64,000 bases of DNA from Camelus ferus (lineage: Eukaryota): NCBI RefSeq assembly GCF_009834535.1, contig NC_045697.1, positions 8,742,001-8,806,000 of the forward strand, written 5' to 3'. This document shows, one piece after another, positions 1 to 64,000 of this stretch (its first letter is position 1; every line of letters starts with the position of its first letter). The position numbers were made by a program, and so were the translations under genes. The notes under the pieces were generated by a model that saw nothing but the letters and a program-made list of their open reading frames with translations, was not told where the DNA came from and did not search any database.

Positions 1-939
1 AAGGTGGGACTCTGGAAGTCAGTGTGAGTTCAGGGCATGTGAGCATGTGCAAAGCAAGCCCATACAGCCCAAGCAGGCCCATAAAAGCCAGGAAATGAAC
101 AAGTTCAAGTTCTCCTAGTGTGTTAATGTGCCCACAAATGTACCTACTTTATACATTTAACAACTCATGTAGTAATGAAAAATGCCATGTAGAACATATA
201 GTTGCATGTGCAAGGTGGGGTAATTAATATGCCTATGTGTGCTCCTTAATTGTTTCATGCCCTGTATTTTTGGTTAATGTAACACTCTGCAAACTTTTAT
301 ATAAATAGTTTATGTTTTATATGGAATTCCACATTTAAAAAAAAAAACCAAAGGGGAGTGATGAATAAGGAAAAATTCTAATGGTATTCTTGCTGAATTT
401 CATTAGCTTGATATTCCACCTTTTTAATTTTCTATAAACTGCCAATATATTGACACAAAATTTTCAATTCTAGTATGGTCACTGAGCAAGCGGATCGTCA
501 ACTTAGCAAAAGAAAAAGGAGAGTTTCAAATCTGTCCTAATTAACATTTTACATTTTCAGTCATTTCTCAGCCAAGCTATCTTTGTAAAAGAGCCAGATA
601 TCAAGTTTGACATTTTGAAGTCCAAACATGTTTGAGTTGTCAGTGTGAAAACTGGGGAAGCCTGGGATAAAGAGCTGAATTTTAAAGTCTTCACTATAAC
701 TGGTGAGGTCTGGGTTTGGGTTGTTTTTCTAGGAGAACCCAAAGGCCACTGAAGATGTTTTTCCACCAATTTTTCATAAGCATTTAAGCTTAAAGGGAAA
801 AAAAGGTGGCAAGACGGGAGGACATGGTTTTCTTTGGGGGAAGGAAATTAGAAGCCACCGCAAATAATTCACCTGGATAGGTAAAGGGCGCGCAAACACT
901 GTCTGCTTGTGAATCCCTGACAACTTCATTGCCTTTTAC

Positions 940-1600
940 CCAAGGGAGGGGCAGAGCCTCTCGCTTCATTTCAAACCAGCATGGAAAGGGCTTTGAGAAG
1001 GGAACCGGGAGGGGCTCCTTCCAGGTGTGGGTTCAGCCCCACTCTCGCCCACGGCCTCCACAGGTGGCTCTCCTTGGCAGCAAGGCCGGGCGCAAACCCG
1101 CCTGCTTGGGAAGCCTGACTTGACCCCCGCCCAGGCTGGCAGGAAGCGACGCCCCTGTTGCAGCGGGGCCCAATTTGCTCCCATCCCTCAGGGCAAACCG
1201 CCGCAAGACCCGAGTTAGGGAAATCTCTACCCTCGCACGCTCCCCAGCTGCGTGACCGCTTCTCAACCACGCACCCTCCAAGCTGGCAGAGGCCTGGTCC
1301 CCGGATTGGGTGCAAAGATGCTCGCCCGAGCGCTCAGAGCCAGGGCAAAGCCTCAGCGCACGCTGTTCCCACCGCTGCCGGGACCTGAGGGCGCCTGTGC
1401 TGTCCCCAGCCCTGCACGGCGGGTGCCACGAGACTTCACCAAGCGAAAGCTACTTAGAGGCAGAGAGGGATCCGGGGAACAGGAGCGCGTGGAGGCACGT
1501 GGAAGTTGCAGACACCGCGGCTTGGAGGCCTCACTGGAGTGAGTGGCTTAAACACAGACGTCTGGTCCCAGGTCTGACCCTCCACGGCTGAACTGTCACT
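940..1600. promoter_or_regulatory. CpG island-like segment
   Basis: GC-rich with dense CpG by inspection. Confidence 0.6.
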
Positions 1601-1754
1601 TCCCCGAGGGCAGGTCTTTGACCGTCCCTGTGCCCCCAGAGCTCCTGGCACAGTGGGTCCCAGGACGAGCTGACCCAGCCTAGCCGAGGCCAGACTCCAC
1701 TCCCCTCACCTCCCCCCACCCCCCGCAGCGCTGGGTCTCCCTGTGAGGTCCCTG

Positions 1755-1865
1755 AACCACGTGCATCAGGACCACCCGAGGGGTAAAAATGCAGATCCTG
1801 GGCCCCACCCTCACCCACTGAAACCGAGCACGCTCCGCACTTAATTTTTAAGCGTGCCCGAAGTC
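1755..1865. mobile_element. MER5A-like relic
   Basis: AAAAATGCAGATCCTGGGCCCCACCC core. Confidence 0.5.
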
Positions 1866-3079
1866 GGAGGCTGGGTGGGCCCTGACACACACCGCAGCTT
1901 TTTCGTTTTGGAAGCGCCTTTGTCTTTGTTTCAGCTTCTCGAGTAAGGAGACATCATCAGCCTTGTCTTACAGAAGAACCTGCAGCAAAAGAGGGTTGCT
2001 GCTGCCCACAGCCCCGCGTGGGAAGCGGCTCTGAGCCCCCAGGGCTCTCCCTGCAGAAGCGCAGAGTCGGACAGGGCTGTGTGCTGCTAGGCTTCCGGAG
2101 ATTCAACCGCTCCGGCTCCCGAGTATTTGACCGACTACCCCCGCCCTGCCCCCGCCCTGGCCTTGACTGCGGGCGTTCCAGGGAACTTGGCTATTGTTGC
2201 CTGGGGCAGGGAAGGAGAGACTAGCATAGAGGTCTGGGGCGGGATACAGTCAGCTTCACCTTTGGCGCTACTGCCAAGAGGGAAGTAACAGGAGGAGAGG
2301 GGGTACTGGCCTGGTTGGTGTCTGTGCGCCCGGGCCAGGTGACCTCCGCCAGGGCCCAGGCTGCATCCTTCAACCCTATCGCATCCAAGCCACACCGCAC
2401 CTGCTATCCCTACCCGATTCACCCCCCTTCGCTCCCGGCCACTGTCCCAGCCCGGTTCCACTCCACTCACGCCTGCCAGCTGCTCCAGACACCAGCCAGG
2501 GACCAGATTCCCGGCCTAATCCTTTCTGTCCGCTGTGCTTGGGGGACACCGATGGGATCACTGCCAGCCTCCGCGCACCCAGACAGACAGACAGACACAT
2601 GGTAGAGTCCTGCTTGACCACGCCTCAGCCTCCAGCACCCTGGACCCGCCCAGTGTTTGGGGGAGGGGGGGTAGGGTAAAGGTGAGTCACTGTTGGGGTA
2701 GCCTACCGACTGAAGAGCTCGAGAGTTGAAACCAAATCTGCGTCCTCTGGCCCCCAAGCTGAAAGACCTTATTCACAGACCCTCGTGCTCTCCTTGGGGC
2801 AGAAGGACAGGGGTTTTGAAGGCAGGGGTGTATCAGGCTAGTGGTCCTGTGTCACGACCATTTCCAATCCTGTGTCCACCTGGGACGCTGGGTAGAAGAC
2901 TATGCCAAGGCGGCCTCGGCCGGCCTCCTGGCCAAGGTGGGCCCAGCAATTCTGTCCACTGGCACCATTGGTAACACGAGGATAACAGAGGATAAGTGAC
3001 TCCTCTTTCCACAAGCATTAAAGAAGACTATCAGATGTTAGGCACTGTTCTGGCCCCTAGGGACAGCAGAAAGCGGCAC

Positions 3080-3310
3080 AGAGGCGTGGTAAAAACATGA
3101 GCTGTCAAGGTTCCAATCCGGGTTCCACCGCTTGGTTAACTGCAGAACCAGAGAAAAATTCAGCTCTTTGTACCTCAGTCCTCTTAACTGTAAAAATGGG
3201 GATGATGATACATCCCTCATAGAATGGATGTGACAAAATTTTTAAGGGGCAGAGATAGATAGCTTGTCATGGTTGCTGGCCCCTATGGAAAGCTCAACAA
3301 ACTCTAATCC
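3080..3310 (+). mobile_element. MIR
   Basis: CCTCAGT...CTGTAAAATGGGGATGATGATA core. Confidence 0.6.
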
Positions 3311-3369
3311 TTTTTCGAAGTGCACCGTGATGTCCACCTTTCGGTAAATATCAGAGGGAAGGGATGTAG

Positions 3370-3700
3370 ACGTGAAGACATGTACCCTGGGCGCTCGGGC
3401 GGATTCCAAATCTCGGCTCCTGCCTGCAGGACCAGAAAGCCGAAAACACAGAAGCCCCGCCCGCTCTCCCTGGCCTCAGGGTCCTGGCTGTGAGCTGGGA
3501 AGATCCAGCAGCGCTCCGGGCACACGGCGGCGGACCGGACGGGATGCCGCAGAGCTCGCCGCCCGCGCAGACGCTGAGCGCCCGAGAGAAGCTGCAGCAG
3601 GTGCCGCTGCTGCACAGATCTCCCCAGCCTTTCTGAGCACAGACGCTGGGCACTGGGAAGCCCGGGAAGCAAGCGCCAGGAGACCCAGGCCACGCACCTT
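3370..3700. promoter_or_regulatory. CpG island-like segment
   Basis: Dense CpG, e.g. CACGGCGGCGGACCGGACGGG. Confidence 0.6.
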
Positions 3701-4669
3701 TCCAAGTGAACCCCTAGGATAGACTCCTATCTGAGGGAGTTTCCAGTAGAAAAGGTTTCTCAGCCTCAGAATATCCTTCAGTGAAATGGACAGAAGTTGC
3801 ACCACAGGCTTTTCAAAGGCTTAAAAATGCACTGTGCGTCTTCTTGTGAATATATCCCGGGAGGTCCTGCTCAGGCCGTTTTATTTCAGGCATTTATGAT
3901 CTGACTTAATAATAGGGGTTCCCACTTTTTTTTTCCAGTACTGTGTGCTAGGCACATTGCCAAGTATTTTACATGCTCTAATTCTAAATGTACGAAATAC
4001 ACAGGCTGAAGCCTGTGGGCCTTTTAGTACCTTGCGGGCACATTGTAAGTGGTTCATAACATCTAGTAATTAATCAGGATTTCTGATCCAGGCTGTCTTC
4101 CAGAAGAGCAGTTTGTGAACTCTAGAGGAATTCTGCCCTTCTGCTGGCATTTTATGAAGGACTAAGCAGCAAGTGCCCCACTCAATCAGACTTAAACCTT
4201 CCCTGTCTGCCCCACCTGCAGACCTGAGGAATCGCTATGGGAACATTAGCATCGCATTTTGTTCTCTTTGAATAGGCTGAGCAGCACAGGGCACCATAGG
4301 CTGCAGTCTCTCTTCCAGTGGATCCACAAGCACACATCCGACTTAAGTCAAGAGCTTGCTTGCTCTGCCAACCAGCTCCGAAGTCCTCAGACCTTAGAGC
4401 CCTCCCTTTTAGGATATTCTGGAATCTCTGCTGCGAAGTGAAAATTGTTATCCTCCTTGGGGAAGTAGCAGCTGGCTCAAAGAGGCTGTCATTGGGGCAA
4501 GGTCGCCCCAACTGTGAGTGGTCATGTCAGTCGTGGATTCAGATCATCCCTAAAGTCCTTGGCCCTGAGCAATCATACCTGGTTACCAGAGCATTAACCA
4601 ATTATGGCATCTCCCTCTATACTGGCAGTGTCTGTAAGGGCAGTTAATATACAACAAGGAATAAGAGCT

Positions 4670-4840
4670 AACAGTATTGAACTCTTACTGAGTCTCAAGC
4701 AATGAGATAAATGCTTCACATCTATTTTTTTAAAATTCATTTAACAGAGAAGAAACTGAGGCACAAAGAGATTAAGTATCCATTAGTTTAGGGTCACCTG
4801 GTTAGTAAGTGGCAGAGCTGAAATGGACAGCCAGGCCCCT
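4670..4840 (-). mobile_element. MIR
   Basis: ACAGAGAAGAAACTGAGGCACAAAGAGATTAAG core. Confidence 0.65.
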
Positions 4841-5009
4841 GACCAACCTCCAAACTGCTGTTCCAGGCAACCCTTAAAGCGTCTCTTTGCAAGTCTCTTT
4901 AGGTTCCATTGGTCTGTGATAGCCTTTATATTTGCTTGTTTAAATATGGGCAAAGACCTGAGATTCCTTCTACATGAGCCATGATGTCTTTGAAAACAAC
5001 AAACACATA

Positions 5010-5230
5010 TTGATTTCTTAGTATATGTCAGGCACCAGTAACGGAGTGCATAGTATATACCAGGCACTCTTCTAAGCCATCTACAAGTTTCAACTTAATG
5101 CTTAGCAAAACCTCATGAGGTAGGTCCTATGGGTACCCCCAATTTACAGATGAGCATATTGAGGTCACTGTCATACAACCAGCAAAATGAAGAGCTGGGC
5201 TTGACTCTCAGGGACTCTGGCCTGTAAATG
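5010..5230 (-). mobile_element. MIR
   Basis: CCTCATGAGGTAGG...AATTTACAGATGAG core. Confidence 0.6.
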
Positions 5231-5929
5231 ATGCTGTACTGGATGTGAAAATGAAAAGTCCCTTTGCTCGGAAGCCTCTGCACCACTATCTACCATCTCT
5301 TTTATTCCCAATTAGAAGGATGTCCCGTTGGAGGTTCTCTGCTGAACTAAAGCCTTAAGCAACCTAAAGAAAAGAGGAGGGCCACGCTTTCCAGTCTCCA
5401 AGTTAGTAAAACGAGCAGGCTATGTAGGTTTGAGCCCTGCGGATTTTGCCTGGAGCCTGAATGATGGAAAGGGGGCAGGGGCGTGGCTCTCTACAACCTC
5501 TGGGCGGCCCCATTAGGTAACTACTCATTGTATACCTTTTTGGTAACAAAATCCTTTCACAAACGACCCTTCCTTTGCATCCTACGTCGAGGAAGGTGGC
5601 CGGGGAATTCGTTGTTCTCTCACTTTTCGTAAGGAACCAAAATCCAGAATCTCCGTGGACATGATCCACTTTGGCTTCAAGCCAGCCAAAGGCATGAGCG
5701 AGGCTCCTAGTTTATCCTGATAGTCAATTGTCTTCAGCCTCCCTCCCTGAAAGCCTCCAACTTATTTGTGTCTAAAAAAATGTATTACCAATACATTTCT
5801 TTTTAATTAACAAAGGTGGACTTTGGGAGTAGGGTGGAATAGATATTACAGAGAAGCCAGCTGCTTTAGCGTTTACACCCCACGGCCTCCCCGGGCATCT
5901 CAGAAGATACTGAGTTGGAAACAACAATC

Positions 5930-6440
5930 GAGGCTGCGGTAGTGACCGACCGTGGTCCCAGCAGACCTTAGGTGCGGAAAAAGGCGCCCTGCGTGGCGCG
6001 ATCCTCTGGGGACCGTGGGGCAGACGCCAGAGGAGGCGCAGCGCGGAGCCGGGTGCGCCAGGGCAGGCTGGTGCGTGGATGGCGGGGATGGAGCAACGTG
6101 GAGGCTGAGACCCGCGCTCAGCTTTCAGACCTCGGCGAGAGATTTCTCCAGCTCCCCGTTTCCGGGGTGAGTGCCAGCTGCTCCGTTTCCCTGCCAGGTC
6201 ATCTCTGCTTCTGGTCAAAGAGGAGCACGCTTTGATCTGAGCCGCGGCGTCCATAAACTCTCGTGGTCCCTCGCGGACCAGACTTCACAGAGAGCGCCCA
6301 GGATCCGTCCGCGACTTCTCTGCGCTCGCGCCACCCTCGGCTCAGGCCCCCACACGGATGACAGAAAACCTTCACGGATTCACCCGCACCCCATAGGGAA
6401 GCTCGTGGCTTCCTTGCCTGACTAGGGTGCGTCTCTCAGC
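5930..6440. promoter_or_regulatory. CpG island-like segment
   Basis: Dense CpG, GC-rich. Confidence 0.65.
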
Positions 6441-7577
6441 ACCAGGGGCGTTCCCCTGTCCACCGTGGGAATGGTATAGAGGCTTTTCCAGATTGAGTGG
6501 GATGGAGCCCCAGCGAAGGTCCCCAGTGCCTAGACAGGAGGCCTCTACCAGCGTCTCAACCATGTTTGGAGGTGGGCTCTTCTCCCTTGCCTTACTGAGG
6601 ATGAATCTGAGGTTCTGTGACATATTCCAAAGCAGGGTTAGTAAATTATGAGCACACACTCCTGCCCAGTGGACCCTCCTGCTTCCCTAGAACAAGCGCG
6701 TCGCTTTCTGTTAAGCCCCTCAGGCCTGCGTGGTGAGCCCCTAGTGGAGGGGGTCCACCTCTTCACTTCTCTGTCCTCAGAGCCTCGCTTAGACCTGCGA
6801 CTGGAGTGTGGGTGAGGGGAGTGGCACAGAGGAAGTGACTCCTGTAGCAGACCGGGGAAGGTTGGCCAACAGTGGGGTTCGCTGGGCCCCCTGGTCCTCT
6901 ATAGTGAGCAAGACTTGGGCACGGCCATTGGAGTTTTAGTCGCAGCTTTCTGCCTATTGGCCTCAATTTCCTCACACCCATGATGGGTGAGTGGTCAAGG
7001 TGAATTACATCACCTTAGAAAGAAGTTAAGAGCAGGGACTGACTCCTCTACCAGCACTGTGATCTTGGGCAATGTGTTTAACCAATTTGAGGTACCTCAA
7101 CTTCTTCCTCTGCTCTAGCTCTCCTCTTTTTTTTTTTCTAGAAAGCTTTGCCTTCCTGATGCTTCTGAGGCTTGTAATAAAATGACAAGCCAAGTCTCCC
7201 TTTCCAGGGCTGAGGGACACTCACTGCTGCGGAACGCCTTGGTTTTGAGAAAAAATTTGTCCTCCAATGACCACCTGGGAGATCTTGGACACACGGCACT
7301 CCCCTCCCTGCTCCGTCTGTGTCCCCAGCTGTAAAATGGGTCCCTGAAAATTCGTGTCTCTGAGGCCCCTTCCACGTTCCGATTTTTGTCACTGGTGGTT
7401 CGTTGAGCACCTCATGTTGGAGGGAGGGGCCGGGAAAGCTGGGGAGCCAGCTGAGACCAGTCCATCCCTGGGGCCGCTCCGGCTCCACCCCTCTGGGCTC
7501 TGCTGAGGGGGTGGGTGGAAGCACCACACCGCAAGATCTCCGTCGCACGGCGGCGGGGAGGGAGGACCGAGGGGCCC

Positions 7578-7797
7578 NNNNNNNNNNNNNNNNNNNNNNN
7601 NNNNNNNNNNNNNNNNNNNNNNNNNNNNNNNNNNNNNNNNNNNNNNNNNNNNNNNNNNNNNNNNNNNNNNNNNNNNNNNNNNNNNNNNNNNNNNNNNNNN
7701 NNNNNNNNNNNNNNNNNNNNNNNNNNNNNNNNNNNNNNNNNNNNNNNNNNNNNNNNNNNNNNNNNNNNNNNNNNNNNNNNNNNNNNNNNNNNNNNNN
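7578..7797. other. Assembly gap (220 N) in GC-rich sequence
   Basis: Run of N. Confidence 1.
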
Positions 7798-8049
7798 AAC
7801 TACAAATATACAGGCCTCGCCTTCAGAAGGCCGAACAGCGGCCCCTGGGCAGAAGCGGGCCAGAGAGGGGTGTTTTCTTAATAGGAAATCGCCCAGAGAA
7901 TTACTACCCGCTTTCTCGCTCCCCAGGGGATTCCTCGCGCTCTCCTCACTGCCAGGACCCCACCCTAGGAGTGGGAGTGGGGTGCAGGAGTGTCACAGGC
8001 GGTAGCTGGAAGCTTTGAAGTCCTATAGTCTCCCTGACCGAGTCCCCTG

Positions 8050-8180
8050 CCCAACCTTGGCAAGCTGTGTGACCCTGCCCCAGTCACTTGACCCTCCTGA
8101 ACTTCGCTCCCTCATCTGTAAAGGGGGGATAATCCCACCCACTTCATGGGATTCTCCTGGGGGTTAAATGAGATCAAATG
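8050..8180 (+). mobile_element. MIR
   Basis: AGCTGTGTGACC...CTCATCTGTAAAGGGGGGATAAT core. Confidence 0.65.
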
Positions 8181-8794
8181 TGGTTAGAGCAGAGCAGTAG
8201 AAGCTCTTTGGGCCTGTGTGCCCCCTTTCCCCTTCCTGGAGCTTCCAGTCTCTGCTGCTGGGGACCCTGGGTGTGGGGGCTCCAGCGCCTGTTGGGAGGT
8301 GTTGGAGATAGGGGTTGAGTGGAGGGAGCTGAGAGGCTCTTGCCCTTCAGGCCCCGAGAAAGGAAGCCAGAAATCTTCAAAAAGCAGGGAAGAGTGAACT
8401 GGCAGCAACTGACGTGACTTTGGTAGACTTCACACACCCCTTCCTAACACAATGCCCAGGAAGAGGGGCACTGAGTCCTCCACCCTGCCTCCCCAGGCCT
8501 GCGCAGCCAGCCAGCCACCAGCCCACAAGGATCCACGATGTCACCAGGAACCACACTGTCACCAAGGAGAGGTATATAGTAAATGGAACCTAGGATAAGA
8601 AGCTTTCCTCTACAGGCTGTCTCAGACCACGCCCGCCCCCAGACAAAAGAGCAATTTAACTATCCCTAGATGCGTCCCCAGTAGGGAGTTTGGGGAAAAT
8701 CCTATCCCTTCTGCAGATGGAAAAGAAAGGAGAAAGACCAGGGTGACAGTCTAGGAAGGCTGGTTTCTTTCAGCCCTGTACCCTTATCACCACT

Positions 8795-8950
8795 GAGGGT
8801 TTGCTGTGTGCCAGCACCAACTCCCAGGACTTTGCCTACATTATTTCCTCTTATTTCCCAGCAAACCTACATCTCCATTGTTCAGATGGGAAAACTGAGG
8901 GCCAGAAGTTAAGGAACTCGTCCAAAGGCCATGCAGCTGGGAAGCAGCAG
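8795..8950 (-). mobile_element. MIR
   Basis: TTCAGATGGGAAAACTGAGGGCCAGAAG core. Confidence 0.6.
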
Positions 8951-9109
8951 AAGCGGAAGCCAAGGCCTAACACAGTGCTACCATTAGGACCTGCACGGCC
9001 AAGGCCAGCTGACCGGGCCTTATCTATTTCTCTTCCTCCTTTGCTACCCACGCCACCCATGGGAATCCCACCTCTCAGAGAGGTCGGCAAAATGACATGA
9101 GCTAAGGAA

Positions 9110-9640
9110 CGTCGAACGTTTAGCTTGGTGCCTGACAGTGCTGACTCTCTCCGGGCCTCATTTTCCTCCTCTGTAAATGGGCTCCTCGTCGCCGCGGCTC
9201 TGCGGTGGGGGGAACAGAACGGAAACGTGGCCAGAGCTGAGCGGTTTGGAGCCAGACAGTCTAGTTTGAACCCCAGCTCCGCCAGCAAGAGCCGCAGCCT
9301 AGGGTCGATCCCAAACGTCGGGTAACAGTAATCGAGCTGCCAGGAGGAATGAATGAAATAATTCACGTAAAGCACTTAAGGAAACAGATTAAGCACAAAC
9401 AGATGAAGCACTAAATAAAGCGCCCGTTACCGGGATGGTGATCGGCCCGCGCAGGCTTGGAGGATTGCTGTCGAGCAAGGAGAAGCTGCCTTCCCAGCTC
9501 CTTCCGAAACTTCACGGCATTTCCAGCGGCTCTGAGCACTAGTGATCGGATCTCAGATCCAGACTCCTGAGAGCGCATGGATCCTGGGGCTGCGCCTCCC
9601 AGACCCTCCCGCCTCCCGGGCCTCCCAGGGATGGAGGGGT
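9110..9640. promoter_or_regulatory. CpG-rich segment overlapping MIR remnants
   Basis: Many CpGs, including inside MIR-like sequence. Confidence 0.5.
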
Positions 9641-12600
9641 TGTTAAAAAGGGCACTCAGAGCTCCCGCCTGATCTCCGCCCTCAGACACTCAAGAGCTGA
9701 GAAGGCTCTGAGAGGAACAGAAAAGAAGGGACAGAGACTTAGCCCCAAATAGAGACGTTCTGATGGAGTCAGAGAGGCAGTGATGCGGCCCTAGTGATCT
9801 GCGCACGCGGTAAGCGCTCTTGCAGATATTTGGCATTCCAATGACCTTCCTTGACTGACCACCGCCACCTACCCCCCAATGAAGCCCTGCCCTCAGCGGC
9901 AGTGCTACTCCACAGCCCGCTTTATCTTCCTTTTGGCACTTCCATTCCTGTCTCCCACTGGACAGTAAACTCTGCCAGGGCGGGGCCTTTCTTCTCTGCA
10001 CATAACAGGCACTTAGCAAATACTGCTGAATATTTGAAAAAAATAAATGAACGAGGATGAAAAGAAGGAAAAAGAGGTCAGACAACCATCCCACAGCACA
10101 GATTTATCTCTTTAAAAAAAAAAAAAGCCCCCAAATCTCTATATTTATGATTCCCATCCTAGCTCTCTTTTGAGGTCCCTCCCTGGCCAAACGTCTGTGT
10201 GTAGGACCCCTGTTCTCTCCCTGTGTGTCCTATGGCTGTCTTCCCAAATGTGCTCTGAGGCTGCATTCTCCTCAGGACTGAACCGGAAGGCAGGACACCA
10301 GTCTCCCACACACATGAGTAGCAGCATAGCATGGAAAACAGTTATTTTAAATCAAATAAATAATACACATCTTAGGAAAGAATTATTTTCAAGAAATTCT
10401 TCTGCAAGTTCTTGTGGACAGAAGGAATTCACTGGAAAGCAGATTAATGTATTTCTTTTCTAAATCTGAAAAATCTATGCATTGGATTTATTTTAAAACT
10501 GCAACTTCAGTGGCATAGAACATGCGAAACTTGTTGCCTTCAAAGTTTCCAGTAGGGGTGGACTGCTCTCACTCATTCAGTGGTTTTTACAATCTTTCCA
10601 CAGTTCTTGTCCACCTCTTACCATCTCTATAATTTTTTTAAATGGTAAATGTCCTTGTTTAACTTCACAAAAATTATCAGTTAGGCTATGAGCATTACGT
10701 GGCGCCTAATGCCCAGGAAACACGGGGTTCTTGGATTACCCTCTCTCTGCTGGGGCTGGGGTTGGGAGGGGGGCTAATTCATATTTTCAGCAGCACAGCT
10801 TGAACTAGATCTTCATGAAGGACCTGGTTTCAAATCCACACTGTTCATATGGAGTTTTTCAGGAGGAAAACTGCCTTCCCTCCTGGAGAATCACAAAGAC
10901 CTTGAGCTTGAATGCCTGGGCTCAGCCTTTCTAGTGGAGCGCTCCTGGACTCACCCTCTTCTCCCACTGCTTCTCATGGAAGCAGAGCTGCCTGCCTTGA
11001 GATTCAGCGGAGGTGGCTTGGAGAATCCATTCTTGAAACTAAGGTGCAAAATAGGAATCTAAAAACTTTTGAGTGCTTACTATGTGTGAAGCCATGAGCT
11101 GAGAGTCCAAAGTCCTAACTCTGGAAAGCCGCTAGCCCAGCTAGGGGTACTGCCAACAGCCCACCCCTCCTGGCATGAGCCCGGGCTGGCTCCTAGACTC
11201 TGGTGCAGTCTCTCTACCAGGACCACTGAGGGCTCAGCCTAGCCACTTGATTGACCACCTGATCCTCTCCAAGGGTGTCTCCCCATTCACCGCTCTGCCA
11301 AACAACTGCCCTCTCCAATCACAGCGCTTGTCCAGTTCTGAAACTGGACCATTCCCCTCAACCTGTATATACCAGAAACAGAACGTTTATTCAAGGCATG
11401 TTTTTTTTTTAGCCCTTAGCCAGTCAGGTTTTATGTGCATTTTAATACAATCAGATTTGAGGTTGAGATACTTTGTGGAATTTGCTGTCAACTAAGTGGG
11501 TGCCCGGGTGCCAGGAAGAATCTTGAGCCTGAGGCATGATAACTTGATTCCAAGGCACACCGGGCTCTTGCTCTTGGCAAAGACACTTCTGTGAGGAAGA
11601 AGAAACTGGCACAACATTACCAGCCCTGGATCAAGATCATGAATTCTTAAAGCACTTAACAAAAACATACCAAAGCTCTGAAACTTCTAACCCAGGGACC
11701 AAACCCTAAGGAGGCACTTCTTTAAGAATCCCTTTCTCTGGGTGAACCACAGGTGTATAAAGCTTTTTAAACTGAATGTTAATAAAACTTTCCACCCCTC
11801 TAAAAAAACTTTGCAAAGCTCAGGGAAGCTCCATTGGCTCTCCTGTCCTCTGTTAGCTTCAGGAGCACCTGTGGCTATGCACTCAGAGCCCGAGGTGCCA
11901 GTGGGGTGTGGCAGGGACAGACAAGGACAAAGCTGAGGCTCCTGGTTCTTATTTAGGAGTCCCATCTGTATGTATTGAATGTCAAAAAGCAACAGCCCTT
12001 GCACTAGGCACTGAGGGCCACTGTGGGGGCAAGCCCTCCTGGCCTGTCTCCTCAGAGGTCCCTAGGCCAGGCCAGAAGACACTGGAGTGTGACACTGAGC
12101 CAAATATCACTTATCACCACTACAAGTAATAAGGACCAGGACGGTGGGTCTGACTCAGAAGGGATTTTTAATCAAAACTTGCTGGGAGGGTTGCCTCGGG
12201 AAAGGCCTGCAATCTGTAAGTTGAATACAGAAAGATACTGAGCCTTTGGCCAGGAGAGGTCGTCCCAGAGCCCACTTTTTTGCTCACCTGCCCTGTGTCC
12301 TGGCGTGTCTCTTCCCTACCCTTCCTCACCACCTTGTCTCTATGTGTCTCTACCTTGTTTATCACAATCCTGGGGGCCAAGGACTCATCACTCAACTTTT
12401 CCTAGAAAGAGAAGGAAGGGTGGCATCCCGGGCCTTCTTAAAGAGGAGGGAGTCCTGGACGTCTGTCACCCTGGTGACACCGGGTCCGGGATGTGCTGGA
12501 CCAAGCTTGGATGCTGGCCCACGCTAGCAGGGGTGCCACAACACCTGAGCAGGGGGGGAATGTCAATTCCACCAGCACCCTTTGCAAAAACACAGCAAAA

Positions 12601-13699
12601 ATGTGCTAAAGCAAGACAAACCCTCAGACCTGAGGGTCCTTGGAATCTGTGGGGACAATTCGGGGTCATATGTAGGGTCACTCAAGCTCCTTTGTGACTT
12701 CTGACCCCATGTAGCCCTATATCCTCCCATGGCTGCGGTCTTGCTAATGGTGCACAGCAAGGCGTGGACCAGCCAGGGACACCCGGGTCCAGCGTTGGCA
12801 CTGTGGGGCTGCCCAGCTACCCCCGCCTGTCCGGCCCCCTGTGCCAAGAGCGGCAGCACCATCGAGCTGGTGTGCTTGTCGGTGCATAAAGATCCCCGGC
12901 TGCGCAGCTTGGTCACACCACCAAGGGAGGCCTCGGAGTGCACAAGGGAAGCCATTCAAAATGTTAATAAGCTTATTAAAATAAGCGGCTTTACTGGCTC
13001 TTGTTTTACAGCGGGCTGCCCACCGTTGCTTTCTGGGGGACTAAGGGAGAGAAAACACTTGTGGTATTAATTTTTTTTTTTCTTAAGGTGTTACCTTTTC
13101 CGTTGAAGGACAGGGGACTCTCTGGAGCTCAGCAAGGCCACAGAAGCAGAATAGCCTCAGGTCTCCTCCCTCCCAAGCTTGGTGGGTGGGGAAAAGTCCT
13201 TGTAGAGAAAAAGCTGGACTTTCCAAAACTGCTGACCACCCAGGCCGGGGAAGCAGATAAAGGAGGCCCAGAGATAATGACTTTGGGGAGGCCTGTAGAT
13301 GGCACTTTGGGGGACCCAAATTCTTTTAAAAAATACCCCCCCCCAAAAAAACTGCTCACAAAGGGCATGGCATTATTTAAAGTAAAAAGTAGAAAAGTTC
13401 TGTCCTTGCTTCCACTCCAAGCCAGGGGTGAGTGTAGACCCCAAACACTACCTAGAAGTCTTAAGGAGCATCTCACAACTTTCGTTTTGTTCCTTCTTTT
13501 TATTTTTTAAAATAGAGATTCTGAGAAGAGAATCAATTGCCTAAGATTCATCAAGTGAGCGGAGGGGCTACTTCCAGCCTATGGACTCCAGACCTGGAAC
13601 AGAATCACTCTGTGGACCTATGGGGCCACTGAACCCGATTCGACCACTTCCCACCCTCGAGTGTGCAGGCTGGAGAGAAAAGCTCTCACCTTGTGCATC

Positions 13700-14400
13700 C
13701 CGAATTTCCAGGGCCGGGTTTCCCAAAGTGCGGGGCCGCATGTCCAAGTCACAGAGAGGGCTGCTCAGCCCGGAGGCCTGAATGTGGCGATGGGAGGCTG
13801 CCTGGCGGGGAAGGAAAGGACTCACCAAGAAGCCCCGAGGCCTGCGCAACCCCGGCGCTGGATCCTCGCGCCAGAAGCTAAAGCTGCAATTGCAGAAACA
13901 GCAGAGAGGGATGCAGGCGCTAGCTGCAGGCCGTGAGGCCTGTGCAGAGACCACGCGCTCTTGGCTCCGGGGAGCGCTAACCGCGGGACTGCGGGGCCGC
14001 ACCCGGGACTGTGGGCGGGGGCACCGAGGGAGGAAGCCCGGGCGCTTGTAGGAGGGAGAGTGGAAGAGAGCGCGGGCCTTGCGCCGGGGAGTGTGTCCCG
14101 CACACTCAGGCAAGCACGGAGGAAACGTTTGAGCCCAGGAGCAGGAGCGAGCTTACCTCTTCTGAGGCTCCGGAGTGACGCCCCCTCTCCCACAGCTACC
14201 TTTCAACTTGACATTCCAACAGGAACAGAGAGGTGCTGTTGCCTGTGCCCCGGGTTCCGGGTCAGCTCCGGTCCGTCGGAAGGCACGCTCCTGCCTTTCC
14301 TGGCCAGACTTACTGCAAAAAACTGCAACAGGAACCGCAGCGCTTCGGGAGGGGTGCGGGGCTGCAGGGCCGTTCGCCCAGTTCTTACAGTCGTGAATTG
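13700..14400. promoter_or_regulatory. CpG island-like segment
   Basis: Dense CpG, GC-rich. Confidence 0.7.
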
Positions 14401-15019
14401 CCCTCAATTTGGACTTTCTCACGTTTCCTTCATAGGAGGCACAGCCTCAGATACACCCAACAGATTTAAAAGAAGTTCATCGTTCAGCTTAACCGGGACC
14501 CCACACCGGACCACCCTGGGACTCAATCTTCTTTTAAAATGCTTTAATGATTTGAACAGCCCAATTTATGTTGAATAACTTCTATGTGTGACTACAGAAA
14601 AAAATTAATTTATTACATGATGTAACCGTTTACAATATAACACACGTTTTGCAACCCTGTTTTGGCATTTCTTCATTGTAAAAACATATTTATCAGGAGA
14701 TTCGAAAACTGGAGGTGGCCCAGGGTCTCTACCCCTTGGAGGCCCCCTTCTCTGGGCACACCACAGAGCACTTGGAAAACTTTGAAGAGTGTAGGAGTCC
14801 AAGGAAGATTGTTTCAGACCAGCCAACTCAGCATTACCCAGAAGTTCATAATAATCATTATGGCAACAATAATAGTAAGTCCACACCAGCTGCACACTGC
14901 TTAATGGTTTTCAAAGCACATCCACCCCTCTGTGATCTAGCCACCCCAAAGCCAAACCTAGGGGATGCTAGCTCTGAAAGACTAAAATATGCTCTAAGCT
15001 GCTGCCTCACATCCTAAAA

Positions 15020-15210
15020 TATGCTCCTAAGCTTTGAATGACCCTGACTTGGCCTCTGAATGGCCTGTGACTTTGGGCAAGTCACATTGCCTTTTTGAGC
15101 CTCAGTTTCTCCATCTGCAAAATGGAGTTTGTGTCCACAAAGCCAGGGCAGCCTCAGGGGACGGCTGTGGGACAGGACGCAGAAGCACTTTTCCACATGT
15201 AATGAATGCC
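15020..15210 (+). mobile_element. MIR
   Basis: TGTGACTTTGGGCAAGTCAC...GAGCCTCAGTTTCTCCATCTGCAAAATGG. Confidence 0.7.
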
Positions 15211-16211
15211 CCTGACAAACAAATGCAGTTATAGTTATTATTATCATTGGTGGTGGTGGTGGTATGTATTGTTTAACTGCTCCCTCAAGCTTCTGCCTGT
15301 GCTTCCTTCATGGCTCTGAGTGTGATTTTTCACCAGTGGCCATGACTTCTGCAGCAGCCACACAACACTGACTGGTACATCTGCCTTGCCGCCCTCAGCG
15401 CTTTCGAATATTTGCTGTGTCTGGTAGACATCATGCAGCTCCGTGTGGTTCCCAGTGGAGACTCAGGAGGGTGAGGCTGGAGGCTTGCAAGACTGAAGCC
15501 CTGCGGCCTCTTGCCTGGGGCCTGGGCCCCAGCTCAGGTGTGTCTCTCCCTCCCCTCTTCTCTTTTCTGCCCAGGAGCTGCTCAGCTAGTTTTCTGGTTC
15601 GGGGAAATGTGTGATTCGCTCTGATGCTCAGGCTCCGGAGGTGGCGGCTTTCCCTAATGCAGGAGGCTTTCTGAAGAGCCAGGTGAACTCCGTGGACTTG
15701 AGGGAGGCCAGATTCTACCTTTTTCTGGGTGATGAAATGTGGATGGAGTCTCCACCTGGCCAGACTGAGCTCTGGCGGCCAGTTAGGGTCCCGATCCTGC
15801 AGACATCTGCAGGCTTTGGATGAGGTCCTGTCTCCAAGGGACTCTTGGTGTGGCTCTGCCCGTTTCCCGCTCCCTCAGACGCCACCTCTCCTCAGGCCCA
15901 GCTTCTCTGGTTAGGCTACCACTAAGCCGCCTCTCAGCGGCACATGGATGTCCTGTTCGAGCTCTCCTCCGACCTTCTTGGTTGAAGTCAGATTCACTGT
16001 CACCTCTTTCCTTTGCTAGAGTGGAGGAGTGAGGATTTGCTGGGGCCCGGAAGCCATTTGTTTTCTGAAATGGAATCTAACCTCAAACTCCCCCTGCTTG
16101 GCCCAGCTCTTTCCGAGATATTCTCCCAGGGTCCATGAACTCCTCAAATCAAGTCGCTTTGAGTGAGACACAGCTTGTGATCTCTATGGTCTACAGGCCC
16201 TGGAGTTTGTG

Positions 16212-16213
<2 letters not shown>

Positions 16214-16247
<34 letters not shown>
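16214..16247. repeat. (AC)17 microsatellite
   Basis: Direct reading. Confidence 0.97.
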
Positions 16248-16249
<2 letters not shown>

Positions 16250-18457
16250 CAGCAACATTTGATAACCGATCATCCCAAATTTGCTGCCCAGAGCAAGATT
16301 TATAGGCTAAGCCTGATTCCCCAGGACCAGTTTCGGCACAGGTCACAGCGTATTCTACCCTCCTTGCCATCATTCTTCCCATCTAAGTGTGTGAATTAGA
16401 CTCAATAATCTTTAAGGCCAGCTCTGAGATTCACTAAGGGCAGAAAGGGGCTGAGAAAGATGAAGCCAAAAGTCTACTGAACTCAGGTGACAGTTGCTCC
16501 TGGCGACCAGGCCCTGAGAAGGCTGAGAGGGCTCAGCGCAGCCCAGGGGCACAAGGAGTGGATGAAGGAAGATCCCCTTGGACTGGAAGCAGGGCGGGAG
16601 GATGCAGAACTGACTTTCTCATCTTTAAAGAAAGGTGGGAGGGGAGTAGAGAAGGAAAAGGAGATGAAGAAAGTCATACCGAGAATTTCCAACAGGAGCT
16701 GTGTCTGCGGCCTGAGGCCCAGGTAAAGACATCCACCTTGGGTCTCGAAACGTGATGGGAAATCCTCCTAGGGCGGACTGGATCCGGAGGCTGCCTCCAG
16801 CTCCTGGAGTCAGATCTTTAGTCCCTCTCAGCAACACCAGCTGCAGGGCAGCTCAGAGTAAAACTGCAAGAGTCCAAGGCAAACTGAACTCATTTGAGTC
16901 ATTTTTCCTGGGCGACTCAAGCCAGCCCAGCGGAACTGGCCCAGGCAGGGAGCCTGAGAGGGGGCGAGGAAGGGAAGGGGAGCTGCCCGGCCTACGGAAG
17001 ACTCCCCAGTCCTCTCGACTCCAAATCCACAAGGATGGAGAACAAACTACATTCTTAAGATGTAGCCACAAACAACTGACATTTTTAGAAAGGGAAAAAA
17101 ACTGACCTCCTCCCCCTCAAAAAAAAAAAAAAAAGAAAGAAAGAAAAAGAAAAACCCTTCAGTAGTTCTGATCTGTAGAGAAAGAGAGGAGATTCTTGCT
17201 TTATTGGCAACGTTCTAACTTTCTATAAGAGAAAATGCACTCATAATTAATAATGAAATTGAAATGAAATTTTTTAATATGTCAAAAAGAAACAAAATGA
17301 TTGCAGCAATCCTTTGGAAGGTAGTTGGACTTGGGGGCGAGAGTGTGCCTATCTTGAGAGCATTTGTTTTTCCCTTGTCGTCTAACTGTTTCCAAAAGCA
17401 AGAATCGTTTTGTAAAGCATTTGTCTCAGTTCTCTGACCCCATCCGGGCTAGGGGGGTTGCAGAAGCCCGGTCAAGGCCTTTGGGGTGCCAAGGCCGGGG
17501 GGCCTGATGTTGGGAAAGCTCGCGGGCGGGCAGCGGGACAGGGAGGCAGGCGTGGTGGCTTATGGGCTTGGGAGAAATTGAAAGTAGCCCCGGCCTGGGT
17601 TTCAGTGTTTTCCCGATTCGCCGGGACTGGAGGCCTTAGCGCCTGCAATATGTCCTTAACTCTTGCTGACTAGCCCCAGGCCCGACGTGAGAGGTGTGTA
17701 GCAGTGAGTGCTTCGCTCAGGTGAATCCTCGATATCTGGGGAATCATTCTGGGGAACGCCAGCGGGGCGCGTTCATCTCTAAAATGGAGTAATAAATAAT
17801 CATCGCCCTGCCCATTCTTTGCTCCCACAGTGAGCTTCTGTGTGGATCAAATGACGGCGTGTCACTGAGGGAGTGAATGGAAGTGCTTTGGAACAGGGTA
17901 GAGCGTCATTTGCACCCAGCAGGGGTCAAAGCGCAGGTGACCCTTCCCGGGAGACACATTAGCTCCACGTTCTCCTCTAATCGCTTCGGGATTCCAGCAA
18001 GAGTTTTTGCTAGCCTATTCTCGAAATAATGACAAGACGGCTTAGAGAAAATGCTCAGAAAATCGAAAGCAAAGAGGATGCGGGCAGGTGGAGGAGTGAA
18101 CAGGTTAGGGTGGGAGATGGAAATTGGCAGCGAGTTGCTATGAACCCTTTCTAGACTCTGAAACCAATGCTACGAGAAAAAAGTGAATCCTAGGTATTTG
18201 CTCTGGATTCAGAGGGATTCCTCCGTGACTCCTGCAAAGTCCTGGAAATAGCGATTCCCTGAGCTGCGTGGGTTTAAACTCTTCCTGGGATTGCGCATCA
18301 AGGGCGGCTTCCGGAAGGGGCTAGGCATCTGGTCCAGGACTGAAAAGAGGTTGGCAAAATGAGCCCCAGGTATTTCCACGTTACCGGTTCCCCCAAAGCC
18401 GGAGGGGGAAAGGCTCAGAGAAAACACGGCGTCCAGAAGGACATGTTAATCTAAAAG

Positions 18458-18463
18458 TTTATA
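18458..18463 (-). terminator. NKX3-2: Candidate NKX3-2 variant polyadenylation signal TATAAA
   Basis: Variant hexamer about 1.1 kb after the stop, followed by GCCGTGTTTT; I found no AATAAA/ATTAAA on the minus strand between 17279 and the stop. Confidence 0.35.
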
Positions 18464-19399
18464 AATTAAAGGGAAAAAAATACAACGAATAGAGCTTCCA
18501 AATTTCACAAATCTTTTAAAAGTTAATACTCTAGTTGAGTGCACAGTGCCCTTAAGTAGGCGAAAAGCGGCGAGGTTGACATGAGGTTGACAAGATCACC
18601 TGTCTTAGGGGCAGGGACAGGGATAGGAGAATCCTGGGTCAGGACGCAAGAGTCGCGGAGGGTGGACAGTAGAGACAGAGCGTCCAGCGGCCAAATTGCG
18701 GAGGACGCCAAGGAAAGGCTGGTCAAGGATATTCACATTGAATACAAAAATAACCGTCATTTGAATACAAACAACTGAAAAGTGCTACAAGTTTTAACCG
18801 CCTTTAAAAAAATAAAAGAAAGAAAGGAAAGTCTGAGAAGGGCTCCTGGGTTTGCTTTCTTCTGGTTCAGGGGCTCCCAGGAGCTCCCCGTGTTGGTCGC
18901 AGCCCTGGACCTCCGAGAGGGAAGATGCGGGGCAGTTGCCCTGCCCTGTGCTCAGAGGCTCCGTTCTATACATTCAGCACCCAATCGGGCGCCCCCACCC
19001 GAGCTGTGACACCAGGGAGGGGTGGGGCGGAGGGCCCGTAAACCAAACCCTTCACGTTTCAATGAACCCCTAGCCTGGGGCTCCCTGGGGCTGCCAGGGT
19101 TCTGCACCCCTTTGTAACAAATGCAATTTCCAAAAATAATAGATATGTAGATACACATAGATTGGTAGCATGGATACCATGAACTAGTGTGGCCTAGCGC
19201 ACGAAGCTCCCAGCAGGCCTGAAATTCTGGGATTCAGGCTATGTGGTCTCCAGGAGTTCTCTCCGCTCTGGGGAAAAGCCATCCCCAGGCAGACACAATC
19301 CAAATTCAACATTGTGGTGGTAATAAATAATGTCCAAGGGCTTCCAGGCAGGTGAGAGGGAAACAGGGCCTCTAGGTCACCGGATGCCTCTGTTCAAAC

Positions 19400-20360
<961 letters not shown>

Positions 20361-21589
20361 GCCGAGATCCAGCTCCCTGCCCTCTCTGGGCCCCAGGATC
20401 CCCTCAGCAACAATGGGGCATTGGGCCTGAGCATCCTCGCAAGACTTCTCCGCTCTAAGCGTTGAGCCCTGGGGTTATAGATGGCGTTTCAGACTCCCAC
20501 CTCGGGCTCACCCGCCTCCCCACACTCACGCTCACACACGCATCGTCGCAGCACACACGTGTTGGCTGCACGCAAAGGGAAAGTGGGGAGACGGATCCTG
20601 GAGACTGAAGTATGCGGAGTCTTACGTCCCATCCACCCGGAACTGTGGGAAGGCTGTGGCAATAGAATGCGCCAAGGCCATGGGTAGGCTTCTCCCTCTG
20701 TCTTCAAAAGGCAATGAAAGGAGAGCTGAGGACTGAGGGTAAAGGGGCTGTCCCTGCTTTAAGTCCTTGGACCCTAACCTGACGCCAGGTCCCCTGCTTC
20801 CCCGCTCTCCCGTAGCACCCTAGCAGAGAGGTCCAGCACTGCCTTGGGCAGATACTATTTGCTTGTAGCCAGCGTGAGGCCTACAGCATTGTCCAACCGA
20901 CAGGGGTCTTTCTGACCCAGTGACAAGCCAGCTCGTGGCTGAGGAGGTCCCTCTTCCCCAAGAGTCTGGGATGACCTAATCAAGCCCATCTGCCTTCAGT
21001 TGGCCTCGGGGTTTGCCTCCAGCTCCTGAGTCCTCAGCCCAGAGCAGCTCTCCCTGCCCTGGGGTCTGGGAAAGCGAAATAAGCCCTCCTTCCAAAGCTC
21101 GGGCTTGGTTGGCCTCGGGCCCACTTGAAGGTATCCTTCGCTACATATCTTTGGACGTTGGGCCGGGCTCTGGGACCTCGAGCTAGGTGCGTTTCTGATC
21201 TCTGGGCCAGGGCCAGGGCACTGGCTACCCGAGGTCTCTGGGCCCTTCGCTCTTCCCTTTCACTGACTTTCGGGATTTGGAGACAGACTCAGCCGAAGGC
21301 ACTGGCGATGGGCTCAAAGCCAGGGAGCAGTGGTTCTCTCCCAGCCTAGTCTAAAGCACACTGCCCCTGGACGTCTGAGGCTTCACCGCAGGACGCAGGG
21401 TTCCGAGGAGTTTCTCGGTTCTCTTTCGGGATCAGTTGTTGGAGGGTTAGAACAGTCCGTGCCAGCGCGCAGAACTTAGGGTCTTGACCAGCCCGGGGGG
21501 CCCCAGGGTGGCCCCACCCCCCTCGGCGTGGTTGCCTTCCTTGCCCAACCCCTCAGCTGGGCCCCCTTCCCCGTGAAGCCTTAGCAGAC

Positions 21590-22055
21590 CTGAGACGCTG
21601 GCCGACATCTCACTGTCGCTCCGGCCCGCGGCTTCCTCCTCCAGGTCCTTGGCGGCGGGCAGCTCGCAGACCGGCTGGCCGAGGCCGAGGGTCCCCCCAG
21701 CACGGCAGGCCCCGCTGGCCCCCGGCGCGTCCGCGCAGCGCCGCCCACCCTCGTTCTCCTCGCTCATCGCAGAGTCCGAGTCCCAGCCGCCCGGGCTCTC
21801 CGCGGTCCGCCCCACAGCCGTTCTGGTCCCGGCAGGCGACGCCAGCAGAGAGTCCTCGGCGCCCCCCAGCGCGCCCGCGTCTGTCTCCCCAAAGAGCCGC
21901 CAGCAACAGACAGCGGGCGCCGAAGCCACTGCCACTGCCGTGCCCCCGAGTACCGGGCGCCCCTCCGGCGCGGGCAACCCTCCGCGCTCCTCTTTCTTGT
22001 TAAGGATCGCCTGGATGGAGAAGGGCGTCAAGGTGTTGGCGCCGCGCACAGCCAT
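21590..22055 (-). CDS. NKX3-2: NKX3-2 (BAPX1) coding exon 1, 466 nt, ends phase 1
   Basis: ATG at 22055 gives MAVRGANTLTPFSIQAILNKKEE (eh1/TN motif FSIQAIL). Frame is open to ...DSEMSASVS-G, followed by a GT donor at 21589-21588. Confidence 0.97.
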
Positions 22056-22609
22056 CTGCGCCGCGGGCCGGAGCGGCCGGGCGGGCGGCTGGGGCGCGGG
22101 GCAGCTCTGAGCTGGATGAAGCGCGCGGGCCGCCGCAGCGCGAGTGAGCCCCGCGCGCGAGGCCCCTGCAGCCCACTCCTGCGCTGCCCAGCAGCCTCCG
22201 CCCCCCTCTGGCCCCGGATCAGCGCCGACCCTCACCCCCACTTCCGAGGCCCACCGCACCCGGAGACCCCCTCCCCCCAATCCAGCGCCAGACGCTCTCC
22301 TTTCGCAGCTCAGCTGGATTATCTCATCGCCTCGCGCCCTTAGGGGCGGGCCGGGGTCTGCCCCTCGGAGGATGTGGGGGGAGGATCAGCGAAGCCCCTC
22401 CGCGGCTGCAGTCCCCTCCTGAGCGCCTCCGGGGCGCACGGCCCGAGTCACTTTTCTTTGCGCCTCTGTCTCTTCCCCTTCTGCAGGATTTCTCTCCAGG
22501 CTCGTCCTCTCCTTTTTCTGTTGGGCCGGCTCTTCCGGAGCCCACCCCCGGCAGCGGCGGCGGCGGCGGCAACAACGACCGCGGCCTCTGGATTCCGACA
22601 GACGCGGGG

Positions 22610-22780
22610 GCACCTTTTTACCCCCTGCCCTGGTTTTATCTGTTTCTTCTCTCTTTCCTTCCCCAGCGTTCCACCGTACCCCCCTCCCGTCCGGGTGTCA
22701 TTCCTCACTTCTGAGTGACAGCCTCAGGCCACGCCCCTCCACTGGGCTGTCCCGGGCGCTCCTGGCCGCCCATTGGTTGG
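22610..22780 (-). promoter_or_regulatory. NKX3-2 upstream promoter elements: CCAAT box, SP/KLF GC box, TATA-like TAAAAAG
   Basis: ATTGG 22772-22776, GGCCACGCCCCT 22727-22738 and CTTTTTA 22614-22620, in the expected order for minus-strand transcription. Confidence 0.5.
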
Positions 22781-24607
22781 CTCCCGCTGGGCGACGTTGC
22801 CTAGAACAGACAAAACTGGGCACGTTGCGCGGAGAAAGTCAGGGTCTGACTTAACCCCTTTCCTCCCAAGCCTAGTCCTCGAAGCATCCATCCTCCAGCA
22901 ACAGGGAGGCTCACCCACCTAGACAAACTGTCCAAGAAAACTTGCTTCTTACTTCTACAGATGTTATCTGCCTATTTTAGCACTTTTATGGAACACGATA
23001 TTTAGTTGAGTTAGATGGCGACGGGGGGACCCAAGATAACGCAGTTCTGTAAATAGCGCGCATAGTTTCTGTTCTCTAGGAAGGTTTACGAGTTCGAAGA
23101 ACAAAATGTTGCTTCTTTTCCCCTTACAGTTTCTCGGCTTCCTCACTGTTAATTCTTTCCTCTGAAATAATCAGTTAATTAAAATCACTCTAGATATATT
23201 TTTCTTTCCTCTCCGGATTTTATTTGACTCAATTTCTATAGAGGAATTAAAAAGAAAAAGATGGTACAGATAGAACTAAAGTTAGGCGAGAAATTGGAAG
23301 GCATCTTTGGGAGAGTTTCTGGAAATTGCGCGATCATTTCCCTGGGTGGTCAATGCTGAATTTACTTGGAGTTTGTTAAATTTTACACCAAGAAGAAAAT
23401 GAAAAAAATCAACTTGTTCTTTATTCTGTTACTGGTGAGTTGAATAAGATTAGAAAAAGATACGTTTTTGTTTAAAAGACTATCTGGGAATTACCATAGA
23501 AAAGATCCCCACCTAATGACAGTAATGCTCTTAAAAAAAGAGTTATGCATTGTTTTACGTAGTAGAAGGAGACAAGCTAAGAAACACAAATATTGTGGGT
23601 ATATCAAAACATTTGTTACTTATTTATGTTATTTATTTTCAAATAAAAAGTTTGCTCAAGGAACATACTTTACTGTCTTCCATAGTTTTACCAAAGGTTT
23701 GACTTAAAACCAAATACACAATTCGAACCATTAAGTAAGTTTAGAGAACCGTGATTTTAATTTAGTAAATTGCTGGGATTGGTGTTTTTGGTGCCACTAA
23801 AACAAATGACATTCGCTCTTGCAGCTTTCTTTTTGGTGGTTCTTGTTCTGCACCGCAGGATGAAATGCACACGCTAGCTGTAGTTTTCAGGGTCTGTGTG
23901 TGTGTGGGGGGGAGTCTTCACAGCATCTGTATTTTCTAGCATTTCAGCCACGTGATGCTCTTTTGCATCCAAAATACACTACAGTGCAGGCTCTGTAGTG
24001 TATTTGGGGGAAAAACTCACCCTTGAAGAGGTCATTGCCCTTTTACAGCTCTTTACAGGCTACTTCAGTTTTGAGGGAAAGTGTTTAAATTTGGTGTCAG
24101 TAGGCGGCAAGTATAAGGAACTGGACGCCCTTCAGGCCCGATGGGGAACAGAACAGAAAGCTTACGAGGTTTCAGAAGAAAGCTCTTCTTTCCTTCCTCC
24201 CGCTGACCTTCATTTATCCTCTAAATTATCCCCCTCTCCCACCACCCTATACAATTTGTTGTTACTCTCTTGGGGCGAGCTGAGGAGATTGATTGACACA
24301 GGTCGCTCAGAAGATGAGAAACGGGCAGGTGTGAACTGTGTGTCCCTTTGTGGGGTTAGGACTTGGTGTGGACAAACTGAATGAGTCTGGACACACAGGC
24401 AGGCAGAGATGCTTGGAGGTTGAATGATTGAGTATGAGAGTAAGTTTGGGGGAGTTATACAAATACTTGAAATATAATCACCACTTACCCCAACTTTTTT
24501 TTAAAAAAAGGAACCCCAAATCAAAGTAGAATATACTCTTTGCCACAAACTTGGGCAGAGGTTTTCGAAGCTTAGAAAAATGCGGTTTGGTGATTTTGAG
24601 TTGTCCG

Positions 24608-24709
24608 GAGTGAGTGAGTGAGTGAGTGAGTGAGTGTGTGTGTGTGTGTATGTGTGTGTGTGTGTGTGTATGTGTGTGTGTGTGTGTGTGTGTTTGTGTG
24701 CGCGCGCGC
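24608..24709. repeat. Compound microsatellite (GAGT)n-(TG)n-(CG)n
   Basis: Direct reading. Confidence 0.97.
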
Positions 24710-25990
24710 CGAGAGTGTAAGAAAGTGGCCGCTTTCCGAGTCTTCAGGAGGCGCACAGCGAGGGAGGCTCGTGTCATCTCGGGCAACTGCAGCGGTTAGT
24801 CAACCTCTAGGTCTGGGGAATGACTGCAGGCAGGGCCGGGAGTAGGGTGTTGGAGGAGAGTAAACACACCGGTCTGGAATCACCACTAGAAGCTGCACCT
24901 AATAAAGGATTGAGTGGTAATGAAAAGGCTTTGGGGCCAGAGAGCGGAGGTGGTCTGATGCACCGAGATTTCCTCGGGTACCTGCAGAGTCGAGGCTGGC
25001 GAGTGGGGGTGTGTAGCGAGGACTCAGCAGGTCACCGCATATCGCAGGGCTGCAGATAGGTGGGAACAGGGGCGCGTCCACGGGGGCGCGCCGGGGCCGG
25101 GTTTCCAGCCCATCGAGGGCGATTTGCTCCGGACATAACCGCGAGCTCCGGGAACCCGCGGCTGCCGCAAGCGTCTGAGGTTCGGTCGGCGCGGTTCTCC
25201 GGCCTGGTCCCGCCCCGAGAATCTGCGGAGCCGGGGAGCCCCCGCTGCCGGCCAGTCTTCGAGGAGGCACGCTCCGCGTTGGTGCCTTCTTCCCCGACCC
25301 CGCGCCCAGCTATTTCCCAGTCTTCTCCCCTCCCTTTCCGTCTTCCATCCTCCACCTCCTCTTCCTCCTTTGCAGTCTGGTTCCTGCGCGCCCCCTACGT
25401 GCCGCGCCCTCCAGCCCCCGGGACAGCCTAGAGCCGCAAGGCTGCCGGGAGGTGAGGCTTCCGCGGGCCTCGGCGGAGCGCAGAATTGGGGTGGGAGAGC
25501 CGAGGGGGCCGGATGGGGCGCGCGCCGCAAGCTGCTGCGCACACTCCCGCGCCCTCCGGTCCCGAGTCCGCTGGGATTTTCCGGTGGGGTCCCGCACGCC
25601 GGGCGCCTGCCGCCCTCCACCTGCGCCCTGGGCTCGGGGAGGAGAACGCCTCCTGTGCCCAGAGCAGCCTGAGAGCGACCGCCACAGGCTGCTTTGCAAT
25701 GGGAGGCCACGCGGGTTTCTCAGACGCCGACGGCCTTGACCGGAGTCACCTGCTGTCTCTGGACCACGGTTTCCAGTCCTTAAAAACGAAGGTTTGTACC
25801 CGGTGCCCTCTGAGGCCGTTGCTGAACTGCGCGAGCTGGCAGGCGGAGAGGGGACGCGGTGCCAGCTCGCCTCGCGGGAGCCAGATCTAGGCAGGCCGCG
25901 CCTAGGACTTAACGTCTCTCCCCATGCGCAAGCTCTTGTGGGCACTCTTAAGCATCCGAAGCATCTCGAGCGTCAAGCTATCCGCCACTT
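24700..25990. promoter_or_regulatory. CpG island upstream of NKX3-2
   Basis: About 1.3 kb of dense CpG with no credible coding frame. Confidence 0.8.
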
Positions 25991-26119
25991 TCCCGCCAGC
26001 AGACACTGACACCTGGGTTTCTGAGTCATCTGTTTCCAGACCCCACCAGAATTTTTCACGCACATGGTCCAGGTGTATCAGACCATTATTATGGGCCAAG
26101 GTAATTTTATATTTAAATA

Positions 26120-26300
26120 AATGTTATGCACCAGCAATCTGCCAGGAGCTACAGCTTACTGTTTTATTTAATCACTCTGAGGGTGGAGTGAGTAGAAAAC
26201 ATTATTATTCCCATTTTACAGATGAAGAAACTGAGACCCATGGAATTTAAATGACTTCAGCATTAGTAAGCAGCTAAATCAGGATTCAAATCTGACTTCG
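26120..26300 (-). mobile_element. MIR
   Basis: CCCATTTTACAGATGAAGAAACTGAG core. Confidence 0.75.
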
Positions 26301-26779
26301 TCTCATGACACCCAGTTGGATTTTCTACCCTAAACTTTTTTCCTCATAAACCTGCACATTTATTCTAATTAAATGTTTCTCATCGTTTTCCTTACTTATT
26401 TCTATGTGATGCATTCATCAGAAAAGGAACTTAAAACTTAAGGAAATCAAAGATTCAGGCAGGCAAATCTAACGATTTTTTCTGTTTCGTACTTTTGAAA
26501 ATAAAAGAATGCTAAGGCCTGAGGATCTGACCCTAAACCTTGTTATGTAGAAAGAAACACACCATTATTACGATAATCGATAAACTAAACCGTGTGTAGA
26601 GGGAGACAGGCAGGTGTTGGAAGCTCGTTGAGTTCCGAAGTATGGGGACCTGGGGTATGCTCGAGGCTCTGAGATGCTGCCATACATCCCCACGGAAGAC
26701 GTTTTCCCTTTGGAGCTTAGTTTTCGTACCTGTAAAAAGCCAGCGTTGGCAATCACCTCTCAGGTTTAAAAAGAAATGT

Positions 26780-27200
26780 TCAGACTCCCGAACCGGCCTG
26801 GATACAGTGGAGGACGAGCGCCACCTAGCGGGCACCCCTGCGGGATGTGTAGGTACCGATGTAGAGAAGTAGTGTGGTAAGTAGAGCCAAAAAGAGGACG
26901 TTGGTTTATGAAACGGAGTATTTCCCTCCAAGCTTTGTTTCCACAATCTCATGTTCTCAGGGGTATAGTATCGAAGGTTTTCCATGTTAAAAAGCTCACC
27001 CAGACACAGTCTGGATCCCCAGTGAAGATGCCCCTCACTCTAGGGCAGGGAGAGAAGATTGGGCGGTTGCAGGGGGATCCCAGAACCCTACTGGCCTGAC
27101 ACCTGCTGGATTCCTCTCTGCTGGCTCCGCGGGCTGTCCCGGGCGCGAACTGGATCCAGGCACCCGCCGAATGGCTGTTTAGGGTCCAGGCAGTCTGCGT
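26780..27200. promoter_or_regulatory. CpG-rich segment containing the CTCF motif
   Basis: CpG retained; last CpG-rich patch before the repeat-rich interval. Confidence 0.55.
26816..26834 (-). promoter_or_regulatory. CTCF motif
   Basis: Minus strand TGCCCGCTAGGTGGCGCTC closely follows the CTCF core (TGGCCACCAGGGGGCGCTA), mostly with tolerated substitutions. Confidence 0.65.
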
Positions 27201-27837
27201 GATTTACTGGAGCCGTAGACAGGCCCTTCAGTGTTTTCAGAAATTGACTTCTTCATGAGACTAATCGGAGTATCTCACCCTAAACGTTGGCAAGCTCAGG
27301 CATTGCAAACAAGCCTGTCTTGTCTCTCATGTCTTGTTTTTTCCATTTGGGTTGTCAGTTAGACAGTAGGTGAATGAATGATGGTGCTCTTGGGGATGGG
27401 GTGGCGTGAAGGAGGAAAAGCAGGTTTGCGTGGACAAAGGGGAAGATGCTATCTGCTGTTCCTTGTACTGAGTTTGCTTGTGAAGTACTAAGAAGGTCTT
27501 CTGAATTTATTGTATTTCTGTCTCTAAGTAACTATCCCGGGGGTCCCTCATGATGTTATGCCAGATTCCCCTTGCAAAATTTCCCAACCAATTTCCCTAC
27601 GGTAGTCTCTTCCTGTTGTTCATCTGTATTGAACAAGAACTTCCTGAGTGCTTACTGTATCTCAGGTACTGTTCGAGGCTCTGGGGCTCCCGGCCCGGTA
27701 AGGCACTATTCTAGTAGAGAAGTGCCACCAAGAAACAAATGCCTACGTAAAGCAGTGGGCAAAGCATCAGGTGTGAGCTCTCTGAAGAAAATTAGAGCAG
27801 AGCAGTGTGACAGAGGGTGATTTGGGGCTATTTTTCA

Positions 27838-28920
27838 AATTTAAATTTTATTTTTTATTTAGGTTTTTATTAAAGTATAGTTGTTGTATTAGTTGCAGGT
27901 GTACAACATAGTGATTTGATATTTGTATACATTATACTCCATTTAAAGTTATTATAAAATATTGGTCCTATTCCCTGTGCTGTATGATACATCCTTGTTG
28001 CTAACTTATTTTATACGTAGCAGTTTGTACCTATTAATCCCCTACCTCTGTCTCCCTCCTCCCCCCACCCTCTCTCCATTGGTGACCACTAGTTTGTTCT
28101 CTGTTGGTCTGATATTGTTATATTCATTTGTTTGTTTTATTTTTCAGATTCCACATGTAAGTTATAATGTACAGTATTTGTCTTTCTCAGTCTGACTTAT
28201 TTCACTAAGCACAATGCCCNNNNNNNNNNNNNNNNNNNNNNNNNNNNNNNNNNNNNNNNNNNNNNNNNNNNNNNNNNNNNNNNNNNNNNNNNNNNNNNNN
28301 NNNNNNNNNNNNNNNNNNNNNNNNNNNNNNNNNNNNNNNNNNNNNNNNNNNNNNNNNNNNNNNNNNNNNNNNNNNNNNNNNNNNNNNNNNNNNNNNNNNN
28401 NNNNNNNNNNNNNNNNNNNNNNNNNNNNNNNNNNNNNNNNNNNNNNNNNNNNNNNNNNNNNNNNNNNNNNNNNNNNNNNNNNNNNNNNNNNNNNNNNNNN
28501 NNNNNNNNNNNNNNNNNNNNNNNNNNNNNNNNNNNNNNNNNNNNNNNNNNNNNNNNNNNNNNNNNNNNNNNNNNNNNNNNNNNNNNNNNNNNNNNNNNNN
28601 NNNNNNNNNNNNNNNNNNNNNNNNNNNNNNNNNNNNNNNNNNNNNNNNNTGATGGCCCTTCTGACAGGTGTGAGGTGACAGCTCATTGTTGTTCTCATTT
28701 GCATTTCTCTGATGATGCTGAACATTTTTTCACATGCCTGTTGGCCACTTGCATGTCTTCTCTAGAAAAATGTCTGTTCAGTTCTTTTTGCCCAATTTTT
28801 AATTGGGTCATTTGTTTTTTTTGATATTGAGCTGTATGAGTTGTTTATATATTTTGAATATTAACCCCTTTGTCCACCATATAATTTGTAAATATTTTCT
28901 CCCATTCAGTGGGTTGTCGA
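27838..28920 (-). mobile_element. 5'-truncated L1 (3' UTR and ORF2 end), interrupted by the gap
   Basis: T-rich tail; TTCCCTGTGCTGTA and TTCCACATGTAAG 3'-UTR motifs; beyond the gap the minus strand reads IIREMQMRTTMSCHLTPVRRAI, typical of the L1 ORF2p C-terminus. Confidence 0.85.
28220..28649. other. Assembly gap (430 N) inside an L1
   Basis: Run of N with L1-like sequence on both sides. Confidence 1.
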
Positions 28921-28924
28921 GGTT

Positions 28925-29390
28925 TACTTTTATTTTAAATCATTTTTATTGATATATATATTTGACACATAATATTGCATAATTTTTCTATTTAACTACA
29001 GTTTATTTACAATATTTGTTACTTGCAGGTGTACAGCTTCAGATTCTCTTCCATGGGTTATTACAAGATACCAAATATAATTTCCTGTGCTATACGGTAA
29101 ATAACTGTATAAATTTGAAGTGTACGACATGTTGAGTTGGTACATTTGCATCTTGCTATAGGATTGCCCTTAGCACTTCTAGCATGTCACGTATCTATCA
29201 CTTCTTTTCAGTGGTTGGAATAACTAAGATCTAATCTCCTAGCAAGTCTGGTGATTATAATACAGTATTGTCGTCTCTGTTCCCTATATGGTGCATTAGA
29301 TCTCTAGTGCTCGTTTACTATTCATTGCATCTGTCTTGTCCCTCTTAAACTTCTGTCCTGTTCCCCCTCTCACCCCCTGATAATCACATT
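28925..29390 (-). mobile_element. Additional L1 3'-end fragments
   Basis: T-rich tails and motifs such as GGTTATTACAAGATA and TTTCCTGTGCTATA. Confidence 0.6.
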
Positions 29391-31269
29391 TACTGCAAAA
29401 GATTCATCTTTAGAGAGAGGATACTAGAATATGTTTCTATGTTGGTTTAAATCATCCAATGGAGAAGACAATTGATAATGCAGGAGAGAGGAGAAAACGG
29501 TAAAGCCCTTGAGAAGTGAAAGGGGTTGGTTTTTGGTAAAGATAATGATACAAATGCTTATAGGCTATCACAGGGGTTATCACAGTGACTGACAAGGAAG
29601 TGATGATAACCACGGTTGGCATTTACTGAACACATACTGAGATGCAGGGCCTGTTCAGATGGTTAACATTTATTACTGTATTTAATTCTCTCAACAAGTG
29701 TGAGGCAAGCTGAGCACAGAGAGTGGGGCAGGGAGGACTAGAGGGGTAGGGAGAAGGTGAGAAAAGCCATTTAAGACAATGGGAAGGGAAGAATTCAGGG
29801 TTATAAGGTAGAACAGCTGAGCAGGATTGAGGGTGTATTTGAGATTCACATCCATGACCTAAAAGTGTGACCATTTATCACAGGTGTGTGCTTTTCTCCA
29901 GCACAGGGTGGGTGGACAGTTGGGCAACTCAGGGTTGGGACATTGCTGGGCCACTAACAAGAGCAGCCTGGGATTTAAGGCTGTTTGCAAAGGAGGGTTT
30001 ACAATCGGGGAACCATGGAACCTAAGCTGGGTCAGGGCAAAAATAATGACACAAGGAAAGTGGTAGATTTAGGATCAATGAATTAGAAGTCCTGAAAGTG
30101 TGAACACTTGCTGGAGTCTGAGTATTAGGGATATGAGTTGGAAAGAGGAGTGGTCACAGATTTGGGTACCAAGTCAAGTTTCAGAGGTCCTCTGGTATCC
30201 GTGACCCCAAGCTCCATGGTGATAGCGGGGGCTGGAAGCACTGATTCCTGGAGGTGCTGCCTCACTTCCCCAGCTCCTAACACACCAAGTGACTCGCTGA
30301 TGTCCCTCTGAAACCCCTCCGAACCTTCACCCCTGTTCCTCCCACCTGTGTGCCGTCTGGCCCATGCCTCTCTGTGGAGATCCCACTGACCCACCAGGTC
30401 TGGGAAAGAACATGGAAACAGGAAAAAGTGCTATTTTAAAAAGCTACTGTTCTCTACCCGCCAGGCTCAGCTCACATATTATATTCCTTTAGTCTTAAAT
30501 CCTTCTGGAGTCTCCCACCCCTACGTGTTGTGACCTTTTCCTGCTGGAAACAAGGAAACTCACTACCTTAGAATGATTTGTCAGTGCTCCCCCTCCCCCC
30601 ACCGCACAGACCTGAGCAGCTTGTCTTTAATTAAACTGACTCATCCGGGCAAGTTGCCACCCAGTGATGATAAACAAAGAAGTGCCATTCAAAAGAGTGG
30701 CTTTTTAGAGTAGAGTTTCCTAAATTACAGCCCTTTCATACCCCCTTTTCATGTTTTTGCCCTCTGTGTGTTTCCATCTGTAGTCTCTATTTACTTAATA
30801 CCTTTATTTAAATGACTACCTTTTAAACTTGGAAAAACACCTCACTTTTAAAAGAACCTTCATATAAATAACATATAGATAATATATATATGTTTGGATA
30901 TAAATATACATATGGAGCATCAATAACCTCTTACCAAATGTAATCTTTAAAAAAAATGCATATAGAATGCTGAGAAAACAGTATTAGTAAACTAGCTGTG
31001 TATACTAGGATGCTGAAGGCTCTGGGCCTGGGACTGGCTCTCTGTTATAAGGACACATTGACAAGAGCTGCAGAATTGTTACAGCTCACTAGCACCAACC
31101 AGACCTCCTCTCTGACATGTTAGAAAGACTAGAAGAGAACTAACTCAAAAGAAATGTGTAGGCAAGTTTCCCTAAAGACGTACGCCAGAATGCTCATAGC
31201 CTCAGTTTCCAGTTTCCAAAAACCCGGAAACTACCCAAATGCTCATGAAGAGTAAGATAAGTCTCAATT

Positions 31270-32090
31270 TCATTCCTGGACATATATCCACGGAAAACAC
31301 TAATTCAAAAAGATACTTGCACACCAATGTTCATAGCAGTACTATTTACAGTAGCCAAGACATGAAGGCAACCTAAATATCCATCTACAGATAGATGATT
31401 GGATAAAGCACTTGTGAGATATACACACACACACATATATATACACAATGGAATATTACTCAGCCATAAAAATGAAATAATGCCATTTGCAGCCACATGG
31501 ATGAACCTAGAGATTATCATATTAGGTGAAGTAAGTCATACAGAAAAAGACAAATATCATATGATACCACTTATGTGGAATCTAAAAAAATGATACAAAT
31601 GATATTTACAAACCAAAAACAGACTCACAGACAGAAAACAAACTATGGTTACCAAAGGGCAAAGAGGGGGAAGGGAGGGATAAACTAGGAGTTTGGGATT
31701 AACAGATACACATCACTGTTAGATAAACAACAAGGACCTATTGTATAGCACAGGGAACTTTATTTATTTAAGCATTTAAAAAACCTGTTTATTTTGGTAG
31801 TTATGTTTGCATTCATTATATATCCTTTTTCTTTTTTACTATTTTTTAATTTTATTTTTTATTGAGGTGCAGTTGATTTACAATGCTTGTTTCAGTTGTA
31901 CAGCAAAGCAGTCCTGTTATACATATATATATTTTTTCCTTTCCAGATACAGGGAACTATAATATCTTCTAATAACCTATAATGGTAAAGAATTTGAAAA
32001 AGAGCATATATCTGTATAACTGAATCACTTTGTTTTACACCAGAAACTAACACAACACTATAAATCAACTATATGTCAATGAAAAAAATA
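31270..32090 (+). mobile_element. L1 3' end (host of a nested insertion)
   Basis: ATGTTCATAGCAG, ATGCCATTTGCAGCCACATGGATG and TATAGCACAGGGAACT motifs; A tail near 32085. Confidence 0.88.
31760..31948 (-). mobile_element. Nested short L1 tail with extra 3' sequence, flanked by a 10-bp duplication
   Basis: ACAGGGAACT at 31750-31759 and 31949-31958; the insert has an L1 terminal segment in reverse orientation. Confidence 0.7.
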
Positions 32091-32249
32091 GGTAAGTCAA
32101 GTGTGGTACATGCACAGTATAGGATGCTTGTCAGCCACAAGGACGAGCCACTCTGAGGGAGGGCAGCCATGTGGATACCTTGTAAGCACTCACCCTGGCG
32201 TCCCCGATGCCTAGAGTGGGCCTAGCACGTGCTGGAATCTTAGCAGATG

Positions 32250-32400
32250 TTTATTGAATGAGTGGCCTCACTTTGTCCTCACACAACCTGCGATCAGAGG
32301 GACAGGTATCAGAGTTCCTATTTACAGATGAGGACTCTGAGACGTGGAGAGGCCAGGTGATTTCTTCAAGGTCACGCAGAGCGCGGCCGCTGCATCAGGA
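32250..32400 (-). mobile_element. MIR
   Basis: TTTACAGATGAGGACTCTGAG...CAAGGTCACGCAG. Confidence 0.65.
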
Positions 32401-32989
32401 CCCCCGAGAAGACAGCCTGCTCCCTTGCATAGCTGTTCCCTCGCCTTTTAGCACAAATAACATATTTCAGTTTCTTTTGTTGTTGTTAAATCATCTTCTG
32501 AGGCCTAACTTGGAGATGTTTATTTCCATCATGGGATATTTTGGACGGGCTTTGCAAAGGGAAAGGGCCAGAAGACTGTGCTTTCAGAGGAAGGGGGTTG
32601 GGATAGGGGGAGAGAGCTTACTGGGGAGATTTATGTCACGGAATCACAGCAAACGCTGTCACTCCGTCTGAGTAAGTGTGGCTAGAAGCAGGAAGGGGAG
32701 GACAGGATATCATGGTAGCACACGGGCTTAATGGAATGTCAAGGGAACAGATGGGACTGAGCTGTCCTGGCAACTGTCAAAGGAAGAAGTTTGAGACACA
32801 ATCTCGACACAAAGGCAGGTGGACCGGGGCTGGAGACCCGTGCTTCCTGTGCATTCAAAAAGGGCTCTTAGTGAAGTAGCAAAAGACATCTCTCTAGAAT
32901 CAATCCATATTCAGGTCGGAAGTAAGGAGGGGTCCAGGGAGCGGGGGTGGAGAGTGGACACATCTATTTAAGTTTTTCTTAGTTTTGTT

Positions 32990-33245
32990 TTTAAATGAAG
33001 TGTAGTTGATTTACAATGTTTTCAGGTGTACAGCAAAGTGATTCAGTTATACACACACAAACACACATATATATTCTTTTCCCTTATAGGTTATTACAAG
33101 ATATTGAATATAGTTCCCTGTGCTATACAGGAGGTACTTGTTGTTTATCTATATTGTATATAGTAGTGTGTGTCTGTGAATCCTAGACTTCCAATTTATC
33201 CCTCTCTTCCTTTCCCCTTTGGTAACCATAGTTTGTTTTCTATTG
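32990..33245 (-). mobile_element. L1 3'-UTR fragment
   Basis: GTAGTTGATTTACAATG...TAGTTCCCTGTGCTATACAG...TTTGGTAACCATAG motifs. Confidence 0.8.
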
Positions 33246-33675
33246 GACACATTTATTGAGACATAGATTTCACTTAAAAATTAGATTTACATTTTAAGAC
33301 TCTGAAATGACCAATAATATATTCTTTGATACTCCAAGAATGTTTACTGGGGAAATAATCTTTTTGAAGGACCAGCAGACCCCAAATGACAGGGATGAAA
33401 TGAACAACACTGTTTGAGGGTAAATAGGGACACACAAGCCCCAACAGGAAAAGGCAAATTCTTGTTGAATACATCTTTCGGGATGAAAAAAATGTTAGTT
33501 TGACGCTTTCAAGTGAGACTTACGGAAGACTGACAAATTGGTTTCCATGTAGAATAACAACTTTTGAGTTTTCATGATAAACTTATTTTGAGAAGATGAC
33601 ATTTGAAAAAAAAAAACAGCATGGGGCAGATTCTGCCAATGGTGACAGGGAGCACATTTATTAAAAGCTAATGGA

Positions 33676-33823
33676 GGGGGGAGGGTAGAGTTTACTGGTA
33701 GAGGGCCTGCTTATCATGCAAGAGGTCCTGTGTTCTATCTCCAGTACCTCCATCAAAAAATAAATAAATAAACCTAATTAGCCCCCCATCAAAAAAAAAA
33801 AAAAAAAGAAAAAAAAAAAGAAA
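33676..33823 (+). mobile_element. tRNA-derived SINE, camelid type, with 13-bp TSD
   Basis: GGGGAGGGT head, B-box-like GTTCTATCTCC, AAATAAATAAACCTAATT tail and poly(A); AAAAGCTAATGGA at 33663-33675 and 33824-33836 after a TT/AAAA site. Family assignment is from memory. Confidence 0.85.
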
Positions 33824-33909
33824 AAAAGCTAATGGAGGGGGAGGGTATAGCTCAGTGAAAAAGACTCATTCAGAAAAAGTATGACTAGTCTTGATTAACA
33901 ATTCCCAAA

Positions 33910-34137
33910 AATTGGGAGTTTGGGATTTGCAGATACAAACTACCATATATAAAACAGATAAACAGCAAGGTCCTACTGTATAGCACAGGGAACTATATTC
34001 AATACCTTGTAATAGCCTATAATGAAAAAGAATATGAAAAGGAATATGTATATGTATAACTGAATCACTGTGCTATACACCAGAAACTAACACAACATTG
34101 TAAACTGACTATACTTCAGTTAAAGAAAAAATAAAAG
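33910..34137 (+). mobile_element. L1 3'-terminal fragment
   Basis: TTGGGAGTTTGGGATTTGCAGATAC...TATAGCACAGGGAACTATATTCAA...A tail. Confidence 0.85.
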
Positions 34138-34734
34138 TCGAAACAGAACATGGAGCTGGAATCATCTCCTCCGTCCCAATCTCAAATCAGTTAGATTTCA
34201 CCAGTTGTGGCAGCGTTGGGGAAGGCCTCCCTGTATCCCAGCCCTGCAGCCGCTAAGCCTGCTGTAGAGGTGGGAAGATCAGTCCTCTCTCCCGTGGGCT
34301 CTGCAGGAAGGACCCGGACCTGGGGTTAGAAGACGGTTCACTCCCAACTTGGCTAACTCACAGTGAGCTCACCTGATGGCCATTCCTAACTAGTGGGCTT
34401 GGCCAGCTGGAGTTGGTGGGTTCTAGTCTTGAAGAAGTCTAAGTGGTGGGGAGGAGCGGGGCAGGGACGAGGCCTGCAGTAGGGAAGGGAGGCCCCTCTG
34501 CAGTTGCAGAGGAATTAGCCACATCACTTTCAGCCAGGGGACACTGCCCCTTCAGGACGTCTTGCTGGATTGTCCCAGCCTTGTGTCAGCTCTGCAGATG
34601 CGGGACTGCTCAGGTTCACAGAGAAGGAGCAGTGAGGCGTGGCAGTTGGAACTAGGCTGGGACCAGGGAAGTGGCAAGTTTGAGATGGCGTGCAAGTGCT
34701 TCTTTGTGGGTTCTTAGGGGGAAGCTACTGGCAT

Positions 34735-34900
34735 TTGTGGCTTGACATTGCTGTGGGGCCAGGGACTGTCCCGTGCATTGTAGGATGCTCAGCTTCCGGA
34801 CCTCCTCCCTCCTACCGAGTATGTACCTAGTGGCACCAAATCATCGTGATGACCAAGAACTGCCCCCATGTATTACCAGTGCCCCACGGGGTGGCATCTC
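34735..34900 (-). mobile_element. MER20-like hAT relic
   Basis: CTGTCCCGTGCATTGTAGGATG core motif. Confidence 0.6.
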
Positions 34901-35585
34901 CTCCCTACATGGGTTTCAGAACCACTGGAGATTAAATGATTTAGCTGAGTTCCCCACTGGAAAATTCCTTAATGCAGCTCCCATGTTTACTTCCAACTTT
35001 ATTAAGAGGTAGCATTTCCTCACAACCCAACTACTTAGTCCCTGTAAGGCCACTGCCTGGAGCAGGCATAACTCAACCGAGTAACGGTGGCTTCACGTTG
35101 AGAGCACATTTTCAGGTGTGCACTTCTGGTGAACCGATCTCAAGCTCACAGTGCAAAGATGGTTAGCCAAGGAGTTTGTGCCCTGGTACCTGGTCTGGCT
35201 TCTTACTCTTAATTAACTTTAAGGCAGATCATTTTACATTTTTGAGCTTTGGTAAAACTCAACCATATAAGTGAAAATGAGGAGTTCTCACGTTCCTCCT
35301 CTCCCAAGCCCCTTCCAGATCTACCGAGAGAGAGGCCATCATGGACTCAAATATGATGTGAAAATGGAACAGTATATCTAAGACCAATTATTTAGAGAGA
35401 AAAAACAGTTTTCACAGGGAGAGATTTTAAAACAGGGAGAAAAAAAATCTGACCACGCAACTTTTGGGAAACATTTTATAATTTATATATAAAATCTCAG
35501 TAAGAAACAATGTAAAATGACAGAAATATCCACCTTACATTAAGAGTCCAAAAAAAAAAAAATTTCACACACACTGAATGTAAAT

Positions 35586-35591
35586 TTTAAT
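35586..35591 (-). terminator. BOD1L1: BOD1L1 distal polyadenylation signal ATTAAA
   Basis: ATTAAA followed on the minus strand by CAGTGTGTGTG and a U run, the typical GU/U-rich downstream element. Confidence 0.55.
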
Positions 35592-36232
35592 TATAAAACA
35601 AGAATATGAACAAAACATTTTAAAATAATCTCAATTATTTGGCAACTCATCACATCATTGCTAGAGACAAATTTGATCTTAAGAAAAGTTTAATCTTATG
35701 AAAAACTTAAGTTGGACAGTTTGCTCATATGGGAGTTAAAACATGTTTTAAAAAGAACCTGGCAATAAAGCCAGTTTCTATCTTGAAATCATTGCGTATA
35801 AAACAACATAAAATCCTGAAGCTCGATCGACAGGAGTGACCTAATCTTCAATGCATTTCTCATCATTGAAAAGACACTATGGAACATATGGGTGGAAGCC
35901 TCGGAACAGCACAGAGGAGAGGAACGAACACCCACAGAGGCGTTTCTGCTGCGGTGACGGATGTAACTTCACTTGACCCAGAACCTCCTGTGCCGGTGGG
36001 GCTGGTAGTGAAGTCACAGATGCGAGTATAATCTAAAAACAAGTGACATTCTTAAAAAACAGAGTCACAACTGTGAGCAGAAAAGCAATGGAGGTCCTTT
36101 CTTGAGCTAAACTACTTTACTTGGATACATGCGAGAAGAGCCTATTTCCTGCCAGGTCGGATTCAGATAGTTACAGGGCAGGCGGCATCCTAAAACATCT
36201 CTACTGATGACTGCATAACATTTAAAACCCTT

Positions 36233-36243
36233 TTTATTTTAAT
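36233..36243 (-). terminator. BOD1L1: BOD1L1 proximal polyadenylation signals (ATTAAA then AATAAA)
   Basis: Plus-strand TTTATT 36233-36238 and TTTAAT 36238-36243, about 500 nt after the stop codon. Confidence 0.5.
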
Positions 36244-36736
36244 TAAAAAAAATAATAAAATAAAATAAACAGATATATAGTAAAGTCCACAGATAAGTTT
36301 TCTCTGTAAAATAAATAAAGTGTTCATTGATTAGCATCATACACAGAGTAAAATACAACCTATTTATACATGTTTATATACTGTACATGGGTTACCGGGA
36401 GACAGCCTGGTGTCTGGTGGGCTGGAAGGGTTTGCGTTAGTGACGCGTCACATCGGGAAATCCCAATCTCGAATGTTAAAATATACAACTACTTTGTTTA
36501 GAGTTCAGATACAAAGTAAACTTATTTTCTTTTATCTGAAATAAATGTACATAATACCTTCTATGAACAATAGTTTATAAAGCTGTTTAGAACATAACAA
36601 GAAAAAGCTTGCACCTAGGAACCTGGAGCACATGCACGTCCTTCCCCTGGTTGAAGGCAGCAGCCTGTGGCCCCAAGGCCCGCCCCCTCTCTCCACTGTG
36701 TCCCCGAGTCGACCAGCAGGGGCGCTGCAGGCAGGA

Positions 36737-36854
36737 TTACCGCTTGGCCTTCTTCCCAGGGGCCTCCTCCACGCGCTGCTGGCCCCTGGTGCGCGCAACG
36801 GGAGGGCTGGCCTCTCTCTTGCGCTTGGCAGAAGGGGAGAGCTGTGCCTTTGAT
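36737..36854 (-). CDS. BOD1L1: BOD1L1 last coding exon (26), stop TAA
   Basis: tgcag|A TCA...; (R)SKAQLSPSAKRKREASPPVARTRGQQRVEEAPGKKAKR-stop. Confidence 0.95.
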
Positions 36855-39800
36855 CTGCAGTGAACAAAAGTCGAGGCCGAGGTAAGACTTAAAAGGAGCT
36901 GCTTCAAGTAATCTGGGAGTTCTTTAAAATACGTTAGAGTTCTAAACTTGAGAGCCGAGAAGAGAAAACCGGGGTAACGGCTACACAGGAGAAAAGGAGG
37001 CTCTAGAGGAGCCCGGCCTCCCGTGCAAACAGGGCGCCAGCGGGCAGTTAGGAAGCCCGTGCCTGCTTCAGCTCTGCCTCGCCCGACATGTTGCCCTTGG
37101 TCAAATCCACTTTCTTCTCTAGGCCCTAGTTCTTCTGTCTAAAACATAAAGAAATCAACAGCCGGTCCCACGCTGAGACAACCGGCAAGAACACAGCAGC
37201 GCGGCAGCCTGTGTCTGAGCAGGGACACGGCCGAGCTTCGTGCAGGACAGCTGGTGGCGTCAGAGAAGGCACAGGAACTTGAGAAGAGTTTTCTGCCCTG
37301 TCTCCCTGCCAGGAGCCTATCCCTGCTCTCCATTCTGCCTTTAGAGTGATTTGTCGGAAACTTCAATTAATCATGTTAAAGTCACTATCTTGTTTATCTG
37401 TCTCTACAGAATCAGAGCCTGCATCTTAGCAAGAGCCTCTGTGAGTGGTCTGCACATAATGAACCAGGCTTGCCTGAGAGTCTTCTCCTCACATGTAAAA
37501 TAAGGAAAAGTGCTACATTGTACCCAACAAGGACGGATGGGACAGCCTATGTGCAACGTGCCTGGCACTTCAGTTTGCCCCCTTTCCGTAAGCTGGGTAC
37601 GATGACGCATATACCTGTTGTAAGTGTGCTGTGAAGATCAAACGTGATGAGACATCAGAGGAGTTTTTGTATACTGTGAAGTCTTAGTTTTTGATGCTGT
37701 AATGTACAGAAAGCAAGACAAGTCCCTGATCTCAAGGAAGACGTTTATAACTCAGAGGGGGGAAGGAAAAGGAACACACTGAAGGCAGTGGCCTCGGCCG
37801 CCCTCACTGCGCAGCCCTGACCGGAGGTGCAGCGGGAAGGAGGAAGACGGGCCGAAGCAGACGGGGCGGCGTCCTGAAGGGGGGTGGTGTCTGTGCTGGG
37901 CGGAAGGACCTGGCTGCCTGGGGGCTGGTGGCGAGGGGGCTCCTCAAGGAAGAACCAGCACCAGCAAAGGCTCGGAGCAGGCTGGGCACAACTTGTGGGA
38001 AGCGGGAACTGGGCGGTGGGGAACGTGCAAATGGGCCAGTGGCTGTGCCTCAGGGGGCTCTCCTGTTGCCTTGCTGCCCCTCCAGTGCTCTGGGCTGTTA
38101 TCTGCTCGATCATGCTGCACCAATTTAACCAAGCATTCAGATCTGTGACCACTCGGAAAGAAATACGCTTGGCCTTCGGTCCCGGTGGTGGGAGTCTGCA
38201 CGTAAGGCTCACAGGATCAAGGACAAGCCTGTGCGGGAGGCCATGAGGTGGGACAGACTGGCGAGGCCGCCAGGACTCCTTCTGGCTGCTCTTCCTGGTC
38301 CTGTTTGGAGTAGGTTTCCATTTGGGAAACCAAGTGATTCCCAAAGACAGTTATTTGGCAAGACAGAAATTTTAGAGAAACTTAGGAAGAAAGCATCACT
38401 GCACCAGAAACAGTCTCGGGGCTAAAAGTGACCCTAAGTGTAGGCAAGACCCAGCCTCCTACTGGGGGAGATTTGCTTTTTTGCTGGTAAATAAATTCTC
38501 TTTTACTGATTTTTGGCGCTGTCTAGGAGAGACTGTTTGTGGGCTGCCACGTTTGGACGCTGTGCATGTAGACGGCTCGCTGGGATGCTTTCTGAAACAG
38601 ATTACAGAAACACCGGGCAGGGGAGCACTGGGCACGCCAGGCCCTGGGACTCAAGAAAGGTCCAGGCTCCTGGAGGGCAAGGCAGGGAATGGGGACCACA
38701 AGCAGGAAAACGGTTGGCTTTCTGGCCCATTGCTGGGGAGCAGAGCTGCGTTTCATCATGAAGACTAACTCTGCTTGCAAGACTCTGGCTCTGCCTTCAC
38801 TGTGCAGGATGGCATGTTGTGATTTGAAGATGAATCTGTGATAAACAGAAAATACCCTGGCTGGTGAGATAAGATCCCAAAATGCTCACCAGAGCAGAAC
38901 GAGGGGCCAAGACTGATGAAAGCACAGTTCACGAAGCTGAATGGTCAGGCCCCGTTACTGGGTCCAAACAGTCGATGGGCCCAGTATCAGGGAGAGGAGG
39001 TCTGACTCCTGAGCTGAGCTGGTGCGCAGCTCAGGCCGAGGGAGCCAGCAAGCCGGGGCGAGCTGAGGTGCGGTGTCTAGGAGACACGGCGGACAGTCCT
39101 CTTCCGGATTCATTAGCACACACTTCGTGTAGAACATTTGCTTCTTAAAGAAAATAAAGGTAAACTGAAGCTGAACGAACAAAAGGAGAAGACCTGGAAG
39201 CTGGCCCCCAGTGTGTCGGGGCAAGTTGTACGGGGGGCTCCCAGGGGAGAAGCTGCGGGGAGGAGGCTTCCACGGAACACAGGAAGAGAGCTGGGGAGGC
39301 GACCTACCCGGGCCCCGAGGCAGCGTGCAGGAGCCGAAAGACCCTTCCAGAGGAGCTGCTGGGTAGTGACGGGGGCACTGACGGGTAGGCAGTACCTCCC
39401 CAGACCCCATCTGACCCTGAGAATCTGTGAGGTTGTAACCACTCCAGAGCCCTGGAACCAATCAACTGAGGCCGAGGTATCTGGAGGGGAAAGAACCCGC
39501 CTGTAAGTCACAGCCCCTCGAGTGCATTGAAGGAGAAGCACCAGTAACCCAGGTGATTGCAGAGCCACACGTCACATATGGTTTATTTTTGTGGAATGAA
39601 TTTTAAAAGGCAAATCTGTTAGCTACTTTCAGACACTCAGGGGGAGATGCCGGGAAGAGCTACGGAAACTTCTCTGGGTTGGGCTCCACTGTACTGGACG
39701 ATCTTCCAGGACTGTTAAGGGGGAGGCGGTGGTGCTGGGCGGTGTCTCATCCGAGTGCACCCCCATTCTGTCTACCAGCAGGAACCCTGATTCTGTGGCT

Positions 39801-40869
39801 TCCGTCTACCCGAGCTGCCCCTCCTAGACAACACTTGTGCGACCACCACCGCACCTCCAGCCCTGTGAGCGCGAGTCTTCTGGCTCTAAAATCTGATTCT
39901 CTCAGAAACTAACCAGGGCACGAATGGCTAATAATGTACAAGTTTGGAGGAATTAGAAATAGGTTGTTTTTTTATGTAAACATATTACTTTATACTACAG
40001 TGGCAGGTGTTAGTAAGTGATACTCTTGAAATAAATGTTCCCGAACTTTCTGACTAATCTTGGGTAGTGAGATTATAGAAGACGATGACAAGATGAACAG
40101 CTTGTGAACCACGTTAAAAACAAAGTATTCTTGCTTCAGAGAAAGCTAAGACTGTAAAGAGACGCAGCATTTCTCAAAATGTGCTGTGGGGAAAGGAACG
40201 CCGATGCTAACAGGCACAGCGACACAGGTGAGGGTGTGCAAAGTCTAACTGACGAAACTAAACAGGTTTCCTCCCTTCAGGACTAGGACAGGCCCTTAAT
40301 GTCAATGTACAGTGTGGCTTACGAAGGAGAGAGAACTCAGTGGCACTCCCCAAACTCATTTGACCACGGTCCTCTTTTTTCCAGAGGCCTCTGGCTCTCC
40401 TAGGGTTTGGGAGAACGTACTCTGGGAAATGTACGCAAGCCCAAAACGGCCGCACTTAGGTGGTTTCAGGGGGCGGGCCTGTCCCAGGTGCTCCTTAGCG
40501 CAGGGACGGGCAGGCTGCTCCTCTCGCGCCGCAGCTAAGCGCGCTGCTGCAGGGGCTGCGTTGTATGACCTGTGTTTCCAGCACAGCGTCAGAGGTATCT
40601 ACTCACGCTCGATAAATATTTGTGAAGGAACTGATCTACCAAACAGGTATCTAAAACCTGGCGAAGAGTCCAAAGTGATCCTCAGAAATGGTTTAAGAAG
40701 GAAAACGGGTTCTCCAAGCGGAACTGAAATGTCAGAGGGCTGAGCATGTGCTCTCTGAAGATAAACTGAAAGGAAAGGGCTGATGAGTGGCGGGAGTGAG
40801 TCAAAGAGAAGAACCCTGAGAAACCCAAAGCTGCCTGCTGGCTCGGGAAGCTCTCCGTGGCCCCGTTAC

Positions 40870-41023
40870 CTCTGAGCCTCTGATCTGGCGCTGGACCTCG
40901 TGGTGGCTCCAGAGGGCTCATCCTCTTCCTCCTCTTCCTCTTCCTCATCAGAATCCTGGTCTTTCTTGTCCTCAGCCGCTTCAGAAACTGATTTCTGGCG
41001 TTTTCTTTCCGGCTCGGAGGATT
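40870..41023 (-). CDS. BOD1L1: BOD1L1 exon 25 (154 nt, phase 1-2), acidic tract
   Basis: aacag|AA...CAGAG|gtaacg; (E)SSEPERKRQKSVSEAAEDKKDQDSDEEEEEEEEDEPSGATTRSSARSEAQ. Confidence 0.94.
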
Positions 41024-41426
41024 CTGTTCAGAGAGAAGGGTAACACCTGGATTGTACACTTCCCAAGGGCAGAGTCACGCCATTTGGAACATAGGAGATT
41101 AGGGACCTGGAGGCAGAAGAAGTGGTTTTCCACTTCCTTTTTGTTTCAGCACTTGCAATTCACAACTGTTTAACTTAATCTCAAACACATTTGGGATAGT
41201 TTACTTAGGCAGTTCACAGCCAGCATTTGCGAAAAATTCACATGTACTCAGAAAAGCATCTGGGATGTACCATTTCTGACACAGGATTAGAGCCATTTCA
41301 CACATATTTATGTAATATTAATACTAGCTGCACCCCACTGGATTTCCCCTCCTCCAAAGAAGGCCTCTTAAAAAGGTGATTCTGAAATGATAAGACTCTG
41401 GAATTAAGAATCTGCCAGGAACGTAC

Positions 41427-41508
41427 CAGCATCATCTGACAGAGTGAGCGAACGTTTGGGCTTTCTTCCTCTCCGCCGCACACTCGCCACAGTTTTTTCA
41501 TCATCATC
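41427..41508 (-). CDS. BOD1L1: BOD1L1 exon 24 (82 nt, phase 0-1), AT-hook-like RRRGRKPKR
   Basis: tttag|GAT...GCTG|gtacgt; DDDEKTVASVRRRGRKPKRSLTLSDDA. Confidence 0.93.
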
Positions 41509-41605
41509 CTAAAGGCAATAAAATTAAAGTTGAAAGGGTGGTCACTGGAGCATCTACTAAGTTTATTTCTAAAGTTCACGTCTTGATAACAGCGTTAACA
41601 CTTAC

Positions 41606-41655
41606 ATTGCTTCCACTTCGTTCTTGTAGGTTAAGTGTTTCTTTATTGGACTCAT
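41606..41655 (-). CDS. BOD1L1: BOD1L1 exon 23 (50 nt, phase 1-0)
   Basis: taaag|AT...AAT|gtaagt; (D)ESNKETLNLQERSGSN. Confidence 0.9.
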
Positions 41656-43544
41656 CTTTAAGAAAAGGAAAATCTCTGCATTAATACTTTATCAAATTTA
41701 ATTTCAACAGTCTGGCTTGTAGTCTATGAATGTACCAGAGCTAATTAAGGTACTGTTACACAATTTATCATTATTTTTTACAGCAGCCAAGCAAAGATCG
41801 TGGTGGAATACCTAAGCAGAGAGCACAACAGAACAAAAGCCAGGACGCTGAAGTCTGCATATTAGACCTGTCACAAATAAGCTATGTGATCTGGGCTTAT
41901 TACTTAAATTCCCCAAGCCTGAGTTTTTTCACCTGTGAGATGAGGAGTTGGGCTACACCACCTTCATGGTCTCTCTTTCAGCTCCAATCCCCTGAACCCG
42001 AAAAGGGAAGAGGGAGGGGACAACTAGGGAGCCCCCCCAGATGCAGCAGGAACCGCAGGTCAGGATTACAGACTTCACTGAAACCACAATGTAGCTCTAT
42101 ATATAGTACAATTATAGTATATTTCCCGTTTTGTAGTCAGGAAAAATGAGGTCTGAGTAACTAGTTCAGAGTCACATAACCAGCAGGTGGGGTGGTAGGT
42201 GGGATTCTTTCGACTCCATGCACTTATATCATGGTATCTAGAGAAGTGACATTTCATAAGTCCATTTTAGGTTGTATTTGCCTATTCTTTATATATTTGC
42301 TTTCTGTAGATGTTACCATTTTCTGAGAATGTAGCTTGGTTGAAAAAAAAAAATGAAGCTAAAATTATGAGGATGCTGATGAGACAATCAATAACCCAAA
42401 GGTGGACTTAATAGTGAGGAAGACTGTGTCGCTGCCTTTTCTCCAAGTTCACTTTGCTAACACAGAGAGAAGAGTTAAAAACCAAGAACAAGGCCCACAA
42501 AGAAGAATCCAGTCTCAAAAGGGTCACCATTACCCAGATTCAGAAAACGACTGATGAACGAGCCTCGAACATAATCACATGGCTTAAAATAGTCTTTAAA
42601 GGACATTCAAATTATAAAGATTTCTTCTTCTATGAATTTAATTATAAAATTATGAATAAAAAATGGTTAAAAACGAAACATCAGGAGAATCTTTTGTTAA
42701 AAAAAATAAACCTCCTTAATTTTCAAAGAGACAAGAAAAAGCATGATCACAGGATCACACACATAGTTAAATGTGGAAAAACCTTTAAATTACACAGTTG
42801 CTTTGCCTTGATATCAGAACATGTACTTTCCTGATCTGACCACGCTGTTTATTTGATTCAAAATAGCTGTCATATTCATCTTTTTTTGCCTATGTCAACA
42901 CTTAAAAAATCTACCAATCGCTCTTTTTGCTTGTATGTAAAAAAATTTAAACTGTGAATTTAATATATACACGTGGTAAACACTCTGGAAAATGCAGGCA
43001 GCAGTAACAACACTGGAGGGCTCCTATCATCTCACCACCCAGAGCTAAACATTATCAGCATTTTGGAATATTTTTTTTCTCCTTGGAATGAGGCCAAAAA
43101 TACTTCACTGAAACAATTTCCTCTCTTGCATCCTAGCTCTGTAAGCTGCACAGGCTGCTTTCAGAATTCTCCTTCTGAGAACAAGAGCCTCTTGGGCTGA
43201 ACTCCTGTCTTCCTGATAAGGGTGCCAGTTCCCACGCTGATCTACTTGTCCCTGACACATGTCCTGTAAAGTGTGGTTTGGACACAGTGGTGCCTTCCCT
43301 CTTTTGCTTTTTGTTGCCTTCACCCTCCTCCTTAAAGGCTTTCCAGACTAACAGAGAATCTGAGAATGACTCAGATCACAGGAAAAGCCAAGAGCTATGG
43401 TCTCTCATGGCTACAAGGACAGCCTTTTCCACCAAGAAAGGCACCCACATCACTGAGAAGCGTGACACTCTACAACCTCCCCTGCCAGCCAGCTCCCCCA
43501 CCCCTCCCTCAGATCATGCACAGGGCAGGGCTTCAGGTACACAC

Positions 43545-43590
43545 CCGTCTGCATTGCTTTCAGTTTGCTGCCAGGTGGAGACTGTTCTAC
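43545..43590 (-). CDS. BOD1L1: BOD1L1 exon 22 (46 nt, phase 0-1)
   Basis: tttag|GTA...ACGG|gtgtgt; VEQSPPGSKLKAMQT. Confidence 0.87.
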
Positions 43591-43899
43591 CTAAATTTAA
43601 ACAAACAGAAAGTTGAAGTCAGTAGTTTGTCATCATAACACAAAAAGTTAATCAATAATGTAAAGAAGGTTTAGAACTGCTGTTTATTACATAGGCAGCA
43701 TAGTTGGAGCCTACTTTCTGCAGTTGACTATACCAAGCCATGGCTGCCTATGACTCTGAACACACAGGCCTTTCCAGAAGGAGAACTAGGGCTGCCACAA
43801 GCCTCTTCCCTGGCCACTCTGCTGCTGCACCGGGAAACGCGCACCGGAAGTCCCCCAACCCTGGCAAACCATCTTACATGCTGGTAAATGCATTCACAC

Positions 43900-44080
43900 C
43901 CTTACATGTGGCTCTTTGTTTCTGTTATCTTGTAAGAATTCTCGTGAGATAATTAATGCAGGTATTGTTATATCCAAGGAAATGGGAGTCTCGAGAGGGT
44001 CACATGATTGGCACAGTGTCACAGATCTGCAAGTAAGTGGCAGAGCTGAGGCTTGAATCCCATTTGCTTTTGTTAGGTCA
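43900..44080 (-). mobile_element. MIR
   Basis: GTCACAGATCTGCAAGTAAGTGGCAGAGCTGAGGCTTGAATCC. Confidence 0.6.
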
Positions 44081-44635
44081 GTGGGCGTGGTTTGTCCCCT
44101 TAACAATGCTATCACTGAAACCCAGGCAATGAAGCCTTGATACAATAATTTTGTTGGGTATACACTTCAGAACCAAAGATAAAGAATGTTAGAAAAGATA
44201 AAGCAGTACTGTGGATTTTCCTGCACTGAAACTAGCATACATTTTATAAAATTAACTCCACAGAAAGTAGTAAGATGGTGAGACACTTTGAAGGTTTCCA
44301 AAAAGAAACTACTATCTAAAAATCATACAAAACAGCTATTTTCCATACTTTAGTCAAGGATGACAAGAAGATAAGCCCCTAAATAATTTTTATATGCCAA
44401 GCTCACAAGTGAGGATAGAGCCAGACTGAATTACAACTGATATAATTATGTTTATATGAAGCTATCAGTAATCAGAATATCTTTGGAATGGTTATTTGAT
44501 GTTTTATTTATGAAAGTCTCTTAAAGCTTTTCAAATACTTAAAACAAAGGTAGTTGAAAATACTAATGTTGCAGTGAACTCTTTCTAGGTCAAGAGCAGA
44601 CGTCTGAGGAGTTGTCATCTTTTGCAATTACTTAC

Positions 44636-44670
44636 AGTGACGATGCCAGTATCTGTTTTGTAGTCATCTT
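44636..44670 (-). CDS. BOD1L1: BOD1L1 exon 21 (35 nt, phase 1-0)
   Basis: tttag|AA...ACT|gtaagt; (K)DDYKTDTGIVT; preceded by an 81-nt intron. Confidence 0.9.
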
Positions 44671-44751
44671 CTAAAAAATGAAAAATACAAGTCTTAGAAA
44701 ATCAGTTTGAAAATCTCTTGCATGTGAACTGAAAAGACACCAAATACCTAC

Positions 44752-44827
44752 TTGTTTTTAATGCTATTTCTACAGGGTATTTACGAGGTCTTCCTCTTTT
44801 CCTTTTAATAATTACTGGTTGATCTTC
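44752..44827 (-). CDS. BOD1L1: BOD1L1 exon 20 (76 nt, phase 0-1), canonical AT-hook
   Basis: cttag|GAA...ACAA|gtaggt; EDQPVIIKRKRGRPRKYPVEIALKT contains the RGRP core. Confidence 0.94.
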
Positions 44828-45853
44828 CTAAGGGGAAAAGGAAAAAAAAAAAAGCAATAAAAATTTTTCATTCTGTATTATGCAAGTTTGTCTTCCCAAA
44901 ATAGGATTTAGAGTTCTCTCTTCAGAGGTCTCAAATCCCAGCTGCGTCTCTTAAAAAATACGTGATCCTGGGTTTGGTGCTTCACTGCTCTCAGTGCAAT
45001 TCCCTCACCTGATAAACATTGCTAACTGGAGTAGAATTTACCGAGTCGTGAGGATTATGGGATTTAGGTAATGGAAATAAGCTCTCAGTGTTAGCTTTTA
45101 CTTCTGTAATAAATATATGTGTCCATTTAAATGTGGATTTAGTCCTAGTCACTTGTGACCAAATGTGATTACTTATTAAAAAAAAAAAAAGGAGGCCACT
45201 GAAAACAAACAGAACTATTAAAAAGTTATATCAAGACTGGCAAACTTGGCAATGTCTAGAAGACCTGGCTGGTGTACAGGTTGTTTCCCTTGATTTATGG
45301 GCCTCTGTCTCACGTCACCAGGATTCTGTGCCCTCCTGGTCTCTCGCAAATCTGAAGGGGCCTGGAACGGGTAGTGCTGGAGGTCTGCCTGCTCCTGCAG
45401 CCTCCCAGGAGTCCCTGATGTCGCCTTGTCAAACTGGGTCCCGTTCGGCACTTGCCGCAGGCCTTCTGCACACCCTGCTGCTGCCCCCATTTCTTCCTGC
45501 CAGACTCCAGGGCTCAGCAGCCCTGTTCTCTGACCTGAACTGGTGCCTGGCCTGGCCGTGCTAAGCTGCCAAGTCAGGAACTAACATGGACACCGAGGTA
45601 CAGCTCTCGGCCGATCCCACATGGCCGACACAATTAGGTCTCATACAAACGTTTGGATAAAACGAAGATACAGAGAACAGAATTAATCAAAATGACAGTG
45701 ATCAAGTGTACCGCATGAAATGCTGTCCCAATGTACTAAAAAAAAGCTACTTCAAAAGTACTTAAGAAATATGGGGAATAGCACTGAGTGCATTTTACTT
45801 GTTTTTAGTACTTAAATAAATCTGAACAAATAAATACGAAAAACATTCCTCAC

Positions 45854-45927
45854 CTCCTGAGATTTTATGCTGTCATCATCATTCTGCTCTGTCTTTTCAC
45901 CAGCAGCTTCACCACTGCTATATTCAT
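45854..45927 (-). CDS. BOD1L1: BOD1L1 exon 19 (74 nt, phase 1-0)
   Basis: tgcag|AT...GAG|gtgagg; (D)EYSSGEAAGEKTEQNDDDSIKSQE. Confidence 0.93.
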
Positions 45928-46286
45928 CTGCAGAGAGAGCAGAGCCCTGTTCACTGCTGGGGACCACAGTCAGCCAGGACACCTACCGAGGGGACCTGTG
46001 TCGTCCCTGTCACGTGCACACACAGACTCCGTTCTCAGGCGGACACCACCGAAGTTAATAAGCTGGAGTCTGGTTAGCTGGTAAGAAGCATACTTTGGGT
46101 AGGACAGGGTCCAAACTACAAATCCTAAGCCCTAGTGATACTCAGCACATCAGACTGTGTTATAAAAGGGAAGGCAAGTCAGTGAACTGCGGTTTCAGCT
46201 GGCGGAGCCTCGTGAGAGATGTGCTGGCTGCTTTGAAGGATTAGTCTCTTCTCAAAACAATTTATCTATGTAGATGTGTTGCTCAC

Positions 46287-46371
46287 CTTTTTCTTCCATG
46301 GCCCTTGAAGCAGAGCTGTTTGCCTTAGAACTTGTTTTCGATAACTCTTCCAAATCTTCAGAATTCTCTTC
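46287..46371 (-). CDS. BOD1L1: BOD1L1 exon 18 (85 nt, phase 0-1)
   Basis: tgtag|GAA...AAAG|gtgagc; EENSEDLEELSKTSSKANSSASRAMEEK. Confidence 0.93.
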
Positions 46372-47514
46372 CTACAGAGAAGTTGAACAAGACAAGAAGC
46401 TTCTTTTTCATACTTGACCCTACTTCCACTTATCCTCCCCAAAGTTTTCCTTTCAATTTCAACAACATATTCCAAGCAGTATTTTAGATATTTGTTGGAA
46501 ATTTTTTAAAAGGTAACTATTTTGCTGCTCAGGAGACCATACAAAAAGATAACAAATTCTGCAGGCAGAAAAGCATGAGATAAGGTTCAACTATAAAGCA
46601 ACAAGGCCATTATTTTTTCCTTGCAAAGAGGAAGTCACTCGGCTCCTTCACCCTGGACTATTTAAGAGAAACTCCAAAGAAAGAACTGAAAGGAATTTAC
46701 AACAGATTTTTTTTTCTTTGTTGGGTGGTGGAGGGGAGGGGCTGGGGGAAAGGGATAAAGCAGAAGGTAACAAAGAGAACTGCTGATTTCTCAACAGTTG
46801 AATTATTTGCCTTTAGTTGCAAAAAAAGTTTTGAGCATGAAATACCAAATTGTTTGTACTATAATACTAATATAATTATAAACAAAAATATACAAATTAA
46901 ACTTAAAATCAGAATACTGTTTTATAATATTATTATTTGTATATATGATTTTTAAATGAAAATGGTTAAGGTAGAGTATATTTAAATTTAACATTAAAAA
47001 ATTTACATGAAATTGAAGGGAAAATAAAAGTATACCCTTTAACTGCTTCTCTCCAAATTCAGGAGTACTGTCTCGAGGCTTTTGTTCTGGATAGGGCACG
47101 GCAGTGATGGGCTTTTTAAAAGCCAGTTTCTTTCCTTGGCCATGACCAACTGAAATTCATGGCAAAGTGTGACTTTACCACTTTCGTTGTTAAAATTCTT
47201 TTACTACGTTTTATTTAGTTTATCAGTTACTGTGTGAAAAAGAGACTATAAGCTGGCTTTAGTGAGCTGGAAGTCAGCTGCATGCTTTTATAAGCTGACA
47301 ATTACAAAACAAAGTGGAGAAAGACGAATTAGGGAAAGAGAGAGAATGAGAAGAGGGAGGGAGACTGAACAGACAATGGGAAGTACTGAGTCTCAGAAAC
47401 AGGAGGACACCTAAGAAGATTATCTACCAGGGAATGGAGAAGCCTGGGCCCAGAACAAGAGATGGTAAGAGCAGAAATAAAAAATCGTGAGCCACTTTCC
47501 TGAGTCACGGATGA

Positions 47515-47981
47515 GAATAAGAGTAAAATAATGTCATTTGCAGCAACATGGATGGACCTAGAAATCATCACTCTAAGTGAAGGAAGCCAGAAAGAGAAAG
47601 AAAAATGCCATATGATATCACTCATATGTGGAATCTAAAAAAAAAGAAAAAAAGAGGACACTAATGAACTCATCCACAAAACAGAAACAGACTCGCAGAC
47701 ATAGTTAACAACCTTATGGTTACTGGGGGAAAGGGTGTGAGAAAGGATAAATTTGGGAGTTTGAGATTTGCAAATGTTAGCCACTATATATAAAAATAGA
47801 TTAAAAAGAGCAAATTTCTTCTGTACAGCACAGGGAACTATATTCAGTATCTTATAATAACCTTTGATGAAAAAGAATATGAAAATGAATATATGTATGT
47901 ATATGCATGACTGGGACATTGTACTGTACACCAGAAACTGACACCTTGTAACTGACTGTACTTCAATTAAAAAAAAAAAAA
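47515..47981 (+). mobile_element. 5'-truncated L1 in a BOD1L1 intron, antisense to the gene
   Basis: TTTGCAGCAACATGGATGGACCTAG through CAGCACAGGGAACTATATTC to a poly(A) tail. Confidence 0.9.
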
Positions 47982-48478
47982 TCCAATCTGGGGGAAAAAA
48001 GAACATAGGAGAAAAAAGTAATAACTGAGGAGGGCCCATCGTTGGACTACCTATATTTTAGGAGCTGGAGGTATGGTAAAGAGGATGAATATTCAAAATT
48101 TTAAATAGTATGTATCACTGAATTTCACTGTTTGGATACAAGTATTTCTGTAATAAAGCATACTACATTTTGGAAGAAAGCACCTAGAAACCTAAAGAAG
48201 TCAATAATACGACTGAACAAAAACCTAAGCAATGATCATATTTAAAATGTGGCATTAATACAATCTTGCAGTTTAAGATTATAAAGTGCAACATTTTTTT
48301 TTCTTTGAGAGCCTAAAAAATATACATCTTTTATAATAAAGTGATTATTATTAGAGATACATAAAGTAAAAGGGATACAAGAACGAACTCTCTCTCTATA
48401 TATATAGATAAAGTAAGTATTCACAGTGATATAATTAGGTTACTTCTAAAACTTAAAATTAAAATGTGGAAAAAATAC

Positions 48479-48558
48479 CTTTGCATCTTGTGGCTCAGTT
48501 TCAGAACATTGCCTCTCTGCCGTTTCTATTTTGGAATCCAGGACATCTGGATTATCAT
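48479..48558 (-). CDS. BOD1L1: BOD1L1 exon 17 (80 nt, phase 1-0)
   Basis: tacag|AT...AAG|gtattt; (D)DNPDVLDSKIETAERQCSETEPQDAK. Confidence 0.93.
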
Positions 48559-48879
48559 CTGTAAATCAGTTTGGACAGAATCACAAAGGAATAAAAGCTA
48601 AATGAAAAATGAAATGCACAGTTCTATTTTAAGACCATTTGAGACTTCTTTCTTAGGCTTATGATGCAGTGAAACCAAAGTTATTCTAAACGTCCTTATA
48701 ATGTCATGTGATTTGAGCACCAAACACTGGCCTTGGCCCTAGCAAACTGAAAAAATAAAAAACAAAACAAAAAAATCTACAAATGCTCAAATGACACCAA
48801 CAAAGCAGGAGCCTCTATGGAGAGGGCTCAGGACATACAGAGTTCCCAGAGATACCTTTAGCTTCCTGAATGAATTATC

Positions 48880-49080
48880 ACCTAAGAGGCATGGCTTAGT
48901 GATTAAGACCATGATCTTGGGAATCAGATTTACTTGGTGGAGATGGTCACAATTTCTCAGAATCTTAATTTCTTTATTTATAAAATGGCAACAATACCTA
49001 ACACACAGTTATTAGGAATGTGTATAAAGTACCATGAATAGTATCTGCTTACAGCATGAACTCAGTAATTATAAAATGAT
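48880..49080 (+). mobile_element. MIR
   Basis: GCTTAGTGATTAAGA...CTTTATTTATAAAATGG. Confidence 0.5.
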
Positions 49081-49214
49081 CACATGCTCCTAACCAAAAA
49101 ATGAAAGCATTTAATTATCCATTCTTTCCCACATATTATTTAACAAGTGTTTATTAAGTTGGCACTTTGTGTCAGGAATCAAAGTGTAAAAGCCTCTGCA
49201 CTGTCAGGAGTCAT

Positions 49215-49365
49215 CTGCCACGTGTGGCCACTGAAATTTAAATTAAGTTGACTACAATTAAAAAGTCAGTCTTTCATTCACTGACCACATTCAAATGCTC
49301 AACAGTCACACATGGCTGGTGGCTACTACTAGACAAGGCAAACAGAGAACACTTCCATCACTGCA
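49215..49365 (-). mobile_element. MER3-like hAT relic
   Basis: CCACGTGTGGCC...AAATTTAAATT...CCACATTCAAATGCTCAA...ACATGGCTGGTGGCTAC. Confidence 0.6.
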
Positions 49366-49779
49366 GCAATGGCGTCGTTACGGACCGAGACCACAACCGT
49401 ATGAAGCACAGAAGGGCTATTATCACATATACGTTACTACGGTGCTTCACTAGTTCGGGGTGGGGGGGACCTGCTTATGATATAAAATAAGGACCTCAGT
49501 GACATCTGGCTGGGTCCCAGGCCCAGGTTACAGAGAGAGGCTGGGTTTTTGTGATTTCCAGGGGCTGGGTATTCTGCAGGAACAATCTAGTTTCTCAGTC
49601 AAGTCCAGAAAGACCCTGGAGGTATCAAGTAAGTCTGGAAACAAACCAGACTCAAGCGTTATAAAGTAAAAAAATTACTACCCTCAAGAATTTTCTATGT
49701 TATTGGCCCACCATTTTGGATACGAAGATAATATGATTCTCAAACACGTCTGAAACAGAAACACAAATACTCTCAGTAC

Positions 49780-49852
49780 CTAGCTCATCTTCTGAAGAGA
49801 GGTACTGCTTCTTCCTTTTTCTTTTAGGCATATCCGTTTCTTCCTCTTCAAC
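49780..49852 (-). CDS. BOD1L1: BOD1L1 exon 16 (73 nt, phase 0-1), basic motif PKRKRKK
   Basis: tccag|GTT...CTAG|gtactg; VEEEETDMPKRKRKKQYLSSEDEL. Confidence 0.92.
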
Positions 49853-50485
49853 CTGGAATTAAGAGTGACTATATTAAAGGCAGTAGAATTTGGATCCAAA
49901 CCTACTAAAAGAGGGCACATATTGTATTAGTTTCTAGCTTTTGGAATAAAATTTCTAAAAATCTAGAATAATACTTCTGACATTTAGATCTGGATTAGAT
50001 TCATTTTATAAGCTTGAGTCTTCTTTTTTTTTTTTTTTTTTAAGATTTGAATGTAAATCCATTCAAAACATCCAAATCTATTTCTGGTTATTTCTAAAAT
50101 ATGTTAAAATATGCTAAAATAATTCTCTAAAATATATTAAAAAAAATTCTCATTACTATCTCTGAAATCAAGCTATGTCTTATAACTGATGGCATGCCAT
50201 AAGTTGATTGGCCGCACTTCTCTCCTCTCAGTGGCCCACTAAGGAACTGACGAAAGGCAGTATATGAAAAAACATTCTTGGCGATCCAGTATGGACATGC
50301 CCAAATAATCCTGGACCTGCCAAACTACCTAAAGCTTACAAGAGCATAAACAAGTCAAAGTAGTGCGGAGAACTCTTAACATATGCACTCAATTTTTAAT
50401 ACATACAAAGAAGCAAAGCCTTTGTGCACAGAAGGAAACACCACGCATAAAACATGAAATATTTGAATTTCGTATGAAAACCCAC

Positions 50486-50559
50486 CTCTTCAGTAGGATT
50501 TTCTCCAACACTATGACCTCTTGTGGCTTCCGTGTTGTCTCTTCCATCACTGGATATCT
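50486..50559 (-). CDS. BOD1L1: BOD1L1 exon 15 (74 nt, phase 1-0)
   Basis: ctcag|AG...GAG|gtgggt; (E)ISSDGRDNTEATRGHSVGENPTEE. Confidence 0.9.
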
Positions 50560-51653
50560 CTGAGTAATAAATTGGGAAAATGAAAGATCCTGTTTCAACA
50601 TCATCAGATTACAAGCCTTCAACACCAAAAGTCTGACAACACCAAACACGGGAGAAGGCGTGGAATGACAACTGCCGCACACTTGGGGACAATGCGGCCC
50701 ATTCAGAAAGCTGAAGAGGTGCCTATCAAACCAGCAACTCCACACCTAGAGTTACAGGGACACTGCATGTACACTGGGAAATTGGTGCGTGGTGGCTCTC
50801 TCTGTGGCTGGGACAAGCTGCAAAACCCCTAAATGTCCACTAACAAAAGAAGTAAAACAGTAACTGTGGTATAGTCACACAGTGTGACACTAAAGAGCCA
50901 CTGAAATAAAGCAACTAGAATTACACATATCAATATGACAAAAAAAGATGGGGATTGTGGAGGGTATAATGTGCATTCAACTATATCTGTAACATTTTAG
51001 AAAAAGGTTATGAAGCAAATGTTAACATTTTTATGTCATTTTAAGATAAGACAAATCTAGGTGATGGGTACATGGGAGTTTATAATTATTGCTGCTTTGC
51101 TTTGATTGAATATGGCACATAATACGTTATAAAAATAACCGTGTAGGGGATTAAGACCTCTTTCTCCATTCTTGGAATAAGGAATCAACATAATTCCACA
51201 TTTTGTTTGAGAAGAGCATGATTGCTCTGGAGTTGGCAGCCCCTAGGGCTGCGTGGACTGAGGGCCGGCTCCTGGGTGACGAGCCACACGAATGTGACTC
51301 CCTGCTCTGCCGCCACATGGAGGCTGCCTGTCTGGAGGCAACACAGTTGAGTACTTAACACAGAACTTGTCCTACAGTAAAAACCACAGGGACAATACAC
51401 CTTGTATTTACGCTGGATAAATCCGTTGTGAGGTTACCAGCAAAGTCCTGGTAGCTATTTAAGCACAAAGCACCGTGTACAAGCTACGTGGCCTTGAATG
51501 AGCCGCTGGACCTCTCCATGAACCAGTTTCCTCACTGGCACATGTGATGCCAGTCAACATTCACTTCACCAGATCATATGAATTAAATGAGAGAACATCT
51601 GCTAGGTAATCGTAATTAATATTAAAAGTCCTCCTATGAAATTCGTAACTTAC

Positions 51654-51711
51654 CTTCCTTGTTACGAGATATGCTATGAATTTCATTTGTTCTTGAGCCT
51701 GAATTTTCGAC
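51654..51711 (-). CDS. BOD1L1: BOD1L1 exon 14 (58 nt, phase 0-1)
   Basis: tatag|GTC...GAAG|gtaagt; VENSGSRTNEIHSISRNKE. Confidence 0.9.
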
Positions 51712-53169
51712 CTATACACACAATAGAAAAGGTTACTTACAGATAATCTCACAAAAATCTCAAAGGTTGGAAAAAAAAAAAAAAAGGAAGGTAATTTACA
51801 TAACCTGGCCATTTGTGGGAATGTTAAAAGGAACTAGAATATATGTTCTTTTAAATTTTACCCAGAAGCTCAAGAGCACAGGGTAATTTTCTTTCTGAAG
51901 AAGTTTCAGTTTAACAGGTTAACATCACACTGTTTATTCTTGTCTTTAAAATGGTTATGGCAAAAAAGCAAGATATAGGAGAGAAAAAGTTTTGGAATTG
52001 CATGAATTCTCTTCCCATCTAATGGCCTCTCATGATTTTCTTTTCTCTTTACTTAAAAATATTGAAGGATTCTGTCATTCTGTTATAAGGCTTCCCTTTG
52101 GCAAATCTCACCAATTATACTTTTTTTTTTTTTAAACTGAGGGGAAGTCTCAGAATATCCTACAACATTCTAATTCCTAATTACAGAATTTCATATTTGG
52201 AAAGGATGGTTATACTTAGACGAGGAAGAGGCAGCTGCTGGGGGACTCGGGGAAACAAGGTAGGACCAGCACATGCTGGGGGAGTTCACAACACTTCGCT
52301 GGCTCTGGAGGTTTCAGCCACATTTAGAATTCTTTTAACTTCGGGGTGGGGCTAAACCTGAACAGAATCGGGGGAGCTTTTCTCTTCCTTTTACTCAGCA
52401 GACTGTGTGTGTTTCTAGATGCAAACTGGGATGTTTCAACAAGGTGGGGTAAGCCCTCTGATGCTGTGGGTGTCTGGTAGCAAGCAGAGCTCTTCTGAGT
52501 CCTCTGGGGCACTGAGAGACTGTGCTGGCTGCCTGCGATTTGCAAGCACTTTACAAAATGCTCACTCCTCTATGCATTAAGAAAAACAATCAAAAAAACC
52601 ACAAAAAAACCTTTCAAGCACAAAAGGGATTGTGAGAACCGCAGCTGGGAAAAAATTTGTATATATGGCAATTATAGTTCAGTCTGTTCAAAAAAGCTTT
52701 CTAAAAACATAAAGTGAACTTTAGTTCTTAAATTCAGTTTGGCCTATAGTACCAGGATAATTTAAGACATGGTCCAATTTGCAATTCCATTATAGTAATA
52801 AAAAAAATAGAAAGTTTCTAGTTCTTTGAAGGGTTTCATTAGGATTACCAGGGGAATTGCCTGGTCTGAGGGGCCTGGGCCTCCTTCTGTTTCCTAGTTC
52901 TGGCTCACGACATTGGCCTAAAAAGCCACTAGAACACAGTGCTGCTGAATTCAGGCGGACTCCCTTTTTCTGACGTCAGTGCATATAGCTGAGCGTGGAA
53001 CTGGACGTGTCAGCAGGCTGAACCCGAATGAAGAGCACGTTTCAAGGGTCTCCTGTCTCCTAAAGAAATGTGCAGCGAGCCCCTCCCCTAAACGTAACCA
53101 CTCTCAAAACACCAAACCCAAATAACCCCAACCGATAACAACAAAACCCAAGCCATGTTGGTGACTTAC

Positions 53170-53213
53170 GTTTAGTGATTCAATCGCCAACGAAGGTGCC
53201 CTCTGAACTTCAG
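53170..53213 (-). CDS. BOD1L1: BOD1L1 exon 13 (44 nt, phase 1-0)
   Basis: aacag|CT...AAC|gtaagt; (A)EVQRAPSLAIESLN. Confidence 0.88.
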
Positions 53214-54664
53214 CTGTTCAAAAATGAGAAATAAGGAAACTGAATATTGTTTCTGAACCACAGAAAACTAATTTAGAGACTTCTGGGGTAGTTAAGCAGG
53301 ACTGTGTCACTAAGTGGCCTAGCTGCCTTTGTGGATTATAAAATTCTGACCAATTATTTTCTCCAGTCCGTGTGCTGTCACACTACAGGAAAACAACAAA
53401 AACAACGTTGCCTGCATTTTTACAATAATGGCAGTGATCCATTAAATCACTACAGTGACTTAACCATGTTGGTGATCTGAAGCTTCAAAGGAAGGTGGAA
53501 GGGAGCCTTTGCAGTTAACTGTTATGCCACAGTGTAACACTGGTTTGTTTAAAAATAATGCCATCAAATGAAAAGTTAGGCCCTATCCCCTCAAACTAGC
53601 AATGGTCTATTTATATTCTTTGGAAACTTGAAGTACAAAGTCTACTGTTTCTACTCAACGATGACAGAACACACATTTTTCTTTTAAACAACTTCCTTTT
53701 ACGTAAGTAGATCTCCTATTGAACTGCACCTAAACACAGTAAAGTAATCTGAAATACTACTATGGGAACAAAGGACTTCTGAATCTAAAAATGTTCCCTC
53801 CTTGACAATTAACAAATGGGATGTTAATTATCTGTACTGTAACACACACATACAAATTTTAACTAATGCATCTGTTCAAGTTTTGGGTAGATCAGTCATC
53901 GTTAGGGCTTTAGTATGTCAGCATGAATGACTTACCCAGTCTCGGGGTGGTCTTCCAGGACTGTCTGATACTTCTGTTTCTAAGGCTCTTGAGGTCACAT
54001 ACCTTGAAGGCTGCCCTTTCAGATGGTTTTGCCTTGGAAGGTGCCCACCCTGACTGCCCCAGATAGTCCTGGGTGAGGATTTAGACACACTACTCCTTAC
54101 ACGCTGCCCTTCCCTTTGCCTTGTCCATCAATACACACCTATTTATCCTTCAATATTTGGCTCCAAATTAGGGGGAGTGGCAAGTGCTCATGAAAATTCA
54201 AAAGTTATATATGCTTGGACCTCTCAGTTCACTTTTAAGAAAATACCTGGGCAAATACATGGTTACATGCATATGAAAGTTCATATTTATAACAGTACAA
54301 ACTACAAAAACTAGAGACCACTAAAAGGTCTAATAACAAATGAGAATAGTACATTACAGATGACTAATAAAACAAATGAAGTGGACCTGCACACAATGAC
54401 AATGAAGAATGCCCACAAAATATGGCTAAGTTAAAAAAAATTACAGAACAATATAATATATTCAGGTTCCTAAACTGAATCAGAGTAAGTCTGTCTCAGG
54501 GTTTCTGCCATGAATGACAGCAGCAAAGATATCTTCCCAGAGGCCAAGAATGAGAAAGCAACTACCTCCATCTGGGGCGAAGGGAGAAGATAAGAAATTG
54601 GACTTTGCAAGATGTATCTTTGCTCCTGGCTCACTGCTTTGCCTGAACTCTTCAGGTTTTTTAA

Positions 54665-54805
54665 TGCTATGGACTGGATGTTTATGTCCCCCCCAAAACT
54701 GAATATATTGCACCCCTCCCCCCATACATTGAAACCCTAATCCCCAGTGTGATGGTATTGAAGTCAGGGCCTTTGGGGGGTGATCAGATTTAGACGAGGT
54801 CATGT
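54665..54805 (+). mobile_element. MaLR LTR fragment (MLT1-like)
   Basis: TGCTATGGACTGGATGTTTATGTCCCCCCCAAAA...AATCCCCAGTGTGATGGTATTG matches the MLT1 5' end as recalled. Confidence 0.7.
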
Positions 54806-55403
54806 GTAAAGCAGAACATAATCCTGAGACCAAAGTGTTTGAGAACTGCTGCCCTAATCCTGTCTGATACTAGGATCTCCCCTAAAAACTCTTCAGTGGA
54901 TGCTGAAGGCTACCGCACAGAGAGACTGAGAAGAGGCTATGCAAGCTGGGAATAGCTTCAGTGACTCAGCCACAGTCAGAGTCCAAGGGCCAAGAGTATG
55001 AGGTTAAAAGAAGCAGGCACACAGGCTGCAGATTGGCCTTTGGAAATGAGCTGTGATAGCCTCTGGAAGGGCAGGAAGGGCCACAGAGACACAGTTTTGG
55101 GACAGAACAAGGGTTTGCTTCAAAGTAAAATTTTTGGGCCACAATTATTTGGAGAGATCTGATTTAAACAATTACCTTTCATAATACTGATTGACACAAT
55201 ACTGATTTGACACTTCATGAGAAAAAGTATACGTTAAAAATGAAAATAGTACAGAGTCTTCTCTACTCTATGTTAAAAAGCGAGAGGTAAATTCATATAG
55301 CCTGTCAGTGTTTTATGAATTAGCGATCAATCTTAAGCTGCAATAAAAGGTAAAACCACATGCAAGGAAAAAATTATGTGAATAACTGCCAAAAGGAATT
55401 TAC

Positions 55404-55488
55404 CTATTCCACTCAGATTTCTCCCACTTGGACTTTCTGGTGGTGCTGGAATTTCATGATTTTTCTCTTCCTCTGATGGCGCAAATAT
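55404..55488 (-). CDS. BOD1L1: BOD1L1 exon 12 (85 nt, phase 0-1)
   Basis: ttttcag|ATA...ATAG|gtaaat; IFAPSEEEKNHEIPAPPESPSGRNLSGI. Confidence 0.9.
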
Positions 55489-55649
55489 CTGAAAAGTCCA
55501 AAGCATCATAACAGGTAAGTTAACTGAGGTTTTTAAAACAAGACGACTAATCTCGAGTGCGTTAAACAAAATACACAGCATCCTGTGACAATATAAAGGT
55601 CTACTTTCAAGTCTGTGAAATTTAAACATGAATATATGTCAACCTTTAA

Positions 55650-55673
55650 AAACAAACAAACAAACAAACAAAA
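55650..55673. repeat. (AAAC)n microsatellite
   Basis: Direct reading. Confidence 0.85.
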
Positions 55674-55699
55674 GAAAATCAAACTAATCTCATATTTCA

Positions 55700-56500
55700 T
55701 CCATCAGTGACTCTTCTATTGCTTTAAAGTAAACTCCAGCTGAGTCCAGCACACAAGGCCCTTCCTGATCCGGCCCCACTCCTCCCAGGGCTTGTCTCTC
55801 CACAGCTCACCCTGAACCACTGCAGTACCTGGGACTCACTATCTCCTCTGCCCTTTCTATGTCTAGCCCACTATTCTTGCCTGGAAGACTCTTTTTTCTG
55901 TCTCCTCTGGTACACTTCCACTCTACTTGCAGAATTCCACTCAAATGTCCTCCTTGCAAGCCCTCCTGCCTGCTGCCCACTGCTCCTGCTGGCAAGTCGA
56001 GCCTCCTGTGCACTGCTGTTCACAGCCCCCACAACTGCCATCTTGTCTCGCATACTCGGAGGGTGCCCTGAGATCAGGCTGGAAAGGAGGCATGGAGACT
56101 AAGCTGTGTAAGGCACATAGGTTGTGATAAAAAACCCAAACCAAAGAAACCGCTAGATTTTACTCTAAGTATGAGGGGAAATCACTGGAAAGTTCAAGCA
56201 GAGCAATGACATGACCTAGTTTATGTTTTTCAAGATAACTCTCAGGGCTGTGTGGGGTCTGGAGGAGGGGTTGGAGAGGAAGGAAGTCCAAGAGAGAAAC
56301 TACTGAAGTGGTGGCTTAGACAAGGGTGGCAGCTGGAGAAACAGAAACAGATGGATTCAAGCTATATTTTCAAAGTGGAAACAATCAGAATTGGCCGTGG
56401 ACTAAATGTGGGGTTACAGGGAGAAACCAGGGTGACTCCTGGGGTTCTGGCTGAGTAGATGGAACCGACGATGGCACTATTATCTGAGATTCTGAGGGTC
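55700..56500. mobile_element. L2-like fragments
   Basis: CAAGGCCCTTCCTGATCCGGCCCC and GCAGAGCAATGACATGACCTAG motifs resemble L2. Confidence 0.45.
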
Positions 56501-56660
56501 TTAGCTCTTCTCCCCACAGGATGTGACAGTAACAATACTTAAACATCTTAAGCACAATGAGAACAGGGGCTATGTTCTGCTCAAGTGTACATGTGTCTGC
56601 GTGTGGGGACAAGGTACTTACACCACTGACAGCTCAGCACAACCGAATCATCAGCCATAC

Positions 56661-56725
56661 CTCAGTTTCCAAGTTGGCTTTCGGTCCCTGTCCTCTCAAG
56701 TCACTCGATGGAGACTCTTCACTGC
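56661..56725 (-). CDS. BOD1L1: BOD1L1 exon 11 (65 nt, phase 1-0)
   Basis: ttag|GC...GAG|gtatgg; (G)SEESPSSDLRGQGPKANLETE. Confidence 0.88.
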
Positions 56726-58596
56726 CTAATGAAATTCAAACCATTAGATCAATTTAAGAATCTGTGAGCAAAATACATCCTGAATCAAAAGGTAACAGAA
56801 AGTTGTATCTAGCATGCCATTCCCTCTTCCTCCGCTCTCAGCAGAAAACAATAAAAAGGAGTATATATGAAAATTCTCAGATGAAAGGCAAGGGGTCATT
56901 GACTCTTTTTTGGGGGGGTTGGGGATAAAAATGCTTCTTGTTCTTAAGATGGCCACCCAGAAAGAATGACACAATATTATTTGTGAAGTCATCGTATTTC
57001 CAAGTGCTTTTCTACAGTGATTTGCATTAAGTATGTCCCTAAAAGAAAGTATTCTCTGCCACTGAGATATATTCTCAGTAAAGGTGATTTGTGAACAGAC
57101 TCACTTTACATGCATCATGCTGATACAGCAAAGCTGAACATACAGTTGAAAAACTGTGAAGTTGATAAAAAGAGAATGGCATTTTCTCTGGTGGAGACTC
57201 AAATCTATCTCGTCCTGGCCCTCTCTTTCCTTCTCTCCTCTGTCCTGCGACTCGCGGCTTCTAGCTTCCTTTACCTGCCCACATGCAAGCCTCAAAGAAA
57301 AGCCTTCCTTCCTCTAAGAGGCTGCAGGCTTTCCCTTGCTGAAAGCCCTTCTAGTTCTGCTTCTTCAGGGGGAAGAAAGTGGGGGAGGGAGGGAGGGCGT
57401 AGCAATAAAGTAGCAGTAGCAATGGTTGAGTCACAAAAACTTCCAGAGCATCCAATTTATCTCAGGCTAAATTCAATGGAAATTTTTAAAGTTACTTATT
57501 TCAACTGTTGGAACATTTCTTAATGTCTCCTATAACCAAGAGGACTAAATCTACTGGTCTCAGCCTCTGGAGGCTGCATTTAGATGATGTCTAAGACCCA
57601 TTCCAGTTTAGAAGTCCAGGATACTACAATTTATAAAATTAGAGTGGAAAAGAAGTCAACACTCCTGACTGCTTCAAGCCCAGCCCATGTGACCCCTGAG
57701 TTCTCACAGCATCCTCTGGTTAACCCTATTCTAAGTGCCTGTCACATTGCAGTGTCACTGATTACGTACAAAACATTGCAGAATTCACAGCTGTCTTCCC
57801 ATCTGGACTATTGTTTTTGAGTCCACAGTGGTACCTGGTGTAACATGTCTGAAGTGGGAGGGCATGAATGACCGAGCTCAGAGCTTGTACGTTTGAAAGT
57901 TATCAACTATTTCTAATAAGACCAGCACTCTCTGAAATCTACCAGGAGGAAACACGTTTCTTTTCTTTTTTCAAACAAATTCTAAACCGGAAACTAACTT
58001 ATTTATGTGAACAATAAATTACAATTAAAAAAAAAAGTGCTCCCTTGATTAGAAGCAGCCAGCCCGCCGGCACTGACACGTCCTTTGAATCTGTAAGTCA
58101 GATGGAGGTTGGACTGATGCTTGTTTTTGTACTATTATCCCCCTGTCATACAAGGCTCAGAGCTAACCTTTCTTAAGTAGCATCTGAGTACTATTCAAGT
58201 TATTTAAACTCTCTGAACCTTTTTTCCTCATCTGAAAAAGGAGGATGATTTAAAATAAATACCCATTTCACAGGGCTGCTGTAAAGTATCTTCATTTTGA
58301 TTCATAAGAACCCTGAAGGTCAAATAGGTTTAGTAACTTGCAACCATCCTGCGGATGACACTTGTCCAGCTGACGTCCTGGCTCTCAGCCTCCTGCCTCT
58401 ACACTCATTGCACGTAAGTAAGTGGGTCTAACTTTAAGTTTTAAACACAATTTTAGAGAAGCTTGACCTTCAAGATGGATGAGAGTTATTCTGTGACATT
58501 CTAGAACCAAAACCATCTTTTAAAAGATGGTCTTAAATGTCCTCTACATACAATTATCTTTGTAAAATGTGAAAACTTGCAGTTAGAGATTCTCAC

Positions 58597-61500
58597 CTAT
58601 GTCATGCAAATTTTCTTCAGATGAAACACTGACTTCAAGGCCTCCTTCTTCCTGGAAGGACTTCTTCATGCTGTTACCATCTCCCGTGTGCTCAGGGTAT
58701 GCCGGAACGGTCCCTTCGCCACTGGGATCACTCTTGAAAGTCAAGTCCTGTTCGCACTTAGGAGCCAAGAGAGCTTCGTCATAGGTAGCTGTAAGGACTG
58801 CCGTGTGGGAAGGAGCAATTTCGGATTCTTGGCCATTAATACATTCGGTGGTGGGGGCTGTCAAGTTGCCCTCAGGCCCCCACTGGTCAGGAGGAAGAGA
58901 GGATGTGTCATCAGCTTTTCCAGCACCGGTATTTACTGCACGGCGAACACTGATGGGGGAGTCCTCGGCGGCCTGCTCTGGTCCTCGCAGGTCGACAGGC
59001 AGGTCTGCACCCCTCTCCAAGCCCCTCCCTGCTGAACAGCTTGCCGGAGTACTGTCCCCTGAGGTCCCTGCCTCGGGGCTTTCATGTTCTCTCTGAGCTT
59101 TGCCCAGACAGCAGGCTTCCCTTTCTTTGGTGCCAGGCCTCTCTTTCTCTGGTGCACACACAGCACCGGCAAAGCACATGCTGACTGACACCCTGTCGTG
59201 CTCTTCCCAGGTGCCCACTGCCACCACGGGGCCCGCTTCTTTTCCTCCTGTGGATGGCCCGGGACACTGACAGTGGTGCTCAGGCATGAGGCTGGGCCTA
59301 GGGACCTCACACTTGCGCACCTTTGCGGCTGACAGGTCGTCTCTGCCTTCTGGGGGGCCTGCAGTCGGCTGAGCCTCTTCGTGCCTGTCTGGACCCGTGG
59401 CGGCCAGCACACATTCAGCTGTGCTGGTGGAGATGAGGGCAGCATCGCCCGGGTCCTCCACCCCCGCGAGAGCCGTCTGATCGTCCCGGGGGGCGGCGCC
59501 CATCATGACCGCTTCCCGTCCTTCAGAGGTGCTGGTGGAAATCATGGCGGCGTCACTCATCTCCTCCGCCGGCGTGACCGAGGGACAGACCTCCTCCCGA
59601 GGGACGGCACTGGACACTGGGCCGTCGCAGTCCTCCACGGAGCTCGTGGAGATGACAGCGCTCCCGTCCTTCTCTTCCAGGCCCGGCACGGCCGCCCCGG
59701 AGCCGGACGCCTCACACTCTTCTGCGATGCTGGTGGAAATGAGGGCGCATTCGTCCTTCTCCTCCTTGCTGGTTGAAGCCAGGGGACTTTCGACTTCTGT
59801 GGGTGCACTGGGCATGGGCACCTCGAAGTCATCGGCGCGCACCAGGCTCGGCCCTCTCGCTCTTTCTTCAACCGCTGGGGCGGGCGGCTGGCTTTCGGAG
59901 CGCTGGATGGTTGTCGCGCTGGAAATGGGCACTTCGAGCTCCTCCCCTATGCTTGTGGAAATCATGGCGCACTCGTCTTTCTCCTCGCCTCTAGGAGCAG
60001 CGGGCTGGCTCTCATCTCCTGCAACAGCGCTGGGCATGGGGGCCTCGAATCCCTCCACGTTCACTCTGGTGCCGTCGGCGATTTGTTCGGTCCTCAGAAC
60101 ACGCGCGTGACCTTCCTCCACGTCTACAGCCGGGCTTAACTGCGCGGTGTAACCATGCGTGGTACTGGTGGAAATCGCCAAGCCTTTGCCTTCGCTTTCG
60201 CCCCTTGCTGAACAGGTCTGGTTGGCAAGGCTGTCGCTGGCCGTGGTGGCCATGAGGCCGTCGCAGTCTTCATTGTCCACAGAGGTGATGACACCCTCAT
60301 CTTCTTTCTCGCTCGGCGATGTGTGATGAGCTTCGTACTCTGGGACGGCCCCGGATACGAGTCCCTCATAACTGCCCCCGGCCAGGCCAGTGGAAATAGT
60401 GGTCTCGTCAACCTTTTCCTTTCTGGTGACCTGCCCGCCACTTTGACCTGAAGCTGCACTGGTCATGGGAACCTCACAACCTTCACGAACTAGTGCCGCT
60501 TCGCCCTGGCCTGCGGCTGCACTGGTCACGCTGCTTTCCACGACGCCTTTTGCACTGGAGCAGATCTCTGGATCTTTGCTTCCCTTCCCAGCACCGCTCA
60601 CGCTGTCAATGTTACTTTCGGTTGCGTTTGGGACGGCTGCTCCGGCCTCAGCTTCCACACGCCCCGCCGCGGTACCAACCCGACTGTCCCCCTCCTCTGC
60701 ACTCTCGCACACTGCTGCCCCGTCGCCTTCCTCTTCCATCCCCGCGCACATCGACGCGTGCCCGACTTCATTTCCTCTGCCGGTACTGGTCACCACGCCC
60801 TCCCCTTCCTCGTCCTCCTCCTTCGCGCCGGTGCTGGTCACAACGCCTTCGTCGTCGCACGGGCCGGCAGCGACTACCGGGGCGTCAGCGACGTCTTTAG
60901 CTACCGTGCTGTCCATGGCACTTTCTCCGCCTTCTTCTGATTCGGAACTTAGAGCAAAGCCTTCGCTGCTCTCTTCCGAACCTGTGCAGCTTGCCGGCCC
61001 CTCTCCATCCTCTTCCGTGATCCCGGTGCTGGTGACAGCGCTGTCACCTTCCAGCCCGTCGTTCACAGAACCGCCTCCCTCCTGGGCGGCACTGGCTCCT
61101 GCTGGTGCGTCATTGCCCAAGGGGACTACAGGGGCACCGGTGACCCCGCGCTCTTCCTGTGGCCCCACATCAGTTACCGAGCACAGGACAAAGCTGTCAC
61201 TTGTCCTCTCTGCCCCCGTACATGTCACAACCCCCTCAGTTTCTTTCTTGGGGCCCATTCTCGTCGTATTTCTCCGGAATCCATCTCCCTCTCCGCTGCC
61301 CAGGGACCCCTCTCTGATTTCTGTCCCAGCACTCGTCACCGCCCCGTCACTTTCCCCCTCACTAATAAAAGCGACGGTCCCTTCCGCCAGTTCTGAGTCT
61401 CTGCTTGAAGAGCCATCACACTTCCCTTCCAAGCCTGCACTGGTCACAGCGTCGTCCTTCTCTTCCGTCGCCCCGCTGTTGACATCGTCTTCAGTCGTGC

Positions 61501-64000
61501 CGGCGGGAGTCGTCACCGGCTCTGTTGCTCTCTCTTCAGGCCCCACCACGGCGCACTCCCCACTTTCTCCTTCCTTGGTGCTGGTAAGGAAAGTTTCACT
61601 TTCAGCAAATCCTTCCGTGACCACGGCGCCACCTTCTTCAGCTGCGGCAAAGACAGTGCCTTCGCTGGCTTCCGCCCCGACGTGAAGAGGGTTGTCCCCA
61701 GAGCGCATACCGGTCGTGAAGCCTTCGTCCGCCTCGATACTTGTGCAGGGCACGGCCGCCTCGCCCTCCCCCATTTCTGAAGACGTGGTGGTGGCATCAC
61801 CTGCCTTTACGGGGCTTAAGGGAACACCCCTGTCCTCCCCTCCAGCACTGGGGGCAGCAGAAGCCTGTTCTGCTCTAGCAGACCCCGTTGTTGCATCGTT
61901 AGCATTCCCACTCCCTCGGTGGAGAACAGAGGACACAGCGTTCCTCCCAGCACTGGTGTCCACCTCACTGTTTTCGCTCCTTCTTTCAACATCAGCTGAC
62001 GTGTTTTCTATTTCACCTGGGCCTCTGCTATGCTCAAGCCCAGAAGTTTCCGCATCTTTTCCTGTGCTCACGCCTACCGTATGAGCGACAGCAATGCCGT
62101 CTTTTCTGCCATTTTCTATGGGAGCTCTAACTGTCTGCTTTGAACTGGGCCCTGTGTTCGTGTCACCCTCTTTCCTGGCCGTGTCCATTGAGCCTCCTTC
62201 TTTGTGAACGTTCTCATTTTCCACAGTCATGTCTGCTGACTCACTACCAAGAGGCACGTTCACTTTCCCTTGTTTGCTGTGTGGCATGGTGGCCTGGGGA
62301 CCTTCTGGGATGTGTCTTCTGCTCCCTGCGCTGGCTTTGGCTGCCTTATCTACTGTGGAAATGGCATCACCCGGTTTGCTGTCACATGCCCTGGGGACCT
62401 GTGACTCTCCAGCAGCCAGACTTGGGTTAGGGGTCTCAGAGCGGCCCACAAGTGAGGTGCTGGCTGGGCCTCCTTCCCCAGCAGTTCTCTTCTCAACCAC
62501 AGGAATTACACTTGGATCATGGGACTGCTTCTGAGGTGCAAATGTCATGGGGCTTAAGGATGGGGAAGGGTCTAAATCTGTGGGACATTCAGGAGCTGTG
62601 TCTCCTTGAACAACACACTGCTCACTGGGTCTGGTGGTGTTTTTCAGATTCTTTTGTGCCCTGCAACTTTCTGGGGCCTGGGGTAACAGTCGATGACTAG
62701 TTTCTGAGTCTACGTTCATCTCACGAGCTCCTTGCTGAGTGTATTCTTTCTCCCCTGGGTTCGGTTTGGACACAGTGCTTTGGAGATGCACTTTCTTGGT
62801 CAGGATGCTTTTGTGGTCAGCGTGCTTTTCAGAATTACCAATGGCTCCTGTTCCACGTCCTGATTTACAGGCCAGGGCTGCTGTTTTTGAATCTACCATA
62901 GAAGTTCTTAACTCATCCTTTATAACTGTCGTGGCAGCCTTCTGTTTCGTAACATTTTCCGAGTCGATGTCTTGCTGAGGACTGTTGCTGCTGCTGTCTT
63001 GGGTTTTAGATATCTCCAGTGCATTTTCCATGGCTGGCTCTGGATCAACTTCCATTGGCTCCTGTTCAGGCATCAAGGTGGGATCACTGCATTTTTTGGG
63101 TTTCTGAAGGAAGGAACTGCTGGGAGTGCCCAGAGGGTTTGCTGCTGGCTTTTCCTCTCCTTTGGTCATTTCTTGGGATAAGCTCCCTCTTCGATTTTCA
63201 CACAACCTTCTACTTAATTTTTTCTCCATGACTGAACTATTTCCTCTGGCCTTTTCATGATTACTGTCAACTTCTTTCCCATCCCTGTCTTCTGATTTAC
63301 TTTCTGATTTATTTTCTTCCTTCTTTTTCACATCCTTACTACTGTGCTTCAAGCTTCTGCTTTTGTGACCATCTGATAACCTCCTCTCAAGTCTGGTGGC
63401 ACTTGAATCTTTCTCACCCTTGTATTTCTCCTTTGCTGGCGGTACCTTAGCTCGGTGACTAGACTCTTTCTGGGCACCATGTGCTGAAGAAGCAGGGCTC
63501 TCTGACGCAGGCTCAGCGCCACCTTCCTCAGCGGGTCTGTCTTCAGCTTTGGACTTCCGCTGCCTCTCTGGGTCACCTTCTTCTGTGTTCTTCTCCTTAT
63601 CTGCTTTTGGAGTGGTTGCCTGTTTTGTGACATTTTCCTGCAATTCTGTTTCAACCACTTTTAACGGTTTACCCTGGCTTTTGGATTTAGACTTTAATAC
63701 AAGTTTCTCTTCTAACAAGCTCTTGGTTCTTCGCCTCTCCTTGTGAACAACCTCTTCTGGCTTTGAATTACTGTCCATACTCGTCGATTCTGTGTCACAC
63801 TTATCCTCTGAATAACTTTCACTTCTTCTCTGTAATGTGATTCCATGTTGCTTGGACCCCAGAGAATCTTTCTGAATTTTAGAATCACTTGATCTTCTTG
63901 ATTTGTGCTCTGACTTAGTTTTCTCGGCTGACAAGTATCTCTCTTTTTTGCTGTTTTCTTTACGAATGTTCTCATCGGTTTTTATAATATATTCAGAGAC
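58597..64000 (-). CDS. BOD1L1: BOD1L1 giant exon (exon 10 by analogy to human), 5' part outside the window
   Basis: Frame is open from 64000 (VSEYIIKTDENIRKENSKKERYLSAEK...) through the 1783-aa ORF. Protein is recognisable as BOD1L1. Donor ATAG|GTGAGA at 58596; the ORF-track tail ENL-stop is intron. Confidence 0.96.

Follow-up and report, generated by a model that had tools for sequence, protein, structure and literature searches.

The period-of-four pattern in the short 3' exons of BOD1L1 does not demonstrate a triplicated four-exon module

The twelve short exons E13 to E24 on the minus strand of the window (the whole 64,000-nt stretch of camel DNA analysed here) belong to the 3' part of the chromatin gene BOD1L1. 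They are genuine and conserved, and encode a portion of the protein's C-terminal tail, which is disordered, acidic and rich in serine. A preliminary description of this sequence had read them as one four-exon unit (E13-16) that was anciently triplicated to E17-20 and E21-24 and then drifted past ordinary repeat detection. Taken here as an event older than the amniote radiation, such a triplication, if true, would show how evolution assembled a long disordered tail whose DNA- or protein-binding motifs are spaced out, and would also account for the alternation of intron phases. The threefold module is not demonstrated by our analysis and we consider it very unlikely. The finding is mostly ordinary: the impression of a period of four probably comes from shared exon starts, spaced basic motifs and coincident exon lengths, and the claim reduces to a known gene, known motifs and coincidences. 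The exon and phase architecture of BOD1L1 has itself been conserved for >300 million years, changing by exon pairs only.

The window exons form the 3' part of BOD1L1, with 100% identity to P0001, a full-length orthologue of 3006 aa with an N-terminal COMPASS-Shg1 domain (PF05205) and a long tail, whose best named matches are BOD1L1 of cetaceans, hippopotamus, rhinoceros and others. The giant exon matches named BOD1L1 orthologues at 64-74% identity; among the matches listed, these orthologues range from mammals to reptiles. A library search with the 407-residue tail returned 20 matches, amniotes only, and the best 120 orthologue matches listed were all amniotes, so the exon comparisons cover amniotes. 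Rfam, tandem-repeat and DNA self-comparison searches of the window returned nothing relevant. Downstream of BOD1L1 lies a homeobox-type ORF (19595-20068); NKX3-2 adjoins BOD1L1 in other mammals. Exon boundaries were obtained by exact splicing to P0001, the window's own protein, with AG/GT at every splice site; an open frame at 58583-63934 marks giant exon 10, whose donor is at 58597.

58597..64000, minus strand: giant BOD1L1 exon 10, 3' part (P0001 residues 807-2608), running past the window edge
56661..56725, minus strand: exon 11, 65 nt, phase 1 to 0 (exact spliced match to P0001)
55404..55488, minus strand: exon 12, 85 nt, phase 0 to 1 (spliced match to P0001)
53170..53213, minus strand: exon 13, 44 nt, AEVQRAPSLAIESLN; absent from lizards (P0001 splicing; Pogona exon map and relic search)
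51654..51711, minus strand: exon 14, 58 nt, VENSGS... (P0001 splicing; exon maps of other genomes)
50486..50559, minus strand: exon 15, 74 nt; absent from birds (P0001 splicing; zebra finch exon map)
49780..49852, minus strand: exon 16, 73 nt, NLS-like PKRKRKK cluster; absent from birds (P0001 splicing; alignments)
48479..48558, minus strand: exon 17, 80 nt (P0001 splicing)
46287..46371, minus strand: exon 18, 85 nt, EENSEDLEEL... (P0001 splicing; genome exon maps)
45854..45927, minus strand: exon 19, 74 nt (P0001 splicing; genome exon maps)
44752..44827, minus strand: exon 20, 76 nt, canonical AT hook KRKRGRPRKYP (P0001 splicing; Pfam; alignment columns)
44636..44670, minus strand: exon 21, 35 nt, preceded by an 81-nt intron (P0001 splicing)
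43545..43590, minus strand: exon 22, 46 nt, VEQSPPGSK... (P0001 splicing)
41606..41655, minus strand: exon 23, 50 nt, 35 nt in sauropsids (P0001 splicing; genome exon maps)
41427..41508, minus strand: exon 24, 82 nt, AT-hook-like RRRGRKPKRSL with core RGRKP (P0001 splicing; alignments)
40870..41023, minus strand: exon 25, 154 nt, phase 1 to 2, PERKRQK and an acidic run (spliced match to P0001)
36737..36854, minus strand: last coding exon, KRKRE ... KKAKR, then stop (spliced match to P0001)

Introns 10 to 24 alternate strictly between phases 1 and 0, as previously noted, until exon 25 ends the run. The other details that had prompted the idea of a repeated unit are also in the sequence: E14, E18 and E22 begin VENS, EENS and VEQS; E15, E19 and E23 begin EISS, DEYSS and DESN; E17 and E21 carry DDNPDVLDSKIET and (K)DDYKTDTGIVT; E15 and E19 are both 74 nt and E16 and E20 are 73 and 76 nt. 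Basic clusters occur in E16 (PKRKRKK), E20 (KRKRGRPRK) and E24 (RRRGRKPKR), and further ones in E25 (ERKRQK) and E26 (KRKRE, KKAKR).

In camel, identities among the first four residues place the predicted grouping in the top 2 of 100 phase-preserving groupings, a rank measured on the very sequence in which the pattern was picked post hoc, with 1.25 identities per pair at period 4 and 0.86 when every exon pair is counted. Elephant, sloth, opossum and platypus give nothing remarkable by this measure (67-92 of 100 groupings are equal or better), and crocodile and turtles are only slightly elevated (7-26 of 100 as good). The junction codon has an initial G in 13 of the 15 exons E11-E25, and residue 2 is D or E in 11 of 12 camel exons, a tendency that is weaker in sauropsids (4-5 of 12). 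A null that shuffled residues within exons gave p < 1e-4 for exon starts; we discarded it as the wrong null, because the starts are acidic whatever the period. In nearly all these exons a junction codon with G (from AG/G or G/gt, the slash marking the junction), usually followed by GAR or GAY, would yield V, E or D and then D or E at any position of the array. The purine-rich starts may reflect constraints from splice sites and splicing enhancers.

Single-sequence Smith-Waterman comparisons with shuffles, in which E20-E24 was the sole outlier pair, were too weak, and we therefore used profiles, built from 83 amniote orthologues in exon-respecting alignments and judged against composition-preserving column shuffles (non-predicted pairs were well calibrated, with mean z -0.15 and sd 0.93). 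In the triplication's favour, the predicted grouping ranked 3rd of 100 phase-preserving groupings, both in all amniotes and in eutherians. This rank is due to the even exons, among which the grouping came first of 10 for all amniotes together and for each of the four clade subsets except crocodile plus turtles, where it came 4th. Across all amniotes the three basic exons scored z 4.1 (E20-E24), 3.9 (E16-E24) and 2.4 (E16-E20), and the ENS-type exons gave a weak signal (E14-E18 2.4, E14-E22 1.7, E18-E22 0.3), ranging over 1.9-2.3 in eutherians and 1.6-2.3 in non-eutherians for E14/18/22; in several lineages E14 and E18 have ENSG in common, along with a TxEE-like stretch (z 1.1-2.4). The odd exons, half of the total, contributed none: neither 13/17/21 nor 15/19/23 gave any signal of i versus i+4 (z -0.6 to 1.3, grouping 3 of 10). 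With composition controlled, the expected likeness of exons four apart held for E20-E24 in all clades and for E16 in mammals only, was weak for E14/18/22, and failed for odd exons.

The grouping also loses rank outside eutherians, falling to 17 of 100 in non-eutherians, 19 in sauropsids and 34 in crocodile plus turtles. A point for the triplication is that no other lag reached the mean z of lag 4 (1.37) in our first profiles; these took their exon borders from the window by way of a MAFFT alignment, which misplaced ~10 extra non-eutherian residues that genome maps put in E14, not E15. Ungapped in-register comparison gave lag 4 no advantage over lag 2, and if anything the reverse (mean z 1.3 for lags 2/6/10 versus 0.8 for lags 4/8). 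When the basic exon was left out of each four-exon unit, hhalign found no match between units (P 0.27-0.77). Among the three units, blastn gave only matches of <=36 nt, apparently chance or low-complexity, and exon-level nucleotide scores picked out AAG/AGA-rich basic exons only; missing nucleotide similarity would be expected anyway, because the event would be ancient.

Exon 20 versus exon 24 is the only basic-exon pair that is strong in every clade and the sole repeatable resemblance in the array: these hook exons, spaced four exons apart, are genuinely alike and of ancient date, and the likeness does not reach past the hook core and the residues right next to it. The E20 motif KRKRGRPRKYP is invariant across amniotes and canonical by eye, with a Pfam AT_hook (PF02178) score of 14.8 bits, under the curated cut-off of 17.4. 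The E24 motif is nearly invariant across amniotes; we call it hook-like only, because its core is RGRKP rather than RGRP and PF02178 gave no match to it even at E<=10. Outside eutherians the E20-E24 signal alone stays strong (z 3.8-5.2; sauropsids 5.2, non-eutherians 5.0), and those of E16-E20 (z -0.5 in sauropsids, 0.2 in non-eutherians) and E16-E24 vanish. The resemblance of all three basic exons, which speaks for a triplication, is a mammalian one: the E16 K/R cluster is complete only in mammals and weak or absent elsewhere (crocodile MSEMRKKQ, turtle MPGMEKKQ, lizard MPETNRRL), and the best hhalign match of E16 is the start of E25 (PERKRQK, P 0.0014), ahead of E24 (0.02) and E20 (0.086).

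The E20-E24 pair could instead record a single partial duplication in an early vertebrate, in which the AT-hook exon, with or without its upstream neighbours, was copied (E17-20 to E21-24) and unit 1, including E16, is unrelated. E20-E24 is the top pair everywhere (z 2.4-5.6) except in the eutherian-only exon-respecting profile, where it is second; both exons run from phase 0 to 1 with similar lengths (76 versus 82-85 nt); and the hooks lie ~70-74 residues apart, likewise in a more distant vertebrate orthologue from Logan cDNA (P0161/L002, KRKRGRPPKRR ... SRRGRKSKRSL), a spliced cDNA, silent on exon borders and with a frame break upstream. hhalign aligned the two exons with P 3e-5 over 19 columns, although such P-values are uncalibrated for 25-column low-complexity profiles. 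Yet the likeness amounts to [VI]x[KR]3GR[PK][RP][KR] plus one leucine, an AT-hook consensus found in unrelated proteins, and exon lengths differ between the two units. The flanks fail to align (E17-19 versus E21-23, P 0.42); in the comparison of E17-20 with E21-24 the hook core carries the match, and 10 further columns straddle the E22/E23 boundary. We regard this duplication as unlikely. More probably the likeness of E20 and E24 reflects shared motif function: minor-groove or acidic-patch binding, or nuclear import, could keep the two alike without common descent. Short basic motifs (an NLS-like one in E16, the AT hook in E20, the hook-like RGRKP in E24) would then merely happen to fall four exons apart, only E20 and E24 being ancient and alike.

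Exon lengths may add a few coincidences to the same impression. Most of these lengths hold steady across amniotes. E14 was shortened in eutherians (85-88 nt in platypus, crocodile and finch), and E18 is a constant 85 nt in five amniote genomes. From platypus, crocodile and lizard maps, the ancestral lengths are 44, 85-88, 74 and ~76 nt for unit 1, 80, 85, 74 and 76 for unit 2, and 35, 46, 35 and 85 for unit 3. Units 1 and 2 thus match in three of four lengths (E14-16 with E18-20), as a triplication would have it; we estimate that this match would arise by chance about 10-20% of the time. Unit 3 fits neither of the others at any position, and E24 has a length like that of E14 and E18 but a sequence like that of E20. 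The phases of the units match trivially, because phases alternate.

Amniote lineages gain, lose and skip exons as adjacent pairs, never in fours. Birds lack E15 and E16, lizards lack E13 and E14 (tblastn found no relics of either in the 23-kb Pogona intron), and predicted isoforms skip 16+17, 18+19, 21+22 or 23+24. Among amniotes, the search for lineages with two or four copies of a four-exon unit turned up only two-exon differences, which speaks against the triplicated unit. These changes fit a model in which a two-exon cassette (phase 1-0-1) was tandemly copied again and again to build E11-E24, its copies having since diverged, with the period of four incidental. Adjacent exon pairs sum to a multiple of 3, and the fifteen strictly alternating phases are conserved from eutherian to lizard (eutherian, platypus, crocodile, finch and lizard maps). 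Same-parity pairs score slightly above different-parity pairs (mean z 0.16 versus -0.35, Mann-Whitney p 0.015), and in register E15-E17, E17-E19 and E14-E16 reach z 2.7, 3.2 and 2.6. Against this, lag 2 has a mean z of ~0 in local profile comparisons (borders projected onto the MAFFT alignment), cassette sizes range from 81 to 165 nt, and different-parity in-register scores are also positive (0.6; E17-E20 z 3.1), a sign of a general composition gradient inside exons and not of homology. As an account of the whole array, it too seems improbable.

Chance would nevertheless not produce fifteen alternating phases, and so regular a series demands a modular origin of some kind. An older cassette duplication of some sort is a possibility, if short of a likely one. 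In a more specific and rather doubtful form, the array would be an early-vertebrate relic of serial two-exon copies, with E13-16 copied to E17-20 in one step and the hook exon copied again to give E24. Pairwise frame compatibility might then have been kept since exon pairs, including the one with the second hook (E23+24), can be dropped or lost in frame.

Low-complexity or repeat protein encoded by many short, regularly phased exons in a row is familiar from titin PEVK, nebulin super-repeats and the 54-bp exons of collagen. Those arrays have clear sequence repeats and each exon is symmetric, with the same phase at both ends, whereas BOD1L1 exons are asymmetric, symmetric in pairs only, and their repeat similarity lies at or below the detection limit. 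HMGA-type proteins carry several AT hooks along a disordered acidic protein, one small exon per hook, with three canonical hooks in about 100 residues. Compared by description, BOD1L1 differs in having one canonical hook, the textbook KRKRGRPRK of E20, and one degenerate hook that end a 3000-residue protein.

The AT hook and C-terminal NLSs of BOD1L1 are already known (PMC11381347), as are C-terminal basic stretches serving as NLS, Aurora A sites and PP2A-B56 binding surface (PMC12794331); the published disordered tail, AT hook, multiple C-terminal NLSs and PP2A-B56-binding basic stretches are all in the camel sequence. Both papers describe one AT hook and generic basic stretches, and mention neither the conserved second hook-like motif of exon 24 (RGRKP) nor an alternating-phase array or internal duplication. 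RGRKP is the core of the weak second hook of MeCP2 (KKRGRKP), an otherwise unrelated protein, and recurs unchanged in E24 (RRRGRKPKR); relative to canonical RGRP, both motifs have the proline one residue further along. MeCP2 hook 2 binds AT-rich DNA only weakly (PMC5028900). The exon architecture, the E24 motif and the E23+24 isoforms offer handles for studies of how the tail of BOD1L1 engages chromatin or PP2A-B56: in predicted isoforms, the hook-like motif of E24 is dropped along with E23.

The 3' two-thirds of BOD1L1 occupies the minus strand of the window, where a 1783-codon open frame (58583-63934) that runs past the window edge is 100% identical to P0001, the window's own BOD1L1 protein (3006 residues, with a COMPASS-Shg1 domain), and 64-74% identical to named BOD1L1 proteins of many mammals. 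The exons from E11 on, numbered along the minus strand, were placed by mapping exact k-mers and by searching for splice sites under the constraint that P0001 be reproduced at every residue. Every junction in this map carries AG/GT, the fifteen introns alternate between phases 1 and 0, and any two adjacent exons within E11-E24 (41427-58597, minus strand) have a combined length divisible by 3. The introns after E20 (44671-44751, 81 nt) and before E24 (41509-41605, 97 nt), both on the minus strand, are very short; the remaining introns of the array span 0.36-2.1 kb. A preliminary description had proposed that a four-exon unit was triplicated here (E13-E16, E17-E20 and E21-E24), and the peptides and exon lengths it quoted all agree with the map. 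With moderate confidence, we attribute the period of four to ordinary sources: alike exon starts, spaced basic motifs and chance length matches.

For comparison, BOD1L1 tails were gathered from eutherians, marsupials, platypus, crocodilians, turtles, birds and lizards and thinned to 83 sequences (<90% identity), with exact exon maps from genomic loci of platypus, Crocodylus, zebra finch and Pogona.

Exon lengths (nt). Camelus ferus: P0001 splice map, all minus strand, the last coding exon following E25. Other species: genomic loci.
Exon Camelus Platypus Crocodylus Zebra finch Pogona
E11 65
E12 85
E13 44 41 44 44 absent
E14 58 88 85 88 absent
E15 74 74 71 absent 74
E16 73 85 70 absent 76
E17 80 68 77 80 80
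E18 85 85 85 85 85
E19 74 74 74 74 68
E20 76 76 73 76 76
E21 35 35 35 35 35
E22 46 46 40 46 49
E23 50 47 35 35 35
E24 82 85 85 85 85
E25 154

Likeness of exon starts is general along the array. Judged by first and last exon bases, 13 of the 15 junction codons in E11-E25 start with G, and the second residue is acidic (D or E) in 11 of the 12 exons; we infer that the V/E/D-E/D starts would arise from these G-initial codons together with purine-rich GAR/GAY codons in an acidic protein. Splicing enhancers of short exons typically contain such purine-rich codons. A pair of exon starts has on average 0.86 identical residues among the first four, compared with 1.25 at period 4. By this exon-start statistic the predicted grouping was among the top 2 of 100 in the window, the same sequence on which the pattern was first noticed; elsewhere its ranks were 6-12 (two other eutherians), 76-82 (elephant and sloth), 21-92 (marsupials), 67 (platypus) and 7-26 (crocodile and turtles).

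We then scored each exon pair by local profile-profile comparison against 500 profile-column shuffles, which preserve composition and conservation, using exon alignments built from clade-specific exon borders. The null was calibrated: non-predicted pairs averaged z -0.15 (sd 0.93), with 5% above 1.64. Across all amniotes, z was 4.1 for E20-24, 3.9 for E16-24 and 2.4 for E16-20; 2.4, 1.7 and 0.3 for E14-18, E14-22 and E18-22; 1.3, 0.8 and 0.5 for E15-19, E19-23 and E15-23; and -0.6 to 0.5 for the three pairs of E13/17/21. Among the 100 possible phase-respecting triplet splits of the six odd and six even exons, the predicted one ranked third (first of 10 for even exons, third of 10 for odd). Its rank was 3 in eutherians, 17 in non-eutherians, 19 in sauropsids and 34 in crocodile plus turtles. 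Outside eutherians E20-24 remained very strong (z 3.8-5.2), E14/18/22 were weak (0.5-2.3, with crocodile plus turtles at -0.9 to 0.6), and E16-20 and E16-24 dropped to -1.5 to 0.9. The expected resemblance of exon i to i+4 was borne out for E20-24 in all clades, for E16 in mammals and weakly for E14/18/22; the odd exons gave no signal. In favour of a triplicated unit, lag 4 had the highest mean z of all lags and the even-exon grouping ranked first of ten in most subsets; against it, half of the exons carry no signal.

The strongest pairs involve basic motifs. E20 encodes KRKRGRPRKYP, by sequence a textbook AT hook (14.8 bits against Pfam AT_hook, slightly below the cut-off), E24 encodes RRRGRKPKRSL, E16 encodes PKRKRKK, and additional K/R clusters lie in E25 and E26. 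The E16 signal is lost outside eutherians because its cluster differs: alignments read KRKRKK or ERKRKK in mammals, MSEMRKKQ in crocodile, MPGMEKKQ in turtle and MPETNRRL in lizard. This third cluster was acquired in mammals, which also speaks against triplication. One AT hook and several NLSs have been described in the BOD1L1 C-terminal tail (PMC11381347), whose basic stretches serve as NLS, Aurora A sites and a PP2A-B56 binding surface (PMC12794331). The RGRKP core of E24 is identical to that of MeCP2 AT-hook 2, which binds DNA weakly (PMC5028900). Both hooks also occur in a distant vertebrate cDNA (KRKRGRPPKRR ... SRRGRKSKRSL). This cDNA, L002 (Logan SRR5149438 contig, 2266 nt), encodes a more distant BOD1L1-like tail, its upstream acidic ORF (3-830) and hook ORF (805-1599) lying in different frames, owing to an assembly frameshift or to retention of a piece. 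The hook-type exon pair four exons apart is real, repeatable and conserved across amniotes. It may stem from one old exon duplication, which seems unlikely to us, or from convergence on a short basic motif.

With hhalign, E20 matched E24 (P 3e-5), and E17-20 matched E21-24 (P 1.3e-4) through the hook core and ten columns spanning the E22/E23 border; with the basic exon removed, units gave P 0.27-0.77. E13-16 gave P 0.05-0.08 against the other two units, and E16 aligned best with PERKRQK at the beginning of E25 (P 0.0014). Since ancestral lengths are equal in E14/E18, E15/E19 and E16/E20, homology predicts ungapped similarity at offset zero. In-register z was 1.2, 2.0 and 0.4 for these pairs; lag-2 values were higher (E14-16 2.6, E15-17 2.7, E17-19 3.2), and E17-20, of differing phase, reached 3.1. 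Mean in-register z was 0.8 at lags 4/8, 1.3 at lags 2/6/10 and 0.6 for different parity. These scores suggest that composition changes in a generic way along the exons rather than with a period of four. Searches for nucleotide similarity, Rfam matches and tandem repeats yielded nothing relevant to unit triplication.

Platypus, Crocodylus, zebra finch and Pogona (loci L001, L003, L004 and L005) keep the alternation of phases 1 and 0 and most exon lengths. By genome exon maps, therefore, birds lack E15 and E16; lizards lack E13 and E14 (Pogona map), and no relic of these was found in the Pogona intron. E14 is shortened in eutherians, and the extra residues of non-eutherian tails lie in E14, not E15. 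Predicted isoforms in several species omit 16+17, 18+19, 21+22, 23+24, 11-14 or 21-24. All of these losses and isoforms remove adjacent exon pairs, as the alternating phases require. E16 is 12 nt longer (VEISxQ...) in elephant and sloth among eutherians, in marsupials and in platypus, whereas the window (49780-49852, minus strand) has the short form; alternative acceptor use or lineage change may account for this. Several birds have predicted isoforms without E23+E24 (P0245, P0246, P0249-P0251, P0253), dropping the RGRKP hook-like motif and keeping the canonical hook of E20, a possible regulated switch known from gene predictions alone.

Triplication was not demonstrated, and we consider it very improbable. 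The ancestral lengths of E14-16 equal those of E18-20 (about 85, 74, 76), a coincidence with a roughly estimated 10-20% chance of occurring somewhere in the array, and E14 and E18 share ENSG followed by a T-x-E-E-like stretch in several lineages. However, the third unit (35, 46, 35, 85) matches neither of the others in length, E24 has the length of E14/E18 with the sequence of E20, and no amniote exon map differs by a whole four-exon unit. Fifteen alternating phases are not chance and suggest some modular origin; derivation of the whole array from a still older two-exon cassette is compatible with the ordinary sources we favour, though we regard it as unlikely to be the explanation of the pattern.

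Three further features lie elsewhere in the window.
38457-38593, minus strand: '25b', a relic or alternative exon (RKHPSEPS...SKSPPVG)
21447-22280, minus strand: GC-rich ORF, downstream of BOD1L1 and upstream of the homeobox-type ORF
19595-20068, minus strand: homeobox-type ORF, downstream of BOD1L1

The counterpart of '25b' is a 144-nt phase-2/2 exon that platypus, crocodile, finch and lizard include constitutively and that some mammalian isoforms contain. The window copy, absent from P0001, has about 60% identity to elephant and horse, with its two halves matching in different frames, and may be decaying in Camelus ferus. These two ORFs fit NKX3-2, the neighbour that synteny would predict. 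P0002 (3002 aa), a second gene model of the Camelus ferus genome, has a homeobox Pfam match, which suggests a fused mis-annotation.
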